64,000 nt of DNA, taken from NCBI GenBank assembly GCA_016793095.1, contig JAEUJQ010000037.1, forward strand, positions 12,244-76,243, given 5' to 3'. How positions within the stretch are numbered: position 1 is the stretch's first letter; each line of letters begins with the position of its first letter. The stretch is from Myxococcaceae bacterium (GTDB lineage: Bacteria; Myxococcota; Myxococcia; Myxococcales; Myxococcaceae). This document shows, one piece after another, positions 1-64,000 of this stretch. Both the position numbers and the translations under genes were made by a program. The notes under the pieces were generated by a model. It ran no database searches. It had not been told where the DNA came from and was given only the letters and a program-made list of their open reading frames with translations.

Positions 1-3
1 AAC

Positions 4-981
4 ATGGCCGTCGGCGGCTTCGGTGAGCGCGGCACGGACACGTCGATGCCGGCGAGCGTCTACGCCGAGACCGTCACCAGCCCGAGCCTGTGGCCGCTGG
101 GGCTCGACGGCTCGCGTGGCGTTCGCGGCGCACCGGCCCGCGCCGAGGTGGAGCTCGCCCGGCAGGCCCGCGCCGACCTCGAGGCCTCGTCGGTGTTCGG
201 CGCCACGTTCCAGGACTCCGACGCGCTCAAGCGCTGGAACGCGCAGCGGGCGGAAGGCGCGCGGCTCGAGGCGCAGGACCTCATCACCCGGCTCAACGTC
301 ATCCCCGACCTGCCTCCGCGGGTGCCGCTCAGCCAGTACGGGCTGGCGTCGTCGCCCGACGGAGCGCGCGTCAGGCAGGCCTTCCCCGGTTTCTTCGACG
401 ACCCGTTCCAGGCGCAGGCGGCGCTCGCGTTCCTGCTGCTGAAGTACCGGGTCTCGGTGGCGGTCACCATCGGCCCGGACTTCAACGTCACGCTCGGGGG
501 CGCGAACGGCCTGGCGAACCCGCCGCTCGCCTTCGACTTCAGCCACAACGACCACCGCAGCGGGCAGGCCTTCATGTGGGCGCGCCTCCTCGCGAACCTC
601 GACCAGCTCATCACGCTGCTCAAGGCCGAGCCGTTCGACCCCGCGACCGGTGAGAGCCTGTGGGACCGCACGCTCATCTACGTCGCGACGGACTTCGGCC
701 GCACGCGCCCCCGCCCGGACAACGCGGTGGAGTTCGGCTCGGGGCACGACCTCAACAACGGCTTCTTGATGTTGTCGCCGATGGTGAAGGGGAACACGGT
801 GCTCGGCGGCGTCGAGGCGAGCTCGACGCTCTGCTACGGGTTCGACCCGCGCACCGGCACGCCCCAGCCCGGCAAGCTCGAGAGCAACGAGCCCGACATC
901 TTCTCGGGCGTCCTCACGGCGATGGGCGCCGACCTCTCGGGCAGCGGCCTGCCAGACGCGAGCGCCTTCAAGAATGGGTGA
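4..981 (+). CDS. DUF1501-like protein, 5'-truncated by the window edge
   Basis: Open frame runs from the window edge with no in-window start. The C-terminal segment TDFGRTRPRPDN..GSGHDLNNGFLMLSP..VLGG resembles the conserved DUF1501 C-terminus, and GC3 is high. Confidence 0.45.
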   Translation: MAVGGFGERGTDTSMPASVYAETVTSPSLWPLGLDGSRGVRGAPARAEVELARQARADLEASSVFGATFQDSDALKRWNAQRAEGARLEAQDLITRLNVIPDLPPRVPLSQYGLASSPDGARVRQAFPGFFDDPFQAQAALAFLLLKYRVSVAVTIGPDFNVTLGGANGLANPPLAFDFSHNDHRSGQAFMWARLLANLDQLITLLKAEPFDPATGESLWDRTLIYVATDFGRTRPRPDNAVEFGSGHDLNNGFLMLSPMVKGNTVLGGVEASSTLCYGFDPRTGTPQPGKLESNEPDIFSGVLTAMGADLSGSGLPDASAFKNG

Positions 982-999
982 CGTCGGGGTGAAGACCGC

Positions 1000-1701
1000 T
1001 CACTGACATCGGGGCGGGTCCAGCGCGCAGCCCAGCCTCCTCGGGGGCTGCCGCAGCGACACCTCGAGCGACTCGCCCAGCGGCCACGTGAGGGTGGTCT
1101 CCCGCCGGCACGTCTCACCCCCGCTGGGGAAGCGCCAGATCGCGAACACCGAGACCTCACCGCGCGGCGACGACGACCCTGCGCGCTCGTACACGCGCAG
1201 CCGCTTGCCCTCGACCAGCAGCGCGTCGGGCGGCTGCCAGTCAGGCGGCTCCGCGGGCCCTGTGAAGGCAGGCGTCACGAGGTCGCGCCTGGCGATGACG
1301 CTGGCCGCTGGCAACGCACCGGTGATGGTCCCGAGCACGGCCCCCACGGTGGCGAGGCTCGAGCGCGGCGGCGCGGCGGGCTCCGCTGCCGGCCGCTGGC
1401 CGCCGAGCAGCGCGAGCGCGCGGGACGGTGACCGCACCTCTCTCCAGCCCGGAATCGTCGGCCCGCTCAGCCTGCGGCTGTCACCTGCGACGACGAGCTC
1501 CTCGAGGGTCAGCAGCTCGCCGTCGATGCGCGCAGCGAAGAAGCCTGCGGGGTCGTTGGCCAGGTGGGTGAGCAGGGCCGCGTCGCCGCGAGCGCACGCG
1601 CCCAGCAGGTCACCCCGCGCGATGAGCTCGTCGGTGGTGGCGCAGGCGGAGCCCCACACCAGGAGCGTGATGACGGTCCGCATCGTCTCGTTCATCGGCA
1701 C
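1000..1701 (-). CDS. hypothetical secreted protein
   Basis: N-terminus MNETMRTVITLLVWGSACA reads as a signal peptide. It is convergent with the previous gene. No recognisable domain. Confidence 0.4.
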   Translation of the reverse strand: MPMNETMRTVITLLVWGSACATTDELIARGDLLGACARGDAALLTHLANDPAGFFAARIDGELLTLEELVVAGDSRRLSGPTIPGWREVRSPSRALALLGGQRPAAEPAAPPRSSLATVGAVLGTITGALPAASVIARRDLVTPAFTGPAEPPDWQPPDALLVEGKRLRVYERAGSSSPRGEVSVFAIWRFPSGGETCRRETTLTWPLGESLEVSLRQPPRRLGCALDPPRCQ

Positions 1702-1728
1702 GGTCGTGAGTCTTCTTCAGTCGGGGCG

Positions 1729-2706
1729 TCAGCGCGGCGGCAGCAGCGTCGTCTCGGTCGAGAAGTCGTCACCGAGGAACTCGAGCGTGACGGCGCCTCC
1801 GAGCTTCACCTTCGCGCCAGGCGGCAGCGGGGCCTCTTCACCGCTCTTGATGGCGCGACCGTCGATCTCCGTCGGGCTCTTCGAGACGGGCTTCAGCACG
1901 AAGCCGGTCGCGCGGCGGTGCAGCTCGAAGTGCCAGCGGCTCACCCGGCTCTGCAGCTCGGGGTCGGCGATGGCCAGCACGATGTCGTTCCCGGTGCCGT
2001 CGCCCTGGTCGCGCAGCCGGCCGAAGCGGATCACCTCCTGCTGCGGCAGCTTCAGCTCGGTGCCGTCCTCGAAGCGCACCCGGGTCGGGAAGTCCCGGGC
2101 GTCGAGCCACTCGACGGTGAAGAGGTCGTGCGTGCCGGGCACGCCCTTGAGCTGGACGTCGCGCACCCGGTGCGAGCGCAGCCTGAGCTCGGCGTCGGAG
2201 AGCTCGTGGAACGCCGCCTGGGAGATCCGCAGCTCATCGGCGGCGGCCGAGGCGGCCACCCGGCTCGCGAAGTTCACGGCGTCGCCCGAGACGAGGGTGC
2301 CGTCGGTGAGGGCGTGGCCGAAGTGAAGGCCGACGCGCACGTGGAGCCGATGCTCGACGGGCAGCGACTCGTTGTCGGCGATGATGGCGCGCAGCAGGTC
2401 GAGGAGCGCGCGGAGGGCGGCGGTGACGTCCTCGAAGCAGAGGAAGATGCCGTCGCCTGCGGTGTCGACGATGCGGCCTCCGGCGGGCAGCACGATGCGC
2501 GTCACCAGGTCGGTGTGGCGCTGCTGAAGCTTGCGGCCGGCCTCATCGCCGAACTTCGCGAAGTAGGGCGTCGAGCCCACCACGTCCGAGAACACCAGCG
2601 CGAGGCGCTTCTCGAAGCGGCGGACGAGGGCCCGCGATAGCACGTCCTGCAGGCGGATGAGCTCCGTCATCGACAACTGCTCAGCCAGCTCTTCGAACGA
2701 ACTCAC
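1729..2706 (-). CDS. class III adenylate/guanylate cyclase with C-terminal FHA domain
   Basis: The cyclase core LALVFSDVVGSTPYF..GDGIFLCF..NFASRV is followed by an FHA-like C-terminus (IRFGR....NDIVL). Confidence 0.8.
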   Translation of the reverse strand: MSSFEELAEQLSMTELIRLQDVLSRALVRRFEKRLALVFSDVVGSTPYFAKFGDEAGRKLQQRHTDLVTRIVLPAGGRIVDTAGDGIFLCFEDVTAALRALLDLLRAIIADNESLPVEHRLHVRVGLHFGHALTDGTLVSGDAVNFASRVAASAAADELRISQAAFHELSDAELRLRSHRVRDVQLKGVPGTHDLFTVEWLDARDFPTRVRFEDGTELKLPQQEVIRFGRLRDQGDGTGNDIVLAIADPELQSRVSRWHFELHRRATGFVLKPVSKSPTEIDGRAIKSGEEAPLPPGAKVKLGGAVTLEFLGDDFSTETTLLPPR

Positions 2707-2717
2707 GACAGCGACTC

Positions 2718-4061
2718 CTATCTCGCCGCGGACAGCGCGCGCACCCGCTCGGCGAGGTTGGTGCTGAACAGGCGGTAGATGCGCAGCGCCGCCGTCGGGG
2801 TGTTGGCCATGAACTGGCGGAAGGCCTCGCGCCCGATGAAGAGCGCCCGGGCGTTGGTCCGCGCCGTCACGCGCGCCGAGGTCGGCCCGTCGAGCAGCAG
2901 GGAGATCTCTCCCACCGAGCTCCCGGCGCCCAGGGTGTTGAGCAGCCGCGCGTCCTTGCCTGAGCCGTCGTACACCTCCACCTGGCCCTCGATGATGATG
3001 TAGAGGCCGCGCCCGGGTTCACCGGGCTCGATGAGGTGCGCCCCCGCCTTGAAGGTGTGGTGCACGCAGATGCGGAAGACCGCGCGCATGTCGTCGATGC
3101 TGAGGTCGGCGAAGAAGGGCAGCGCCTTGAGGAACCCGTAGGCCTCGCCGGTGAGCGCGAGCGGCTGCACCGTCTGAAGCACCGGCACGGGCTTGCGCTC
3201 CACCGGCGTCGAGACCGGCAGGCGCGCGCGCACCTTCACCGCCGCCTCGTGGTTGCCCAGGGACTCGAGGAGCGACGCCAGCAGGCTCAACAGCGAGGGG
3301 TCGTCCTTCCCGCTCCCGCTGCGGCCGCAGTTCATCAGCAACTGAACGGCCTTCTCGGCGTGCCCGTGCCCCGCGAGCAGCTCGGCGAGGCGCAGGTTTG
3401 GAGCGACCGCGCCTGGCGCCGCCGCGACCGCCCCGCGCAGGCTCTCGACCTCGCCGTGCAGGTTCCCCAGCGCCCGGTAGAGGTCAGCGGCCTGCTCGAA
3501 GCGACCCGCGCGGACGAGGCACTCTGCCAGCTGCTCGCGGGCGCCGGTCTGCGAGTACAGCGCGATGGCGTCGTCGATCCGGCCCGCGCGCTCGCAGGCG
3601 AACGCCGCCCGGGTCAGCTCGCCACAGCGCCTCCACGCCTCGGCCGCCTTCTGCAGCTCTCCCGCCTGCTCGAAGCAGGGGCCCGCCTCGGCGTCGAGCT
3701 TGAGCGCTTCATAGAGGGCGCCGGCGGCCGAGAAGTCGCGCGCTCGGCGGAACACCTGCGCGAGGTTCTTCCTCGAGTCGAAGGACGCGGTCTGCGCCTC
3801 GGCCAACAGGCTCTGCCGCACCGAGCCACCCGTCTCCTCGTAGAGCTTCACGGCCGCGTCGATGTCGCCCTTCGCCAGGACGGCGCGCAGCTGACCCAGA
3901 GACCCGCCGACCGGCACGAGCTGGCCGTCGCCGCCGTCATCGAGGAACTCGAACTCCATCGCTGAGTGGTTCATCGCCGCCACCATACAAGCGCCCTCCC
4001 GGGCCGCTGCGGGATTCGGCGCGGCGTCCGCTCCCAGTGAAACCGCACGATGGCCCGGCAC
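2718..4061 (-). CDS. cyclic-nucleotide-binding domain protein with TPR-like N-terminal region
   Basis: C-terminal cNMP-binding domain (FFADLSIDDMRAVFR..GEPGRGLYIIIEGQVEV..LGAGSSVGEISLL) and helical-repeat N-terminus. The true start may be the internal Met near 3974. Confidence 0.7.
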   Translation of the reverse strand: MPGHRAVSLGADAAPNPAAAREGACMVAAMNHSAMEFEFLDDGGDGQLVPVGGSLGQLRAVLAKGDIDAAVKLYEETGGSVRQSLLAEAQTASFDSRKNLAQVFRRARDFSAAGALYEALKLDAEAGPCFEQAGELQKAAEAWRRCGELTRAAFACERAGRIDDAIALYSQTGAREQLAECLVRAGRFEQAADLYRALGNLHGEVESLRGAVAAAPGAVAPNLRLAELLAGHGHAEKAVQLLMNCGRSGSGKDDPSLLSLLASLLESLGNHEAAVKVRARLPVSTPVERKPVPVLQTVQPLALTGEAYGFLKALPFFADLSIDDMRAVFRICVHHTFKAGAHLIEPGEPGRGLYIIIEGQVEVYDGSGKDARLLNTLGAGSSVGEISLLLDGPTSARVTARTNARALFIGREAFRQFMANTPTAALRIYRLFSTNLAERVRALSAAR

Positions 4062-4157
4062 CGCCGAGGGCGAGGTGAACGCCGCGGCGACCTGCGGCCG
4101 CTCGCACGCGCCGGTCGGAGCGGCGTCGGTCCCCGGGCACCACGAAGGCGGAGACCT

Positions 4158-4421
4158 CTACTGGGCGCACACCCACCCGGCGTCAGGCTGACACTGCGCG
4201 ACGCCCGCGGCGATGCAGTCGCCAGAGAGGTCGCCAGCCCCCGGGTAGACGCAGCTCAGGCCACTCGACGAGGGGCAGGCAGACGACGCCGTGCAGCGCG
4301 CGCGAGCAGCCGTCCACGTGGACGCGCACAACGGCGAGTTCACCACGGCGGGCGTCGGGCACGCCGGCTTCTGGGCACCACAGCCCGCCAGCGAGAGGAC
4401 GGACAGCAGGAGCAGCCTCAT
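4158..4421 (-). CDS. small Cys-rich lipoprotein
   Basis: MRLLLLSVLSLAGC lipobox followed by about 70 aa containing 8 Cys. The start was chosen at the internal Met of the longer ORF. Confidence 0.35.
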   Translation of the reverse strand: MRLLLLSVLSLAGCGAQKPACPTPAVVNSPLCASTWTAARARCTASSACPSSSGLSCVYPGAGDLSGDCIAAGVAQCQPDAGWVCAQ

Positions 4422-4503
4422 CACGCGGGAACAGACAGCGAAACCGCTGCGCAGGCAAGCGACGCCCTCGCGTTCGCGCGCGCGCTCATGCAACGTTCCA
4501 CGC

Positions 4504-5346
4504 GTGATCACGCCACGTCATCGCGTGCTGCCGTCGTCGGGTTGGCTGCTCGTGAGCACCGACCTGCACGGCAACCTCGAGGACTTCCGCGCCCTCGAGC
4601 GCGTCGCGGAGGACGCCTGGCGCGCCGGCGTGGAGCTCCACTGGGCGGTGCTGGGGGACCTCGTCCACGGCCCCGACGCCGAGGCCGCGGCGCGCACCCC
4701 GCAGCTCCATGGTTTCCCCGATGACAGCCCGGCCCTCATCGACGCGCTCACCGCCGTGATGGCACGGCACCCGGGACGCGTGCACTTCGTCCTCGGCAAC
4801 CACGACGCGGGGCACCTCGGGTTCAAACACACCGGTAAGTTCCACCCCGACGAAGTCGAGGCGCTCGAGGCGCGGCTGACGGTCGGCCAGCGCGACCGGC
4901 TGCAGCGGCTCTGCTCCGAAGCGCTGCTCGCGCTGGTGGCGCCGTGCGGGCTGCTGCTCACCCACGGTGCGCCTGGCGACGCGGTCGAGACGCTGGCGAT
5001 GCTCGACGGTCCGCTGCCGCCTGAGCGACCTGACGACGCCCGCTTCCGCGCCGTGAACGAGCTGTTGTGGAGCTACGGCCAGCCAGGTCCCGTCGCCGCC
5101 CGGCTGCTCGCGCGGGTCAGCGCCGAGACGGGCCATGAGCTGCGCGTGGTGGTGCACGGACACGACCGCGACGAGAGCGGGTGGTTCATCGAAGGCGAGA
5201 ACCAGGTCCAGCCGGTGCTGTTCGGGGCCCCGCGAGAGCAGAAGCGCTACCTCTGGGTGGACCTGTCCCTCCCGGTGAGCTCGTGTCAGGCCCTCGAGCG
5301 AGAGGCGCTTCGACGCCTGTACCCGTTGCGGGACGGGGGCGATTGA
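4504..5346 (+). CDS. metallophosphoesterase (calcineurin-like Ser/Thr phosphatase family)
   Basis: Motifs LVSTDLHGN, GDLVHGPD and GNHD are present. A GTG start at 4504 is inferred and the start is uncertain. Confidence 0.65.
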   Translation: MITPRHRVLPSSGWLLVSTDLHGNLEDFRALERVAEDAWRAGVELHWAVLGDLVHGPDAEAAARTPQLHGFPDDSPALIDALTAVMARHPGRVHFVLGNHDAGHLGFKHTGKFHPDEVEALEARLTVGQRDRLQRLCSEALLALVAPCGLLLTHGAPGDAVETLAMLDGPLPPERPDDARFRAVNELLWSYGQPGPVAARLLARVSAETGHELRVVVHGHDRDESGWFIEGENQVQPVLFGAPREQKRYLWVDLSLPVSSCQALEREALRRLYPLRDGGD

Positions 5347-5364
5347 CTCCACACTGTCGCTCCG

Positions 5365-6447
5365 ATGTTCCCCCGCGTCGCCGTGTGCTGCTTCGTGATG
5401 ACTGCCTGCACGGGCACGGCCATCTCCGAGCTCGGCCCGCCTCCACTCGATGACAGCGATGGGGGAACGGCCGGAGGCGAGGCGGGCGGGGACGCAGGCG
5501 GGGGGGCCGCGGGAGGAGGCTCGACGGCAGGAGGCTCGACGGCAGGGGGCTCGACGGCAGGTGGAGCGAGCGCCGGCGGCGCGGCAGGCGGCATGGTCGT
5601 CACCGGCCCCTGCTCGATGACAGGCGGCACGCGGGTCGAGCAGGTGTGTCGGCGGTGGCGCTGCGACCGCATGGACCTGAGTGAGGGCACGTGGTCGGGA
5701 ACGGTGTCTCCCTGCGCGGCCGGCGCGCTGAATGACACGGGCAGGAACAACGCGCTCAAGCTGATCAACCTGTACCGCTTCCTGGCCGACCTGCCGCCGG
5801 TGACGCTCGACGCCGCGAAGAACCAGTCGGCCCAGGAGTGCGCCCTGATGATGGACGCGAACAACCAGCTCAGCCACAGCCCGCCAGCGTCGTGGACCTG
5901 TTACTCGGCGAGCGGAGCGCAGGCCGCGGGGCGATCGAACATCTGCTCGACGCGCGCGGTCCGCTGCATCGACATGTACATGTCTGACTTCGGCAACGCG
6001 ACGACCATCGGCCACCGCCGATGGTTCCTGTCGAATCAGCTCGGCCCCATCGGCATCGGGGGCACCACCGGCGGCAGCTGCCACCACGTCATCGGCGGCT
6101 CGGGCACGTCGACGAAGCCCTGGCTCGCGTACCCACCACCCGGGCCGGTGCCGCTCGAGGCCATCGCCATCCCCGGCAACCCGTCGGTGGACTCCACGGG
6201 GTGGACGGTGCAGAGCTACGCGTCCACCTGGAGCCTCGTCGGCGCCACCGTCACGGTGACGGAGGGCGGGCAGAATCGCCCCGTGACCGTCACCCAGCTC
6301 GGCGACAACTACGGCAGCCGCTACGCCATCCGCTTCAACCCGGTGGGCTGGACGACCCAGGCTGGCCGCACCTACGACGTGACGGTCAGCGCCCCGGCCC
6401 TCTCCACGCCCATCACCTACTCCGTGCAGGTCGTCTCCTGCCCCTGA
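5365..6447 (+). CDS. CAP/SCP (PR-1-like) domain lipoprotein with Gly-rich linker
   Basis: Lipobox VMTACTG, a (GGxAGG)n linker, then a CAP-like core (LINLYRFLADLPPV..ECALMMDANNQLSH..GHRRWFL). Confidence 0.6.
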   Translation: MFPRVAVCCFVMTACTGTAISELGPPPLDDSDGGTAGGEAGGDAGGGAAGGGSTAGGSTAGGSTAGGASAGGAAGGMVVTGPCSMTGGTRVEQVCRRWRCDRMDLSEGTWSGTVSPCAAGALNDTGRNNALKLINLYRFLADLPPVTLDAAKNQSAQECALMMDANNQLSHSPPASWTCYSASGAQAAGRSNICSTRAVRCIDMYMSDFGNATTIGHRRWFLSNQLGPIGIGGTTGGSCHHVIGGSGTSTKPWLAYPPPGPVPLEAIAIPGNPSVDSTGWTVQSYASTWSLVGATVTVTEGGQNRPVTVTQLGDNYGSRYAIRFNPVGWTTQAGRTYDVTVSAPALSTPITYSVQVVSCP

Positions 6448-6487
6448 TGGTGGTAACGGAAGCGCGGGGGCGAGTGACGAGGACCTG

Positions 6488-8083
6488 ATGGAGCGGCTGC
6501 AGCACCTGCTGGACGAAGGCATCATCGACGAGGTCTTCCAACAGCTGAAGACCGGCAAAGAGGCCGAGGTCTGGCTCGTGAGCCATCGCGGCGAGCCAGT
6601 CGCGGCCAAGCTGTACAAGGAGCGCGAGTTCCGCAGCTTCAAGAACGACGCTGGCTACCTCGAGGGCCGGCAGGTGCGGAACACGCGCACGCAGCGCGCC
6701 ATGGACAAGGGCACCGCGTTCGGGCGTCGCGCCTCCGAGGAGGCGTGGAAGGCGTCCGAGGCCAACGCGCTCTACGCGCTGCACGCGGCAGGCGTCCGGG
6801 TGCCGAGGCCGGTGCTCTTCTACGAAGGCGTGCTGCTGATGGAGGTCATCGGTGACGCCGAAGGGCGTGTGGCGCCGCGGTTGGTGGAGGCCGGCATCAC
6901 GCGCGAGCAGGCACCAGGCCTCTACAGCCGGCTGCGCGGCGAGGTGGTGAAGATGCTCGCCGCCGACCTCATCCACGGCGACCTGTCGGAGTTCAACATC
7001 CTCCTCGGGGCCGATGGGCCCGTCATCATCGACTTCCCGCAGACGGTCGAGGCGGCGCGCAACTCACGCTCGGAGCACTTCTTCCGGCGCGACCTCGGGA
7101 ACCTGGTGCGCTTCTTCTCGGGCATCGACCCGGACCTCGCACGGCATCAGGGCGACGCGGACGAGATCTGGCGCGCCTACACCCGCCGCGAGCTGTCGGC
7201 CGACTTCGTGCCGACGGGCCGGAGCGCGTCGAGGCCACCCCATCCCCCGCGACCAGGCGGTCCCTTCCACGCGGGTCGCGCTGACTCGCCTCCGGGGCGC
7301 CGAGACGAGCGGCGCGGGCCGCCTCCATGGAAGCAGGGACGCGACGGCGGGAAGCCGCGTGGGCCGGGTGAGCAGCGTGGTCCGCGCGGCCCCGAGGTCT
7401 CGTTCAAGGGTCAGGGCCAGACGCCGACGGGAGGCGCGAGCGGGGTCACGACCGCTGCACCGCGCGACGCGAACGGGCCCGGCGCGAGAGGGAGTGGTGG
7501 GCATGCAGAGCACCGCGGGCCGCCATGGAAGCAAGGGCGTGACGGTGGAGCACCCGGGTCGAGTGAGCCGCGCGCGGCGAGAGGCCCCGAGCGCTCGTTC
7601 AACGGTCAGCAGAGTGCGAGCGGACAGGCTGAGCACCGCGGGCCGCCGTGGAAGCAGGGGCGTGACGGCGAAGGACGCGGGACGAGAGGCCCTGAGCGCT
7701 CGTTCAACGGCCAGCCGCAGGGCCCGAGCGGACGTGGAGAGCAACGCGGGTCGAGTGAGCCGCGCGGGACGAGAGGGCCCGAGCGCTCGTTCAACGGTCA
7801 GCCGCGGGGCGCGAGCGGACACGCTGAGCAGCGCGGGCCGAGTGAGCCACGCGAGACGAGAGGCCCCGAGCGCTCGTTCAACGGCCCGCCGCAGGGCGCG
7901 AGCGGACACGCCGAGCACCGCGGGCCGCCGTGGAAGCAGAGCCGTGACGGCGGCAAGCCACGCGGCGCGAACGAGCGCGGGCCCGGAGCTTCGTTCAACC
8001 GGCAGCCGACTGGAGAAGGAGGCTCCGACCGCCGTCCAGCCGGCGGGCGTGATTCGCGCCGACGTCGGCCGCGTCGCTGGTGA
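6488..8083 (+). CDS. RIO-type (PA4780-like) protein kinase with long Arg/Gly-rich repetitive C-terminal tail
   Basis: N-terminal RIO kinase core (EAEVWLV..AAKLYKE..LIHGDLSEFNILL..IIDFPQ). The C-terminal ~270 aa is a repeat of about 32 aa (HAEHRGPPWKQGRDG...RGPERSFNGQP). Confidence 0.7.
   Translation: MERLQHLLDEGIIDEVFQQLKTGKEAEVWLVSHRGEPVAAKLYKEREFRSFKNDAGYLEGRQVRNTRTQRAMDKGTAFGRRASEEAWKASEANALYALHAAGVRVPRPVLFYEGVLLMEVIGDAEGRVAPRLVEAGITREQAPGLYSRLRGEVVKMLAADLIHGDLSEFNILLGADGPVIIDFPQTVEAARNSRSEHFFRRDLGNLVRFFSGIDPDLARHQGDADEIWRAYTRRELSADFVPTGRSASRPPHPPRPGGPFHAGRADSPPGRRDERRGPPPWKQGRDGGKPRGPGEQRGPRGPEVSFKGQGQTPTGGASGVTTAAPRDANGPGARGSGGHAEHRGPPWKQGRDGGAPGSSEPRAARGPERSFNGQQSASGQAEHRGPPWKQGRDGEGRGTRGPERSFNGQPQGPSGRGEQRGSSEPRGTRGPERSFNGQPRGASGHAEQRGPSEPRETRGPERSFNGPPQGASGHAEHRGPPWKQSRDGGKPRGANERGPGASFNRQPTGEGGSDRRPAGGRDSRRRRPRRW
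7290..7990 (+). repeat. in-frame tandem repeat (about 96-99 bp x ~6) encoding the kinase tail
   Basis: Repeated DNA blocks of the form cgcgggccgccatggaagcagggacgcgacgg...cgagcgctcgttcaacggtcag are visible. Confidence 0.7.
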
Positions 8084-8125
8084 CCCAACCCGGTTGACGC
8101 CCTGGATGACGTCCCGTACGGGGAC

Positions 8126-9526
8126 TTGATGCGCTGGCTCGTCAGTCTCACCCTGCTCTCGTCCGCCTGCGGCGTGACGCCGACCGGCGAAGTCCCCACG
8201 ACGTCTTCCTCACAGGGACTCGAGGCGGTGACGGGCTTCGGTTCGAACCCGGGCAACCTGCTGATGTATCGCTTCGTGCCTGTGGGCCTGCCACGGGGTC
8301 GCCCGCTCGTGGTGCTCCTGCACGGGTGCGGAGAGACCGCCACCAGCTTCTCGACGTCGAGCGGCTTCGAGGCGTTGGCGACGCAGCGACAGGTCGCGCT
8401 GCTGCTGCCGCAGCAGCAGTTCATCAACAACGTGCAGACCTGCTTCAACTGGTTCGATGCAGCGAACCAGACCCGGAACGCCGGCGAGATGCTGTCCATC
8501 TCGCAGATGGTGGACCGCATGGTGACTGATCAGGGCTCTGACCCACAGCGCGTCTACGTAGCCGGCTTCTCGGCTGGAGCCGCGGCCGCGGCGAACGTGC
8601 TCGCGACGATGCCGGACCGCTTCCGCGCTGGCGCCATCGCCGCTGGCATCGCGTTCAAGTGCACCGAGTCTCTGGCCGGTTCGACTGCCTGCCTCAACGG
8701 CGCCATGCCGACCAACCCCGATGGCGGCGCGCGAACCCCCGCCGAGCGCGCGGCTCTCGTGCGCGCGGCCTTCCCCTCTTACCCGGGCCCGCCGCCCCGG
8801 GTGTCCCTCTGGCACGGCCTGTCGGACGTCTTCGTCGCTCCCGTCAACTCGCAGCAGTCGATGCAGCAGTGGACGGCGGTGCACGGCATCGACCAGACCG
8901 CCGACGGGACGAGCGTCATCTCGAGTGGCGGGACTCGAAGCGTCTTTCGCGCGGCGGCTGGAAGCGACGCGCTCGTCGAGCTGAACGAGGTGCCCGCGCT
9001 TGGTCACTCCTGGCGCACCGCCTGGGCAGCAGACATCGCCGACTTCTTCGGCCTGCGGGTCGAGTCGGATGGCGGCGCAGGAGGCGGAGGGGCAGGAGGC
9101 GCAGCCGGTGGGACTGGCGGTGCGGCCGGTGGCGGTGCGGCGGGTGGCGGTGCGGCGGGTGGCGGTGCGGCCGGTGGCGGTGCTTCCGGTGGTGGTGCTT
9201 CCGGTGGTGCGGCCGGTGGCAGTGCGGCCGGTGGTGGTGCGGCTGGCGGTGGTGCGGCCGGCGGTGGTGCGGCTGGTGGCGGCGCGTCCGGTGGCGGCGC
9301 GTCCGGTGGCGGCGTGTCTGGTGGCGGCGTGTCCGGTGGCGGCGTGTCCGGTGGCGGCGTGGCTGGTGGCTCGTCCGGCGGCGGCTCGTCGACTCAGCCG
9401 ATGGGGTGTTCGAGCTGCAGCAGCGTGAACGCGCCTGGCCTCTTCGCGCTGGTCCTCCTCCTGAGGCGCAGGCGTTCCTCAGGGCAGGTCAGAGGGGCCA
9501 CGGGCCCGCTTCGATGCGCGCGATGA
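8126..9526 (+). CDS. PHB-depolymerase-family esterase lipoprotein with Gly-rich repeat and MYXO-CTERM-like tail
   Basis: Lipobox LLSSACG, an esterase core (VVLLHGCGE..GFSAGAA), a (AGGG/SGGG)n repeat, then GCSSCSS plus a hydrophobic stretch and RRRR. Confidence 0.7.
   Translation: MMRWLVSLTLLSSACGVTPTGEVPTTSSSQGLEAVTGFGSNPGNLLMYRFVPVGLPRGRPLVVLLHGCGETATSFSTSSGFEALATQRQVALLLPQQQFINNVQTCFNWFDAANQTRNAGEMLSISQMVDRMVTDQGSDPQRVYVAGFSAGAAAAANVLATMPDRFRAGAIAAGIAFKCTESLAGSTACLNGAMPTNPDGGARTPAERAALVRAAFPSYPGPPPRVSLWHGLSDVFVAPVNSQQSMQQWTAVHGIDQTADGTSVISSGGTRSVFRAAAGSDALVELNEVPALGHSWRTAWAADIADFFGLRVESDGGAGGGGAGGAAGGTGGAAGGGAAGGGAAGGGAAGGGASGGGASGGAAGGSAAGGGAAGGGAAGGGAAGGGASGGGASGGGVSGGGVSGGGVSGGGVAGGSSGGGSSTQPMGCSSCSSVNAPGLFALVLLLRRRRSSGQVRGATGPLRCAR
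9060..9400 (+). repeat. (GGN)n / 15-bp tandem repeat encoding Gly-rich linker
   Basis: Repeated ggtggcggtgcggc(c/g)ggt units. Confidence 0.7.
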
Positions 9527-9803
9527 GCTCGTCCAGGCTCGCGGCCTCGTAGACGATGGCGCCGGTCGGCTCGCTCAACTGCTCGGCGTGCTCGGGCATG
9601 AACAGGCCGTGCTCCTTCAGGTAGGCGTCGGCCTTCGCCCGCTCGAGCACGAGGCGCCGCACTCGCAGCTTCCCTTCCTCCAGCACCACGCCGTGCGTCC
9701 AATGATGGGCGCCGAGCCCCACCCGCGCCCCACCGTCCGCACGCCAGGAACGCCGCAGCCGCTGCACGAACTCCGCCTTCGTCTCGAGCGCACGAGGAGC
9801 CAT
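9489..9803 (-). CDS. hypothetical small protein
   Basis: About 105-aa frame from the internal Met MAPRALE. It is divergent from the ceramidase gene. No domain recognised. Confidence 0.3.
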   Translation of the reverse strand: MAPRALETKAEFVQRLRRSWRADGGARVGLGAHHWTHGVVLEEGKLRVRRLVLERAKADAYLKEHGLFMPEHAEQLSEPTGAIVYEAASLDELIARIEAGPWPL

Positions 9804-9882
9804 GGGCACGACGCTCTCGTATTCGCGAACCCGATGCACCGTTCGTTTTCCGGCGGTCACGTTGACGACGCAAACCAGACAG

Positions 9883-10597
9883 ATGACACCGCTCACCATG
9901 GACCTGACCGGCTACCCCGAGCTCACCAACCCCGCCTGTCCGTGGACGCCGCTCCGCGAGTGGGGCGGCCTGCCGAACGTGAAGTGGTGCGAGGAGACGC
10001 TCTGCTCGTGGGTGGCCGAGCCGGCCAACACGTGGTCCAACGTCGCGTTCCTGGTGACGGCGCTGGTCCTCTTCCTGGTGACCCGCAAGGAGACGAGCCG
10101 CACCGAGCGCTTCTGGCCCACCGCCACGTTCTGGGTCGGGGTCTCGTCCCTCGTGTACCACGCGTCGGTCACCTTCGTGCTGCAGGTGTTCGACTTCTTC
10201 GGCATGTATTTCTTCTTCGGGCTGGTGCTGCTCCTCAACCTGGTCCGCCTCGAGGTGCTCGCGAAGGAGCGCCTCTTCAAGGTGCTGTGGATCAGCATCA
10301 TCGGGCTGACCGTCTTCACGGTGGTGGTGGCGAAGGTGGGCCTGCCGGTGCAGGGCATCATCTTCGTCATGCTGCTGGGCGGCGTCGCGACCGAGGTGCT
10401 CGCGACGGTGAAGCGCAAGACGCAGGTGCGCTGGTTCCTGCTGGCCCTCGTCACCATCGTCGTCGCGGCCGGCTTCTCGGGCTCTGACGTCTCGCGGCGC
10501 TGGTGTGACCCGCACGACCACGTCTTTCAGGGCCACGCCATCTGGCACGTGCTCAACGCGGTCGGCATCGGGCTCGCCTTCGTGCACTACCGCCAGT

Positions 10598-10617
<20 letters not shown>
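9883..10617 (+). CDS. ceramidase-family (alkaline ceramidase/CREST-like) integral membrane hydrolase
   Basis: Seven hydrophobic segments and the HAIWH motif near the C-terminus are typical of ceramidase/haemolysin-III-type hydrolases. The exact start is uncertain. Confidence 0.6.
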
Positions 10618-11440
<823 letters not shown>

Positions 11441-11463
11441 GGCTCAGGCTTCTATGCCACGGC

Positions 11464-11937
11464 TCACCAGACCTCGAACGACAAGCTGTCGTCGCTCCCG
11501 AACTCGACGAAGGTGCCGTCCACGCGGAACGCTCCCTCGGCGTCGCTGAGCACCACCACCCGTGCCCGGGTCCCCGTGGGGTAGCGCAGCTCGTAGCGCA
11601 GGTTGAACGTGCGCTCGCTGCTGAAGAGGTTGCGGCTCGACTGGATGATGAGCAGCTCGCGGCCCTGCAGGGGCCCACCCAGCTCGGCGCGGAGGCGGCG
11701 GTGGGCGTCCACGAACTGCTCGAGGCTGAGGCGCTGCCGGTAGGCCGCCGTCACGGAGCGCTCGAACGCCTCGGCAAAGTGCTCCGAGGCCACCAGCCGG
11801 CAGTACTGCTCGACGACGGTGGCGTCGAGCTCCCTCGCGTCAGCCTGCATGCGCCGGTGCCCGCGAACCGCGAGCACGAGCAGGCCGACGACGAGGAGCA
11901 CGACGGCGCCGATGATGACGGGGCGCCAGGAGTCCAT
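11464..11937 (-). CDS. membrane-anchored hypothetical protein
   Basis: N-terminal TM (VIIGAVVLLVVGLLVLAV) then a soluble domain. Confidence 0.45.
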   Translation of the reverse strand: MDSWRPVIIGAVVLLVVGLLVLAVRGHRRMQADARELDATVVEQYCRLVASEHFAEAFERSVTAAYRQRLSLEQFVDAHRRLRAELGGPLQGRELLIIQSSRNLFSSERTFNLRYELRYPTGTRARVVVLSDAEGAFRVDGTFVEFGSDDSLSFEVW

Positions 11938-11946
11938 GGCGAGCGG

Positions 11947-13239
11947 TCACTTCGGCGACTGCGCGCCGAACTCGGGGTGGGCGCCGAAGAGCTTGAGCGC
12001 CTCCTTCCACGGGTACCGGTTGGCGAACATGCTCACCTTCGTCGTGAGCTTGCCCTGCTTGTTGAGCCCCATCGCCTCGCGGAACTGGTTCGCAGCCGAG
12101 TTCGGGTCGTAGTCAGCCTTCTCCGAGTAGCTCGCCGAGAGGTAGCCCTCGAGGTACGCCTTGTCGATGGGCAGCTTCGGGATCAGCTCCTGATTGCCTT
12201 GCGCGCTGGCGAGGCCGAGGTCGCCGAAGTCCTTCACCTTCACGCGCTCGAGCTGCACGTTGCCCGCCTCGCTGAACGTCAGGTCCGACTGCTTGCTGCC
12301 GAAGAAGACGTTCTTGTCGAGCTTGACCCACTCGCCCTTGTTGAACCGCGTGTGGTCCACCGCCGAGAAGACGCTGCCGCCGATGATGTTGTGGTGAATG
12401 TCGTAGCCGAGGTTCGTCATCACCCGCACGCCGTAGCCCATGTCCTGGAAGTCCTTCACGCGGCTCCAGGTGAAGAGGATGGTGTTGTTGGCGACCTCGA
12501 CCTCTCCGTCCTTCTCGGTCGGGCCTTTGGGGCCCTTCTTGCCGCCGGTGCCGTACACCTCGATGGCGGCCATGCGGTTCGCGACGAAGACGTTGTTGAC
12601 GATCTTGAACGTGCCCTGCTTGTGGCCTGCCTGCACCGCGAAGTTCGCGCAGTTCACGAACACGTTGTTCACCAGCTCGACGTCGCCGGCCGAGGCGGCG
12701 GTCTCGACCGTGAGGCACGGCTCGGTGACGGTGGGGGCGTCTTCGCCGGACTTCTCGGGCGGAATGAGCATCAGCCCCGTCTCCACGCCCTCGGGCTTGC
12801 CCTCGGCCTTGTGGTACGAGTTGCGCGCTCCGGCGTCGAAGATGAAGCCATCGACCTTGAGCAGGTTCCCCTTCTTGCTCGAGGTGAGCGTCAGCAGCGG
12901 CTTGCGCGACTTGCCGGCGCTCTCGTTGGTCGGCTGGATGAGCGTCGGCTGACCCAGCACGTCACGCTTGCTGAAGGCGTCGTCGTAGCCTCCGAGCAGG
13001 GTGACGGGCTCCTTGAGCTCGATGTAGCCCTTGCCGCGCACGCCGAAGTAGTTGCCCGCCGCGACGTGCAGCGTGTCGCCTGGCTTCGCCTTGCTGGCCG
13101 CGACGTCGAGGTCCTTGAACGGCGCCTCCTTCGTGCCCGCGGCCCCGTTGTCGCCCCGAGCGGCCGAGACGTACAGGTCAGCGGCGAACACCTGAAGGGG
13201 CAACGTCAGCAGCGCGGTGGTGAGGCTTGCACGGAACAT
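11947..13239 (-). CDS. secreted right-handed beta-helix (pectate-lyase-fold) protein
   Basis: Signal peptide MFRASLTTALLTLPLQVFA. Repetitive N/V/G-rich beta-helix-like segments (VNNVFVNCANF, IVNNVFVAN). Confidence 0.6.
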   Translation of the reverse strand: MFRASLTTALLTLPLQVFAADLYVSAARGDNGAAGTKEAPFKDLDVAASKAKPGDTLHVAAGNYFGVRGKGYIELKEPVTLLGGYDDAFSKRDVLGQPTLIQPTNESAGKSRKPLLTLTSSKKGNLLKVDGFIFDAGARNSYHKAEGKPEGVETGLMLIPPEKSGEDAPTVTEPCLTVETAASAGDVELVNNVFVNCANFAVQAGHKQGTFKIVNNVFVANRMAAIEVYGTGGKKGPKGPTEKDGEVEVANNTILFTWSRVKDFQDMGYGVRVMTNLGYDIHHNIIGGSVFSAVDHTRFNKGEWVKLDKNVFFGSKQSDLTFSEAGNVQLERVKVKDFGDLGLASAQGNQELIPKLPIDKAYLEGYLSASYSEKADYDPNSAANQFREAMGLNKQGKLTTKVSMFANRYPWKEALKLFGAHPEFGAQSPK

Positions 13240-13430
13240 GGAGTCTCCCTGTGCGCGCGGCCATGAGTGGAGCTGCGTGTGCTGAACTCCCCGGCCCGCT
13301 GCCGCGCGTTCCCGGACCGGAGGACTTCAACTCCCGAACACACGCCGTGGCCTTACCGCTGCTTCAGCCGGGTGTCCGCTGACGCGCGAGCGCCGAACCG
13401 CGAGACGACAAGCCGGGCTGATGGCAACCG

Positions 13431-15134
13431 TCAGGCCGCGCCCTCTGCGATGCCACGGTAATGCTCGATGCGGTGGAGCAGCGCCTTGAGCGTCTGCAGG
13501 CTCACCGGCTTCGTCAGGCAGTCGTTCATGCCCGCGCGCTTGCAGGCCTCGAGCTCTTCGGGCATCGCGGAGGCGGTGAGCGCCACGATGGGCAACATCG
13601 CCGCGTCGCTGTCGAGGCCCCGGATTCGCTCGGTCGCCTCGAAGCCGTCCATCACCGGCATGTGGCAGTCCATCAACACCAGCAGGTAGTCCCCGCTCGT
13701 CACCTTCTCGATCGCCTCGGCGCCGTTGGTGGCGCGCTCGGTGCGATAGCCCGCCTTCTCAACGAGGCTGCAGGCCACCTTCAGGTTGATGTGGTTGTCA
13801 TCCACCACCAGCACCGGAAGATCCGTACGCCGGGCCGGCGCCGCGTCTTCGATGGGCTGCTGCGCGAGCGCGAACACGCCGGTCTCGAAGGGCAGCTCGA
13901 ACGAGAACCGGGACCCGACCTGCGGGACCGACTCGACCGCGATCTCCCCGCCCATGAGGCGCACGAGGTTCTGTGAGAGCGCGAGGCCGAGGCCCGTTCC
14001 CCCGTATCGCCGCGTCGTCGAGCTGTCGGCCTGCTCGAAGGGCTTGAACAGCCGGGGCAGCGCGTTCGGGGCGATGCCGACACCCGTGTCGGCGACCACG
14101 AAGCGGATCCAGTGGGCCGCGCCGACCCTGCCGCGCACCTCCTCGACCGACAGCCGCACCTCGCCCCGCTCGGTGAACTTCACGGCGTTCGAGACGAGGT
14201 TCGTCAGCACCTGGCGCAACCGGAAGGCGTCCCCGCGCACCACCGTCGGCAGCGACGAGTCGAAGGTGACCGTCAACCCCAGGCCCTTCAGCTTCGCGGT
14301 GGCCCGCTGCAGACCCGAGGCGTCATCGACCAGCAGCCGCAGGTCGAAGTCCGTGGGCTCGGCCTTGAGGCGACCAGCTTCGATCTTCGAGAAGTCGAGC
14401 AGGTCGTTCACCAGCGAGACCAGCGTGTGCCCGCTCTGCCGCACGAGGGTGAGCTTCTCGCGCGTCTCGAGGTCCAGCGGGCCGGCGAGCAACAGCTCGG
14501 TGATGCCCAGCACGCCGTTCATCGGCGTGCGGATCTCGTGCGACATGGTGGCGAGGAAGGCGGACTTGGCGCGGCTCGCGTTCTCGAGCGTGGCGAGCGA
14601 GATGGAGCGGTCGATGGCGAACCGCAGCCCGAAGAGGAAGACGGTGACGAGGAGCGCCAGCACACGCGCGAACGACACCCACGGGTCGGGCGCCACCACG
14701 GGCAGCCCGGCCCGCGCCCACATCATCAAGGCCGCCGCCGCGACGGAGACGGCCAGCGCTGCCACGGCGTGCCTCGGGTCGAGCACCAGGGCTGCGACGA
14801 AGGGGACGATGACGACCCAGGCCATCACCGCCGGGTCGAACGCCGGCTCGAGGCCCGCGGGCAGTCCGAACAACGCCAGGCACACCAGGATGCCCGCCCA
14901 CGTCACGGGGACGTGAGAGCGCACGAACCGCAGGGACAGCAGGCACAGGCCGAGGCCGAGCGCCCCGGCCGCGGTGATGAGCGCCTCGCGCGGCCGGTCC
15001 AGCAGCCAATACGCGATCGCGAAACCCGTCGCGATGGGGAAGCCGACCGCGAGCTGCTCCACGAGGAACCGCGCCTTCACCTCCTGGGCAGATCCTCTCA
15101 ACGCAGGACTGAGGAAGCGCTCCACCCAACGCAT
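13431..15134 (-). CDS. hybrid sensor histidine kinase/response regulator (multi-TM sensor)
   Basis: HisKA H-box [14 protein letters not shown], HATPase G-boxes and a C-terminal receiver ([22 protein letters not shown]). Confidence 0.85.
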
Positions 15135-15307
15135 GCTCGGGAAACCCTAACAGCCACGGCTTCGCGTGGCAGGGCGGGGCAACAGTGACCCAGGGCCGCT
15201 CACGTGGCGTGGGCGGCGGACACTGGAGGTGAGTCGTCGCTGAGAATGCGAAGGCTGATGGCCAGCCGGCACCGGGGTGCGGCGGCTCGCGATTCGGAGT
15301 GGGGCGC

Positions 15308-15844
15308 TCAGGCGCTGGGCGGCTTCCGTGAGAGGTCGGTGACGAACTGCTGGGCGAGGGCCTGGTGCTTCGCGTCGTCCAGCTTCTCGGCGATGAGCTT
15401 CTCGGCCACCTGGAGCGACAACTGGACGGCCTGGGCCTTGATGTCGGCGACGGCCTTCACGCGCTCCTCTTCGATGGTGCGGCGGGCCTCGGCCTTCAGG
15501 TCGTCGGCCTCCTTGCGCGCCTTGCCCATCAGGTCCTCGCGGAACTTCTCGAGGTCAGCCTGCGTCTTCCGCACCTGCTCGGCGGCCTCCTGACGGGCCT
15601 GCGCGACGGCGCTCTTCTGCTCCCCGAGCAGCTTCTCGGCCTCGCTGCGCTCGCGCTTGGCCGACTCGATGGCGTTGATGATGTTCTTCTCTCGATCCTC
15701 GACGGACTTGAGCAGCGGGCCCCACGCCACGCGCTTGAGGATGAACAGGACCACGATGAAGGTGATCCACGTCCAGATGATCAGGCCGGGCTTGACGTCG
15801 GTGAAGCTGCTGGCGAGCACGAGAGTGTTCATGGGAAGGCTCAA
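15308..15844 (-). CDS. atpF: F0F1 ATP synthase subunit b
   Basis: Single N-terminal TM then a long charged coiled coil. Its position after atpE is as expected. Confidence 0.85.
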   Translation of the reverse strand: MSLPMNTLVLASSFTDVKPGLIIWTWITFIVVLFILKRVAWGPLLKSVEDREKNIINAIESAKRERSEAEKLLGEQKSAVAQARQEAAEQVRKTQADLEKFREDLMGKARKEADDLKAEARRTIEEERVKAVADIKAQAVQLSLQVAEKLIAEKLDDAKHQALAQQFVTDLSRKPPSA

Positions 15845-15944
15845 AGACTCCGGGAGGTGCGGCGGTGCTGCGGGTGCTGCGGTGTTGCCTGCTGCGGCGA
15901 GCTCCGGAGCGCCGTCACCGACGCCCCGGAGTCGTCCCCGACGC

Positions 15945-16175
15945 TTACGACTTGAGCGCGAGGAGGATGCAGATCACGAGGGCGAAGAACGTCGCGCCTT
16001 CGATGAGACCGGCGGCGACGATCATCGCGCCGCGAATGTCACCACCGGCGGACGGCTGGCGGGCGATGCCCTCCATGGCCGAGCCGGCGAGCCGACCGAT
16101 GCCGAGACCTGCGCCGATGATGCAGAGGCCGGCGCCGATGCCAGCCGAGAGGAATGCCAGAGCGATGGACGTCAT
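15945..16175 (-). CDS. atpE: F0F1 ATP synthase subunit c
   Basis: 76-aa hairpin proteolipid with GAGLGIG and the conserved carboxylate helix. Confidence 0.9.
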   Translation of the reverse strand: MTSIALAFLSAGIGAGLCIIGAGLGIGRLAGSAMEGIARQPSAGGDIRGAMIVAAGLIEGATFFALVICILLALKS

Positions 16176-16290
16176 GTGAGTTCAACCTTCTTTCGACTGC
16201 GGGGCTCGCTTCTCGGGGGAGCCAATCAACTGTCCCATCGGTACGACCTCCAGCACGGCACCGTTGCCGTGGGGTGCTGACACGCGCCGC

Positions 16291-17355
16291 TCAGTGGTGA
16301 GCGTCACCGCCCTCGGGGTGGTGATGGTGGCCCAGCGCGACGCCCTGGCCGATGAACAGCGCGGTCAGGAGCGTGAAGATGTACGCCTGCAGCAGCGCGA
16401 CGAAGAGCTCGAGCAGGTAGAGGCCCGTCGCCAGCGGCACGCTCACCACCGCCGCACCGAGGTGCACGACGAAGATGAGCGAGAGGATGAAGAAGAGCAC
16501 CATGTGCCCGGCGAGCATGTTCGCGAAGAGACGAACGAGCAGCGCGAAGGGCTTGGTGAAGAGGCCGAGGAACTCGACCAGGAACATGAGCGGCTTCATC
16601 CACGTCGGCACGTCGCCGAAGAGGTGCGCGAAGAAGCCGACGACGCCCGCCGACCGGATGCCCGCCACCTGCGTCATGATGAAGGTGACGATGGACAGCG
16701 CGATGGTGACGCCCAGCACGCCGGTCGCGGTGAAGAACCCGGGGATGAGGCCCAGGTAGTTGGTGCACATCACGAAGAAGAAGACCGAGGCCAGGTACGG
16801 CGTGTACTTCGGGCCCTCCTCCTTGCCGATGTTCGCGATCGCGATCTCGTCGCGCACGAAGAGCAGCAGCGTCTCGACGATGTTCGCGAACACGCCCCGC
16901 GGCACGCCGTTCTGGTCGCGGGAGCGCCCCAGGAAGAGGATGAGCGCCAGCAGCCCCATCGCGATCCACATGCTGAGCACGGCCTTGGTGGGCCTCAGAT
17001 CCCAGCAGCCGTTCATGAACTTGAAGATGCTGGCGAACGCTTCCTGGCTCTTCTCCACCGGCCGCGTGCAGGCGCCGGGCTCGCGCTCGATGAAGAGGCC
17101 CTGGCCGGGCTCCTTGCCGAACAGCTCGGCGATGTGAATCGGCGGCAGGTGCACGAACGGCAGCTCGAACTCGAACTCGGTGTCGTCGGCGACGTGGTGG
17201 AGGATGAACTCGGACGACTCGCTCGCCTTGTCCTTCGGCTGGCCGTGGGCGTCACCGTGCCCGGCCTCGTCGTGCCCGCCGCTCGAGGCGAACGCCGGCA
17301 ACGCCAGGACCGTGAGGGTGGTGGCCGCGACGACGAGGGTCCACACGCGCTTCAT
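16291..17355 (-). CDS. atpB: F0F1 ATP synthase subunit a
   Basis: C-terminal conserved region LRLFANMLAGH...LQAYIFTLL. Confidence 0.9.
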   Translation of the reverse strand: MKRVWTLVVAATTLTVLALPAFASSGGHDEAGHGDAHGQPKDKASESSEFILHHVADDTEFEFELPFVHLPPIHIAELFGKEPGQGLFIEREPGACTRPVEKSQEAFASIFKFMNGCWDLRPTKAVLSMWIAMGLLALILFLGRSRDQNGVPRGVFANIVETLLLFVRDEIAIANIGKEEGPKYTPYLASVFFFVMCTNYLGLIPGFFTATGVLGVTIALSIVTFIMTQVAGIRSAGVVGFFAHLFGDVPTWMKPLMFLVEFLGLFTKPFALLVRLFANMLAGHMVLFFILSLIFVVHLGAAVVSVPLATGLYLLELFVALLQAYIFTLLTALFIGQGVALGHHHHPEGGDAHH

Positions 17356-17750
17356 GACCGTGCCTCCACTGCGCTCGCGTGCCGGTTGGCCGCGAGCACG
17401 AACCGCATCTCGACGAGCTGCTGCACCACGTAGCAGGCGAAGAAGGCCAGCACGTAAGCGATGGGCTCGAGCCCGAACCGCTTCATCGCGAAGCCGCCCA
17501 CCAGCACCGCGAACAGCCGCAGCAGCAGCGTGACGACCTGCGCCGACAACAACTGCTTCACCCCAGCGGGCCCCGAGGGGAGCGACGCCGACGTGCGGGC
17601 CTTCTGCGCGAGCGCGAGGACTCCGAACACCGTCGACACCGCCGCCCCGGCGAGGGCCGCCAGCTCGAGCTCGCGGGCCAGGTTGAACGCGAAGACAAGG
17701 CCGGCGGCGAACAGGCCGGCCAGCGTCACCATCACCGCGCTCGACGACAT
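17352..17750 (-). CDS. atpI: ATP synthase protein I
   Basis: About 130-aa multi-TM protein immediately upstream of atpB, overlapping its start by 4 bp. The internal Met start was chosen. Confidence 0.55.
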   Translation of the reverse strand: MSSSAVMVTLAGLFAAGLVFAFNLARELELAALAGAAVSTVFGVLALAQKARTSASLPSGPAGVKQLLSAQVVTLLLRLFAVLVGGFAMKRFGLEPIAYVLAFFACYVVQQLVEMRFVLAANRHASAVEARS

Positions 17751-17758
17751 CGAAGGCT

Positions 17759-18004
17759 TCACTGCTTCTTCTCCAGGAGCTTCAGGGCCTGCCGGATGAA
17801 CGCCACGAACCCCAACGTGCTGCCCAGCAACCCACCCACCACCACGCCGTACTGCTTCGCCGACTCCAGCCACCGGTCCACGCCGTAGCCCACCAGCACG
17901 CCCACCAGCGCCGCGCCGACGAACTGCCACGTCGCGCTCAACCAGGGCGCCGCTGCGCGATATGCCCGCGCGACCGCCGACGCCTGATCTGCCGGTCCAC
18001 TCAA
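17759..18004 (-). CDS. atpZ: AtpZ/ATPase-gene-1-family small membrane protein
   Basis: 81 aa with two TM segments, upstream of atpI. Confidence 0.5.
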   Translation of the reverse strand: MSGPADQASAVARAYRAAAPWLSATWQFVGAALVGVLVGYGVDRWLESAKQYGVVVGGLLGSTLGFVAFIRQALKLLEKKQ

Positions 18005-18098
18005 ACCGGGGCGCGCGTACCAGAGTCAGGCAGCGCAGCAAGCGGAAAAGCGAGCCCCTGCCGGTGAGCCCCAAGCGCGGCTTCTCACCCCGTCAACG

Positions 18099-18470
18099 TC
18101 AGCCCAGCATGACGAAGCGGGTGCCGTTGAGGGCGCCGACGAAGAGGGCGCCGAGCACGAACTTCTCCCACCGCCAGCGCTCCTCCTCGTGCCAGCGGCG
18201 CAGCACCGTGAAGCCGGCGATGACGAGGCCACCCAGCAGCGGCCCGAGCCCCAGCCACGCCACCCGCAGCGCTCGCACGCCGATGAAGTGCTCGGGCAAC
18301 ACGAAGGCGCTGGCGACGCCCAGGCCGATGCCGACGAGCACCAGCGCGAACGCCCGCTGCACCACGCGCTCGGTGCGAGCGTCGAGGGCCGGGCTGTCGA
18401 ACAGGCCCACCACCGCGGCGAAGAGCACCTCGACGAGCAGCTCGAGCAGGACCTCGATGATCAGCTCCAT
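18099..18470 (-). CDS. hypothetical membrane protein
   Basis: About 124 aa with 3-4 TM segments, starting MELIIEVLLELLV. Confidence 0.35.
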   Translation of the reverse strand: MELIIEVLLELLVEVLFAAVVGLFDSPALDARTERVVQRAFALVLVGIGLGVASAFVLPEHFIGVRALRVAWLGLGPLLGGLVIAGFTVLRRWHEEERWRWEKFVLGALFVGALNGTRFVMLG

Positions 18471-18671
18471 GACGCTCCTTCTGCCACGAGATCGGTCACA
18501 CCACGTCGTCGAGCACCAGCCCGTCGCGCGTCGACCTCGACGGGACGCCATGACTCGAAGGCACCTGGTTCCAGGTGGCGGGCGGCGAAGACCTCGGGAG
18601 TCCGCGCTCCGCTTCGAGCACCACCTCGAAGAGGGTCCTGTCGCCGCGCTCCGTTGACGGAGCCACCCGTC

Positions 18672-21272
18672 TCAGCGCACGAAGACGGGAGCGCTCGAGA
18701 ACAGCAGCGGAGGCACGCCGCGCTGCGCCTCGCGGTTGTCGCCCCAGCACCAGAGCGCCCCGTCGGCGAGGAGCGCGCAGGTCGTGCCCTCGCGCGCCAC
18801 CAGCTGCGCGACCCGGCCGGGCAACGCCACGGGCACAGGGAGCGCGCTGTGGCTGCCCTCCCGGCCCAGCTCGTTGAACAGGTTGCTGCCCCAGCAGCTC
18901 ACCCCGTTGGAGCCGACGAGCACGCAGCAGTGCGAGCTGCCGCAGGCGAGGTCACGGGCGAAGGGCAGCACACGCGCCAGCGGGCTCGGCGTCATCGGGC
19001 GGCCCGTCGAGACGTCGAGGCCCCAGCACCACGCCTGGCCGGCGACCAGCGCGCAGGCCTGCACCTGCGACATCGCCACCTTCATAGCGGGGCCCGGGAG
19101 CGGCACGGCGGTCTGGCGGAATCGCTCCGTCGTGTCACCGGTGCCGAGCTGGCCGTAGCGGTTGGTGCCGTCGCACACGACGCCGCCGTCACCCACGACC
19201 GAGCAGCGGGCATCGGCGAACCCGCACGCAGCGGGCGCCTCGGCGAGCGGGTTGCAGGTGACGTCGGCGCCGCTCGGCCGGAACGCACAGGGCACGCCCG
19301 TCCGCGAGAGGCCGGCGACGAAGCCCGACCCGCTCACACACGGCAGGAAGCCGACCAGCGGCGGCACCCCGGCGATGCGATGGAGCGCCCCGTCCCAGCA
19401 ATCGGCGCCGCCGTCGGCCTGCACCACGCAGGTGCCGTCGGGCACCGACGCGACTTCCTTCGCCCCGGCGGCGGGCAGCGGCAGAAAGGCGGGCCGCGCC
19501 ACGCCCGCGCCCCAGGTGACGACGCCCCCGTCGCGCAGGACCCCGACCACGGAGCGCACGCCCAGCCCGAAGGCGAGGCGCTCGAGCCTGAGCCCGGGCA
19601 CCTCGGACGGCGACGGCGGCGCGGGGCTCAGGTCGCCCAGCTCGGCGGACCGGTTCGAGCCGATGCACGCGACCTCGTCGGACGTCGTCAGGAAGCACAC
19701 ATGGTCGGTGCCGCCAGCGGCCTTGCGCACCGGAGGCAACCCCGCGTCGTGGGTGACGCAGCTGAGGCCGCCGTCGCTCTCGAAGGCGCAGCGCAGCACG
19801 CCGCCGTCGCGCAGCACCGGCGTCACGTCACCCCACCGGTACGACACCGCGACGTCGTGGACGGTCGCGGGGAGGCGGACGACCGATGCCGGCGGCGGCC
19901 CGGGTTGACCGGCGCCGTCGGTTCGCGTCATGGCGGCCCAGCAGTCGATGCCGTCATCGAGCAGGGCGCAGGTGCCCCGGTCTCCCCGCCTGAGCGCGCG
20001 CACTGGCGCCCGCAGCGCGAACTCCGCGACGCCGACGAAGCCCGCGTCGCCTGGCGGCAGCACGTCGTTCAGGTACCCCCAGCACGCCACACCGCCGTCG
20101 AGCGCGACGCCGCAGAACGAGTTGTCGTCGGCGGTGAGGGAGGTCAGCGCGAGCCCCGTGACAGAGGGCATCCAGGACTGCACCTGACAGCCGACACCCG
20201 CGTCCACGCCGACCCAACACGCACCCGAGCCGTTGTTGACGACGCTGACGACGGTGCCGGCGTCGCGCGGCGGAGCGCTGCCGTCGCCGCACTGAAACCC
20301 GCCCGCCTCGAGGGCGCTGCACGTCGCGACCCCCATCGAGAGGGTGGAGGCTCTTCCCGCGCGGCGCAGGGTGCCAGGTCGCGAGAAGATGTTCCCCGGC
20401 GTGGCGTGCCCCGAGCCCCAGCACCTCAGCGTGCCGGCCCGGGTCAACATGCAGGTCGAGCCGTAGGACGCCGCGAGATCGACGGGTGTACACTCCTCAA
20501 CGGCACCCGGTCGCTGCCGCACGACGCACTGGCCGTTGATGCACACGCGCGCGTCCCGGCACGTCTCCTCGCCACACGCCGTTCCGTCGTCCACCGGTCG
20601 CGTCTGACAACCCATGGCGGGGTCGCAGAAGGCCACCGTGCATGGGTCGGTCACCGCGCACTCGAGCGCGACGTGCACGCACGCCCCCTCGGCCCCGCAG
20701 GCGTCCACGGTGCACGCGTCGCGATCGTCGCAGGCCGCCGAGACCGCGCCGCGGCACTCACCGCTCACGCAGGTGCCGCTCACGAGGCAGGCGTTGCTGC
20801 AGGCGGTGCCGTCAGCCAGCACCGAGGACACGCACGCGCCGCGCTCGAAGTCGAAGCCGTTCGCCTGGCACGCAGTGGGTGAGGCACAGACGGGCACCTC
20901 GAGGCCGACTCCCGTGAGGGCCACCGTCTGCGACGCCGCGCCAGTCAGCGACACCGCGCCCTCGACTGGCCCCGGCGACGACGGTGCGAAGGCGACAAAG
21001 ACCTCGACCGACTCGCCTCCCCCGACGTCGAGCCCGGCCCCGACCTGGAACGGCGCGGCGGTCGCCAGCGTCACCCGCTTCGACGCGCGCCCGGCGTTGG
21101 TGAGCACGAGGGCCCTGGTCGCGGTCCGGCCGACGTACACCGGTCCGAAGTCCAGGCTCGCCGGCTCGACGCGCACCTCGTCAGAGACGTCCGTCACGTC
21201 GGGCCGCGGGCACCGGCAGCCGGCAACGAGCAGCAGAGCGAGCAGCCACCTCACGGCCGCATGACCCTCCAC
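18672..21272 (-). CDS. large Cys-rich lipoprotein with RCC1/BLIP-II-like repeats
   Basis: Lipobox LLLVAGC, a Cys-rich EGF-like region, then repeated C(W/D)GxNxxGQLG motifs (CDGTNRYGQLG, CWGSNLFNELG). Confidence 0.7.
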   Translation of the reverse strand: MEGHAAVRWLLALLLVAGCRCPRPDVTDVSDEVRVEPASLDFGPVYVGRTATRALVLTNAGRASKRVTLATAAPFQVGAGLDVGGGESVEVFVAFAPSSPGPVEGAVSLTGAASQTVALTGVGLEVPVCASPTACQANGFDFERGACVSSVLADGTACSNACLVSGTCVSGECRGAVSAACDDRDACTVDACGAEGACVHVALECAVTDPCTVAFCDPAMGCQTRPVDDGTACGEETCRDARVCINGQCVVRQRPGAVEECTPVDLAASYGSTCMLTRAGTLRCWGSGHATPGNIFSRPGTLRRAGRASTLSMGVATCSALEAGGFQCGDGSAPPRDAGTVVSVVNNGSGACWVGVDAGVGCQVQSWMPSVTGLALTSLTADDNSFCGVALDGGVACWGYLNDVLPPGDAGFVGVAEFALRAPVRALRRGDRGTCALLDDGIDCWAAMTRTDGAGQPGPPPASVVRLPATVHDVAVSYRWGDVTPVLRDGGVLRCAFESDGGLSCVTHDAGLPPVRKAAGGTDHVCFLTTSDEVACIGSNRSAELGDLSPAPPSPSEVPGLRLERLAFGLGVRSVVGVLRDGGVVTWGAGVARPAFLPLPAAGAKEVASVPDGTCVVQADGGADCWDGALHRIAGVPPLVGFLPCVSGSGFVAGLSRTGVPCAFRPSGADVTCNPLAEAPAACGFADARCSVVGDGGVVCDGTNRYGQLGTGDTTERFRQTAVPLPGPAMKVAMSQVQACALVAGQAWCWGLDVSTGRPMTPSPLARVLPFARDLACGSSHCCVLVGSNGVSCWGSNLFNELGREGSHSALPVPVALPGRVAQLVAREGTTCALLADGALWCWGDNREAQRGVPPLLFSSAPVFVR

Positions 21273-21292
21273 GCGCGCTCGACGTGCAACCT

Positions 21293-22018
21293 TCAGGGCG
21301 TGGGCGCCGCGTCGGCGAACGACCAGCCCGCCTGCACGTAGGCGATGATGGCGGCCGAGATCTCATCGACGCCGTGGCGCGCGTTGTTGAAGACGGCGTC
21401 GTACAGCATCGGCGCGGTCGGGTCGGCCTTCAGCATCGACTTGACGAACTCGTCGCGGCGCTGGCTGTTCGCGCGCACGAACTCCTCGGCGTCAGCGCGA
21501 ACGGGCATCTGCAGGCGCTTCGCGATGCTGTCCACCCGCCAGTCGAAGGGCGCGTCCACCCGGAAGTGGAAGCAGTTCTTCATCGCCTGGCACAGCACGG
21601 CGCCACCGCGGCCGACGATGATGGCGTTGCCGCCGCCGGCGATGGACACGATGTGTCGAGCCATGGCGTCGAAGCCGCGCACCTGCTCGTAGTACTCCTT
21701 CGGCGCGAGGCCGAGGCGCTCGAAGCGGCTCGCGGTGAGCCCGAGGTTCTGCATCACCCGCGCCGAGACGCCCTCTTCCTTCTCGACCGCCTCGAGCAGC
21801 GTCTTGTCGTAGATGTTCCAGGGCTCGCCGCTCGCCTGCTCGAGGGCCAGCTTCACCCGCTCGGCGATGGGGAAGCCCTCGCAGCCGAAGGAGCGCGACA
21901 GCGTGACGGTCGCGCGTGGCTTGACGGTGGTCTCCTGGTGCAGGCGCGACTGAATGTCCTCCCAGGCCTGGAGACGAGGCGCGACGCCGGGGACGAGCAC
22001 GTGGAACGGGCGTGACAT
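21293..22018 (-). CDS. cytidylate-kinase-like family protein
   Basis: RATVTLSRSFGCEGFPIAERV... resembles the P-loop-like cytidylate-kinase-like family. Start taken at the internal Met MSRPFHVL. Confidence 0.55.
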   Translation of the reverse strand: MSRPFHVLVPGVAPRLQAWEDIQSRLHQETTVKPRATVTLSRSFGCEGFPIAERVKLALEQASGEPWNIYDKTLLEAVEKEEGVSARVMQNLGLTASRFERLGLAPKEYYEQVRGFDAMARHIVSIAGGGNAIIVGRGGAVLCQAMKNCFHFRVDAPFDWRVDSIAKRLQMPVRADAEEFVRANSQRRDEFVKSMLKADPTAPMLYDAVFNNARHGVDEISAAIIAYVQAGWSFADAAPTP

Positions 22019-22245
22019 GGCGTTCTCTTCGCCCAACTCGCAGCCGTTCGCCAGCGGGTTTGTGCGCGTTCGGGGCCACGAAGACCTGCGCCCGGGCACC
22101 GAGCCCTCTTGATGCCGTCGGGCCCGGCGGGCGACGGAGATCGAATGAAATGGGCGGTCACGGGTGATCAGCCGCCGGGCGGTTGCGCCGCGAGCCGAAG
22201 GAGTGCTCCGATTCGATGTCAGCCCCACCTGTTAGACGCCTGCGC

Positions 22246-22548
22246 ATGGAACCAACCGACCTCAGCATCGAAATCTTGAAGGGCATCCGCGAGGAGGGCC
22301 GCCGCACGAACGAGCGGCTCGACGAGACGAACTCGCGCCTCGACGAGACGAACTCGCGCCTCGATGCGCTCCGTGACGAGCTCTCGCGGCGCATCGTCGA
22401 GTCCGAGATTCGGACCGCGACGGCCATCACCGAGCTCGCCGGCACCGTTCGCGAGATGACGAGCTTCCTCAAGCAGACGAACGACCTGCGGCCCCGCGTC
22501 GAGCAGTGCGAGGACGACATCAAAACCATCAAGCGGCAGCTGGGCTGA
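22246..22548 (+). CDS. small coiled-coil protein
   Basis: About 100-aa heptad-rich sequence containing a direct DNA repeat (cgacgagacgaactcgcgcctcga x2) that encodes RLDETNSRLDETNSRLD. Confidence 0.35.
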   Translation: MEPTDLSIEILKGIREEGRRTNERLDETNSRLDETNSRLDALRDELSRRIVESEIRTATAITELAGTVREMTSFLKQTNDLRPRVEQCEDDIKTIKRQLG

Positions 22549-22581
22549 CTCGCCACGGCCGGTGGGTGTGCGACGGGAGTC

Positions 22582-24144
22582 TCAGGCCGCCCGCGACTGC
22601 ATCCCCTCACTCGTGGGCAGGCTCTCGAGCGCCGGCACGTGCGGCCACCGGGTGAAGGTCCTCCCGACGAGCGGCGCGACGTGGTGCCCGACGATGTTGG
22701 CGCTCTCGATGATGGTGAGCAGCCCCGAGCCCGGGTGCGTGCCGCCGCCCACCCAGTACAGGCCCTTCACGTGCGGTGACTTCACCTTCGGGCGCAGCGG
22801 TCCCAGCTGCAGCCAGGTGTGCGAGAGGTTGAAGACCGCGCCGCGGAAGACGTTGAACTCGTCGCGCCAGGTCTCGGCGGTGAACGCGCGCTGCTCGACG
22901 ATGTGCTTCGCGACGTCCTTCATGCCCACCTTCTCGAGCCAGCCCGGCACCTTGTTCGTCAGCTCGGCCTCGACACGCTTCCAGTCGTGCGGGCCGCCGG
23001 TGTTCGGCGTGGGCACCAGCACGTACGCGACCGAGTGGCCCTTCGGCGCGCCGGCCGGGTCCGTCACCGTCGGGTTCACCACGTAGAACGGCGGGTCGTC
23101 GAGGTCGGGCTCGCGGTCCTCCAGCGCGGCGCGGTCGGTGCGGCGCGCCGCGTTCGACAGGTAAATGAGGTGGTGCGGCAGCTCGCGGTAGACGGTGTCG
23201 AGCCCCAGGTAGAGCATGAAGGTGCTGCACGAGTACTTCGCCTTGCCGAGGCTCGCGTTCGACAGTCGCGTGCCCTCGCGCCACCGCTCGGGGATGAGGC
23301 GCTGCGCCGCGTACGGCAGGTCGGCGTTCACGACGACGAGGTCGGCCTTCAGCACCTCACCGGACGCGAGCCGCACGCCCTTTGCCTCGCCCTGCTCCAC
23401 CAGCACCTCGTCCACCGGCGACGACATGCGGAAGGTGGCGCCGAGGTCCTCCGCGCAGCGCTTCATCCCCGTCGCGAGCGCGCGGAAACCGCCCATCACG
23501 TGCCACACGCCGAAGGCCAGCTCGAGGAATGGAATGACGCCGAACACGCTCGAGCACGTCGTCGGGTGCAGGCCGAGGTACTTCGACGGGTAGCTGAACG
23601 CGTACGACACGCGGTCGTCGTGGAAGTGCTCGTCGAGGTGCGAATAGAGCGTCTGCCACGGCTTGAACCTGAGCGTCGGCAGCAGGCGCAGCGGGTTGTA
23701 GTAGCCGACGTCGTCGGCCGGGTGCGCCATGAACTTCTCGTAGGCGATGGCGTACTTGTCCTTCGAGAGCTCGAACCACTTCTCGTACGCCGGCACGAGC
23801 GCGGGGTTGAGGCGCGCGAGCTCGGCCTTCATCTTCGCCTGGTCCCAGTGGGTGTCGAGGCGCGAGCCGTCCCAGAAGTGCAGGCGCGTGTTCTCGGGCA
23901 GCCGGACGAGCGTGACGTAGTCTTCGATGCGCTTGCCGGCGCGGCGGAAGACCCCCTCGAGCACCTGCGGGAGCTGCATGATGCTGGGCCCGGTGTCGAC
24001 GGAGTACGCCCCCATCGTGAGGCCCCGCATACGGCCGCCGGGGATGGCCTCCTTCTCCACCACCGTGACGTCGAGCCCCAGGCCCGCGAGGTTGATGGCC
24101 GCCGAGAGTCCTCCCGGGCCGGCTCCGACGATGAGCGCCTTCAT
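22582..24144 (-). CDS. phytoene-desaturase-family FAD-dependent oxidoreductase (CrtI/CrtD-like)
   Basis: N-terminal Rossmann KALIVGAGPGGLSAA..VVEKEAIPGGR. A 520-aa CrtI-family length with a conserved C-terminal GGGTHPGSG. Confidence 0.8.
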   Translation of the reverse strand: MKALIVGAGPGGLSAAINLAGLGLDVTVVEKEAIPGGRMRGLTMGAYSVDTGPSIMQLPQVLEGVFRRAGKRIEDYVTLVRLPENTRLHFWDGSRLDTHWDQAKMKAELARLNPALVPAYEKWFELSKDKYAIAYEKFMAHPADDVGYYNPLRLLPTLRFKPWQTLYSHLDEHFHDDRVSYAFSYPSKYLGLHPTTCSSVFGVIPFLELAFGVWHVMGGFRALATGMKRCAEDLGATFRMSSPVDEVLVEQGEAKGVRLASGEVLKADLVVVNADLPYAAQRLIPERWREGTRLSNASLGKAKYSCSTFMLYLGLDTVYRELPHHLIYLSNAARRTDRAALEDREPDLDDPPFYVVNPTVTDPAGAPKGHSVAYVLVPTPNTGGPHDWKRVEAELTNKVPGWLEKVGMKDVAKHIVEQRAFTAETWRDEFNVFRGAVFNLSHTWLQLGPLRPKVKSPHVKGLYWVGGGTHPGSGLLTIIESANIVGHHVAPLVGRTFTRWPHVPALESLPTSEGMQSRAA

Positions 24145-24196
24145 GACGGGGAGCTAACCGGCGGGAGCGCCCGAATGCACGCCAATGTGTGGCGGC

Positions 24197-24763
24197 TCAG
24201 GCGTCTGCGAGCCGGCGCCGTGACGAGACCGAGCGCCCCAGCGTCGACGCGGTCTGCACCAGGTCGGCTGGCGTGAAGAACGTCGACCGCATCGCCAGCA
24301 GCACCTGCACGACGCGCTGCTCGAGCCCTCGACGATGAATCCGCCGCACCTCGATGGGGATCAGCTCGCTCGTCACCGCTGCCTCGGCAAGCACTGCGTT
24401 CACCAGGTGCGAATGCACGACGTCGTCTTCGAGCGCGGTCGCGAAGTCGGCCATGCGGGCGCTCGTCCACTGCGCCCAGGGCTCGGACACCTTGCCGAAG
24501 TCGAGGGACGCGCGGTGAAGCTGGTCGCTCAGGCTGCGCAGCAGGTCGACACAGACGAGCGCGACGGGACCGTCCTCGGCCTCGAGGCTGGTCTTCACTG
24601 CGTCCTCACCGAGACGGGGCATCGCCTGCTCGAGCGCCTGCTTGAGGGAGTCTCCTGCACGGAGCCGCGCCTCGAGCACCTCACCGAACTCGGGCGGAGG
24701 ACGAACCGCCCGCGGAAGGTCTCGAATCCATTGGGTTACTCTGGCGGCGAGGCCGGGCAGCAT
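24197..24763 (-). CDS. hypothetical protein
   Basis: Clean 188-aa frame between the STAND gene and the crtI-like gene. No domain. Confidence 0.35.
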   Translation of the reverse strand: MLPGLAARVTQWIRDLPRAVRPPPEFGEVLEARLRAGDSLKQALEQAMPRLGEDAVKTSLEAEDGPVALVCVDLLRSLSDQLHRASLDFGKVSEPWAQWTSARMADFATALEDDVVHSHLVNAVLAEAAVTSELIPIEVRRIHRRGLEQRVVQVLLAMRSTFFTPADLVQTASTLGRSVSSRRRLADA

Positions 24764-24824
24764 GCCCTATTCTCCGACGGTGGGAGGTGCGGTGCTGTGG
24801 GTGTTCTGTCAGCCGTCTTGACGA

Positions 24825-27800
24825 TCAGCCGAGCGCTCGCAGCGCGGCCGCCCCGTCGTCCCAGCCGAGGGCTTCGGCGAGCCCGAGGGCAACGGCGGCC
24901 ACCTCGCGGGCCTTCGGATCATTCTGGCGGGCGAGCACCTTCGCGAGCGACGCGAGCTGCCGGGCCTGGAAGAGGAAGTCTCCGCCCGTCTCGGCGGTGA
25001 CGGCGGCCTGGTTGAACCACTGCGCGGCGTCCTGAAAGTTCGACAACTGCATCGACAGGGCGCCGAGGTTGGCCATCACGCGCGCGGCGTACAGGGGGGC
25101 GTGGGCGGCCTTGAAGCGCTCGGCCGCCGAGACGAGCCACGTGCGCGCGCGGGACGGCTGCTGCTGAACGATGAAGAGCGCGCCGATGCGGGCCTCGACA
25201 CGACCGCGGAAGTCCACCTCGCCGAACCAGGGCGCGATGGGCAGGAACGGGTCGGCGGCGGCGAGCGCCTGGTGCCACGCGTCTTGAGCCTTCGCGGCGT
25301 CGTTCCTCGCCTCGAGCGTCTGGGCGAGCGACGCGAGCACCGCGGCGCGAACGGGCGCCGTCTTCGACGACGACAGCGCCTCGGCCAGCGCCTCGGCCAG
25401 CTCGTCGGCCTTCCCTTCCGCCTCGCTCACGCGCACGTGCGCCCACGCGAGCTCGGGCTCGGGCGGAGCCAGGCGCGGCTTCGCGTCGAGGCCCTCGTTC
25501 AGCGCGTGGCGGGCGCCGGCGACGTCACCGAGGGCGAGCCGCGCACAGGCTCCGCGCGCCCACAGCTGCAGCCGTGTCGTCAGCACGGGGCCGGTGTCCC
25601 GCTGAGGGTGACGCCGCAGGACGCGCGCCATCCCTTCCTGCCCGAGCGCGAGCAGCTCGAAGGCGCGGGCCCGCACACCCGCCTCCGCCACCTTCTGGAA
25701 CTGCTGACCGGCGGGCTGGGCGTCACCGGCGCGCTCGAGCGCCTGGGCGAGCCGGAGCGTGAGCGCCGTGGACGCCTGTGGGAGCCCTTGCACGAGCGCC
25801 GCGACCCGGGCCGCGAGCCCTGGCCCCGACAGGCCCAGCGACGCGACGTGCCCCTCGAAGGCCGGCGCCACCACCGCCTTGCCACCGCTGCCGACGAGCA
25901 GCCGCGCGGTGGTCGCGCGCGGCCACAGCTCCTGCGCGATGCCGGGCAGCACCTGCGCCACCGACGAGGGTTCGGCGGCATCACCCAGCATCCACACGGC
26001 CTGCAGCAACCGCCCGCACCGCGCGCCCTCCGCAGCGAGGCGCTCGCTGAGCAGCTCGGCGGGACTGAAGGCCGGTACGGAGCCCTCCAGCGTGAGGGAC
26101 TCGCCCCTGGGACGAACCGCGCCCCGCGCCACCGTCAGCAGCAGCAGGTCGACGACGAGGCCGGGCAGCCCACCGGACCGCTGGAGCAGGAGCTCTCTCA
26201 GCTCCGGCACCGCGACGCCCATGGCCGCCACCAGCAGCGCGTCGACCTCGGTCGCGCCGAACGTGGGGAGCGCGGGGCCGGCCTCGACGCCGAGGTGCGC
26301 GACCTGCTCGGGTGCGGTGAGGCAGACGACGAGCTCCCCGGGCGCCGGCGCGGTGAGCAGCACCTTCACCACCTCCACCGTCTCGGCGTCGGCCTGGTCG
26401 AGGCCGTCGAAGATGAGGACGCGGGGGCGCCGCTGGGTGAGGTCGGCGAGCACCAGGCGCAGCGCGTCCACCACCTGACGGGTGGTGAAGGGCGTGGGCG
26501 CCGGGACGAGCTGCAAGGCAGCCAGCATCGCCTCGCGACGAATGGGCGCGACGCCGGCCGACGTGAGCGCTGGTCCCAGCGCGGCGTGGCGCTCCTCCCA
26601 GCTCACCCGGCAGAGAGAGCACACCAGCTCGGCCAGCGATGAGAGCGGAGCCCGGCTCTTCAGCGACGTGGAGAAGCCGACGAAGGCCTTGCCGTGCGCG
26701 CGGCGGGCGATCTCCTGCGCGAGGTGCGTCCGCCCGGAGCGGCGCGCGCCGGCGAGCACGAGGGGGGCGACCGGCCCGCGTTCGAGCGCCGTGACGCGCA
26801 GCTCGAGGAGCCGCGCGAGCGCGTCGAGCCCGAGCGTGGGCCAGGGCGCGAGGGGCGAGGGGCGGCGCGAGGTGAGCTGCACCTCGTCGCCCACGGGCGC
26901 AGTGGCCAGGAGGTCGCTGATGCCGTGAGCGAGGCTGCGCGTCAGCAGGCACTGGCCCGGCTGCGCCTTGCGGAGCAGCGGCCCGAGCGCGTTCACGCCA
27001 TCGCCTTCGACGGGGGAGTCGGGCTCGGCGCGCAGGCGGCTGCCGACGAACGCGAGCTTGAGCGAGGGCGCGTCGGGGCGGCCGTCGGCGAGCGCTTCGA
27101 CGCGTTCGCGGAGCTCCTGCGCAGCAAGCACGCACGCGCCCTGCGAGCCGAGGCCGAAGAAGACGAAGCGCGCTCCGGTGGGGCTGATGTCGTCGATGAC
27201 GCCGCCGAAGTGAGCGCACACATCGGTGGTGAGCGTGACGATGGTGGACAGGCTCGGCACGTCGGAGGCGCGCACCCACTCGACCCCGAGGAGCCAGGCG
27301 ATGGGCATCGTCGCGGGCAACGCGGCGCGCGTGCGCTCGGCTCTGCCGATGCGCTCCACGGTCAACGGGAAGCCGAGCTTGCTGAGCTGCTCGCCGATGC
27401 GTCCGACGTGTCCGTCCGGGGAAGCGGACGGCGCGAGCCCGGGCGTGAGAGCCGGGGTGGAGCCGGTGCTCCCGGGCGGACGAAGCGTGCTGAGTGACGG
27501 CAGCGCCATCGGCGTTGGTGGAGGCGGAGCCGAGGCGACGGGCGCGGGCGGCGGCGCGGTCACGAGCGGACCGACGGGGTTGCGCGCAGGCCACTCTCGC
27601 GTCGCGATGGACGGCGGTGGTAACGACGGTTGCGCGGCGTCGATGCGCACGCGGTTGGGCGTCACCGTCGAGGGCTGTTGTGGTGTGAGGGACTGCGGCC
27701 TCGCCTCGTCGAGGCGCACCGGCGGGGCGACCGGCGCGGCGTCGATGCGCACGCGGTTGGGCGTCACCGTCGAGGGCTGCTGTGGTGTGAGGGACTGCGG

Positions 27801-28415
27801 CCTCGCCTCGTCGAGGCGCACCGGTGGCGCGACGCCGACGGACTGCGCGGTAGTCGGCGCGACCGGCGCGGCGTCGATGCGCACGCGGTTGGGCGTCACC
27901 GTCGAGGGCTGCTGTGGTGTGAGGGACCGCGGCCTCGCCTCGTCGATGCGCACTCCGCCGGACTGTGCAGGTGACTCCGTCAGGTCCTGCCGCGCGCGTG
28001 TCGGGTCGATGACCGTCTTCATCGGAATGCCGGCGGGCGCGGCGGCCGGATCGGTGCGGGGCTCCTCCTCGAGCGTCGAGGCTGGCGCGCTCGCAGGCGT
28101 GTTCACTGACAGGCGCATCGCGACGAGGACACTCGCCCCCGCCTCGCCGTAGCCGACGCGGATGCCGGCCGTCCCGCTCGCGTCGAGTTCCACGCTCTCC
28201 ACCTCGCAGGGCAGCAGGCGCCGCACCGCGCCGACGATGAGCTCGACCTCGACCGGTTCCCCGATGTCGGGCGTGGTGGGCGTCGCGACGAAGAAGCTGC
28301 GCGTCGCCTGCACCTCGCCCCAGAAGCGGAAGAAGTCGCTCGCCGAGGCGAATCTGAAGGGGAGGGACGCCACCGCGCGGCACCTTGCCACAGCGGGCGG
28401 GACCGGGCGCGCCAC
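24825..28415 (-). CDS. PilZ-domain / cyclase-like / AAA(STAND) NTPase / TPR multidomain signalling protein
   Basis: N-terminal PilZ-like segment (FRFASASDFFRFWGEV). A repeat linker (VRIDEARPQSLTPQQPSTVTPNR x3). A degenerate cyclase-like block. P-loop GARRSGRTHLA with Walker B VLIFDGLD. A long TPR-like C-terminus. Confidence 0.7.
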   Translation of the reverse strand: MARPVPPAVARCRAVASLPFRFASASDFFRFWGEVQATRSFFVATPTTPDIGEPVEVELIVGAVRRLLPCEVESVELDASGTAGIRVGYGEAGASVLVAMRLSVNTPASAPASTLEEEPRTDPAAAPAGIPMKTVIDPTRARQDLTESPAQSGGVRIDEARPRSLTPQQPSTVTPNRVRIDAAPVAPTTAQSVGVAPPVRLDEARPQSLTPQQPSTVTPNRVRIDAAPVAPPVRLDEARPQSLTPQQPSTVTPNRVRIDAAQPSLPPPSIATREWPARNPVGPLVTAPPPAPVASAPPPPTPMALPSLSTLRPPGSTGSTPALTPGLAPSASPDGHVGRIGEQLSKLGFPLTVERIGRAERTRAALPATMPIAWLLGVEWVRASDVPSLSTIVTLTTDVCAHFGGVIDDISPTGARFVFFGLGSQGACVLAAQELRERVEALADGRPDAPSLKLAFVGSRLRAEPDSPVEGDGVNALGPLLRKAQPGQCLLTRSLAHGISDLLATAPVGDEVQLTSRRPSPLAPWPTLGLDALARLLELRVTALERGPVAPLVLAGARRSGRTHLAQEIARRAHGKAFVGFSTSLKSRAPLSSLAELVCSLCRVSWEERHAALGPALTSAGVAPIRREAMLAALQLVPAPTPFTTRQVVDALRLVLADLTQRRPRVLIFDGLDQADAETVEVVKVLLTAPAPGELVVCLTAPEQVAHLGVEAGPALPTFGATEVDALLVAAMGVAVPELRELLLQRSGGLPGLVVDLLLLTVARGAVRPRGESLTLEGSVPAFSPAELLSERLAAEGARCGRLLQAVWMLGDAAEPSSVAQVLPGIAQELWPRATTARLLVGSGGKAVVAPAFEGHVASLGLSGPGLAARVAALVQGLPQASTALTLRLAQALERAGDAQPAGQQFQKVAEAGVRARAFELLALGQEGMARVLRRHPQRDTGPVLTTRLQLWARGACARLALGDVAGARHALNEGLDAKPRLAPPEPELAWAHVRVSEAEGKADELAEALAEALSSSKTAPVRAAVLASLAQTLEARNDAAKAQDAWHQALAAADPFLPIAPWFGEVDFRGRVEARIGALFIVQQQPSRARTWLVSAAERFKAAHAPLYAARVMANLGALSMQLSNFQDAAQWFNQAAVTAETGGDFLFQARQLASLAKVLARQNDPKAREVAAVALGLAEALGWDDGAAALRALG
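27634..27960 (-). repeat. in-frame tandem repeat (102/132 bp x3) encoding the Pro/Gln-rich linker
   Basis: Three near-identical DNA copies begin at 27634, 27736 and 27868. Confidence 0.75.
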
Positions 28416-28465
28416 GTGCGCGATGCTCGATGCTCCCCTCGTGCGGTGGCCCCGAACCCCGTGGA

Positions 28466-28690
28466 GGACTCCGCGCTGGCGAAGCGGCTCGCGGGCGGCC
28501 TCATGCCCGTCGGGCCAGGGCGAGCGCGCCAGGACTCCGCGCTGGCGAAGCGGCTCGCGGGCGGCCTCATGCCCGTAGGGCCAGGGCGAGCGCGCCAGGA
28601 CTCCGCGCTGGCGAAGCGGCTCGCGGGCGGCCTCATGCCCGTCGGCCAGGGCGAGCGCGCCAGGACTCCGCGCTGGCGAAGCGCCGTTCG
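28466..28690. repeat. 66-bp tandem direct repeat x3.3 in a divergent intergenic region
   Basis: The unit ggactccgcgctggcgaagcggctcgcgggcggcctcatgcccgtcgggccagggcgagcgcgcca starts at 28466, 28532 and 28598, with a partial copy at 28664. Confidence 0.8.
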
Positions 28691-28738
28691 GCGGGGGGCA
28701 CTGCGACTGCGGGAGCCTCGAGCGGGTAGGTTCGCCAC

Positions 28739-29050
28739 ATGATGACGCAGACCCTCTTCGAGCGGGCCAGAGCGCTCCAGGCGTCTGGGTTGAGCGCCGA
28801 GTCGCTTCACGCGGCCCTCGTGAAGGAGGGCTACGCCGCAGCAGATGTCGTCGTCATCCTCGGCAGCCTCGGCGCTGGGCCTCAACCCAGACCTGATCCG
28901 ACGGCTGACACTGCTCCGCTCACGGTGGTGAGCCGCATCGCCCGCAGTCGCGTGCTGGTCTGGCTGTTCTTCGTGGCAGTGGCGACGATGTGTGGCGGGG
29001 CGTCATGGGTTGCGTACACGCTGATGGCGGCCTTTCAACGCGGCCGCTGA
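28739..29050 (+). CDS. small hypothetical protein with C-terminal TM segment
   Basis: 103 aa with a C-terminal hydrophobic helix VLVWLFFVAVATM. Confidence 0.35.
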   Translation: MMTQTLFERARALQASGLSAESLHAALVKEGYAAADVVVILGSLGAGPQPRPDPTADTAPLTVVSRIARSRVLVWLFFVAVATMCGGASWVAYTLMAAFQRGR

Positions 29051-29109
29051 GGAGCGGGACGTCTGCACCCTGCGGCTGCCGACTCCCTCGTCTCCAGGGA
29101 GGCCCTCGG

Positions 29110-30249
29110 TCACGGTTCGGCATCGACGCGGGTCTCGACCACGTCTTGCACCGCGCGAGGGACGTCAGAGAGGAAGTCGAGCCCCGTCGCCTGCTCGACG
29201 GAGCGGACCGAGACGCGGAACGCCCGCCAGCTCCCGCTGACCGAGGCGGTGTTGGGCACCACCACCGCGATGACGCGAGTCGAGGTGGTGACCGATGGCG
29301 CCGCTCCCACCTGCCCATCGACGATGACCGCGACCTTGAAGGTCGAGGTCGGCACCGGCACACCCGCTCCGATGGACTGCGGGGTGACGCCGAAGAGCGG
29401 CCCAGCGACGAGAAAGACCGTCTTCCCCAGGCGCGCCTGCGCTCGCGCTTCGTCCTCCAGCGTCGCCCAGGTGCCACCGTTGCTGGCGCGGGTCTGCGGC
29501 ACGACGTTGGTGAAGACGAAGGTGGCGTCGTTGTCGGGGTCGGTGTTGGTGCGGTCGGCGCTGGGGCAGAGGTGGCCGCGCTCGAAGCCGCTGTTGCGGA
29601 AGTCCTCGTCGCGGGCCTGCCCGGCGCTGAGCGGAAGCTGGGCATCGCGGCGGAAGCTCGTCGCGCGCGTCGCAGTCCCGAGCCACGTCGTGTCGAGGCG
29701 CCACGACACCCAGCGCGGCGTCTTGCGGACCGTGTCGTAGGAGACGACGAACTGCGGCTTCACGAGGAGCCAGCGGTCGAGCGCGCCCACCGCGGACGTA
29801 TCGGGGAGGCCGAGGGCGGTGTGGGCGCTGAGGGTGGCTCCAGGGCCGGGCGCAGCCGGCGCGACGACGCCCCCATCGGGCTCGCGGCCCGCATCGGCTC
29901 CGGCGAGCGCCGCGCCCGCGTCGACGGGCCTGCCGGCGTCTGCAGGCGCGGTTTGACCTGCATCGACTGTGAGGCCTGGGGTGCCTGCGTCGGTCGGCGT
30001 GTCGGCCCCCGCGTCGGCGGCGAGCTGCGACGGCGCTCCAGCGTCGTGCACCGGCGAGGGTCCGGCGTCGGCGGGCGCGAGGGGACTGGCGTGTCCTGCG
30101 TCGAACGCATCGACCCGGCGGCCGCTGGTCGAGGTCGCGCGAGGCTCGTCGTCCACGCGAACGACCGCGTCGACGTCATCGACGCCACACGACCACCACG
30201 ACGCACATGTGAGGAGCAGGGCGATGAGACGCCGCGGGAAGGACGGCAC
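29110..30249 (-). CDS. secreted DNA/RNA non-specific endonuclease (NUC / beta-beta-alpha-Me family) lipoprotein
   Basis: Lipobox LLTCASWWSCG and a low-complexity (DAG/PAD) linker. Catalytic motif FERGHLCP with downstream N...FVFTNVVPQ. Confidence 0.8.
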   Translation of the reverse strand: MPSFPRRLIALLLTCASWWSCGVDDVDAVVRVDDEPRATSTSGRRVDAFDAGHASPLAPADAGPSPVHDAGAPSQLAADAGADTPTDAGTPGLTVDAGQTAPADAGRPVDAGAALAGADAGREPDGGVVAPAAPGPGATLSAHTALGLPDTSAVGALDRWLLVKPQFVVSYDTVRKTPRWVSWRLDTTWLGTATRATSFRRDAQLPLSAGQARDEDFRNSGFERGHLCPSADRTNTDPDNDATFVFTNVVPQTRASNGGTWATLEDEARAQARLGKTVFLVAGPLFGVTPQSIGAGVPVPTSTFKVAVIVDGQVGAAPSVTTSTRVIAVVVPNTASVSGSWRAFRVSVRSVEQATGLDFLSDVPRAVQDVVETRVDAEP

Positions 30250-30557
30250 GCCTTCAGGCAGAGCACCCCCTGTGCCCGGGGAAGGGCCGCCGAATCACGG
30301 CGATCGCGACGAGTCAGCCTCACGCTCCGGGTCGCGATGACCCTGTGCGCCTTCTGGAGAGGTTTCCCCGCCCTGGACCGCGGAGCGGCGAGCTCGATGA
30401 CCCACGAGGGCGCGGTGGTGGTCATCGGCCTGTGGTCGAACGCCGGCCGAGGTGCCGTTCACGGACAAGACGCACGACGCGGCGACGGCTGGCGAGTACG
30501 AGGTCCACCGAACGGCGCTCGGCGAGCGGGCGCCCAGGTGTCGAGGAGGTGTTGCGC

Positions 30558-31424
30558 ATGAGACCGGTCGTCTTCTTCTCCCATGGGGCGCGGGTCGCTG
30601 GCGTGCTTCGGGTCCCCGAAGGGCAGGGCCCCTTCCCCGCCATCGTGATGTGCGCGGGCATGACGCTGACGAAAGAGGTGTGGCTGCCCGCCAACGCCGA
30701 GTGGTTGTGCGCGCGCGGCTACGCCACGCTCAACTTCGACTACCGCGGGTTCGGTGACTCCGAGGGCCAGCCTCGCTGCCGGCTGGTGCCGCCGATGCAG
30801 GTCGAAGACGTGCGCTCGGCGTTGACCTTCCTCGAGACCCAGCCAGAGGTGGACCGGGCGCGCCTGGGCCTGTTCGGGGTTTCGCTGGGGGCCTCGGTGG
30901 CGGTGGCGACCGCTGGGGTCGATCGACGCGCGAAGGCGACGGTGGCGGTCGCGGGCCCGATGGACCTGGGCCGCGTGTGGCGCGCGTACCCGGGCTTCGA
31001 GCGCTTCGAGGAGAAGGTGTGGGCTGCCCGGCGCAAGGCCGTGAGCACCGGCGAGGTCAGCACCATCCAGTTGACGCGGCTGCTCGCGAGCGACCCTGAC
31101 ACCTGCGCGAAGATCGAGCGTGACGCGGCGGCGATCCCGGCCTGGAGGCCCGAGCTCACGTTCGAGTCGCTGGTCGATCTCTTCGAGTTCCGCCCCGAGC
31201 AGGTGGCCGCCGACATCAGCCCGCGGGCGGTGATGTTCATCGCGCCCGAGCTCGATCGCCTGATCGCCGGCGCGGAGCTGCCCAGCGCCCATGCGCTCGC
31301 CCGAGAGCCGAAGCGGCTCGTCACCCTGCCGGGCATCAAGCACCACGAGATCTACGGCGAGGGCCGAGGCTTTCCGCTCGTCATGGAAGCCGCAGGGGCG
31401 TTCTTCGAAGAACACCTGCGCTGA
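30558..31424 (+). CDS. alpha/beta hydrolase
   Basis: Nucleophile elbow GVSLGAS and a C-terminal His. Start chosen at MRPVVFFSHG. Confidence 0.65.
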   Translation: MRPVVFFSHGARVAGVLRVPEGQGPFPAIVMCAGMTLTKEVWLPANAEWLCARGYATLNFDYRGFGDSEGQPRCRLVPPMQVEDVRSALTFLETQPEVDRARLGLFGVSLGASVAVATAGVDRRAKATVAVAGPMDLGRVWRAYPGFERFEEKVWAARRKAVSTGEVSTIQLTRLLASDPDTCAKIERDAAAIPAWRPELTFESLVDLFEFRPEQVAADISPRAVMFIAPELDRLIAGAELPSAHALAREPKRLVTLPGIKHHEIYGEGRGFPLVMEAAGAFFEEHLR

Positions 31425-31477
31425 GCGTCGCTGCAGCTGGCGTGGGTCAATCGCCAGAGGTCGGGCATGATGCCCAC

Positions 31478-32725
31478 ATGAGCGACGTCTTCGTGATTGG
31501 AGTGGCGACGACCCCGTTTCGGCGTTGGCCCGAGGCGACCCATCGGCAGCTCGCCCAACAGGCGCTCGACGCCCTCGAACGCGACGCGCAGGTTCCCGCG
31601 AGTCGAGCCGACGCCGTCTGGTTCGGAAACTGCGCGCTGCACGTGTTTGGCCAGGCGACCGCGCGCGGGCAGGTGGTGCTCTCGGGCCCGTTGGCCTCGG
31701 GCCAACTGGAGCCGTCGACGCCGATCATCAACGTCGAGGCGGGGTGCGCGACGGGCAGCTTCGCGCTGCATGGCGCGATTCAAGCGATCGCGAGCGGCGG
31801 CGCGTCGGTCGCCCTCGCCATCGGTGTCGAGAAGACGTTCCTCCCCAACCTGCTCGAGAAGACGAAGGAGCTGTTCGACGGCGCGATGGATCGTCTCACC
31901 CCTGACGCGCCCATGGCCTTCTACGCGCAGGCGGCGGCCCAGCATGGGCTCGAGTTCGCGCCCACGCCCGATCGCATCGCCCTGCTCGACGTGTGCGCGC
32001 TCCAGGCGCGGTGGCACATGAAGACGTATGGAACGACGGCCGAGCACCTCGCGGCCTCGGCCTCGAAGAACCACACGCACGGAGCGCTCAACCCGAACGC
32101 TCAGCACCAGAAGCCGCGCTCCATCGCCGAGGTGCTGGCGGACAAGCCAGTGCTGTCCCCGCTGACGCGCTCGATGTGCGCACCCATCTCCGACGGCGCC
32201 GCAGCGGTGATGGTGGCCTCGGCCGACACCGTGAAGGGCCTGCCAGACGCCGTCCGTGCGCGCGCGGTGAAGGTGGTCGGGCTCGAGCTCGCCACCGGGC
32301 GCTACCGCGCGCTGGGCGAGCCGTCGGTCACGTCCCGCTGCGCCCAGCGGCTCTTCGCCAGGACCCACCGCAGGCCCGACCAGGTCGACGTCGCCGAGGT
32401 GCACGACGCCACCAGCTTCTCGGAGATCAGCACGGTGGAGGCGCTGGGGTTCTGCGGCCCGGGTGAAGGTGGGCCCTGGGTCGCGAGCGGCCGGGCGAGC
32501 CTCGGAGGCGAGCGGCCCATCAACCTCTCGGGCGGGTTGGTCTCGAAGGGCCACCCGCTGGCGGCGAGCGGCCTCGCGATGGTCCACGAGCTGGTGACTC
32601 AGCTCCGCCAGGAGGCGGGCAATCGCCAGGCGCGCTCGACCCGACTCGCGCTCTGGCAGAACGCGGGAGGGCTGACGGGCTTCGACGAGGCGGCCTGCGC
32701 GGTGGGCCTGCTCGAGCGGGCCTGA
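31478..32725 (+). CDS. thiolase-family protein (SCP-x/lipid-transfer-type thiolase)
   Basis: Active-site region NVEAGCATGS, a C-terminal GHPLAASG, and a 416-aa length. Confidence 0.8.
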   Translation: MSDVFVIGVATTPFRRWPEATHRQLAQQALDALERDAQVPASRADAVWFGNCALHVFGQATARGQVVLSGPLASGQLEPSTPIINVEAGCATGSFALHGAIQAIASGGASVALAIGVEKTFLPNLLEKTKELFDGAMDRLTPDAPMAFYAQAAAQHGLEFAPTPDRIALLDVCALQARWHMKTYGTTAEHLAASASKNHTHGALNPNAQHQKPRSIAEVLADKPVLSPLTRSMCAPISDGAAAVMVASADTVKGLPDAVRARAVKVVGLELATGRYRALGEPSVTSRCAQRLFARTHRRPDQVDVAEVHDATSFSEISTVEALGFCGPGEGGPWVASGRASLGGERPINLSGGLVSKGHPLAASGLAMVHELVTQLRQEAGNRQARSTRLALWQNAGGLTGFDEAACAVGLLERA

Positions 32726-32750
32726 CTCCCGGCTTCCGCCTCTGCCGGGC

Positions 32751-34361
32751 GTGCCTGTTGTCGTCGAGAAGACGGCCCTCGTCTGCGATGCTCGCCCGGT
32801 GGCCGACCCCGTTCAGCTGGTCCTCGAGAGCCGCCGCTCCCACGCGCTTCGTCTCGCCGACGCAGCCGACTACGGCACCTTCCCGAAGACGCTCCCGCCG
32901 GTCGCCGCTGCGATGGGCTTCGCCGACCACGCCTCGTACCTCTCCATCCTCATCGAGGCGGGCAACGAGCTGACGCGCGGCGCGGGGAACAAGCGGCCGT
33001 ACGCGATGCTGGCGCTCCTCGACGGCTACGCGCTCGCGAAGCACGTCCACGGCGTTCCAGTCGCGAAGGGCAAGGCGCTCGCGCCGAAGGCCACGCTCAC
33101 CCGGTTCCTCCGCGCCTCGGCGCGCTCCGGCCCGGCGCTGCTGGCGAGCCCCCACGCCGCCACCGCCCGCGCGCTCATCGAGTCGCTCGGCCCCGACGAC
33201 GACACCGCGCGCGAGGTGATGGCCAACGCGTTCGCCTGCGGCGTGCTGCTGTTCCAGTACGAGCACGGCGCCGCGCTGCCCGGCTTCGAGGCGCTCGCTC
33301 CCGCGCGGGCGAAGCAGCAGAAGGGCGCGGCGAAGACGGTGGTGAAGCACGTCGCCGCGCTCCCGAAGGAGCTCATCGGCGGAGTGATGGCGGCGCCCCA
33401 TGACGACGCGCCCAGGCTCGTCCTGGCCGACTGGCTCACCGAGCAGGCAGACCCCCGGGGAGAGTTCATCCAGGTGCAGTGCGCGCTCGGCCGCGCCCTC
33501 TTCGGCGCCGAAGGGAAGTGGGTGCTCGGCGGCCGCAAGGCGCTGCCGTTCGAGACGCGCGAACAGCTCGAGGCACGCGAGCAGGAGCTGCTCAAGGCGC
33601 ACGAGAAGCAGTGGATCGCGCCCATTCGCAAGGTGGTGCGGCAGTGGGGCTTCAGGCGCGGCTTCGTGAACCACGTCATCACCGACCTCGCGACGTTCGC
33701 GGCCGCCACTGACAGCGCCCTGGCCGAGACGCCGCTCGAGTCCGCGAAGCTCACCGGCTTCAAGGCGACGCACCTGCGGGCGCTGTGCAAGGCCGCGCCC
33801 CACGCGACGTTGGAGACGCTCAACCTCGGCATGAACCGCCTCAATGACGGCGCCGCGGCGCTCTTCGCGTCGCCGTTCCTCTCGAAGGTGACGGGCCTCA
33901 ACCTCGAGGGCAACCCGTTGGGCGACGCGTGCCTGCGCGCGCTCGCCTCGCCGCGCTCCATCCTGCGCCTCGGGCTGTACAACGGCGAGTTCGACGACAC
34001 CGCGTTCTCGTCGCTCGCAAAGGCGCCGTGGTGGGGGTCGCTCACCGGCCTCTCGCTCGCCCGCTGCCAGGCGCTGACGCCGCGAGCGCTCGAGACGGTG
34101 AACGCCGCGGCGGAGCTCGACTGGCTCGTCCTCGACCTCCCCGGCCTGACGGACGCGGACGTCGTGGGCGTCGCGAAGGCGCACCCGAAGCTGAAGCAGC
34201 TCTCCTTCTCCCGCGCGCAGGTCAGCGAGCGCGCTGTCGAGGCCGTCATCGCCGCGCTGCCGACGCTCGGCTTCCTCGAGGTACCGCGCTCGCTCCCGGA
34301 GGCCGCACAGGAACGCCTCCGAGCGCGCTTCGCCGGCACGCGGTGGACGCAGCTCATGTGA
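32751..34361 (+). CDS. TIGR02996-type repeat-companion domain protein with leucine-rich repeats
   Basis: PRLVLADWLTEQADPRGEFIQVQCAL motif, then RNI-like LRRs (LNLGMNRLND..LNLEGNPLGD). GTG start. Confidence 0.65.
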   Translation: MPVVVEKTALVCDARPVADPVQLVLESRRSHALRLADAADYGTFPKTLPPVAAAMGFADHASYLSILIEAGNELTRGAGNKRPYAMLALLDGYALAKHVHGVPVAKGKALAPKATLTRFLRASARSGPALLASPHAATARALIESLGPDDDTAREVMANAFACGVLLFQYEHGAALPGFEALAPARAKQQKGAAKTVVKHVAALPKELIGGVMAAPHDDAPRLVLADWLTEQADPRGEFIQVQCALGRALFGAEGKWVLGGRKALPFETREQLEAREQELLKAHEKQWIAPIRKVVRQWGFRRGFVNHVITDLATFAAATDSALAETPLESAKLTGFKATHLRALCKAAPHATLETLNLGMNRLNDGAAALFASPFLSKVTGLNLEGNPLGDACLRALASPRSILRLGLYNGEFDDTAFSSLAKAPWWGSLTGLSLARCQALTPRALETVNAAAELDWLVLDLPGLTDADVVGVAKAHPKLKQLSFSRAQVSERAVEAVIAALPTLGFLEVPRSLPEAAQERLRARFAGTRWTQLM

Positions 34362-34581
34362 GGGTGAGCGCGCAGCACTCGGGCGGGACGGGTGCCAGCC
34401 CCGGACGAGCCGCCTGACGTGAAAGACAACACGCTGGGACGCCAATCGGTGATGCAGTTCGCCGACACCGTCATGGGCAAGGCCACGCTCACGGCGGCCA
34501 GGGTGTTCGGCGGCCCGGCGGTCGTGGCGACGTCGGTTTCCGCAGCGGGGAGGTCCCCGGGTCGGGCAGAGTCGCTCCTGG

Positions 34582-35316
34582 ATGCGCCGCGTGCTTCCCC
34601 TCCTCGTGACCCTGACTGCCTGCAGCGGAGGAATGGTCGCGCCCGACTCCGGGGCGCCGGATGCGGGTGCTTCCCCGATGGATGCAGGCGCTGGAGCCGT
34701 TGACGCAGGCGTGGTGGACGCTGGGACCGTTGACGCAGGCGCGGTGGACGCTGGGACCGTCGACGCTGGCGCGCTGGATGCTGGCGCCGTCGATGCCGGC
34801 GCTGTCGATGCTGGCGCCGTGGACGCCGGCGTGATGGGCCCGTCCTGCTCCGGTCTGCCCGACGTCGTCACCTTCGACTTCACGTGGAGCGACTCGAGCA
34901 GCGTGCTCACGATGCAAGCAGGTGGCGTGCGCGCCGACACCATCGCCGTGGGCCGCATCACGGTGCCCACCACCGCTGCCATGCCGTTGGCGCAACCGGG
35001 GCAGGTGCGCTTCGTCGAGTACATCGACGGCCAGGCGCAGCGGCAGATGACGCTCTCACGGTTCCCGTGCGACTTCCGCGGCTTCGTGCCCGGTGGCGTC
35101 AGCCGCACCGACCCGACCGGCGTGAGCTTCCCCGTCGTCTGGTCCAACGACATCAACACGCAGCTCATCTTCCGGCTCTCACCGCCCGGCGCCGTCGTCC
35201 TTCCGCCGGGCACCACCTGGTACGTCAGCCTGCGCAACGTCGACTGGGTCACTGGCGCGCCCTCGTGCGGCACGGCCACCTGCAACGGGCTCTTCAACTT
35301 CTTCGCCCCGCGATGA
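34582..35316 (+). CDS. lipoprotein with (VDAGx)n repeat linker
   Basis: Lipobox LVTLTACSGG. Pentapeptide repeats AVDAG/TVDAG x~12 from a 15-bp tandem DNA repeat at 34690-34850. Cys-containing C-terminal domain. Confidence 0.55.
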   Translation: MRRVLPLLVTLTACSGGMVAPDSGAPDAGASPMDAGAGAVDAGVVDAGTVDAGAVDAGTVDAGALDAGAVDAGAVDAGAVDAGVMGPSCSGLPDVVTFDFTWSDSSSVLTMQAGGVRADTIAVGRITVPTTAAMPLAQPGQVRFVEYIDGQAQRQMTLSRFPCDFRGFVPGGVSRTDPTGVSFPVVWSNDINTQLIFRLSPPGAVVLPPGTTWYVSLRNVDWVTGAPSCGTATCNGLFNFFAPR

Positions 35317-35319
35317 CGC

Positions 35320-36621
35320 TCACCCTTCGAGGGTGACGGCGAAGCGCAGCACCAGGCCGGGCAGGGGCTCGATGAGGTCGCCCACCTCGAGCGTTGCGCG
35401 CGGCGTCGCCCGGCCGTTCACCCGCAGCAGCGCGACGCCGAGGTCGTCGAACACCACCCAGCCTTCGTCGCGACGCACGATGCGGCACAGCTGCTCGGGC
35501 ACCTTCGGGCCACGCACGATGACCTGGCTCGCCGTCGCCGCGCCGAGCCGCGTGTCTGCCGCGAGCCGCATGCGGAACCCGGGGTACACCGAGACGCCTT
35601 CAGGGCACGACACCAGCTCCAGGCACGCGCTGCGGGTGCGCTCGACGAAGCCGCTCCACTCGAGCCGGGGCAGCCGCTCACGCGCCCGTGCCGCCACGGC
35701 CTTCGGCAGCTCGAGGTCGTTCACCGCGAGGCCCAGCGACAGGTGCTCGAGCGTGTTCGCGAAGGCGGCCTCTCCCACCAGCTCGACGACGGCCGGCACC
35801 ACGAGCTCGGGCGGCGGCTCCTTCGGCCAGCCCGGCGTCCCGCGCGGCGCCAGCACGCGCTTCGCCGGTGTGCCCACCACGTAGTCGATGGTGAGGGACG
35901 AGAGCGTGCGCGCCACGGGCAGCGTGCCCAGCTGCGCGAGGTGCCAGAAGAGCCCCGGAGCGCCGACGACGGCGTGACGCGCGACCCGCACCGAGGTCAG
36001 CAGGCCCGCGGCGCTGAAGCTCGGCTGCACCGCCTGCGTGCGCGCACTCTCGGAGAGCGGGCCGAGCACCTTGAACCTCTCGGCCTCGACCGAGCGCCGG
36101 TCACTCGCCAGCCAGTCGCCGAGTGGGTCGCCGTGCTCCTTCAGGAAGTCCATGTAGACCGCCAGCGTGGCGGCGTCGTCCGGCCGCACGGCCAGCGCTG
36201 CCTCGAGCCCCTCGTGCCGCGCGGTCTGGAGCGGCCGCTCCCGCACCGCCAACACCAGGCCTGTCGAGAAGACGAGGTGGTCGCCGTCGGCGAGCGCGTA
36301 CGAGAGGGCGAGGTCGAGCGTCTGCCCGTTGAGCGAGCAGGCCACCGGCAGACCCTTCTCGGTCCATGCCTTCGGTTCGCCACGCAGGCGCCCGATGAGC
36401 AGGTCGGCGCCCTGGAGCACGTCGACCTGCAGCCGGCAGCGCGACGAGCGGCCCACCCGCAGGGGCGCCTCCTCCGTCAACTGGAAGCGCGCCCCCGGGC
36501 GCATGGCGTCGGGAGCATCGGGAGGCAACGCGACGACCTCTGCGAACACCGGGGAATGGTGGCACGGATCGGGCTCGACGGGCGTCGGCGACGCGGCGGC
36601 GTCCGTGCACGACCAGGGCAT
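35320..36621 (-). CDS. FHA-domain protein containing a TIGR02996-like motif
   Basis: Only the 3' ~1.3 kb of the 787-aa ORF looks genuine. It has FHA-like segments at both ends and VYMDFLKEHGDPLGDWL in the middle. The start is within a few bp of 36621. Confidence 0.5.
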   Translation of the reverse strand: MPWSCTDAAASPTPVEPDPCHHSPVFAEVVALPPDAPDAMRPGARFQLTEEAPLRVGRSSRCRLQVDVLQGADLLIGRLRGEPKAWTEKGLPVACSLNGQTLDLALSYALADGDHLVFSTGLVLAVRERPLQTARHEGLEAALAVRPDDAATLAVYMDFLKEHGDPLGDWLASDRRSVEAERFKVLGPLSESARTQAVQPSFSAAGLLTSVRVARHAVVGAPGLFWHLAQLGTLPVARTLSSLTIDYVVGTPAKRVLAPRGTPGWPKEPPPELVVPAVVELVGEAAFANTLEHLSLGLAVNDLELPKAVAARARERLPRLEWSGFVERTRSACLELVSCPEGVSVYPGFRMRLAADTRLGAATASQVIVRGPKVPEQLCRIVRRDEGWVVFDDLGVALLRVNGRATPRATLEVGDLIEPLPGLVLRFAVTLEG

Positions 36622-36732
36622 GCGCACCCACGGTTGTCTGCCGTACCTCGGGGGGTGTCGCGAGCGAGGTGCCGTCGCACGCACTCCTGACGTATGAGGC
36701 TGCGCCGCAAGCTCTTTCCTGAAGGGGGACCG

Positions 36733-37794
36733 ATGACCCGCTCCGTGGCCGTGTGGCTCCTGCTGTTTCCCGTGGTGGCGTTGGCGCAAGCGCGGACGCT
36801 GGCGCGCGTGGTGTCGGTCGAGGGCGCGACCTTCACGCTCGAGGTGCTGGAAGGCGGCGTCTCGGACACTGAGGCGCTCGAGCTGTGGACACCCGCGGGC
36901 AAGAAGCCGGTGACGATGACGGTGCCAGGCAGCGGGTGGATCGAGCGGGGGAGAAGCGCGAGTGGGCTGTCGTGTCGCGGAGGAACCCCCACGCCGCGCG
37001 CGGTGCTGACGAAGCCTGGCCAGGTGACGTCGTGGGTCGCGGCCCAGGCAGCGGTCGCCGCGTTTCCGCCGAAGACGCTGGCGCGCGTGGTGTCCGTCGA
37101 GGGCGCGACCGTGACGCTCGAGGCCGTGGTGGGGTCGCTCACCAACGGCATGGCGCTGGACCTGGTGACGGCCGAGGGTGCGTCGCCCGTCACCGTCACG
37201 CTCCCGTCGAACCTCGACCTGGTGCTGAAAGGCGACCGCGTGAAGGGCGTCACCATCGCGGGAGGTCGGGTCACCGCCGGAGCCATCGTCGCGGACCGGG
37301 CGCGCTTCACCACCCTCGCCGAGGCCTCGGGCGTCGCGGGTCCACCGGCGCCCCCGCCTTCCGCCGCAGCGCCGGGGCTCGTGCCGAACCCGGCCGCGTG
37401 TGTCTTCGCGCCGGCTGAGCTCAAGGCGGCGCTCGGCTTCGAAGTGGGAGCAGGTGAAGGCACCGAAGCGACGTTCTCGACGGGCACCAGGCTGTCGTGC
37501 CTCTACAAGGGCTCGACCGGCGGCGTCTGGGTCAACCGGACGGTGATGTCGACGGGCGCTCCGGCCACCAACGCCGAGAGCTCGCGGAAGCTGCTGGCCG
37601 GCCGGCTCGAGCCCATTGCCGGAGATGCCGACGGGGCCGCGTGGCAGGTCGGCCAGGGCGACAACACCGACGTCACCCTGCACTACTGGCGGGGCAACAC
37701 CGGCACCGAGGTGCGCGTCAGCGGCGTCGACCAGAAGAACCGAGCGGCCGTCTCGGCGATGCGGCGCAACGTGCTGAAGCTGCGTCGGCCGTGA
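36733..37794 (+). CDS. secreted protein with internal duplication
   Basis: Signal peptide MTRSVAVWLLLFPVVALAQA. TLARVVSVEGAT(F/V)TLE...TVTLPS appears twice. Confidence 0.5.
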   Translation: MTRSVAVWLLLFPVVALAQARTLARVVSVEGATFTLEVLEGGVSDTEALELWTPAGKKPVTMTVPGSGWIERGRSASGLSCRGGTPTPRAVLTKPGQVTSWVAAQAAVAAFPPKTLARVVSVEGATVTLEAVVGSLTNGMALDLVTAEGASPVTVTLPSNLDLVLKGDRVKGVTIAGGRVTAGAIVADRARFTTLAEASGVAGPPAPPPSAAAPGLVPNPAACVFAPAELKAALGFEVGAGEGTEATFSTGTRLSCLYKGSTGGVWVNRTVMSTGAPATNAESSRKLLAGRLEPIAGDADGAAWQVGQGDNTDVTLHYWRGNTGTEVRVSGVDQKNRAAVSAMRRNVLKLRRP

Positions 37795-37837
37795 TCGACC
37801 GGCCCAGACGCGACGACGTCGCCGAACAGCTGTCGGA

Positions 37838-38653
37838 TCAGGACGCGACGGGCGTCGGTGGAGTGCTCACCGCCGCCTCGGGCGACGGCGTCACCGTGGG
37901 GGTCGCGGCGGGCAGCGGGCGCTGGTCTTCCTTCAGCGTCGCCACGAAGGCGTCGTGCACCTGCTGCGCGTGTTCGGCCGCCGTCTCCTCCGTCCACCCC
38001 TTCGTGTCGATGGGCGGCAGCACGTCCACCTCGAGCGTCATCGGCTTGAACTCGAGCATCGAGCCCTTCTCCCAGTTCTTGTGCGCGCCGTGCACCACCA
38101 CGGGCACCACGGGGAAGCCGGTGGCGATGGCCATGTGCACGAAGCCCTTCTTGAAGGGCAGCAGGCGCCCGTCACGGCTGCGCGTGCCCTCGGGGAAGAT
38201 CCAGATGCCGAGCCGGTGCTTGTTCATGAAGACCGCCATGTCCTTCAGGGTCTCGACGGCCTTGCCGGTGTTGGAGCGGTCGATGAGCAGGTGCCCCGAC
38301 ATCCACGCGAGCTGCCCGTAGAAGGGCACCTTGACGATCTCCTTCTTGAAGACGCCGCAGCCGCCGTACGGGCACATCCAGATGCCCGAGAAGGCGTCGA
38401 GCGTGGACGCGTGGTTCATCACGAAGATGGCAGGCATCGAGCCCTTGAGGCGCTCCCAGCCGCGCACCACCGGCGTCACGCCCGCGAGGAAGACGATGGT
38501 GCGGCCGACCACGTGGCCCCACCAGTTGCAGACGTAGATGCGGCCCACGCGCCACGGCAGCAGCACGATGACGGCCACCATCACGATGAGGGTCATCACC
38601 ACCATCACGGTGAAGCCGATGACGAAACGGAGAATCGAGACGACCTTGGACAT
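37838..38653 (-). CDS. plsC: 1-acyl-sn-glycerol-3-phosphate acyltransferase (lysophospholipid acyltransferase)
   Basis: N-terminal TM, HX4D motif VMNHASTLD, and FPEGTRS. Confidence 0.8.
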   Translation of the reverse strand: MSKVVSILRFVIGFTVMVVMTLIVMVAVIVLLPWRVGRIYVCNWWGHVVGRTIVFLAGVTPVVRGWERLKGSMPAIFVMNHASTLDAFSGIWMCPYGGCGVFKKEIVKVPFYGQLAWMSGHLLIDRSNTGKAVETLKDMAVFMNKHRLGIWIFPEGTRSRDGRLLPFKKGFVHMAIATGFPVVPVVVHGAHKNWEKGSMLEFKPMTLEVDVLPPIDTKGWTEETAAEHAQQVHDAFVATLKEDQRPLPAATPTVTPSPEAAVSTPPTPVAS

Positions 38654-38724
38654 TGCGAGGCACTGTCCTCGCCCTTCGTCATGGCCGCGTCACGGAGTTT
38701 CGGTGAGCGCCCTGCCGCGTCGCG

Positions 38725-39471
38725 CTACTCGCCCAGGTACGCCTTGCGAATGTCTTCGCTGGCGAGCAGCTCCTGCCCGGTGCCCTGCATGACGAGCGTG
38801 CCGGTCTCGAGCACGTAGGCCCAGGCCGCGAGCCCGAGCGCGAGGTGCGCGTTCTGCTCGACGAGGAGGATGGAGGTGCCCGTCGCGTTCACGTCACGCA
38901 GGATGCGGAAGATGGTCTGCGTCACCTGCGGCGCGAGGCCCAGCGAGGGCTCGTCGAGGAGCAGCAGCGTCGGCCGCGACATGAGCGCGCGCGAGATGGC
39001 CAGCATCTGCTGCTCTCCGCCCGACAGTGTGCCCGCATACTGGTCGCGGCGCTCCTTCAGCCGAGGGAAGAGGCCGAAGCACTTCTCGAGGTCCTTCGCG
39101 ATGTCGTCGCGATCCCTCCGCAGCCAGGCGCCGAGGTCGAGGTTCTCCTGCACGGTGAGGTTCGGGAAGATGCCGCGGCCCTCGGGCGCGTGGGCCAGGC
39201 CCTTCGCCACCACGAGGTTGGCCTTGAGGCCGGTGATGTCCGCCCCGCCGAGCCTGATGGAGCCCTTCGCGGGCTTCACGAGCCCGCTCACCGCGCGCAG
39301 CGTCGACGTCTTGCCCGCGCCGTTCGCGCCGATGAGGGCCACCACCTCGCCCTTGCCCACCGACAGGCTGATGCCCTTGAGCGCGCCGATGGCGCCGTAG
39401 CTGACGACGAGGTCGTTCACCTCGAGCAGCGCCTCGCGGGGCGGCCGGGTGCCGCGCGCCTCAGGCTGCAT
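38725..39471 (-). CDS. livF: branched-chain amino acid ABC transporter ATP-binding protein LivF
   Basis: GANGAGKTS, LSGGEQQMLAI, LLLLDEPSLGLAP, and a C-terminal AYLGE. Confidence 0.9.
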   Translation of the reverse strand: MQPEARGTRPPREALLEVNDLVVSYGAIGALKGISLSVGKGEVVALIGANGAGKTSTLRAVSGLVKPAKGSIRLGGADITGLKANLVVAKGLAHAPEGRGIFPNLTVQENLDLGAWLRRDRDDIAKDLEKCFGLFPRLKERRDQYAGTLSGGEQQMLAISRALMSRPTLLLLDEPSLGLAPQVTQTIFRILRDVNATGTSILLVEQNAHLALGLAAWAYVLETGTLVMQGTGQELLASEDIRKAYLGE

Positions 39472-40339
39472 GGACGGGTGCCTCTCCGAGGTAGGCCTCG
39501 ACGACCTTCGGGTCCTTCCGCACGCTGGCCGGGTCGCCCACCGCGATGGTCTCGCCGTGGTCGAGCACGGTGAGGTGCTCGCAGATGCCCATCACCAGCT
39601 TCATGTCGTGCTCGATGACGAGGATGCCGAGCGAGAAGCGGTCTCTCAGCTGGCGGATGAGCACCATGAGGTCGGCCTTCTCGCGGGTGTTCATGCCGGC
39701 GGCCGGCTCGTCGAGCAGCAGCACGTTCGGCCTGGTACCGAGGGCGCGCGCCACCTCGAGGCGGCGCTGCTCGCCGTAGGGCAGGCTCGAGGCCAGCTCC
39801 TCGCGACGGTGCGAGAGGCCCATCACGCCGAGCAGCTCGTCGGCCTTCGCGGTGAGCTCGGCCTCCTCTTCGAGGAACCCGCTCGTGCGCAGGAACGCGC
39901 GCCACCAGTCGCGGTAGTTGTTGGTGGCGTCGAGGGCCGCGCCGGCCGCCCGCTGCACCGCGCCGCCCCGCTTGAGCGCCTGCACCCGCGCCGCGTCGAA
40001 CCACGGCTTCGTCGTGGGCAGAATCGCGATGCGCACGTTGTCGAGGGCGGTGAGCTGCTTGAAGAGGCGGATGTTCTGGAACGTGCGCGCCACCCCGAGG
40101 CGGTTGATCTGGAACGGGCGCTTGCCGTTGACGCGCTCCGAGCCGATCAGCACGTCGCCTTCGGTGGGCGGGTAGACGCCGGTGAGGGCGTTGAAGGCCG
40201 TCGTCTTGCCCGCGCCGTTGGGGCCGATGAGGCCCTTCAGGTCGCCGCGCGAGAGGGTGAGCGAGAAGTCGGTGAGCGCCTTCAGCCCGCCGAAGCGGAT
40301 GGAGACCTTCTTCGCCTCGAGCAAGGGGCCGCCCGTCAT
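39461..40339 (-). CDS. livG: branched-chain amino acid ABC transporter ATP-binding protein LivG
   Basis: GPNGAGKTT, LPYGEQRRLEVARAL, LLLDEPAAGMN, IEHDMKLVMGI, AYLGE. Overlaps livF by 11 bp. Confidence 0.9.
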   Translation of the reverse strand: MTGGPLLEAKKVSIRFGGLKALTDFSLTLSRGDLKGLIGPNGAGKTTAFNALTGVYPPTEGDVLIGSERVNGKRPFQINRLGVARTFQNIRLFKQLTALDNVRIAILPTTKPWFDAARVQALKRGGAVQRAAGAALDATNNYRDWWRAFLRTSGFLEEEAELTAKADELLGVMGLSHRREELASSLPYGEQRRLEVARALGTRPNVLLLDEPAAGMNTREKADLMVLIRQLRDRFSLGILVIEHDMKLVMGICEHLTVLDHGETIAVGDPASVRKDPKVVEAYLGEAPVHAA

Positions 40340-40370
40340 CGGGAGCGGACTCCTACACCAGAAGCCGCCC

Positions 40371-41399
40371 TCACAGCCTGCGAAACGCAGCGGCGTCGGC
40401 GCACTCGGAGTGAGACCGGCCGGCGGCGCTCCAGTCGAGGTCCACGTGCGCGGCGGTGCCGGCCTCGAGCGAGAACTCGCCCAGCTTCACCCAGGCGGTG
40501 TCGCCCCACTCGGTGCCGAGGTACTGGCTCACCACGAAGGGCCCGAGCCGCTCGCCGTCGCGCGAGGTGACGAAGTACTCGGCGTGGTCGTCGCGGTTCT
40601 CCGAGCGGTAGAAGCTGACCCACACCTCGTAGCGGCCCGCACGGGTGATGGTGGGCGTCCAGCGCGCGGCCTCGGCGCCGTCGCGGGGCAGGGGCGCGTG
40701 GTTGCTGACGTACCAGTAGTGGCCCTGGTGGCCCTTGTTCGGGTCGGTGGTGTCGAGCCAGCCGGCGCCGGCGCGGGTGAAGGCGCCGTTGGCGCGCACC
40801 ACGTCGTCGACGGTGAAGGCGTCGGCCCCGAGAGGGAAAGGCGGGGCGTTGGGGCCACGGTAGCCGACGCTGACGTAGGTGGGCTTGAAGGACGCCTCGA
40901 GCACCTTCGCCTCGACGTTCGAGAAGGGCCCGCGGCCGGCGGCCGTGACGGTGCGCACCCGGTAGTAGCGCGTCAGGCGCTCCGCCGCGCCGAAGGAGAG
41001 GCTCTGGTGCACGCGGTCGAGACGCGTCGAGGGCGCCGCGACGCGAAACGTGCGCACGCCAGCGTCGAAGGCGGGGTCGGCGCTCTCCTGCACCTCGTAG
41101 CGCAGGGCCACGGCGCCGCGCACCGGGTCCGACGCGCTGGGACGCCAGTCGACGCCGAACGGCTGCGCGCGGAAGACGGGGGCGCCGAGGGGCTCGAGCA
41201 CCGGCGCGCCAGGGAGCGACCCTGCGTCACGCTCCAGAGGACCAGCGTCTGGCTCGTCTTCGTCACCGGCGTCGCCGTCATCGAGCCCGCCCGCGTCGAG
41301 GCCGCCGTCGCGAGGCGGGTCATCGACGTCGAGCGCACCCAGGCCGCAGGCCGACAGGGCGAGGAGGAGCAGCAGCAGTCCACGGAGGAGCGGCGTCAT
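40371..41399 (-). CDS. hypothetical lipoprotein
   Basis: MTPLLRGLLLLLLALSACG lipobox, an Asp/Gly-rich linker, and a C-terminal domain with GHQGHYWYV. Confidence 0.5.
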   Translation of the reverse strand: MTPLLRGLLLLLLALSACGLGALDVDDPPRDGGLDAGGLDDGDAGDEDEPDAGPLERDAGSLPGAPVLEPLGAPVFRAQPFGVDWRPSASDPVRGAVALRYEVQESADPAFDAGVRTFRVAAPSTRLDRVHQSLSFGAAERLTRYYRVRTVTAAGRGPFSNVEAKVLEASFKPTYVSVGYRGPNAPPFPLGADAFTVDDVVRANGAFTRAGAGWLDTTDPNKGHQGHYWYVSNHAPLPRDGAEAARWTPTITRAGRYEVWVSFYRSENRDDHAEYFVTSRDGERLGPFVVSQYLGTEWGDTAWVKLGEFSLEAGTAAHVDLDWSAAGRSHSECADAAAFRRL

Positions 41400-41650
41400 G
41401 TCCAGGTTGTCGCGCCCGCAGCGCGCCTGGTGACGCCCTTCTCGGCGCGCGACAAGCGACTGCCACCCGCCGTGCTCCTCGGGAATCTGAGGGCGGTGTA
41501 ACCCCAGGCCGTCGCTGCTGATTGCGCCAGCGCAAGTCGTGCCCGACGCCGTCGCACGACACACGACAGCCGCTGGACGACTCTGCCGAGGTCCCCGCCC
41601 CCGCGCAGATTCAGTTGCCGACCGCGAGCGACTCTCCCAGTGTCGCGCTG

Positions 41651-42778
41651 ATGAACCTCTCCCAGACGGCCGCGAGCCCGGCCGACCTCGAGCGCCTGCG
41701 CGCAGCCCTGCGACGCGCGAACGGCACGCGGCAGGTGCGGCTCCTGACCGAGGCGCAGGTGGAAGAGACGGTCGCGCGTGCGCTCACCTCGTCAGACGGC
41801 CTCGCCGTGCTGCACGGAGGCGAGGCGAACGATGGGACCCAACGCACGACGTTGTGTCTGGCGGTGAGAGAGGGCGACTTCGTGACGGTGGGCATCGGCC
41901 TGTCCGGCGCGGCCGGCGCGGGTCCCGGGCGCACGTGGAAGACGTTGCAGCCGTGGAGCCGCACGGACGCCTCGAAGAACACGCCTCGCCTGCAGGCCTG
42001 GGCCCGCGCGAAGGCACCTGACCGCGTTCGGCTCCGCGTGGTTGCAGGCGGTCGCGCCCGACCCGCAGCGCCCGACGACTCCGCGCGACTCCTCGCGGCT
42101 GTCCTCGCCTCGCCGGCCGACGACGCGCCGCGCGCGGTGTACGCCGACTGGCTGCTGGAGCGGGGGGACCCGCACGGCGAGTTCATCTCGCTGCAGCTCG
42201 CCCTCGCCCGCCGGGCCAACGCGGCGAAGCAGGCGCGCGCGGACGCGCTCCTCGCTCAGCACCGCCTCGCCTGGACCGAGGCGCTGCGCCAGGTGTCGCT
42301 GAAGCAGCGCTTCGAGCGGGGCTTCGTCTTCGAGCTCGAGCTGAAGGCCACGACGTTCGTGCTCGAGGCCGCGCGGCTCTTCTCGCTGGCCCCGCTCACC
42401 TCCGTCATTCTCCGAGCGGCCGAGCTGCCGGTGCTGAGGAAGGTGGTCGCCCTGCCCCAGCTCGCCCGACTGACGCACCTCGGGCTCGACCGCACGGTTG
42501 GTGACGCAGGCGCGCGGCTGCTCGCGGGCGCGCCGGGCCTGCGGCAGCTCGAGGCGCTGAGCTGCGCCGGCTGCGGCTTCACCGCCGAGGGGTACGAGGC
42601 CGTCTTGAGCGCGATGCCTGCGCTGAAGACGCTGAGGGTGCGGGCCGTCGACGACGCGCTGGCTGCGCTGGTGTTGCCTCGCCGGAAGCTGGTGCTCCAG
42701 GCGGCGCGCCCGGCCGCCACCCCACTGGTGCGCCAGCTCGCCCGCGAAGGCCGCCTCGAGCTCCAGCCCCGCGCCTGA
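41651..42778 (+). CDS. TIGR02996-type repeat-companion domain protein with LRRs
   Basis: PRAVYADWLLERGDPHGEFISLQLAL motif followed by LRR-like segments. Start chosen at the internal Met. Confidence 0.6.
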   Translation: MNLSQTAASPADLERLRAALRRANGTRQVRLLTEAQVEETVARALTSSDGLAVLHGGEANDGTQRTTLCLAVREGDFVTVGIGLSGAAGAGPGRTWKTLQPWSRTDASKNTPRLQAWARAKAPDRVRLRVVAGGRARPAAPDDSARLLAAVLASPADDAPRAVYADWLLERGDPHGEFISLQLALARRANAAKQARADALLAQHRLAWTEALRQVSLKQRFERGFVFELELKATTFVLEAARLFSLAPLTSVILRAAELPVLRKVVALPQLARLTHLGLDRTVGDAGARLLAGAPGLRQLEALSCAGCGFTAEGYEAVLSAMPALKTLRVRAVDDALAALVLPRRKLVLQAARPAATPLVRQLAREGRLELQPRA

Positions 42779-42781
42779 CGG

Positions 42782-42991
42782 TCACAGCGCGAGCAGCAGG
42801 CCCGCCGTCAGCAGCCCCACGAAGCCGGTGAAGGCCCAGCGGTGGACCCGCGCGGCGTGGCGCAGCTCCATGAACTCGAGGCCGACGGCGACGGCCTTGA
42901 GCGCCGCGAGCACGAGCGCCAGCCACAGGCGGCCGCTCGCCACGGACGCGCAGGTGAGGCCAACGAGGAGGGCCCAGGTCGCCGCGCGCAT
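42782..42991 (-). CDS. norF: small 2-TM membrane protein, NorF / bacterial CoxIV-like
   Basis: About 70 aa with two hydrophobic helices. Start ATG overlaps the norE stop (ATGA), and it is last in the nor operon. Confidence 0.45.
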   Translation of the reverse strand: MRAATWALLVGLTCASVASGRLWLALVLAALKAVAVGLEFMELRHAARVHRWAFTGFVGLLTAGLLLAL

Positions 42992-43557
42992 CACGCCCTC
43001 ACGAAGAACAACGGGAAGAGGAAGAACCACACCACGTCACACAGGTGCCAGAAGAGGGCCGCGCCGGCATAGGCGGTCTCGACGTCGTCGAAGACGGCGC
43101 GCCGCAGCGAGACGAAGAGCAACAGCGCCACACCCACCACCACGTGGACGAAGTGGAAGCCGGTGGCCAGCAGGTACGCGTCCCAGAAGTCCGAGGAGCC
43201 GAGCCGGTGACCAGCGCCGAGGTGCGCGCTGCAGTCGACGGCCTTCACCACGAGGAACGCGGCGCCCACGCCCGCGGCGGCCAGCAGCCACCGGCGCGTG
43301 TCGTCCAGCCGCGTCTGGCGGAGCCGGTGCACCCCCTGAGCGGCGAGCGCCCCGCTCGTGATGAGCAGCAGCGTCAACGTGAGCCCGAGCGCCGGGCTCA
43401 GCGCCCCCTGGCCGGCCGCGAATTCGTCAGGCTGGGCGCGTCGCACGCCCGCCACCAGCGCGAAGACGATCGCGAAGGTGACGAGCTCGAGGCCGACGAT
43501 GAGCCAGAGCAGAACGCCTCCCGGTGGGTCGTCGAGCGCGCGCGCCTTCATCGTCAT
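42991..43557 (-). CDS. norE: cytochrome oxidase subunit III-like protein NorE
   Basis: 188 aa with 5 TM segments, CoxIII-like (HLGAGHRLG..FHFVHVV). Overlaps norD by 4 bp. Confidence 0.65.
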   Translation of the reverse strand: MTMKARALDDPPGGVLLWLIVGLELVTFAIVFALVAGVRRAQPDEFAAGQGALSPALGLTLTLLLITSGALAAQGVHRLRQTRLDDTRRWLLAAAGVGAAFLVVKAVDCSAHLGAGHRLGSSDFWDAYLLATGFHFVHVVVGVALLLFVSLRRAVFDDVETAYAGAALFWHLCDVVWFFLFPLFFVRA

Positions 43558-45458
43558 CGGCGCAGCGCGGTGCTCGTCACCTTCGCGAGCGCGTTCACCA
43601 GGTCATCGGGCCTCGACACCACCGACGCGCGGCCGTGCCCGAACATCGACGGCAGCCAGGCCCGCGCGGCGGGGTCCACCGCGAGCGCGTGCGTCACCAC
43701 CCCCGCGCCCTGCGCGTCCAGCACGGCCCGGTGCACGTCGGCCACCCCGTAGCGGCCCTCGTAGCGGTCGACGTCGCTGGGCTTGCCGTCCGAGACGAGC
43801 AGCAGCAGCTTCTGCTTCGCCCCGCACGCCAGCAGCTCGCTCGTCGCGTGGCGGATGGCGGGCCCGATGCGCGTGAAGCCGTGCGGCTCGAGGCTGGCGA
43901 GGCGCTGGGCGCCGACGCTCCACGGCTCGGGGAAGCCCTTGACGACGAGGAAGCGGCAGTCGCGGCGCGTCTGGCTGCAGAAGGCCGCCACCGCCACCTC
44001 GTCGAAGAGCCCCTCGAGCGCGTCGCCGAGCGCGAGCACCGCTTCCTTCTCGACGTCGAGCACCCGGCGGTTGGCGACCCACGCGTCGGTGGACAGCGAG
44101 GCGTCGAGCAGCACCAGCACTGCGGTGTCGCGCGAGTGGCGGCGGCGCGTCGCGTACAGGCGGCTCTCGTTGCACTCACCGGCCCGCAGCGCACCGTAGC
44201 GCGCCACCAGCGCGTCGAGGTCGACGTCGGTGCCGGTGCGCTGCCGCAGCTTCCACGCGCGCGAGGCCTCGAGCTGCTCGAAGACGGCCCGCAGGCCCTG
44301 GGTGGTGCGGGTGAGGCGCGCGCGCAGGGCGCTCACCTGGGCGTCCGCGCCGGGCACCACGTCCACCGCGCGGGTCGTCAGCCGGCACCACGCCCGCTTC
44401 CACGAGCGCGTCGTCTCGTCCCACTCGTCGTAGAGCGCCTCGGCCGGGCCGGCGAGCGAGTCGTCCACCTCGCCCACGGCGCCGTCGAGCAGCACGTCAG
44501 CCTGGTAGAGGCTGCCCGCGCGCTGGTGGCTGCGCACCACCTGCCGCAGGTCGAGCTCGTCGAGCGCCTTCTGGTGCGCCGCCAGCTCGTCGTCGCCGTC
44601 GATGCGCTTGCTGCCGCCCTTGTACTCCTCGAGCGTGTGCACCTTCTCGAAGCTGTGCACGAGCGGGTTCTCCTGCAGCTGCTGCTCGGGCTCCTGCACG
44701 CGCTCGGCGCGGGTGGCCTTCTTCTTCTTCAGCTCGGTGCCGCCGGGGAGCGCGCGCTCGTCGTCCGTCGCGGGCTTCACCGAGGCGGGCTTCTGGGGCG
44801 GCGGCAGCAGGGCGCTCCAGAAGGGCACCGGCGGCACGGTGAAGGCCCTCGAGAACCAGCCCCGGCGCGCGGACGGGAGGTCGACCACGCCGCGCTCGAG
44901 CGCACTCCGGGCCCAGCTCCACGCGTCGGCGGCGAGCGTCGCGTCTTCGGTGACACCCAGCGTCCGGCGCACCAGCGCTTCGAGGGCGTGGGCGCGGGCG
45001 TCGTCTGGCGGAGGCGCGCGGCGGGCGCTCGCGGCGGCGCGCTCGAGGGCCGTCAGGGTCTTCTCGAGCGGGGGGAAGGACTCGACGACGGCCGCGCGGA
45101 CGCGAGGCGCGAGCAGGGCGAGGCCGGCGAGCGAGGTCTCGGCCCGGTCGGGCACCAGCCGCGCTGCGGTGACGGCCCAGACGACGTGCACCACGAGGGC
45201 GTCGCGGTTGAGGACCTGCGTCGGGGCGAAGTCGACGACGCGCGGGAGGAACAGCGCCTCTCCAGCGACGGCGGGTGCGTCGTCGGTGAGGGTGACGGTG
45301 ACGGCGCGGCCGGTGAGGAGCCGCGCGAGGGCCTCGAGGCGGGCGCGCTCGGGTTCGACCTCGACGCGCCGGGCGAGCACCTCGTCGGGAGGCGCGCGCG
45401 AGAGGAGCCGGCGGGTGCCGCTCCACGCGACGCCGAAGAGCGCCTCATCCCACGACAT
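43554..45458 (-). CDS. norD: nitric oxide reductase activation protein NorD (VWA domain)
   Basis: 634 aa with a C-terminal von Willebrand A domain (VLVLLDASLS..LLLLVSDGKPSD). Confidence 0.75.
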   Translation of the reverse strand: MSWDEALFGVAWSGTRRLLSRAPPDEVLARRVEVEPERARLEALARLLTGRAVTVTLTDDAPAVAGEALFLPRVVDFAPTQVLNRDALVVHVVWAVTAARLVPDRAETSLAGLALLAPRVRAAVVESFPPLEKTLTALERAAASARRAPPPDDARAHALEALVRRTLGVTEDATLAADAWSWARSALERGVVDLPSARRGWFSRAFTVPPVPFWSALLPPPQKPASVKPATDDERALPGGTELKKKKATRAERVQEPEQQLQENPLVHSFEKVHTLEEYKGGSKRIDGDDELAAHQKALDELDLRQVVRSHQRAGSLYQADVLLDGAVGEVDDSLAGPAEALYDEWDETTRSWKRAWCRLTTRAVDVVPGADAQVSALRARLTRTTQGLRAVFEQLEASRAWKLRQRTGTDVDLDALVARYGALRAGECNESRLYATRRRHSRDTAVLVLLDASLSTDAWVANRRVLDVEKEAVLALGDALEGLFDEVAVAAFCSQTRRDCRFLVVKGFPEPWSVGAQRLASLEPHGFTRIGPAIRHATSELLACGAKQKLLLLVSDGKPSDVDRYEGRYGVADVHRAVLDAQGAGVVTHALAVDPAARAWLPSMFGHGRASVVSRPDDLVNALAKVTSTALRR

Positions 45459-45717
45459 GAGCGCCTCGTCGGTCCTCAGGCAGGGCCGGCCTCACCGCAC
45501 TGCGGCTGTCACGCTGGGTGGGGCGGTGTGCCGACGACAGCCTGCCGTCCACGCCCGTCACTCCGGAGCTCGAGCAGGCAGAGCGAAGGCTCGTCGGCGG
45601 GCAGGCCACCCGTGACGGTCCGCACTTCGAGGAGCGTCGGCGCGACGCCGCCTGCCCGCACGAGCCCGGGCTGGAGGAGGCGAGCCGTCGCGTCGTCGAA
45701 GCGGCCGGTCGCATGAC

Positions 45718-46488
45718 TCAGAAGCTCAAGTCGACGAGGTCCTGCAGGGCGCGCGCGGTGGGCGCGTCGTCGGTCAGCGGCTGCACGAGCGCTGCGCCGC
45801 AGGCCACCCGTGGAGGCAGCCCCGCCGCCATCAGCCGCGCGGCCATCACCAGCAGGCGCGTCGAGACGGTCTCGGCCAGCGCGAGCGCCTCCTGCCCGCG
45901 CACCTTGTTCGCCCACGCCACGAGCCGCTTCGCCAGCTTCACGTCGAGGCCCGTCTCACCGTGCAGCACCTCGACCTCGACGTCCTCGGGCGGGTAGCCG
46001 AACTGGAGCGAGACGAAGCGCTGACGCGTCGACGGCTTCAGCTCCTTGAGCCCGCGCCGGTAGCCGGGGTTGAACGAGGCCACCACCATGAAGCCGGGCG
46101 GCGCGTCGAGCACCTCGTCGTTGCGGTCGAGGTACAGCCTGCGCCGGTGGTCCGTCAGCGGGTGCAGCAGCACCACCACGTCCTCGCGCGCCTCGGCCAC
46201 CTCGTCGAGGTAGAGGATGGCGCCCTGCTTCACCGCGCGCGTCGCGGGGCCGTCCTGCCAGACGGTGTCACCGCCGCGCACCAGCCAGCGCCCCACGAGG
46301 TCGGCCGCGCTCGTCTCGTCGTTGCACGCGACGGTGATGAGCGGGCGCGCGAGTCGCTCGGCCATGAACTCGACGAAGCGCGTCTTGCCACAGCCGGTGG
46401 GGCCCTTGAGCAGCACCGGCAGCCGCTGGGCGAAGGCGCGCTCGAAGACGCTCACCTCATCGCCAACGGGCCGGTACCAGGCAGGCAT
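45718..46488 (-). CDS. norQ: MoxR-type AAA ATPase NorQ/CbbQ
   Basis: LLKGPTGCGKTRFVEF Walker A, ILYLDEV Walker B, and a 256-aa length. Confidence 0.85.
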   Translation of the reverse strand: MPAWYRPVGDEVSVFERAFAQRLPVLLKGPTGCGKTRFVEFMAERLARPLITVACNDETSAADLVGRWLVRGGDTVWQDGPATRAVKQGAILYLDEVAEAREDVVVLLHPLTDHRRRLYLDRNDEVLDAPPGFMVVASFNPGYRRGLKELKPSTRQRFVSLQFGYPPEDVEVEVLHGETGLDVKLAKRLVAWANKVRGQEALALAETVSTRLLVMAARLMAAGLPPRVACGAALVQPLTDDAPTARALQDLVDLSF

Positions 46489-46491
46489 GGC

Positions 46492-47877
46492 TCAGCCCCT
46501 CGCGACGGCGGGCGCTCCCGGGGGCACCTCGGCTGGTGGCTCCGGCGTCGCCTGCTTCAGGGGCGCGTTGGGCATGCCGTAGCGGATGAAGTCCCACACG
46601 AAGGCGATGATGCCACACGAGAAGAGGCTCGCCGCGAGGATGAGGCCCCAGAAGTGCACCTCGAGCTCCTTCTGCACCGTGAGGAACTCCATGCCCGCGC
46701 GCCGCTCGAGCACCACCTGCGAGACCCCGGCGACCGCGAAGGCCAGCGTCATCGCCGTCATGCCGATGTTCGAGGTCCAGAAGGCGAAGCCCGCCGACGC
46801 CTGCTCGTACACCTTGCGGCCGGTGAGCAGCGGCATCGCGTAGGCGATGATGGCGAGCACCAGCATCGCGTAGGCACCCCAGAAGGCCATGTGCCCGTGC
46901 ATCGCGGTCACCAGCGTGCCGTGGGTGTACATGTTCACCTGCGGCAGCGTGTGCGCGAACCCGAGGAAGCCGGCGCCCACGAAGCTCATCAGCGCGCAGC
47001 CGATGGTCCACAGCAGCGCGACCCGGTTCGGGTGCGTACGGCCACCCTTCTTCGCCATCGCGAACGCGTAGATGGCCATGCCCAGGAACGCGAGCGGCTC
47101 GAGCGCGCTGAACACGCCGCCCACCATGAGCCAGTACCGGGGCGTGCCGATGAAGTAGTAGTGGTGGCCGGTGCCCAGCACGCCCGAGAGGAACGTGAAG
47201 CCGACGATGACGTAGAGCCACTTCTCGATGATCTCCCGGTCGACGCCGGTGAGCTTGATGAGCAGGTACGAGAGGATCGCGCCCATGATCAGCTCCCACA
47301 CGCCCTCGACCCACAGGTGCACCACCCACCACCGCCAGAAGCTGTCCACCGTCTGGTTGTCGGTGGGGATCATGCCCGGCAGGTAGAGCAGCGCGGCGGC
47401 GAGCAGGCCGAAGAAGAGCACCATCGAGGTGGTGGACTTCTTCTCGCTCTTCCACACCGTCCACCCGATGTTGCCGATGAAGAGCAGCACGTCGATGACG
47501 ACGAGGAAGTCGAGGGGCCGGGGGATCTCGAGGAACTTGCGGCCCTCCCACCAGTTCAGGTGGAAGCCGATGATGGCCGTGACGCCCGTGACGACGAGGG
47601 CGATGAGCTGCACCCAGGCCAGCTTCGGCCACGCGAGCTCGCGATCGCACTCGTCGGGGATGATCCAGTACGCGGCGCCCATGAAGCCGGCGAGCAGCCA
47701 CATCACCAGCAGGTTGGTGTGCGTCGCGCGGGCGGCGTTGAAGGGAATCCACTCGTGCAGGCCGTCCATGCCCACGCGGGCGAAGCCCATGATGAAGCCG
47801 TAGACGAGCTGCAGGGACAGCAACAGCATGCACGTCGCGAAGAAGCCCCACGCGACCTTCTGGCTCTGGAACTTCAC
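46492..47877 (-). CDS. norB: nitric oxide reductase subunit B (cNOR catalytic subunit)
   Basis: 12-TM haem-copper-oxidase fold with conserved His ligands (GTGHHYY, MHGHMAFWGAY) and a 461-aa length. Confidence 0.9.
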   Translation of the reverse strand: MKFQSQKVAWGFFATCMLLLSLQLVYGFIMGFARVGMDGLHEWIPFNAARATHTNLLVMWLLAGFMGAAYWIIPDECDRELAWPKLAWVQLIALVVTGVTAIIGFHLNWWEGRKFLEIPRPLDFLVVIDVLLFIGNIGWTVWKSEKKSTTSMVLFFGLLAAALLYLPGMIPTDNQTVDSFWRWWVVHLWVEGVWELIMGAILSYLLIKLTGVDREIIEKWLYVIVGFTFLSGVLGTGHHYYFIGTPRYWLMVGGVFSALEPLAFLGMAIYAFAMAKKGGRTHPNRVALLWTIGCALMSFVGAGFLGFAHTLPQVNMYTHGTLVTAMHGHMAFWGAYAMLVLAIIAYAMPLLTGRKVYEQASAGFAFWTSNIGMTAMTLAFAVAGVSQVVLERRAGMEFLTVQKELEVHFWGLILAASLFSCGIIAFVWDFIRYGMPNAPLKQATPEPPAEVPPGAPAVARG

Positions 47878-48575
47878 TGGGCGACCTCCTTCTTGGTCTT
47901 CTGCGACGAGAGGAACGTGACGAGCTCACCGAGCTGCGCGTCGTCGAGCGGCAGCTTCGGCATGGTGGTTCCGGGCTTCACGCCAGCAGGGTCCTTCAGC
48001 CACCGCTCGAGGTACGCGGAGTCGAAGCGGTCACCCACGCCGTCGAGGGCGGGGCCGACGGTGCCTCCTGCTCCACCGAGCGCATGACAGGTGACGCAGA
48101 TCTGCGTGAAGACCTGGGGACGGGTCGGTGCGTTGGCGACCGCCTGCTGCGCCGCGGCCCCCAGCGTGGGCTTCGCGGGGAAGCCGTTGAGGTCCACCTT
48201 CCCCACCCACTCGAAGAAGGCGATCAGGTCTTCGATCTCCTCGTCCTTGAAGTGGTAGTTCGTCATCTTCCGCTCGCCGGGGTACATGGCCTGCGGGTCT
48301 TTGATCTGCGCACGGATGAAGGCTGGCCCACGGCGCTCGTAGACCTTCGTCAGCTCGGGCGCGTAGTAGGCGCCTTCACCAAACAACGTGTGGCAGCCCA
48401 TGCAGTTGTTCCGCTCCCACAGGTCCTTGCCCCGCTTCACCGGCTCGGTGAGCGCTGACGCGCGGGTCCGCTCGGGGATCTGCTGAAACGTGTCCCACGT
48501 GAGCGCGAGGAACACCGAGGCTGTCACCGCCGTGCCTCCCAGGAAGAAGGCCTTCGCTGCCGATTTCGAGAGCAT
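47874..48575 (-). CDS. norC: nitric oxide reductase subunit C with an extra C-terminal cytochrome c domain (di-haem)
   Basis: N-terminal TM anchor and two CXXCH motifs (CMGCH, CVTCH). Overlaps the norB start by 4 bp. Start taken at the internal Met MLSKSA. Confidence 0.8.
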
Positions 48576-48647
48576 GGGCGGCGCCCTCTTCAGGCCGCGT
48601 GCCAGCGCGCCGTCCCCGGTCACCACGCCGCGCCCCTGCGACAATCT

Positions 48648-48672
48648 GTTCCACGTCGTTTCACTCTGGAAC
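48648..48672. promoter_or_regulatory. perfect inverted repeat GTTCCA-N13-TGGAAC in the norC/nirK divergent promoter region
   Basis: Seen directly in the 193-bp intergenic region. Candidate operator, regulator unknown. Confidence 0.2.
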
Positions 48673-48768
48673 CAGAATCAGAAACACTCATGCCGCATCG
48701 GGCGGCCGTTACGTGGTCTTTCGTTTGCAGAGCCGTCGCGTCCACTCGTCGTCTCGAACCGAGGCTCC

Positions 48769-50163
48769 ATGCACGTCATCGTTCTCGCCGCGTTGTTGGG
48801 CGCGTTGCCCGAAGAGAAGGCCGTTCTGACCGACCCGCCGAACGTGCCGCCGCCCATCACGCGCACGACGCCGGCGAAGGTGCTCATCGAGCTCGAGGTG
48901 GTCGAGAAGGTGATGCAGCTGGCCGACGGCGTGGACTACACGTTCTGGACGTTCGGCGGCTCGGTGCCGGGCAAGTTCATCCGCATTCGCGAGGGAGACA
49001 CGGTCGAGTTCTGGCTCGCGAACCACCAGAACAACAAGCTGCCGCACAACATCGACCTGCACGCGGTGACGGGCCCTGGCGGAGGCGCGGCGAGCACCTT
49101 CACGGCGCCGGGCCACAAGAGCCGCTTCACCTTCATGGCGCTCAACCCGGGCCTCTACATCTACCACTGCGCGACGGCGCCGGTCGGCATGCATGTGGCG
49201 AACGGCATGTACGGCCTCATCTACGTACAGCCGAAGAAGCCGCTGCCGAAGGTGGACCGCGAGTACTACGTGGTGCAGGGCGACTTCTACACCGACGCGG
49301 ACTTCGGCCAGAAAGGGCTGCAGCCGTTCTCGATGAAGCGCGCCATCGACGAGCGCCCGTCCTACGTCGTCTTCAACGGCAGCGCGCTCTCGCTGGTCGG
49401 TGAGCGGGCGCTCAAGGGCAAGGTGGGCGAGACGGTGCGCATCTTCGTCGGCAACGGCGGCCCCAACCTCGTCTCGAGCTTCCACGTCATCGGCGAGATC
49501 TTCGACCGCGTGTACTTCGAAGGCGGCACCAAGACGCAGGAGCACGTGCAGACCACGCTCGTGCCCGCGGGCGGCAGCGCCATCGTCGAGTTCAAGCTCG
49601 ACACCGACGGCACCTACATCCTGGTGGACCACTCCATCTTCCGCACCTTCAACAAGGGCTCGCTGGGCATGATGAAGGTCGAGGGCCCCGGCCGGAAGGA
49701 CATCTACTCGGGCAAGGAGGTCGACGAGGTGTACCTGGGCGACGAGTCGGTCGCGACGTCGGTGAAGGCGACCCCCTCGGCCGCCGCGACCCCGGCCGGG
49801 AAGCCCGACGGCAAGGCGCTGTACCTGACGAGCTGCGCGATGTGCCACCAGGCCGAAGGCCAGGGCGTGCCCGGCGCGTTCCCGCCGCTCGCGAAGAGCG
49901 ACTACCTGGCGAACCTCGCGAACGGCAAGCGGGGCGAGCTCGTCGAGATCGTGCTGCGCGGCAAGACGGGCAAGATCACCGTCAACGGCCAGGAGTACAA
50001 CGGCGTGATGACGGCGGTGGCGGGCCTCGACGACGAGAAGCTGGCGACGCTGCTGACGTACGTGACGAGCACCTGGGGCAACAAGGCGCCGGCCTTCACC
50101 ACCGACGAGGTGAAGAAGCTGCGAGAGGCGTTGCCCGAGGTGAAGCCGGCAGGCGGGCACTGA
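48769..50163 (+). CDS. nirK: copper-containing nitrite reductase with C-terminal cytochrome c domain
   Basis: Cupredoxin type-1 and type-2 Cu ligands ([19 protein letters not shown]) and a C-terminal CAMCH haem motif. Confidence 0.9.
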
Positions 50164-50181
50164 GGCAGCGCGGAGGCGGTC

Positions 50182-50919
50182 GTGACGGTCACCGTGTTGC
50201 TCACGTCCGCGCTCCTCGGCCAGCCGATGGTGGCCATCCCCAAGGGGCGGTTCGCGCCGCTCTTCGGGCTCGATGTGGGGCAGACGTCGTTCGTGGTGGG
50301 GGCGTTCCACATCGACCCGCGGCCGGTGACGCGCGCGCAGTTCGCCGCGTTCCTCGAGGCGAACCCGCAGTGGGCGAAGGGCCGGGCGCCGCGCGCGGTC
50401 GCGGACGAGAAGTACCTCGACGGGGTGGGCGCGACGCCGCCGTCGCTGCCGGTGACGCAGGTCTCGTACTTCTCGGCGCGCGCGTACTGCGAGTGGAGGG
50501 GCGGGCGCCTGCCGACGACGCTCGAGTGGGAGTACGTGGCCGCAGCCGACGAGACGCGCCACGACGCCTCCCGCGAGGCCGACTTCGCCCAGCGCATCCT
50601 CGACTGGTACGGCAAGCCCAACCGCCCCGACGACCTCGCCCAGCCCGGCAGCCCGAGGAACGTGTACGGCGTCGAGGCGCTGCACGGGCTCGTCTGGGAG
50701 TGGACCGACGACTTCAACGCGCTCTTCGTCTCGGGGGACAACCGGCAGGACGGTGACAAGAGCGCGAAGCTGATGTGCGGCTCGGGCGCGACCGGCAGCG
50801 CCCGCCGCGAGGACTACGCGGCCTTCATGCGCTACGCGATGCGCTCGAGCCTCACCCCACGCACGACGCTGCCGCGGCTGGGGTTCCGCTGCGCTGCCAC
50901 CGAGAAGAGGTCGCCATGA
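50182..50919 (+). CDS. nirV: formylglycine-generating-enzyme-family protein NirV
   Basis: FGE-sulfatase signature (RGG..LPTTLEWEYVA, GLVWEWTDD, RLGFRC) directly downstream of nirK. Confidence 0.75.
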   Translation: MTVTVLLTSALLGQPMVAIPKGRFAPLFGLDVGQTSFVVGAFHIDPRPVTRAQFAAFLEANPQWAKGRAPRAVADEKYLDGVGATPPSLPVTQVSYFSARAYCEWRGGRLPTTLEWEYVAAADETRHDASREADFAQRILDWYGKPNRPDDLAQPGSPRNVYGVEALHGLVWEWTDDFNALFVSGDNRQDGDKSAKLMCGSGATGSARREDYAAFMRYAMRSSLTPRTTLPRLGFRCAATEKRSP

Positions 50920-51488
50920 GGACGACGCTGGTGTGCTGGCTCGTCTCGCTGTCGGCGATGGCCGCGCCCGACGAGAAGAACGTGCTCGCGCTGAGAACGT
51001 CCTGGGTCGCGGAAGACGGCAAGAAGCAGTCGCTCGAGGCCTTCAAGGGGCGTTGGTACGCGCTCACCTTCATCTACACCTCGTGCGCCGGCAGCTGTCC
51101 GCTCACCACGAAGAAGCTCAAGCGCCTCGACGCGGCCCTCGAGAAGGCTGGCAAGCCGCTGGAGCTCGCGGTGGTGAGCCTCGACCCGACCCACGACACC
51201 CCGGAGCAGGTGAAGCAGTACCGCGCGCGCTACCAGCTCGAGCAGGCCTCGCGCTGGCGCATCCTCGTGGGCGACGACGCGCAGGTGCGCACCCTCACCA
51301 TGCTGCTCGAGTTCAAGTACACGAAGAACCCCGAGTCTGGCGTCATCCTGCACGACAACACCGTCTACCTCGTCGCGCCCGATGGCGCGGTGAAGGCATC
51401 GATGTCGTCGCTGGACGAGCCGATGGAGGACTTCATCGCGAAAGTCCCCGCACGCCCTGCACCAGCAGCCCGAGCGCCTTCTCGATGA
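50916..51488 (+). CDS. SCO1/SenC copper chaperone
   Basis: Signal or TM N-terminus and thioredoxin-like CAGSCP metal-binding motif. Overlaps the nirV stop by 4 bp. Confidence 0.75.
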   Translation: MRTTLVCWLVSLSAMAAPDEKNVLALRTSWVAEDGKKQSLEAFKGRWYALTFIYTSCAGSCPLTTKKLKRLDAALEKAGKPLELAVVSLDPTHDTPEQVKQYRARYQLEQASRWRILVGDDAQVRTLTMLLEFKYTKNPESGVILHDNTVYLVAPDGAVKASMSSLDEPMEDFIAKVPARPAPAARAPSR

Positions 51489-52848
51489 AGGCCGGGTACG
51501 GCGGCGCCATCAACGTGCGCGCGGGCGCGAGGCGGCTCGCCACCACCACCGAGCGGGCGTGGGAGAACGCCTCGAAGCCCTCACGCCCGTGGTACGCGCC
51601 CATGCCGCTCATCCCGACGCCGCCGAAGGGCAGCGCTTCCTGGGCGAAGTGCACCAGCGTGTCGTTGACGCACGCGCCACCCGAGGTGACCCGCGAGAGC
51701 ACGTCGTCGACCCGGCGGCCGTCGTCGTCGAAGTAGTAGAAGGCCAGCGGGTGCGGTCGCGAGGTGATGCGGGCGAGGGCCTCGTCGAGGGTGCCGAACG
51801 TCTCGATGGGCAGCACCGGGCCGAACAGCTCCTCCTGCATCGCCGTCATCGACTCGTTCACGCCGAGGAGCGCGACCGGCGGCAGCACCCGCGCGCCGGG
51901 GCTCACGTCGCTCAGCGGCTCCACCTGCGCGCCCTTCGCTCTCGCGTCGGCGACGTGGGCCTCGAGCCGGTGCAGCGCCTTCTCATTGATGACCGACGTG
52001 AAGCCCTCGAGGCGCGGGTAGAAGCGCTCGACGGCGCGCCGCAGCTCGACCAGCAGGCGCTGCTCGCTGCCCCGCTCCACCAGCACGTAGTCAGGGGCGA
52101 TGCACGTCTGGCCGCCGTTGAAGAGCTTGCCGACGATGATGCGCTCGGCCGCCTGCGCGAGGTCGTACGACGGGTGAATCAACGTGGGCGACTTCCCGCC
52201 CAGCTCGAGCGTCACCGGCGTGAGGCTCTTCGCGGCGGCCTGGGCGACGAGCTTGCCGACGGCGGTGGAGCCGGTGAAGAGGAGATGGTCGAGGGGCAGC
52301 GCCGTGAGCGCGCGGGCCACCTCGGGGCCACCGGTGACGACGGCCACCTCGTCGCCGCTGAACCGCCCTGCCACCGCGCTGGCGAGCACCTCGCTGGTCG
52401 CAGGCGTCAGCTCTGACGGCTTCACGAGCGCGCGGTTGCCCGCGGCGAGCGCGGCGGCCAGCGGCGAGAGGGCGAGGTTCACCGGGTAGTTCCACGGCGC
52501 GATGATGCCGACGACGCCGAGCGGCAGGAACTCGACGAAGGCCTTCGACGGCAGGAAGAACGGGTGCGCGCGCTCGGGGCGTCGCGTCATCCACGCCTTC
52601 ACGTGTTTGCGGGCGTAGCGGACGCCGTCGAGGGTGAGGAAGACGTCGGCGATGAGCGTCTCAGCCCGGGTGCGCCGGCCGAAGTCCGACGCGGCCGCTC
52701 TGGCGAAGTCGTCCCGGTGCTCGACCAGCAGCGCGTCGAGGCGCTCGAGGCGGTCTTCCCGCTCGGCGAGCGACGGGTTGGGCGCGGCGCGCTGGGCGGC
52801 GCGAAGCCTGTCATAGGCACGCTGCACGGGGTCGAACGGGGCCTGCAT
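51433..52848 (-). CDS. aldehyde dehydrogenase (ALDH3/coniferyl-aldehyde-dehydrogenase-like)
   Basis: LELGGKSP, catalytic Cys in FNGGQTCIAPDY, and EELFGPVLPI. Only the 3' 471 aa of the long ORF is used. Confidence 0.85.
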   Translation of the reverse strand: MQAPFDPVQRAYDRLRAAQRAAPNPSLAEREDRLERLDALLVEHRDDFARAAASDFGRRTRAETLIADVFLTLDGVRYARKHVKAWMTRRPERAHPFFLPSKAFVEFLPLGVVGIIAPWNYPVNLALSPLAAALAAGNRALVKPSELTPATSEVLASAVAGRFSGDEVAVVTGGPEVARALTALPLDHLLFTGSTAVGKLVAQAAAKSLTPVTLELGGKSPTLIHPSYDLAQAAERIIVGKLFNGGQTCIAPDYVLVERGSEQRLLVELRRAVERFYPRLEGFTSVINEKALHRLEAHVADARAKGAQVEPLSDVSPGARVLPPVALLGVNESMTAMQEELFGPVLPIETFGTLDEALARITSRPHPLAFYYFDDDGRRVDDVLSRVTSGGACVNDTLVHFAQEALPFGGVGMSGMGAYHGREGFEAFSHARSVVVASRLAPARTLMAPPYPAFIEKALGLLVQGVRGLSR

Positions 52849-52989
52849 GGCGCTCCTCCTCCGGGCGAGGTGACGCCCGACTGGTCGGGCCACTTCTTCA
52901 TCCAGGACGTACCCGGCGGTCAACCTCTCCCGGAGCGCCCGCCAGTGTTTGCCCCGCCCGCCTGCTCGTGCTAACTGGTCGGACCAGTC

Positions 52990-53688
52990 ATGAGCCCCAT
53001 TCCCCGCCGGAACGTCGCCGAGAAGCTCGCCACGACGCTGCGCGCCGCCATCGTCAAGGGCCGGTTCCAGCCCGGCGACCCGCTGCCGTCCGAGCGCGAG
53101 CTGGCCGAGAAGTACGCGGTCAACCGCTCGAGCGTTCGCGAGGCGATGAAGCGGCTCGAGGCCTGGGGGCTGGTGAAGATCCGTCACGGCGGCGCGACGC
53201 GGGTCGCCGACCTGCTGCTCGACGCGGGCCTGGGGCTGGTGCCGGCGCTCATCGAGTCGGGCGGAGAGATGGGCCGCTCCATCTTGCGCGACCTGCACGA
53301 GGTGCGCGGGCTCTTGCTGGGCTGGGGCGCGGCGCAGGCGGCGAAGAAGGCCGACCCGGCGTCGATGGCGCGCCTCGACGAGCTCGCCCGCCAGCTCGCC
53401 GAGCCGAAGACGAAGCCGGGGCAGCTGCAGCAGCTCGACTACGACTTCTTCCACGAGCTGATGCTCATCTCGGGCAACCAGCTCTTGAGCCTGCTCTCGC
53501 GCGTGGTGCGTGACGTGTACTTCCAGAGCGCCGAGCGTTTCCTGCCGCTCTACCGCGCTGACGTCTTCGACCCCCGGCACCACCGCCGCGCCGTCGCCGC
53601 CATCAGGGCCCGTGACGCCGCCGCCGCCGCCGAGGCGATGCAGGCCCACGCCGCCTCGGCCCTCGCCCTCCTGGAGGAACGCGTATGA
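52990..53688 (+). CDS. GntR/FadR-family transcriptional regulator
   Basis: N-terminal winged HTH (LPSERELAEKYAVNRSSVREAMKRLE) plus an FCD-like C-terminal domain. Confidence 0.8.
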   Translation: MSPIPRRNVAEKLATTLRAAIVKGRFQPGDPLPSERELAEKYAVNRSSVREAMKRLEAWGLVKIRHGGATRVADLLLDAGLGLVPALIESGGEMGRSILRDLHEVRGLLLGWGAAQAAKKADPASMARLDELARQLAEPKTKPGQLQQLDYDFFHELMLISGNQLLSLLSRVVRDVYFQSAERFLPLYRADVFDPRHHRRAVAAIRARDAAAAAEAMQAHAASALALLEERV

Positions 53689-54707
53689 CCGCCCGCCCCC
53701 GCCTCGCCTCGCTGCTGGGCCCCGAGCCGACCGACAACGCGCTCCGCTATGCGGGCGCGCCGCACGTCGAGAGCTACTTCCTGCGCGCGAACGACCCCGA
53801 GCGGCCGCGGGCCTTCTGGTTGAAGCAGTGCATCCTCGCGCCGGTGAAGGGCCCCGCGGTCGCCGAGAGCTGGTTCATCTGGTTCGACGGAGAACGCAAC
53901 CGCACCATCGCCCAGCGCCACCAGGAGCCGCTCGAGGGCGCCCGCTTCGCGCCCGATGACGTGCTCACCAACGCCATGACGCTGCGGCTGGGCGCCGAGG
54001 GCTTCGTGAAGGGCGAGGTGAACGCCCCTGAAGGCCGCGCGCGCTTCGACCTGACGTTCCGGAAGGACGCGTCGCCTGCCGCCCGGCCGCTCTCCATCTT
54101 CCCGTGGAGGCTCCTGCGCAGCGGGCCGTTCCCACGCGCGAAGCCGCTCACGCCCTTCCCCTTCCTCCGCTTCTCGGGCGCGCTCGAGCTGCCCGGCGAG
54201 ACGGTGCAGGTAAAGGGCTGGCCGGGCATGCAGGGCCACAACTGGGGCAACGAGCACACCTTCGAGTACGCGTGGGGCCAGTGCCTGTTCCCCGAGGCGG
54301 ACGCGATGGTCGAGGGCTTCTCGGCGCGCGTGAAGGTGGCCGGCCGGCTGACGCCGCGGCTCTCGGCGCTCGTGGTGCAGAAGGGCCCACGGGTCTACCG
54401 CTTCGACGCCATCTTCGACGGCTGGCGGCAGCGGGCGACGGTGGACCAGGACACCTGGACGGTGGCGCTGCGCGGCGACGACGGCGACGTCTCGCTCTCG
54501 ATGGACGCGCGGAGGCAGCCGATGGTGTGCCTCGGCTACGACAACCCCGACGGCGAGCGCACGTACTGCTTCAACAGCAAGCTGGCGGCCGTCGAGCTGA
54601 CGGTGCGGCCCAGCGACGGCGCCTCGTTCACGCTCACCAGCAGCCACGGGGGCGCGCTCGAGTTCCTGAGGCGGCAACCAGACCCGCGCTTCAGCCGCGT
54701 GGTGTGA
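53685..54707 (+). CDS. hypothetical protein
   Basis: 340-aa clean frame, translationally coupled to the GntR gene. Confidence 0.45.
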   Translation: MTARPRLASLLGPEPTDNALRYAGAPHVESYFLRANDPERPRAFWLKQCILAPVKGPAVAESWFIWFDGERNRTIAQRHQEPLEGARFAPDDVLTNAMTLRLGAEGFVKGEVNAPEGRARFDLTFRKDASPAARPLSIFPWRLLRSGPFPRAKPLTPFPFLRFSGALELPGETVQVKGWPGMQGHNWGNEHTFEYAWGQCLFPEADAMVEGFSARVKVAGRLTPRLSALVVQKGPRVYRFDAIFDGWRQRATVDQDTWTVALRGDDGDVSLSMDARRQPMVCLGYDNPDGERTYCFNSKLAAVELTVRPSDGASFTLTSSHGGALEFLRRQPDPRFSRVV

Positions 54708-54719
54708 TGAGGAGACGAC

Positions 54720-55199
54720 ATGAAGCTCTCGTTCGTGGAGACGATGCGGGGTGAGGTGACGGACGGCGCGGGCCGGGTTCACCCGGTGGACTTCCAGATC
54801 CGCACGACGCAGCAACGCGCTGGCCACTTCCTCGTCGAGGGCGTCGTGCACGCAGGGACGTTCGGTGACGAGGCGCCGTGCACGGGCACGTTGACCATCA
54901 CCGTCGCCCCGCCGTCCATCGCCTACGACGTGCGGTGGGCGACGACGGCCGGCGCGTTCTCGTTGAAGGGCGCGAAGTCGCCGAGCCCGCTGTCGCCGCT
55001 GCGGTCGATGACGGTGCTGCCGGTGGCGCTGCTCGACGCCGCCGGCGCAGCGCTGGCGAAGGGCACGATGACGTTCGACCTCTTCGACCTGCCGGGCTTC
55101 CTCGCCTCGTGGCTACCCGTGAAGCTCGGTGGGCGGCGACGGTTCGACGCGCGGCTCGCGGCCGTGACGCGCAGCCACCTGCTCGAGGGGCAGTCGTGA
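54720..55199 (+). CDS. hypothetical protein
   Basis: 159-aa frame. Its stop overlaps the GTG start of the next gene. Confidence 0.4.
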   Translation: MKLSFVETMRGEVTDGAGRVHPVDFQIRTTQQRAGHFLVEGVVHAGTFGDEAPCTGTLTITVAPPSIAYDVRWATTAGAFSLKGAKSPSPLSPLRSMTVLPVALLDAAGAALAKGTMTFDLFDLPGFLASWLPVKLGGRRRFDARLAAVTRSHLLEGQS

Positions 55200-57127
55200 G
55201 CCTCTCGCCCGCCGAGCTGGCGCAGCTCGAGGTGTTCGCGTCGACCGTCCTCCCAGCGGGGCAGGTGCTGCCCGCCGCGGGCCGGGCCGCGACGCTGCGG
55301 GCCGCCGACCTGGTGGAGCAGCTCCCCGGCCCGGCGCAGGCCGGCTTCCGCGCGCTCCTGAAGGCCCTCGACGCCCGCGCGCTGCTGTCTTTCGGGAGCC
55401 GCTTCCGCGCGCTGCCCCTTGGCCGCCGGGTGGCCGTCCTCGAGGCGCTCGACGCGTCCGAGGCGACGCACCTGCTGCTGCGCGCCCTGCTGGCGCCGGT
55501 GAAGCTCGGCTACTTCGGCGACCGGGCGGTCTGGGAGCAGCTCGGCTGCCGCTTCGAGGTCCAGCCCCCGAAGGTGCTCGAGCACGCCCGGTGGAGAGAC
55601 CAGCACCTCGAGGCTGTGTCGCTGGCTGACGGCGAGACCCTCGAGTGCGACGTCGTCATCGTCGGCACCGGCGCCGGCGGCGCTCCCCTGGCGCACTCGC
55701 TCGCGCGCAACGGCCACGCGGTGCTGCTGCTCGAAGAAGGGCCCTTCTTCTCCCGCAAGGACTTCACCGGCCGCTCGATGGAGACGATGCGCCGCATGTA
55801 CCGCAACGCCGGCGTCACGGTGGCGTTCGGGAACACGGCCATCCCCGTGCCCATCGGGCGCGGCGTCGGCGGCACCACGCTCATCAACTCGGGCACCTGC
55901 TTCCGCGTGCCGTCGAAGGTGCTGGCCGACTGGCGCGAGGCGGGGCTCCAGGCCTTCACCGACGACGCGCTCTCGGCGCACTACGAGGAGGTCGAGCGTT
56001 TCCTCGAGGTGGGGCCGTCGTCGAAGGCCGCGCTGGGCAAGCCGGCCCAGCTCATCGCGAAGGGCTGCGACGCGCTCGGCTACGCGCACCACCCGCTCCG
56101 CCGCAACGCGCCCGGCTGCGACGGTCAGGGCCTGTGCTGCTTCGGCTGCCCGACGGACGCGAAGCGCTCGATGAACGTCTCGTACGTGCCGGCGGCGCTC
56201 GACCGCGGCGCGCAGTTGCTGACCGGCTTCAAGGTGGAGCGGCTGCTCGTCGAGGGCGGGGCCGCGGTGGGCGTCGAGGGTCTGGCAGGCGGCGGCCCCT
56301 CGAAGCTGACGGTGCGCGCGAAGGTGGTGGTGCTGGCCTGCGGCACGCTCATGACCCCCGTGCTGCTGCAGCGGAACGGGCTGTGTGGCACGTCGGGCGA
56401 GCTGGGAAGGAACCTGTCCATTCACCCCGCGTCGGCGGCCATCGGCGTGTTCGGCGAGTCCCTCGACCCCTCGCGCACGGTGCCGCAGGGCTACGCCATC
56501 GACGAGTTCGCGGCCGAGGGCCTGTACTTCGAGGGTGGGCAGGCGCCGCTCGACCTGACCGCCGTCTCGCTGGCCGGCTTCGGGCCGTCGTTCACGGCGC
56601 TGATGGAGCAGTTCGACCGGGCGTTCGGCTTCGGCTTCATGGTGAAGGACTCGTCGCGTGGCCGGGTGACGGGCGCGAGCGACGGCTCGCCGCGCCTCAC
56701 CTACTGGCTCAACGACAGGGACCTCGCCCAGGTGCGGCGCGGCTTCGGAATCCTCTCGCGCGTGTACTTCGCGGCGGGCGCGAAGGAGGTGCGGGTGCCG
56801 GTGCGCGGCCACGAGCGCCTGCGAACGATGGAGGACGTCGAGCGGCTCGAGCGCTCGGCGTTCCCGGCGAGGCACGTGGACCTGACGGCGTACCACCCGC
56901 TCGGCACCGCGCGCATGGGAGTGGACCCGCTGCGCTCGGTGGTGGACGGCACGCACGAGACCCACGACGTGACGAACCTCTTCATCTGTGACGGGTCGGC
57001 GGTGCCTTCGTCGCTCGGCGTGAACCCGCAGCTCACCATCATGGCGATGTCGCTGAGAGCGGCGGAGTTCGTCAGCCGGCGCCTCGAGACGCTGCACGCA
57101 CGGGGCGCGCGGCGCCTGGCCGGGTAG
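55196..57127 (+). CDS. GMC-family FAD-dependent oxidoreductase
   Basis: VVIVGTGAGGAPLA Rossmann motif, a C-terminal GMC signature (HPLGTARMG) and an N-terminal ~150-aa extension. Confidence 0.8.
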   Translation: MSLSPAELAQLEVFASTVLPAGQVLPAAGRAATLRAADLVEQLPGPAQAGFRALLKALDARALLSFGSRFRALPLGRRVAVLEALDASEATHLLLRALLAPVKLGYFGDRAVWEQLGCRFEVQPPKVLEHARWRDQHLEAVSLADGETLECDVVIVGTGAGGAPLAHSLARNGHAVLLLEEGPFFSRKDFTGRSMETMRRMYRNAGVTVAFGNTAIPVPIGRGVGGTTLINSGTCFRVPSKVLADWREAGLQAFTDDALSAHYEEVERFLEVGPSSKAALGKPAQLIAKGCDALGYAHHPLRRNAPGCDGQGLCCFGCPTDAKRSMNVSYVPAALDRGAQLLTGFKVERLLVEGGAAVGVEGLAGGGPSKLTVRAKVVVLACGTLMTPVLLQRNGLCGTSGELGRNLSIHPASAAIGVFGESLDPSRTVPQGYAIDEFAAEGLYFEGGQAPLDLTAVSLAGFGPSFTALMEQFDRAFGFGFMVKDSSRGRVTGASDGSPRLTYWLNDRDLAQVRRGFGILSRVYFAAGAKEVRVPVRGHERLRTMEDVERLERSAFPARHVDLTAYHPLGTARMGVDPLRSVVDGTHETHDVTNLFICDGSAVPSSLGVNPQLTIMAMSLRAAEFVSRRLETLHARGARRLAG

Positions 57128-57197
57128 CGGTCGTGGCGCGGCATGCGGGGTTGCGGCCGAGCTCGGGCCGGTCGCGGTTCGTCGGGAGTCGTCGAGG

Positions 57198-57722
57198 GTG
57201 ACGCGGTACGCCTCCCGGCCAGTGCCTCACCCCCGTCTTCAGCCTGTGCCTGCGTACCTGGTCGCGCGCGACGTGTGCCTGCTGTCGCTCACCGCGGCTG
57301 CCTGGTGGCTCGACGCGTCGCTGGGCCGACAGAGCCTCCCCGTGGGCGTCTTCGCCGGGGTGATGACGGCGGTGACGGGCTTCCTCGTGCACGAGTACGG
57401 GCACCTCACCGCGAGCCTCGCGTCGGGCGCGCAGGTGACGTACCCGCCGAGCGCGCTCAGCACGCTGCTCTTTCACTTCGACTCCGTGCGCAGCACTCGC
57501 CGGCAGTTCGTGTGGATGTCCCTCGGAGGGTACGCGGCGACGCTCGTGGCGGTGGCGCTCATCGCCGCGCTCGCGCCCCTCGAGACGGTCTCGGGCCGGA
57601 CAGCGCTCCTGCTCGCCGGGGCCGGCATGGTGGTGACGTTCGTGCTCGAGGTGCCGATCACCGTCGGCGTCCTCCGCGGCGGCCCGCTGCCGCTCGGCGC
57701 GGCCTACCGCCCCCACGAGTGA
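57198..57722 (+). CDS. membrane protein with HExxH motif
   Basis: 4 TM segments and LVHEYGHL. Confidence 0.35.
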   Translation: MTRYASRPVPHPRLQPVPAYLVARDVCLLSLTAAAWWLDASLGRQSLPVGVFAGVMTAVTGFLVHEYGHLTASLASGAQVTYPPSALSTLLFHFDSVRSTRRQFVWMSLGGYAATLVAVALIAALAPLETVSGRTALLLAGAGMVVTFVLEVPITVGVLRGGPLPLGAAYRPHE

Positions 57723-57842
57723 GTCGTCGCGAGGTGAGGCTTCAGCGGGCCCGCGGCCACGTGGCGCGAGGGCCGCGCAGCGTCAGGAAACCCGGGTGCG
57801 CGTGCTGGTGTCGAGCGCGGCGTCCCCTCTCCAGGAGCTGCG

Positions 57843-58445
57843 ATGAAGACCGTTCGTCTGCTGCTGTGCCTCGCTGTCGCGTTGAGCGCCGGGCTCGCCC
57901 TCGCGTGCATGAACGGGCTCGAAGAGGAGCGTCGCGTTCCCGACACGCTGCTCGCGCAGGCGCGCAGGGCCTTCAAGGCGGGCCGCTTCACCGAGGCCGC
58001 GTCGAAGTCGGCGCTCGCCTTGTCGGCGCCGGGCTCCGACGCCGAGCAGCGCGCGCTGTGGCGGCTGCACGGGCTGTCGTGCCTGAAGATCGGCAACCTG
58101 CCGCGCGCGGTGGAGTCCCTCACCTCGCTCTCGCAGCACACGAAGGAGCCGCTCATTCACGTGAAGCTCGCCGAGGCGAGGGTGCGGCTCGCCGCGAGGG
58201 AGGACCGCGCCGAGCCCGCCGCGAAGGACGCGCTCGAGGGCTTCGCGTCGCGGGAGCAACTCACCGACGCGGACGCGTGGACGGCGCTGGCCCTCGCGCG
58301 GCGCCAGGCTGGCGAGCCGGACCTGGCGAGGCGGGCCTGTCAGACGGCGCTCGGCCTTCAGCCCCGCCACGAGGAAGCGTCGACGCTGCTCACGGCGCTG
58401 CCTGCGCTGCAGGTCCTGGCGACGAAGACCCGGGTGAAGAGGTGA
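57843..58445 (+). CDS. secreted TPR-like protein
   Basis: Signal peptide MKTVRLLLCLAVALSAGLALA and helical repeats. Confidence 0.5.
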   Translation: MKTVRLLLCLAVALSAGLALACMNGLEEERRVPDTLLAQARRAFKAGRFTEAASKSALALSAPGSDAEQRALWRLHGLSCLKIGNLPRAVESLTSLSQHTKEPLIHVKLAEARVRLAAREDRAEPAAKDALEGFASREQLTDADAWTALALARRQAGEPDLARRACQTALGLQPRHEEASTLLTALPALQVLATKTRVKR

Positions 58446-58659
58446 CGCTGGCCCGCCGGGCGTCAGGTCGCCGCGCGCTCTTCGCGGGCGCGCCGCCACG
58501 AGTCGTCGACACCCGGTCGCTTCAGCGCCACCGCCTCCACCTGCGAAACGGCGGGCCCACGCGCGCTTCCTGCAGAGATGCTCCCGCGCGGCGAGGGCGT
58601 ACAGCTCGATGAGCTCCTCGCGCACCTCCTCGTCGCTGGCTGCCGGATTCCTCAGCCGA

Positions 58660-58800
58660 GTGCCTGCCTCCGCCAGCAGCGGGTGCACCCCGCGCCAGAG
58701 CTCGGGGATGCGCAGGGTCGCCTGGGCTGCGGTGGCCGCGTACACGCGCACGTGGGGGCGCATGCGGCCGGTCGTCGCGCCGACGAGCTTCATCCCTGCG
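58660..58800 (-). pseudogene. remnant fragment (about 40 codons) of the lipid-kinase gene at 61216-62220
   Basis: 58676-58775 is near-identical to 61385-61480. It would encode GMK..HVRVYAATAAQATLRIPELWRGVHPL. Confidence 0.4.
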
Positions 58801-58878
58801 CGGGGCTCAGCCGTCGAGGCAGCTCCAGGTCCCCCCTCCTGACGTCGCTCAGTGTCCAGCGGCCGCGTCAGCCAGCGT

Positions 58879-59991
<1,113 letters not shown>

Positions 59992-60012
59992 GGAACGATG
60001 TGGCGAACCGCG

Positions 60013-61095
60013 TCACGCCACCGCAGGCGCGACGACCGGCGCCGCGACGGGCTGCCGGCCGAGCTGGAAGAGGAACCTCGCGTGCGACCACAGCGCCGCG
60101 CCAACCCCCGGCAAGACCCGGTACGGCACGCCGTGCTGCTCGCACACCGCCCGCACGATGGGCGCGAGCTTCGGGTAGTGCACGTGACAGACCCGCGGGA
60201 AGAGGTGGTGCTCGAGCTGGTAGTTGAGGCCGCCGAGGTACCAGGTCCACAGCGGGTGCGCCGGCGCGAAGTCCACGGCGGTGATGGCCTGGTGCTCGGC
60301 CCACTCCCGCTGCGCGTCGGCCTTCGGGAACGACGCACCAGGGACGCAGTGCGCACACTGGAAGGTGAGCGCGAGCGACAGGCTCAGCACCACCGACGCC
60401 ACGAGGTAGCCGAGCAGCACGTGCGCCAGAGGATGGAAGAGCGCGGGCACCACGAAGGCCCAGGTGAAGAAGAAGAGCTTGCCGAAGACGAAGGCCGCGA
60501 GGTCGAAGCCTCTCGGGCGGGGGAACGGGCGGGTGCCGATGCGGCCGCTCACCACGTCCTTGAAGTCGTCGACGAAGTGCCACTTCACCGCGAGCAGCGC
60601 GTAGAGCAGCCAGGTGTACAGGTGCTGGTAGCGGTGCCATGGCCGCCACCTCTGCTCCGGCGAGAGGCGTACGAGCGGCTCGATGTCGATGTCCACGTCG
60701 AGCCCAGCCACGTTCGGCGTCGAGTGGTGCTGCACGTTGTGCTTCCAGTGCCAGAGGTACGAGCTGCCGCCGAGCACGTCGAGCGTCAGGGCCATCGCGC
60801 GGTTCCAGCCCTGCCGGGCCGAGGTGGCCCGATGCCCGCCGTCGTGCTGCACGTTGAAGCCGATGCCTGCCATCGCGAGGCCCAGCGAGATGGCGGCGAG
60901 GCCGGCCTGCCACCACGTCGCCGCGACGAAGACGAGCACCGCCCAGGACGCGACGAACCACCCGAGGATGAAGGCCGTCTTGAGCCACAGGCTCCCCGTC
61001 GCCGACCTCGGCAGGCGCGCCGCGGCGAAGTAGCCGTCGGCCCCGAGCTGCAGGTCGCGGAAGAAGGGCCCGTGTGGCAGGAAGCGACTCGTCAT
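60013..61095 (-). CDS. membrane fatty-acid/lipid desaturase
   Basis: Three His boxes HDGGH, HNVQHH and QLEHHLF, with 4 TM segments. Confidence 0.8.
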   Translation of the reverse strand: MTSRFLPHGPFFRDLQLGADGYFAAARLPRSATGSLWLKTAFILGWFVASWAVLVFVAATWWQAGLAAISLGLAMAGIGFNVQHDGGHRATSARQGWNRAMALTLDVLGGSSYLWHWKHNVQHHSTPNVAGLDVDIDIEPLVRLSPEQRWRPWHRYQHLYTWLLYALLAVKWHFVDDFKDVVSGRIGTRPFPRPRGFDLAAFVFGKLFFFTWAFVVPALFHPLAHVLLGYLVASVVLSLSLALTFQCAHCVPGASFPKADAQREWAEHQAITAVDFAPAHPLWTWYLGGLNYQLEHHLFPRVCHVHYPKLAPIVRAVCEQHGVPYRVLPGVGAALWSHARFLFQLGRQPVAAPVVAPAVA

Positions 61096-61215
61096 GATGG
61101 CTCCAACGAGGCGATTCGGTGACCACCACCAAGGCGAACTCGTACCGCTACGGTAGCACCGGCGCTGCCGCGCAGGTCACGCCCTCGTCAGCGTGAGCGG
61201 CTTCGGGCCTCGTCG

Positions 61216-62220
61216 TCAGGCGTGCGCGAGGCGGCTCCACTCGAGCACCGACACCACCTGCGGCGCGATGCGGTACTCCACCTGCGAGCGCAGGCCGATG
61301 ATGTCGCCGCCCACCTCGACGGGGACCTCGCGGTCGAACTCCATGCGGCAGTGAGTGGTGAGGAAGTCGTGGCTGTGGGGCAGCGGGTGCACTCCGCGCC
61401 AGAGCTCGGGGATGCGCAGGGTCGCCTGGGCCGCGGTGGCCGCGTACACGCGCACGTGCATGTGGCCGGGCATCCTGCGGGCAAAGTGCAGCGCCTTCAT
61501 GCCAAAGCCCAGCTCCATCGTGGTGCCAGCGCCGGCGACGCCGTAGGGCCCTTCGTACAGCACCGCGCCAGGGCCCGCGTCCACGACCTCGACGACCTTG
61601 CCGTGGGGGTCGAAGGTGAAGGCGCGCTCGGCGAGGTTGACGACGCGCACCTGCGGCCGGCGCCGCTGCAGCACGTTGCGCGGAATCGTGCGGCCGAAGA
61701 GCGAGGTGAAGTAGCCGACCTGCCCCTCGACGAGCTTCTTGAACACCGACGCCTGCTGCCGCTGCACCTTGTAGTCGTGGAGGATCTCCGCGCCCCAGCC
61801 CGCGTCCGCGAACGGCGTCAGCCGGCCCTCGACCTCGAGCAGCGAGAAGTCACTGGTCGGCACGCTCGTGTCCCCGCGCGCCACCACCTGCTGCATGGCC
61901 GCGAGCGCGCGCCTCGGCGAAGGCGCCTTCGTGCTGAAGGCCCACGCGTTCCCGGTGCCCAGCGGCACGAGCCCGACCGCAGGAAAGGGGACGCCCTTCG
62001 CGCGCATCGCGTCGAGGATGCCGATGGCCGTGCCGTCGCCGCCACCCGAGAGCACCAGCCCTGGCGCTGCCCCGGTCGCGGCGTCGTCGACGAAGCGATG
62101 GAGGTCCTCCACCGACTTCGTCGCCACCACCTTCGAGCGCGGCAGCGTCTTGCGCGCCCACTCTGCGAACCGCTCGGAGCCCTTGCGGGCGTTCAGGTTC
62201 ACCACGACGGCGATGTCCAT
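61216..62220 (-). CDS. DAGK-catalytic-domain lipid kinase (YegS/sphingosine-kinase-like)
   Basis: LSGGGDGT and GTGNAW motifs. Confidence 0.75.
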   Translation of the reverse strand: MDIAVVVNLNARKGSERFAEWARKTLPRSKVVATKSVEDLHRFVDDAATGAAPGLVLSGGGDGTAIGILDAMRAKGVPFPAVGLVPLGTGNAWAFSTKAPSPRRALAAMQQVVARGDTSVPTSDFSLLEVEGRLTPFADAGWGAEILHDYKVQRQQASVFKKLVEGQVGYFTSLFGRTIPRNVLQRRRPQVRVVNLAERAFTFDPHGKVVEVVDAGPGAVLYEGPYGVAGAGTTMELGFGMKALHFARRMPGHMHVRVYAATAAQATLRIPELWRGVHPLPHSHDFLTTHCRMEFDREVPVEVGGDIIGLRSQVEYRIAPQVVSVLEWSRLAHA

Positions 62221-62342
62221 GGCCGCAGTCGTAAGGCGGTGCTGTCACGCGTTCGTCATCGCGGGTCCGCCAAACGGACTGCCACCGCCGCTTCGCACCT
62301 CACGTTTTGCCGCCGACGTCCTCGCGCGTCGCCCCACGCCGC

Positions 62343-63305
62343 TCACGGGCCGGCGGCCGCCTTGCCTGCGAAGCACGACGGGAGCCTGTCGACGCCCCCG
62401 AAGTACCGGTCCTTCAGCTTCGCCCACGCGCGCGCGTTCTCGGGCGCGCTGCACTTGAACGGCTTCTTCACCGGCCGGCCCTGCATCACCTCGCGCTGCT
62501 CCTTGAAGTAGCGCAGGGCGAGGTCCGCCGCGTACTCGCGCACGCCGTTCCCGGGCATGAAGGAGTAGTAGGTGCCGCCCTTCACGATGAGCGGCTCGGG
62601 CACGTAGCGCGTCAGGCACTCGATGCCGGTGCCGCACTTCTTGACGATGGCGTCGTAGTCCGCGCTCAGCTCGCGCACCGACCAGTCGTCGTCGTTCAGG
62701 TGGAAGATCTCGTGGAACAAGAGGCCGCGCACCACGGGCAGCGAACCGTTGAGCGTGCCGTTCACGTTGTACGAGACGGTCCAGTCGATGGCGAAGGCGG
62801 CGGGAGTGCGCTTCTTGAGGCTGCGAAAGAAGCGCAGCTCGAGCGCGCGCCAGCGGTAGGGCACCGGGGCGCCCGCGACCTGCTCGGTGTCCATGAGGAA
62901 CGCGTCGATGTCGGTGAGCGCGCCTGCGGCGAACTCGAGGTGCCGACGCTCGGGCCCGATGGGCAGCTGCGGCACGAGGTGAATGACGCCGCGGTAGCCG
63001 CCCTCGAAGTCCTCCTCGGGCAGCACGCCGACGACGTGGCCGGTCTTCTCGAAGAGGTCGAGCGCGAGCTTCACGGCCTGCGGGTCCTCGGCGAGGCGGC
63101 GGCGCATGAGGCAGCGGATCTGCTCGTCGTTGGAGCCGTCGTCGCACCCCTCGATGTCGCCGGCGATGAGCGCCCTCGCCCGCGTCGCGGTGATGGGCGG
63201 CGGTCTGACACCGGTGAGCAACTGCTTCAGCTCGGTCTGCCCGTCCGCGAGCGCGAGGCCCGCGCTCAGCACCAGCGTCGTGGTCACGGCGCGCATGGAG
63301 CCCAT
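62343..63305 (-). CDS. secreted hypothetical protein with HExxH motif
   Basis: Signal peptide MRAVTTTLVLSAGLALA and FHEIFHL. Confidence 0.45.
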   Translation of the reverse strand: MGSMRAVTTTLVLSAGLALADGQTELKQLLTGVRPPPITATRARALIAGDIEGCDDGSNDEQIRCLMRRRLAEDPQAVKLALDLFEKTGHVVGVLPEEDFEGGYRGVIHLVPQLPIGPERRHLEFAAGALTDIDAFLMDTEQVAGAPVPYRWRALELRFFRSLKKRTPAAFAIDWTVSYNVNGTLNGSLPVVRGLLFHEIFHLNDDDWSVRELSADYDAIVKKCGTGIECLTRYVPEPLIVKGGTYYSFMPGNGVREYAADLALRYFKEQREVMQGRPVKKPFKCSAPENARAWAKLKDRYFGGVDRLPSCFAGKAAAGP

Positions 63306-63430
63306 TGGGTGACGAAGGACACCGCCGCGTCAACCCCGGTTCCCCGTGCCTCCGCGAGACAGGCGGCGGTTCGCGCGCTGTCACCGTCCGCCGGGCGCGG
63401 GTAGGGTCGCCGCCTCATCGTGGAGGGGCC

Positions 63431-64000
63431 ATGAAACCGACGACCACCATCGAGCAGTACTTCGCGACCGCTTCCAGGCGAGGGACCCGCACCGCGTTTC
63501 GCTGGCACGAGGGTGGGAGCTGGCGCGAATCGACCTGGGAGGCGAACGCCCGCACGGTGCGCCGGATCGCCCGCGCGCTCATCGCGCTCGGCCTTCAGCC
63601 GAAGGGGTGCCTCGTCGTGCTCGCGCCCAACCGGCCGGAGTGGGTGCTCGCTGCGTTCGGGGCGCAGGCGGCGGGCGGGGTGCCCGTCGGCATCTACACC
63701 ACGAGCACGGCCGAGCAGTGCGCGTACATCGTCGGTCACTCCGAGGCGAAGGTCGCGGTGGTGCACGACCGCGCGCTGGCCGCGAAGCTGCTCTCTCAGA
63801 AGGCGGCGCTGCCCGCGCTCGAGACCATCGTGCTCATGAGCGGCGCGACCGAGGGGCCCGGCGTGCTCTCGTGGGCCGACTTCCTCGCGAAGGGCGACGC
63901 GACGCCCGAGGCCGAGGTGGACGCGCGGAGGAACTCCCTGCAACGCGACGACACGGCCACCCTCATCTACACCTCGGGCACCACCGGCACGCCGAAGGCC
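63431..64000 (+). CDS. AMP-dependent acyl-CoA synthetase, 3'-truncated by the window edge
   Basis: AMP-binding motif IYTSGTTGTPKA at the window edge. Confidence 0.8.
   Translation, partial: MKPTTTIEQYFATASRRGTRTAFRWHEGGSWRESTWEANARTVRRIARALIALGLQPKGCLVVLAPNRPEWVLAAFGAQAAGGVPVGIYTTSTAEQCAYIVGHSEAKVAVVHDRALAAKLLSQKAALPALETIVLMSGATEGPGVLSWADFLAKGDATPEAEVDARRNSLQRDDTATLIYTSGTTGTPKA

Follow-up and report, generated by a model that had tools for sequence, protein, structure and literature searches.

The nirK region of the window, that is, the whole 64,000-nucleotide stretch analysed here, probably represents a denitrification module of the standard kind, with two steps (nitrite to NO, then NO to N2O), on the chromosome of a Myxococcaceae/Archangiaceae bacterium, in which a NirV-like protein and a Sco protein are accessories of the copper nitrite reductase NirK. 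What is shown for the region is which genes it contains, the ligands of their products, how the operons are built and that the synteny is conserved. The genes lie in two divergent groups separated by a 193-bp control region, and the features referred to below are as follows.

42782-43030, minus strand: small COX4_pro membrane protein (Pfam COX4_pro, E 7.6e-9)
42991-43557, minus strand: norE-like, COX3 (Pfam E 6e-14)
43554-45458, minus strand: norD, VWA-domain partner of NorQ (weak Pfam VWA match; place after norQ conserved in relatives)
45718-46488, minus strand: norQ, AAA+ (MoxR/CbbQ) maturation ATPase (Pfam AAA_5, CbbQ_C)
46492-47877, minus strand: norB, catalytic subunit of a cytochrome c-dependent NO reductase (3O0R_B, E 3.4e-117)
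47874-48575, minus strand: norC, 233 aa, cytochrome c subunit of the cNOR, extended at its C-terminus by an additional class-I cytochrome c domain (two CxxCH motifs in all)
48576-48768, no strand: nirK/norC control region, 193 bp, divergent
48648-48672: inverted repeat GTTCCA-N13-TGGAAC in the nirK/norC intergenic region
48714-48729, plus strand: sigma-54-type -24/-12 element upstream of nirK, conserved among relatives
48769-50163, plus strand: nirK, 464 aa, copper nitrite reductase of three domains, the C-terminal one a tethered cytochrome c
50182-50919, plus strand: nirV-like, FGE-fold accessory protein with an N-terminal signal-like segment, 245 aa
50916-51488, plus strand: sco, 190 aa, thioredoxin-fold protein of the Sco/SenC type, predicted to be periplasmic and to bind copper

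The tethered nitrite reductase and its origin

The nirK frame runs unbroken from the ATG at 48769, which has GAGG upstream, to the stop at 50161-50163, and its product, judged by its domains and ligands, is a haem c-tethered, three-domain copper nitrite reductase (CuNiR). A short signal peptide is followed by a cupredoxin core (residues ~17-315), a linker containing Tyr322, and a haem c domain (~340-455). Pfam returns two cupredoxin/MCO matches and Cytochrom_C (residues 347-436), and the NCBIfam model TIGR02376 (Cu_nitrite_red) scores 351.3 bits, above its curated equivalog cutoff of 296.3. The initial annotation had read the protein as a two-domain cupredoxin core with a C-terminal CAMCH cytochrome c, and these searches together with the 3ZIY alignment bear this out: the CAMCH motif (residues 356-360) lies in the same uninterrupted ORF as the core, and all three type-2 copper (T2Cu) histidines are there.

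Ralstonia pickettii NirK (3ZIY_A) matches at E 4e-187, collinear over residues 17-455 of the window protein, and 2ZOO_A matches at E 4.5e-172, collinear end to end. In the alignment the type-1 copper (T1Cu) ligands (H93, C134, H142, M147), the T2Cu ligands (H98, H133, H288) and the catalytic Asp and His (D96, H239) are all present, each numbered one below its RpNiR counterpart, the haem ligands C356xxC359H360 and axial M414 fall on those of the RpNiR haem domain, and the gate tyrosine Y322 (DEVYLGD) aligns with Y323 of RpNiR (DSVYLGD). These residues are identical and at equivalent positions in both RpNiR and PhNiR, to which the window NirK is ~60-70% identical and with which it has the linker motif YSGKExDxVYLGD in common. 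Unlike those two enzymes, it comes from a myxobacterium rather than a proteobacterium, and its signal peptide is very short and has no charged N-region, as is also the case in myxobacterial relatives. The linker tyrosine (RpNiR Tyr323) is stated to be invariant across the haem c-tethered CuNiR class (PMC6038957), whose mechanism has been published (PMC6038957; PMC13324648). The window NirK would be exported to the periplasm and form the usual trimer, where electrons would pass from the tethered haem c to the type-1 and then the type-2 copper, at which nitrite would be reduced to NO, with the linker tyrosine probably gating the site as it does in the R. pickettii enzyme.

The possibility that nirK was acquired horizontally had been raised earlier, with phylogeny and GC3 named as checks, and neither favours it. 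In the NirK tree the window protein falls within a coherent clade of Myxococcaceae/Archangiaceae sequences, to which it is 75-89% identical. GC3 in all cluster genes (0.85-0.97) is the same as in the flanking genes and stays inside the host range of 0.83-0.97. Two observations might still suggest that the whole nirK-nirV-sco/nor cluster is a recently acquired island, namely a dip in total GC (0.67 at 46-50 kb versus ~0.72 in the flanks) and the scattering of this NirK class over many phyla, the Polyangia NirKs falling in a clade separate from that of the window protein. The dip, however, arises from GC1 and GC2, and thus from amino-acid composition; the short signal peptide and the sigma-54-type promoter motif upstream of nirK are common to the Myxococcaceae/Archangiaceae clade; and no mobile-element genes flank the cluster. 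Because GC3 is host-like and NirK sits within its family clade, there is no sign of recent transfer, and a recent island is very unlikely.

NirV-like and Sco genes beside nirK

A NirV-like gene lies directly 3' of haem-fused nirK in all 74 related loci, drawn from at least eight phyla, and a Sco gene then follows it in 65 of 68 loci, the other three having no Sco. The loci span Myxococcota, Bdellovibrionota, Verrucomicrobiota, Beta- and Gammaproteobacteria, Nitrospiraceae, Methylomirabilia and Entotheonellaceae. Both helper genes are absent beside the non-fused nirK of Azospirillum and Maritalea, and in N. gonorrhoeae a NirV-like gene follows aniA with no adjoining Sco. The layout of the window is not new; this is an ordinary denitrification cluster, arranged as it is in Ralstonia and other well-known bacteria. 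On annotated Ralstonia solanacearum megaplasmids, norB-DUF2249 diverges from the aniA/nirK locus with its FGE-family and SCO-family genes, and the gene order, the strands, the divergent nor and the overlap of 4 bp by which the FGE-family gene runs into the SCO gene are all shared with the window. The two loci differ in that the Ralstonia NorB is of the single-subunit quinol type (2.3-kb gene), whereas the window encodes a cNOR (norCBQD-EF) with a dihaem NorC, and identity is 45% for the NirV-like protein and 23% for Sco.

The nirV-like gene starts at a GTG (50182) preceded by GGAGG, 18 nt past the nirK stop and on the same strand. Its product matches Pfam FGE-sulfatase (E 3.6e-29), and a Foldseek search with its AF2 model (pLDDT 84.7) retrieves FGE structures with probability 1.0 and TM ~0.55. 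The initial annotation of an FGE-family NirV downstream of nirK stands as regards domain and position, but is weakened as regards identity with NirV itself. Classical NirV proteins (Rhodobacter sphaeroides, Sinorhizobium meliloti) have the FGE-sulfatase domain and the place directly 3' of nirK in common with the window protein, although the nirK upstream of them is of the two-domain class I and no Sco gene follows nirV in S. meliloti. The match to S. meliloti NirV, whose ORF was located by hand, is weak (27% identity over 126 aa, E 2e-5). The window protein therefore probably belongs to another subfamily, and "NirV-like" is the more cautious label for it. The first S. meliloti tblastn match was rejected as an unrelated FGE paralogue beside an aldo/keto reductase, and at E 1e-10 tblastn with the NirV-like protein finds matches in Ralstonia, Neisseria and Azoarcus only.

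The Pfam match, together with the database name of the relatives ("formylglycine-generating enzyme family protein"), could be taken to mean that the gene product is a genuine formylglycine-generating enzyme, with a sulfatase as its target, and that the gene lies next to nirK by coincidence. We consider this extremely improbable, as both catalytic, copper-binding cysteines of FGE are missing (the positions of human Cys336 and Cys341 align to alanine), the gene adjoins nirK in every related locus, and no sulfatase gene is seen in the annotated parts of the window. The residues that are invariant in the NirV-like family are instead C199, W172-E173-W174, D177 and R188, and Cys199 lies away from the FGE cysteine positions. 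The segment of the AF2 model that holds Cys199 (residues 181-210) is too low in confidence for a metal site to be deduced from the model.

The ATG of sco (50916) overlaps the nirV-like stop as ATGA, a 4-bp overlap through which the two genes are translationally coupled. Sco matches Pfam SCO1-SenC (E 7.6e-23) and has the motif C57-AGS-C61, in agreement with the earlier description of a CxxxC SCO1/SenC gene with a 4-bp overlap. It aligns with B. subtilis Sco 1ON4 (E 2.9e-18), CxxxC and His included, and C57, C61 and H146 are invariant in 68 of 68 relatives. Compared with B. subtilis Sco (1ON4/1XZO) and other Sco/SenC chaperones of CuA assembly, the fold, CxxxC and His are alike, but sequence inspection predicts a cleavable signal peptide and neither a membrane anchor nor a lipobox, and the gene is tied genomically to nirK rather than to cytochrome oxidase genes. 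A thioredoxin fold and an additional weak AhpC-TSA match would also suit a thiol-disulfide oxidoreductase of the TlpA/ResA type, not a copper donor, which would reduce the CxxCH of the fused cytochrome or the Cys ligand of NirK. Such a role would have Sco accompany the haem-fused NirK class only, and Sco is indeed found with haem-fused nirK, whereas in Neisseria, Azospirillum and Maritalea, whose nirK is non-fused, no Sco gene follows it. The copper-site His, invariant along with both cysteines, would however be superfluous for a pure reductase, and the nearest structural relatives are copper-binding Sco proteins, which makes an oxidoreductase role unlikely.

Copper delivery thus remains the preferred role for Sco, and only synteny with nirK indicates its target. 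The initial annotation had also named NorB as a possible recipient, but NorB is part of a cNOR that uses iron and lacks a copper site, and Sco tracks nirK, not nor, so service to NorB is unsupported. The nirV-like and sco genes are co-transcribed and translationally coupled downstream of nirK, and we hypothesize that the NirV-like protein and a soluble periplasmic Sco form a NirK-dedicated pair that loads or maintains the copper centres of NirK. Against such a pair, RpNiR has reportedly been made as an active recombinant enzyme without NirV-like or Sco partners, and Sco does not adjoin in N. gonorrhoeae or in the three exceptional loci. Furthermore, one paper states that NirK needs no other genes to mature (PMC4770552), and the activity of NirV is still described as unknown (PMC10356946).

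The nor operon and electron transfer

The true start of norC is the Met at 48575, which leaves the 193 bp between norC and nirK, and the 233-aa product is 100% identical to a database protein. Residues 24-157 of the long norC ORF (anchor and first CxxCH domain) match P. aeruginosa NorC (3O0R_C, E 8e-33), while residues ~160-256 form an additional class-I cytochrome c domain, containing CVTCH, which matches the cytochrome c domain of caa3 subunit II (2YEV_B), c2 and SoxX. The earlier report of a haem-fused NorC encoded divergently from nirK is thus correct. Compared with Pseudomonas aeruginosa cNOR (NorBC, 3O0R), NorB shares the FeB and haem ligands, and the NorC membrane anchor and haem c domain are collinear, but the window NorC carries ~95 extra residues, comprising the class-I cytochrome c and second CxxCH, much as subunit II of caa3 oxidases carries a fused cytochrome c. 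NorB keeps the haem b/b3 and FeB ligands of 3O0R_B (THTNLL, HLWVEG, GHHYY, HGHMAF); with the FeB ligands HLWVEG and GHHY of a cNOR intact, it has no copper site. Two CxxCH motifs are present in 120 of the 120 top NorC relatives, and our literature search found no paper describing a dihaem or fused NorC. Dihaem NorC is widespread.

The norCBQD-EF product, a cytochrome c-type NO reductase, would remove the NO formed by NirK, with NorQ and NorD probably serving the insertion of non-haem iron. The extra cytochrome c of NorC may act as a built-in electron entry domain, by analogy with caa3 oxidases.

From the presence of two haem-fused proteins, the initial annotation had proposed a self-contained electron relay. 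In its strongest form, haem-fused NirK and haem-fused NorC would be a co-adapted relay or supercomplex that needs no soluble carrier. Their genes diverge from a shared control region only 193 bp apart, the same pairing is seen at five loci (NorB 73-92% identical) spread over Myxococcota, Verrucomicrobia and Entotheonellaceae, and tethered CuNiRs have been called self-contained systems (PMC13324648). Yet a dihaem cNOR adjoins haem-fused nirK in just 5-7 of 80 loci. At most haem-fused nirK loci a cNOR is missing within 8 kb, or the nor present is qNOR-like or canonical (canonical NorC at one locus, qNOR-like NorB at at least six plus Ralstonia), and dihaem norCBQD operons are conversely found with no nirK within 7 kb. 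The extra cytochrome domains of NirK and NorC are not detectably related (E 0.04), and transfer between the two proteins would serve no thermodynamic purpose: both are terminal electron sinks, so neither NirK nor NorCB feeds the other, and each needs an upstream donor (for example bc1, ACIII or a soluble cytochrome c). Because each fusion occurs without the other, the relay is unsupported, and we regard it as quite unlikely.

Control region and implications

Within the control region, the putative sigma-54-type element suggests that nirK may be under sigma-54-dependent control. Scanning the window with the consensus TGGCACG-N4-TTGCW at up to three mismatches gave 56 matches against ~99 expected by chance; with matches below the chance expectation the scan is uninformative, and only conservation among relatives argues for the candidate element. 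A sigma-54 activator (GAFTGA) was not found in the window or in 12 myxobacterial loci. No sigma-70 promoter or terminator above chance was detected in 48400-51800, and no RNA family was found by Rfam across the whole window. A second sigma-54 promoter, for norC, was considered at a conserved TGGCACG immediately upstream of norC on the minus strand (48589-48604) and rejected; its -12 part reads CTGAA, and a transcript begun there would have virtually no leader and would lack the RBS.

A broader reading, which we consider possible but doubtful as a whole, is that the NirV-like protein (lacking the FGE cysteines and with its invariant Cys199) and soluble Sco constitute a dedicated copper insertion or repair system that is inherited specifically together with the cytochrome-tethered form of NirK, in at least eight phyla, that dihaem NorC defines a "caa3-like" subclass of cNOR, and that myxobacterial nirK is controlled by sigma-54 and an enhancer. 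Our literature search found no account of a NirV-like/Sco copper system, of a caa3-like cNOR subclass or of a sigma-54-controlled myxobacterial nitrite reductase, and nothing on SenC/Sco linked to nirK or on nirV with formylglycine.

No nosZ was found in the annotated parts of the 64-kb window and the nitrite-to-N2O module is complete, so this Myxococcaceae-type soil bacterium is a potential source of N2O. The cluster by itself adds little; the broader comparison, in which the NirV-like/Sco helper pair nearly always accompanies NirK of the cytochrome-tethered class, is more useful. Ralstonia solanacearum, which is genetically tractable and has the same operon, would be an easy system in which to ask how NirK is supplied with copper.

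The haem-fused nitrite reductase

The operon and its neighbours comprise:
48769 to stop at 50161-50163, + strand: nirK, an open frame from the ATG at 48769 with GAGG before it; 464 aa
from a GTG 18 nt past the nirK stop, + strand: NirV-like gene with GGAGG ahead; 245-aa FGE-sulfatase-domain protein
from an ATG overlapping the NirV-like stop as ATGA, + strand: SCO1/SenC gene; 190 aa
51433-52902, - strand: aldehyde dehydrogenase gene, convergent with sco
47874-48575, - strand: norC, with its true start at Met 48575, 193 bp from nirK; 233 aa
minus strand: nor operon in the order norC, norB, norQ, norD, COX3-like norE, small COX4_pro protein
flanks: genes for a TIGR02996/LRR-type protein, ABC transporter components, an acyltransferase, a GntR regulator and a GMC oxidoreductase

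Open reading frames and domain searches confirm the initial annotation of nirK, the NirV-like gene and SCO1, in both position and gene call. NirK combines a multicopper-oxidase/cupredoxin core with a Cytochrom_C domain (Pfam, residues 347-436) and scores 351 bits against the NCBIfam copper nitrite reductase equivalog (cutoff 296). Residues 17-455 align end to end with residues 18-459 of the Ralstonia pickettii haem-copper enzyme RpNiR (3ZIY; E 4e-187), and the Pseudoalteromonas enzyme PhNiR (2ZOO) also matches (E 4.5e-172). Each functional residue lies at the RpNiR position minus one, with RpNiR numbering checked in PMC6038957.

Functional residues of NirK, from alignment to RpNiR
T1Cu ligands: H93, C134, H142, M147
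T2Cu ligands: H98, H133, H288
Catalytic Asp and His: D96 and H239
Linker gate Tyr: Y322
Haem ligands: C356-x-x-C359-H360, M414

The haem motif thus falls inside the nirK frame and the T2Cu histidines are present, which upholds the call of a haem-fused enzyme. Enzymes of this class have been studied in depth. About 30% of nirK denitrifiers reportedly have an extended CuNiR, and RpNiR and PhNiR are the two forms with a C-terminal cytochrome that have been characterised (PMC13324648). The NirK signal peptide (48769-48810) is unusually short and lacks a basic N-region, a feature common to the myxobacterial relatives that supports the chosen start, whereas the leaders of other lineages are long, conventional or lipoprotein-like.

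The NirV-like and Sco helper genes

In a tblastn search with window proteins as queries across 80 related loci, the gene directly 3' of haem-fused nirK, in the same orientation, was the NirV-like gene at all 74 loci with enough sequence; at 65 of 68 a Sco gene came next. Three loci (L016, L035 and L066) carry haem-fused nirK and the NirV-like gene but, over several kb of sequence further 3', no Sco gene. The loci compared come from Myxococcota, Bdellovibrionota, Verrucomicrobiota, Beta- and Gammaproteobacteria, Nitrospiraceae, Methylomirabilia, Entotheonellaceae and others. On the megaplasmids of Ralstonia solanacearum OE1-1 and R. wenshanensis, norB-DUF2249 diverges from nirK as nor does here, and nirK is followed by genes annotated "formylglycine-generating enzyme family protein" and "SCO family protein", with the same 4-bp overlap. 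In Neisseria gonorrhoeae, norB diverges from aniA, and the next gene after aniA is NirV-like (39% identity), with no Sco alongside. Azospirillum and Maritalea have a non-fused nirK with neither helper. This gene order is therefore an old and widespread one, already found in model genomes and annotated before in Ralstonia and Neisseria. Three leads remain of interest: the NirV-like/Sco pair, NorC with its second haem and a candidate sigma-54 promoter.

Sco aligns with Bacillus subtilis Sco (E 2.9e-18) over the CxxxC motif and His, 68 of 68 relatives keep C57, C61 and H146, and the identification as a Sco protein is convincing. The NirV-like protein has the FGE fold (AF2 model, pLDDT 84.7; Foldseek matches to FGE structures, probability 1.0). 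It is not a true FGE, since alanine takes the place of each catalytic copper-binding cysteine (human C336 and C341) in the alignment. Residues C199, W172-E173-W174, D177 and R188 are invariant in the family, and the C199 loop is modelled with low confidence. The initial call of "NirV" holds for an FGE-family gene after nirK; kinship to the classical NirV of Sinorhizobium meliloti is distant (27% identity over 126 aa, E 2e-5), which makes "NirV-like" the more accurate name.

The activity of NirV is still described as unknown (PMC10356946), NirK maturation has been stated to need no other genes (PMC4770552), and our literature search turned up no report of a connection between Sco and NirK. Given that the Sco site is intact and the synteny conserved, we infer that the pair may act in copper loading or maintenance. 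The 3' ends of sco and the convergent aldehyde dehydrogenase gene overlap by 56 nt (51433-51488), with no terminator-like structure between them.

Dihaem NorC and the proposed electron relay

NorB matches P. aeruginosa cNOR (3O0R_B, E 3e-117) with haem ligands and FeB site (HLWVEG, GHHY) intact, and is a cNOR without a copper centre; the suggestion that SCO1 might metallate NorB is therefore unsupported. NorC, read from 48575, is identical to the database protein P0001, "cytochrome c [Myxococcaceae bacterium]", and agrees in length with relatives. In the long ORF, residues 24-157 align with P. aeruginosa NorC (E 8e-33), and the last ~95 form an added class-I cytochrome c with a CVTCH motif. 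Among solved structures, the closest to this added domain include the cytochrome c attached to subunit II of caa3 oxidase. Such a dihaem NorC is common: two CxxCH motifs are present in every one of the 120 best database relatives (62-100% identity over the full length). Our literature search found no paper describing it or this cNOR variant.

The initial annotation had proposed that haem-fused NirK and NorC form a self-contained electron relay, which the comparison does not support. First, a dihaem cNOR adjoins haem-fused nirK at five of the 80 loci (L001, L021, L024, L039 and L056), with two more partial; canonical NorC occurs at one, and a qNOR-like NorB at no fewer than six, as also in Ralstonia. 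Second, each fusion occurs alone, dihaem norCBQD operons standing at L087 and L088 with no nirK within 7 kb. Finally, no relationship is detectable between the two fused cytochrome domains (E 0.04), and NirK and NorCB are both electron sinks. The two fusions seem to be combined in modular fashion instead of forming a co-adapted relay, and each fused cytochrome is most readily interpreted as an entry port built into its enzyme and still dependent on a donor upstream.

Control region, origin and surroundings

About 40 nt 5' of the nirK ATG, TGGTCTTTCGTTTGCA (48714-48729, +) has sigma-54 -24/-12 geometry, and its pattern, TGG-N8-TTGC[AT], has only three instances in the window, counting both strands; a scan with a loose sigma-54 consensus was uninformative. 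The element recurs exactly, at the equivalent offset, in five myxobacterial relatives (L003, L004, L005, L006 and L008); L001, L007 and L011 retain GG...TTGCA while the surrounding sequence diverges. An inverted repeat, GTTCCA-N13-TGGAAC (48648-48672), lies 42-66 nt 5' of the candidate. No sigma-70-like site was found upstream of nirK, and neither the window nor 12 related myxobacterial loci encode a GAFTGA activator. The putative sigma-54 promoter before nirK stands as a lead, not as an established result. On the norC side, a perfect TGGCACG (48589-48604, -) lies 14-29 nt 5' of the start, and L001 shares it. The corresponding -12 part reads CTGAA, and as a promoter the site would leave almost no leader.

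Horizontal acquisition, raised in the initial annotation, is not indicated by codon usage or phylogeny. Among one-per-species genomes, the nearest NirK loci are Myxococcota, Archangiaceae and Myxococcaceae MAGs (75-89% identity), against 60-64% for other phyla, and a neighbour-joining tree places the window NirK within a coherent Myxococcaceae/Archangiaceae clade, with Bdellovibrionota next and Polyangia elsewhere. Total GC, about 72% in the window, drops to 0.67 at 46-50 kb. This dip is not a codon signal: GC1 of the cluster is low, and its GC3 (nirK 0.94, nirV-like 0.97, sco 0.85, norB 0.96, norC 0.88, norQ 0.95, norD 0.97) falls within the 0.83-0.97 of the rest of the window. These host-like values and the NirK relationships give no sign of recent transfer.

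The flanking genes are unrelated to the cluster. No nosZ, nar/nap or NO-sensor gene occurs among the annotated window proteins, which exclude 5346-9489, 28853-30228 and 34361-36691, where the GC3-based gene filter called no ORF; no Rfam family was found in the window. Adjoining the nor operon end, a 418-aa TIGR02996-domain protein ("Gemmata repeat-mate" type; 41522-42778, +) continues into leucine-rich-repeat-like sequence with no Pfam match. Two large minus-strand genes, of kinds that are typical for myxobacteria, have no bearing on the denitrification cluster: 24825-28853 codes for a 1342-aa protein with AAA_16 (STAND-like) as its sole match, and 18672-21362 for one of 896 aa that contains RCC1 repeats, ASH and Dictyostelium-type repeats.
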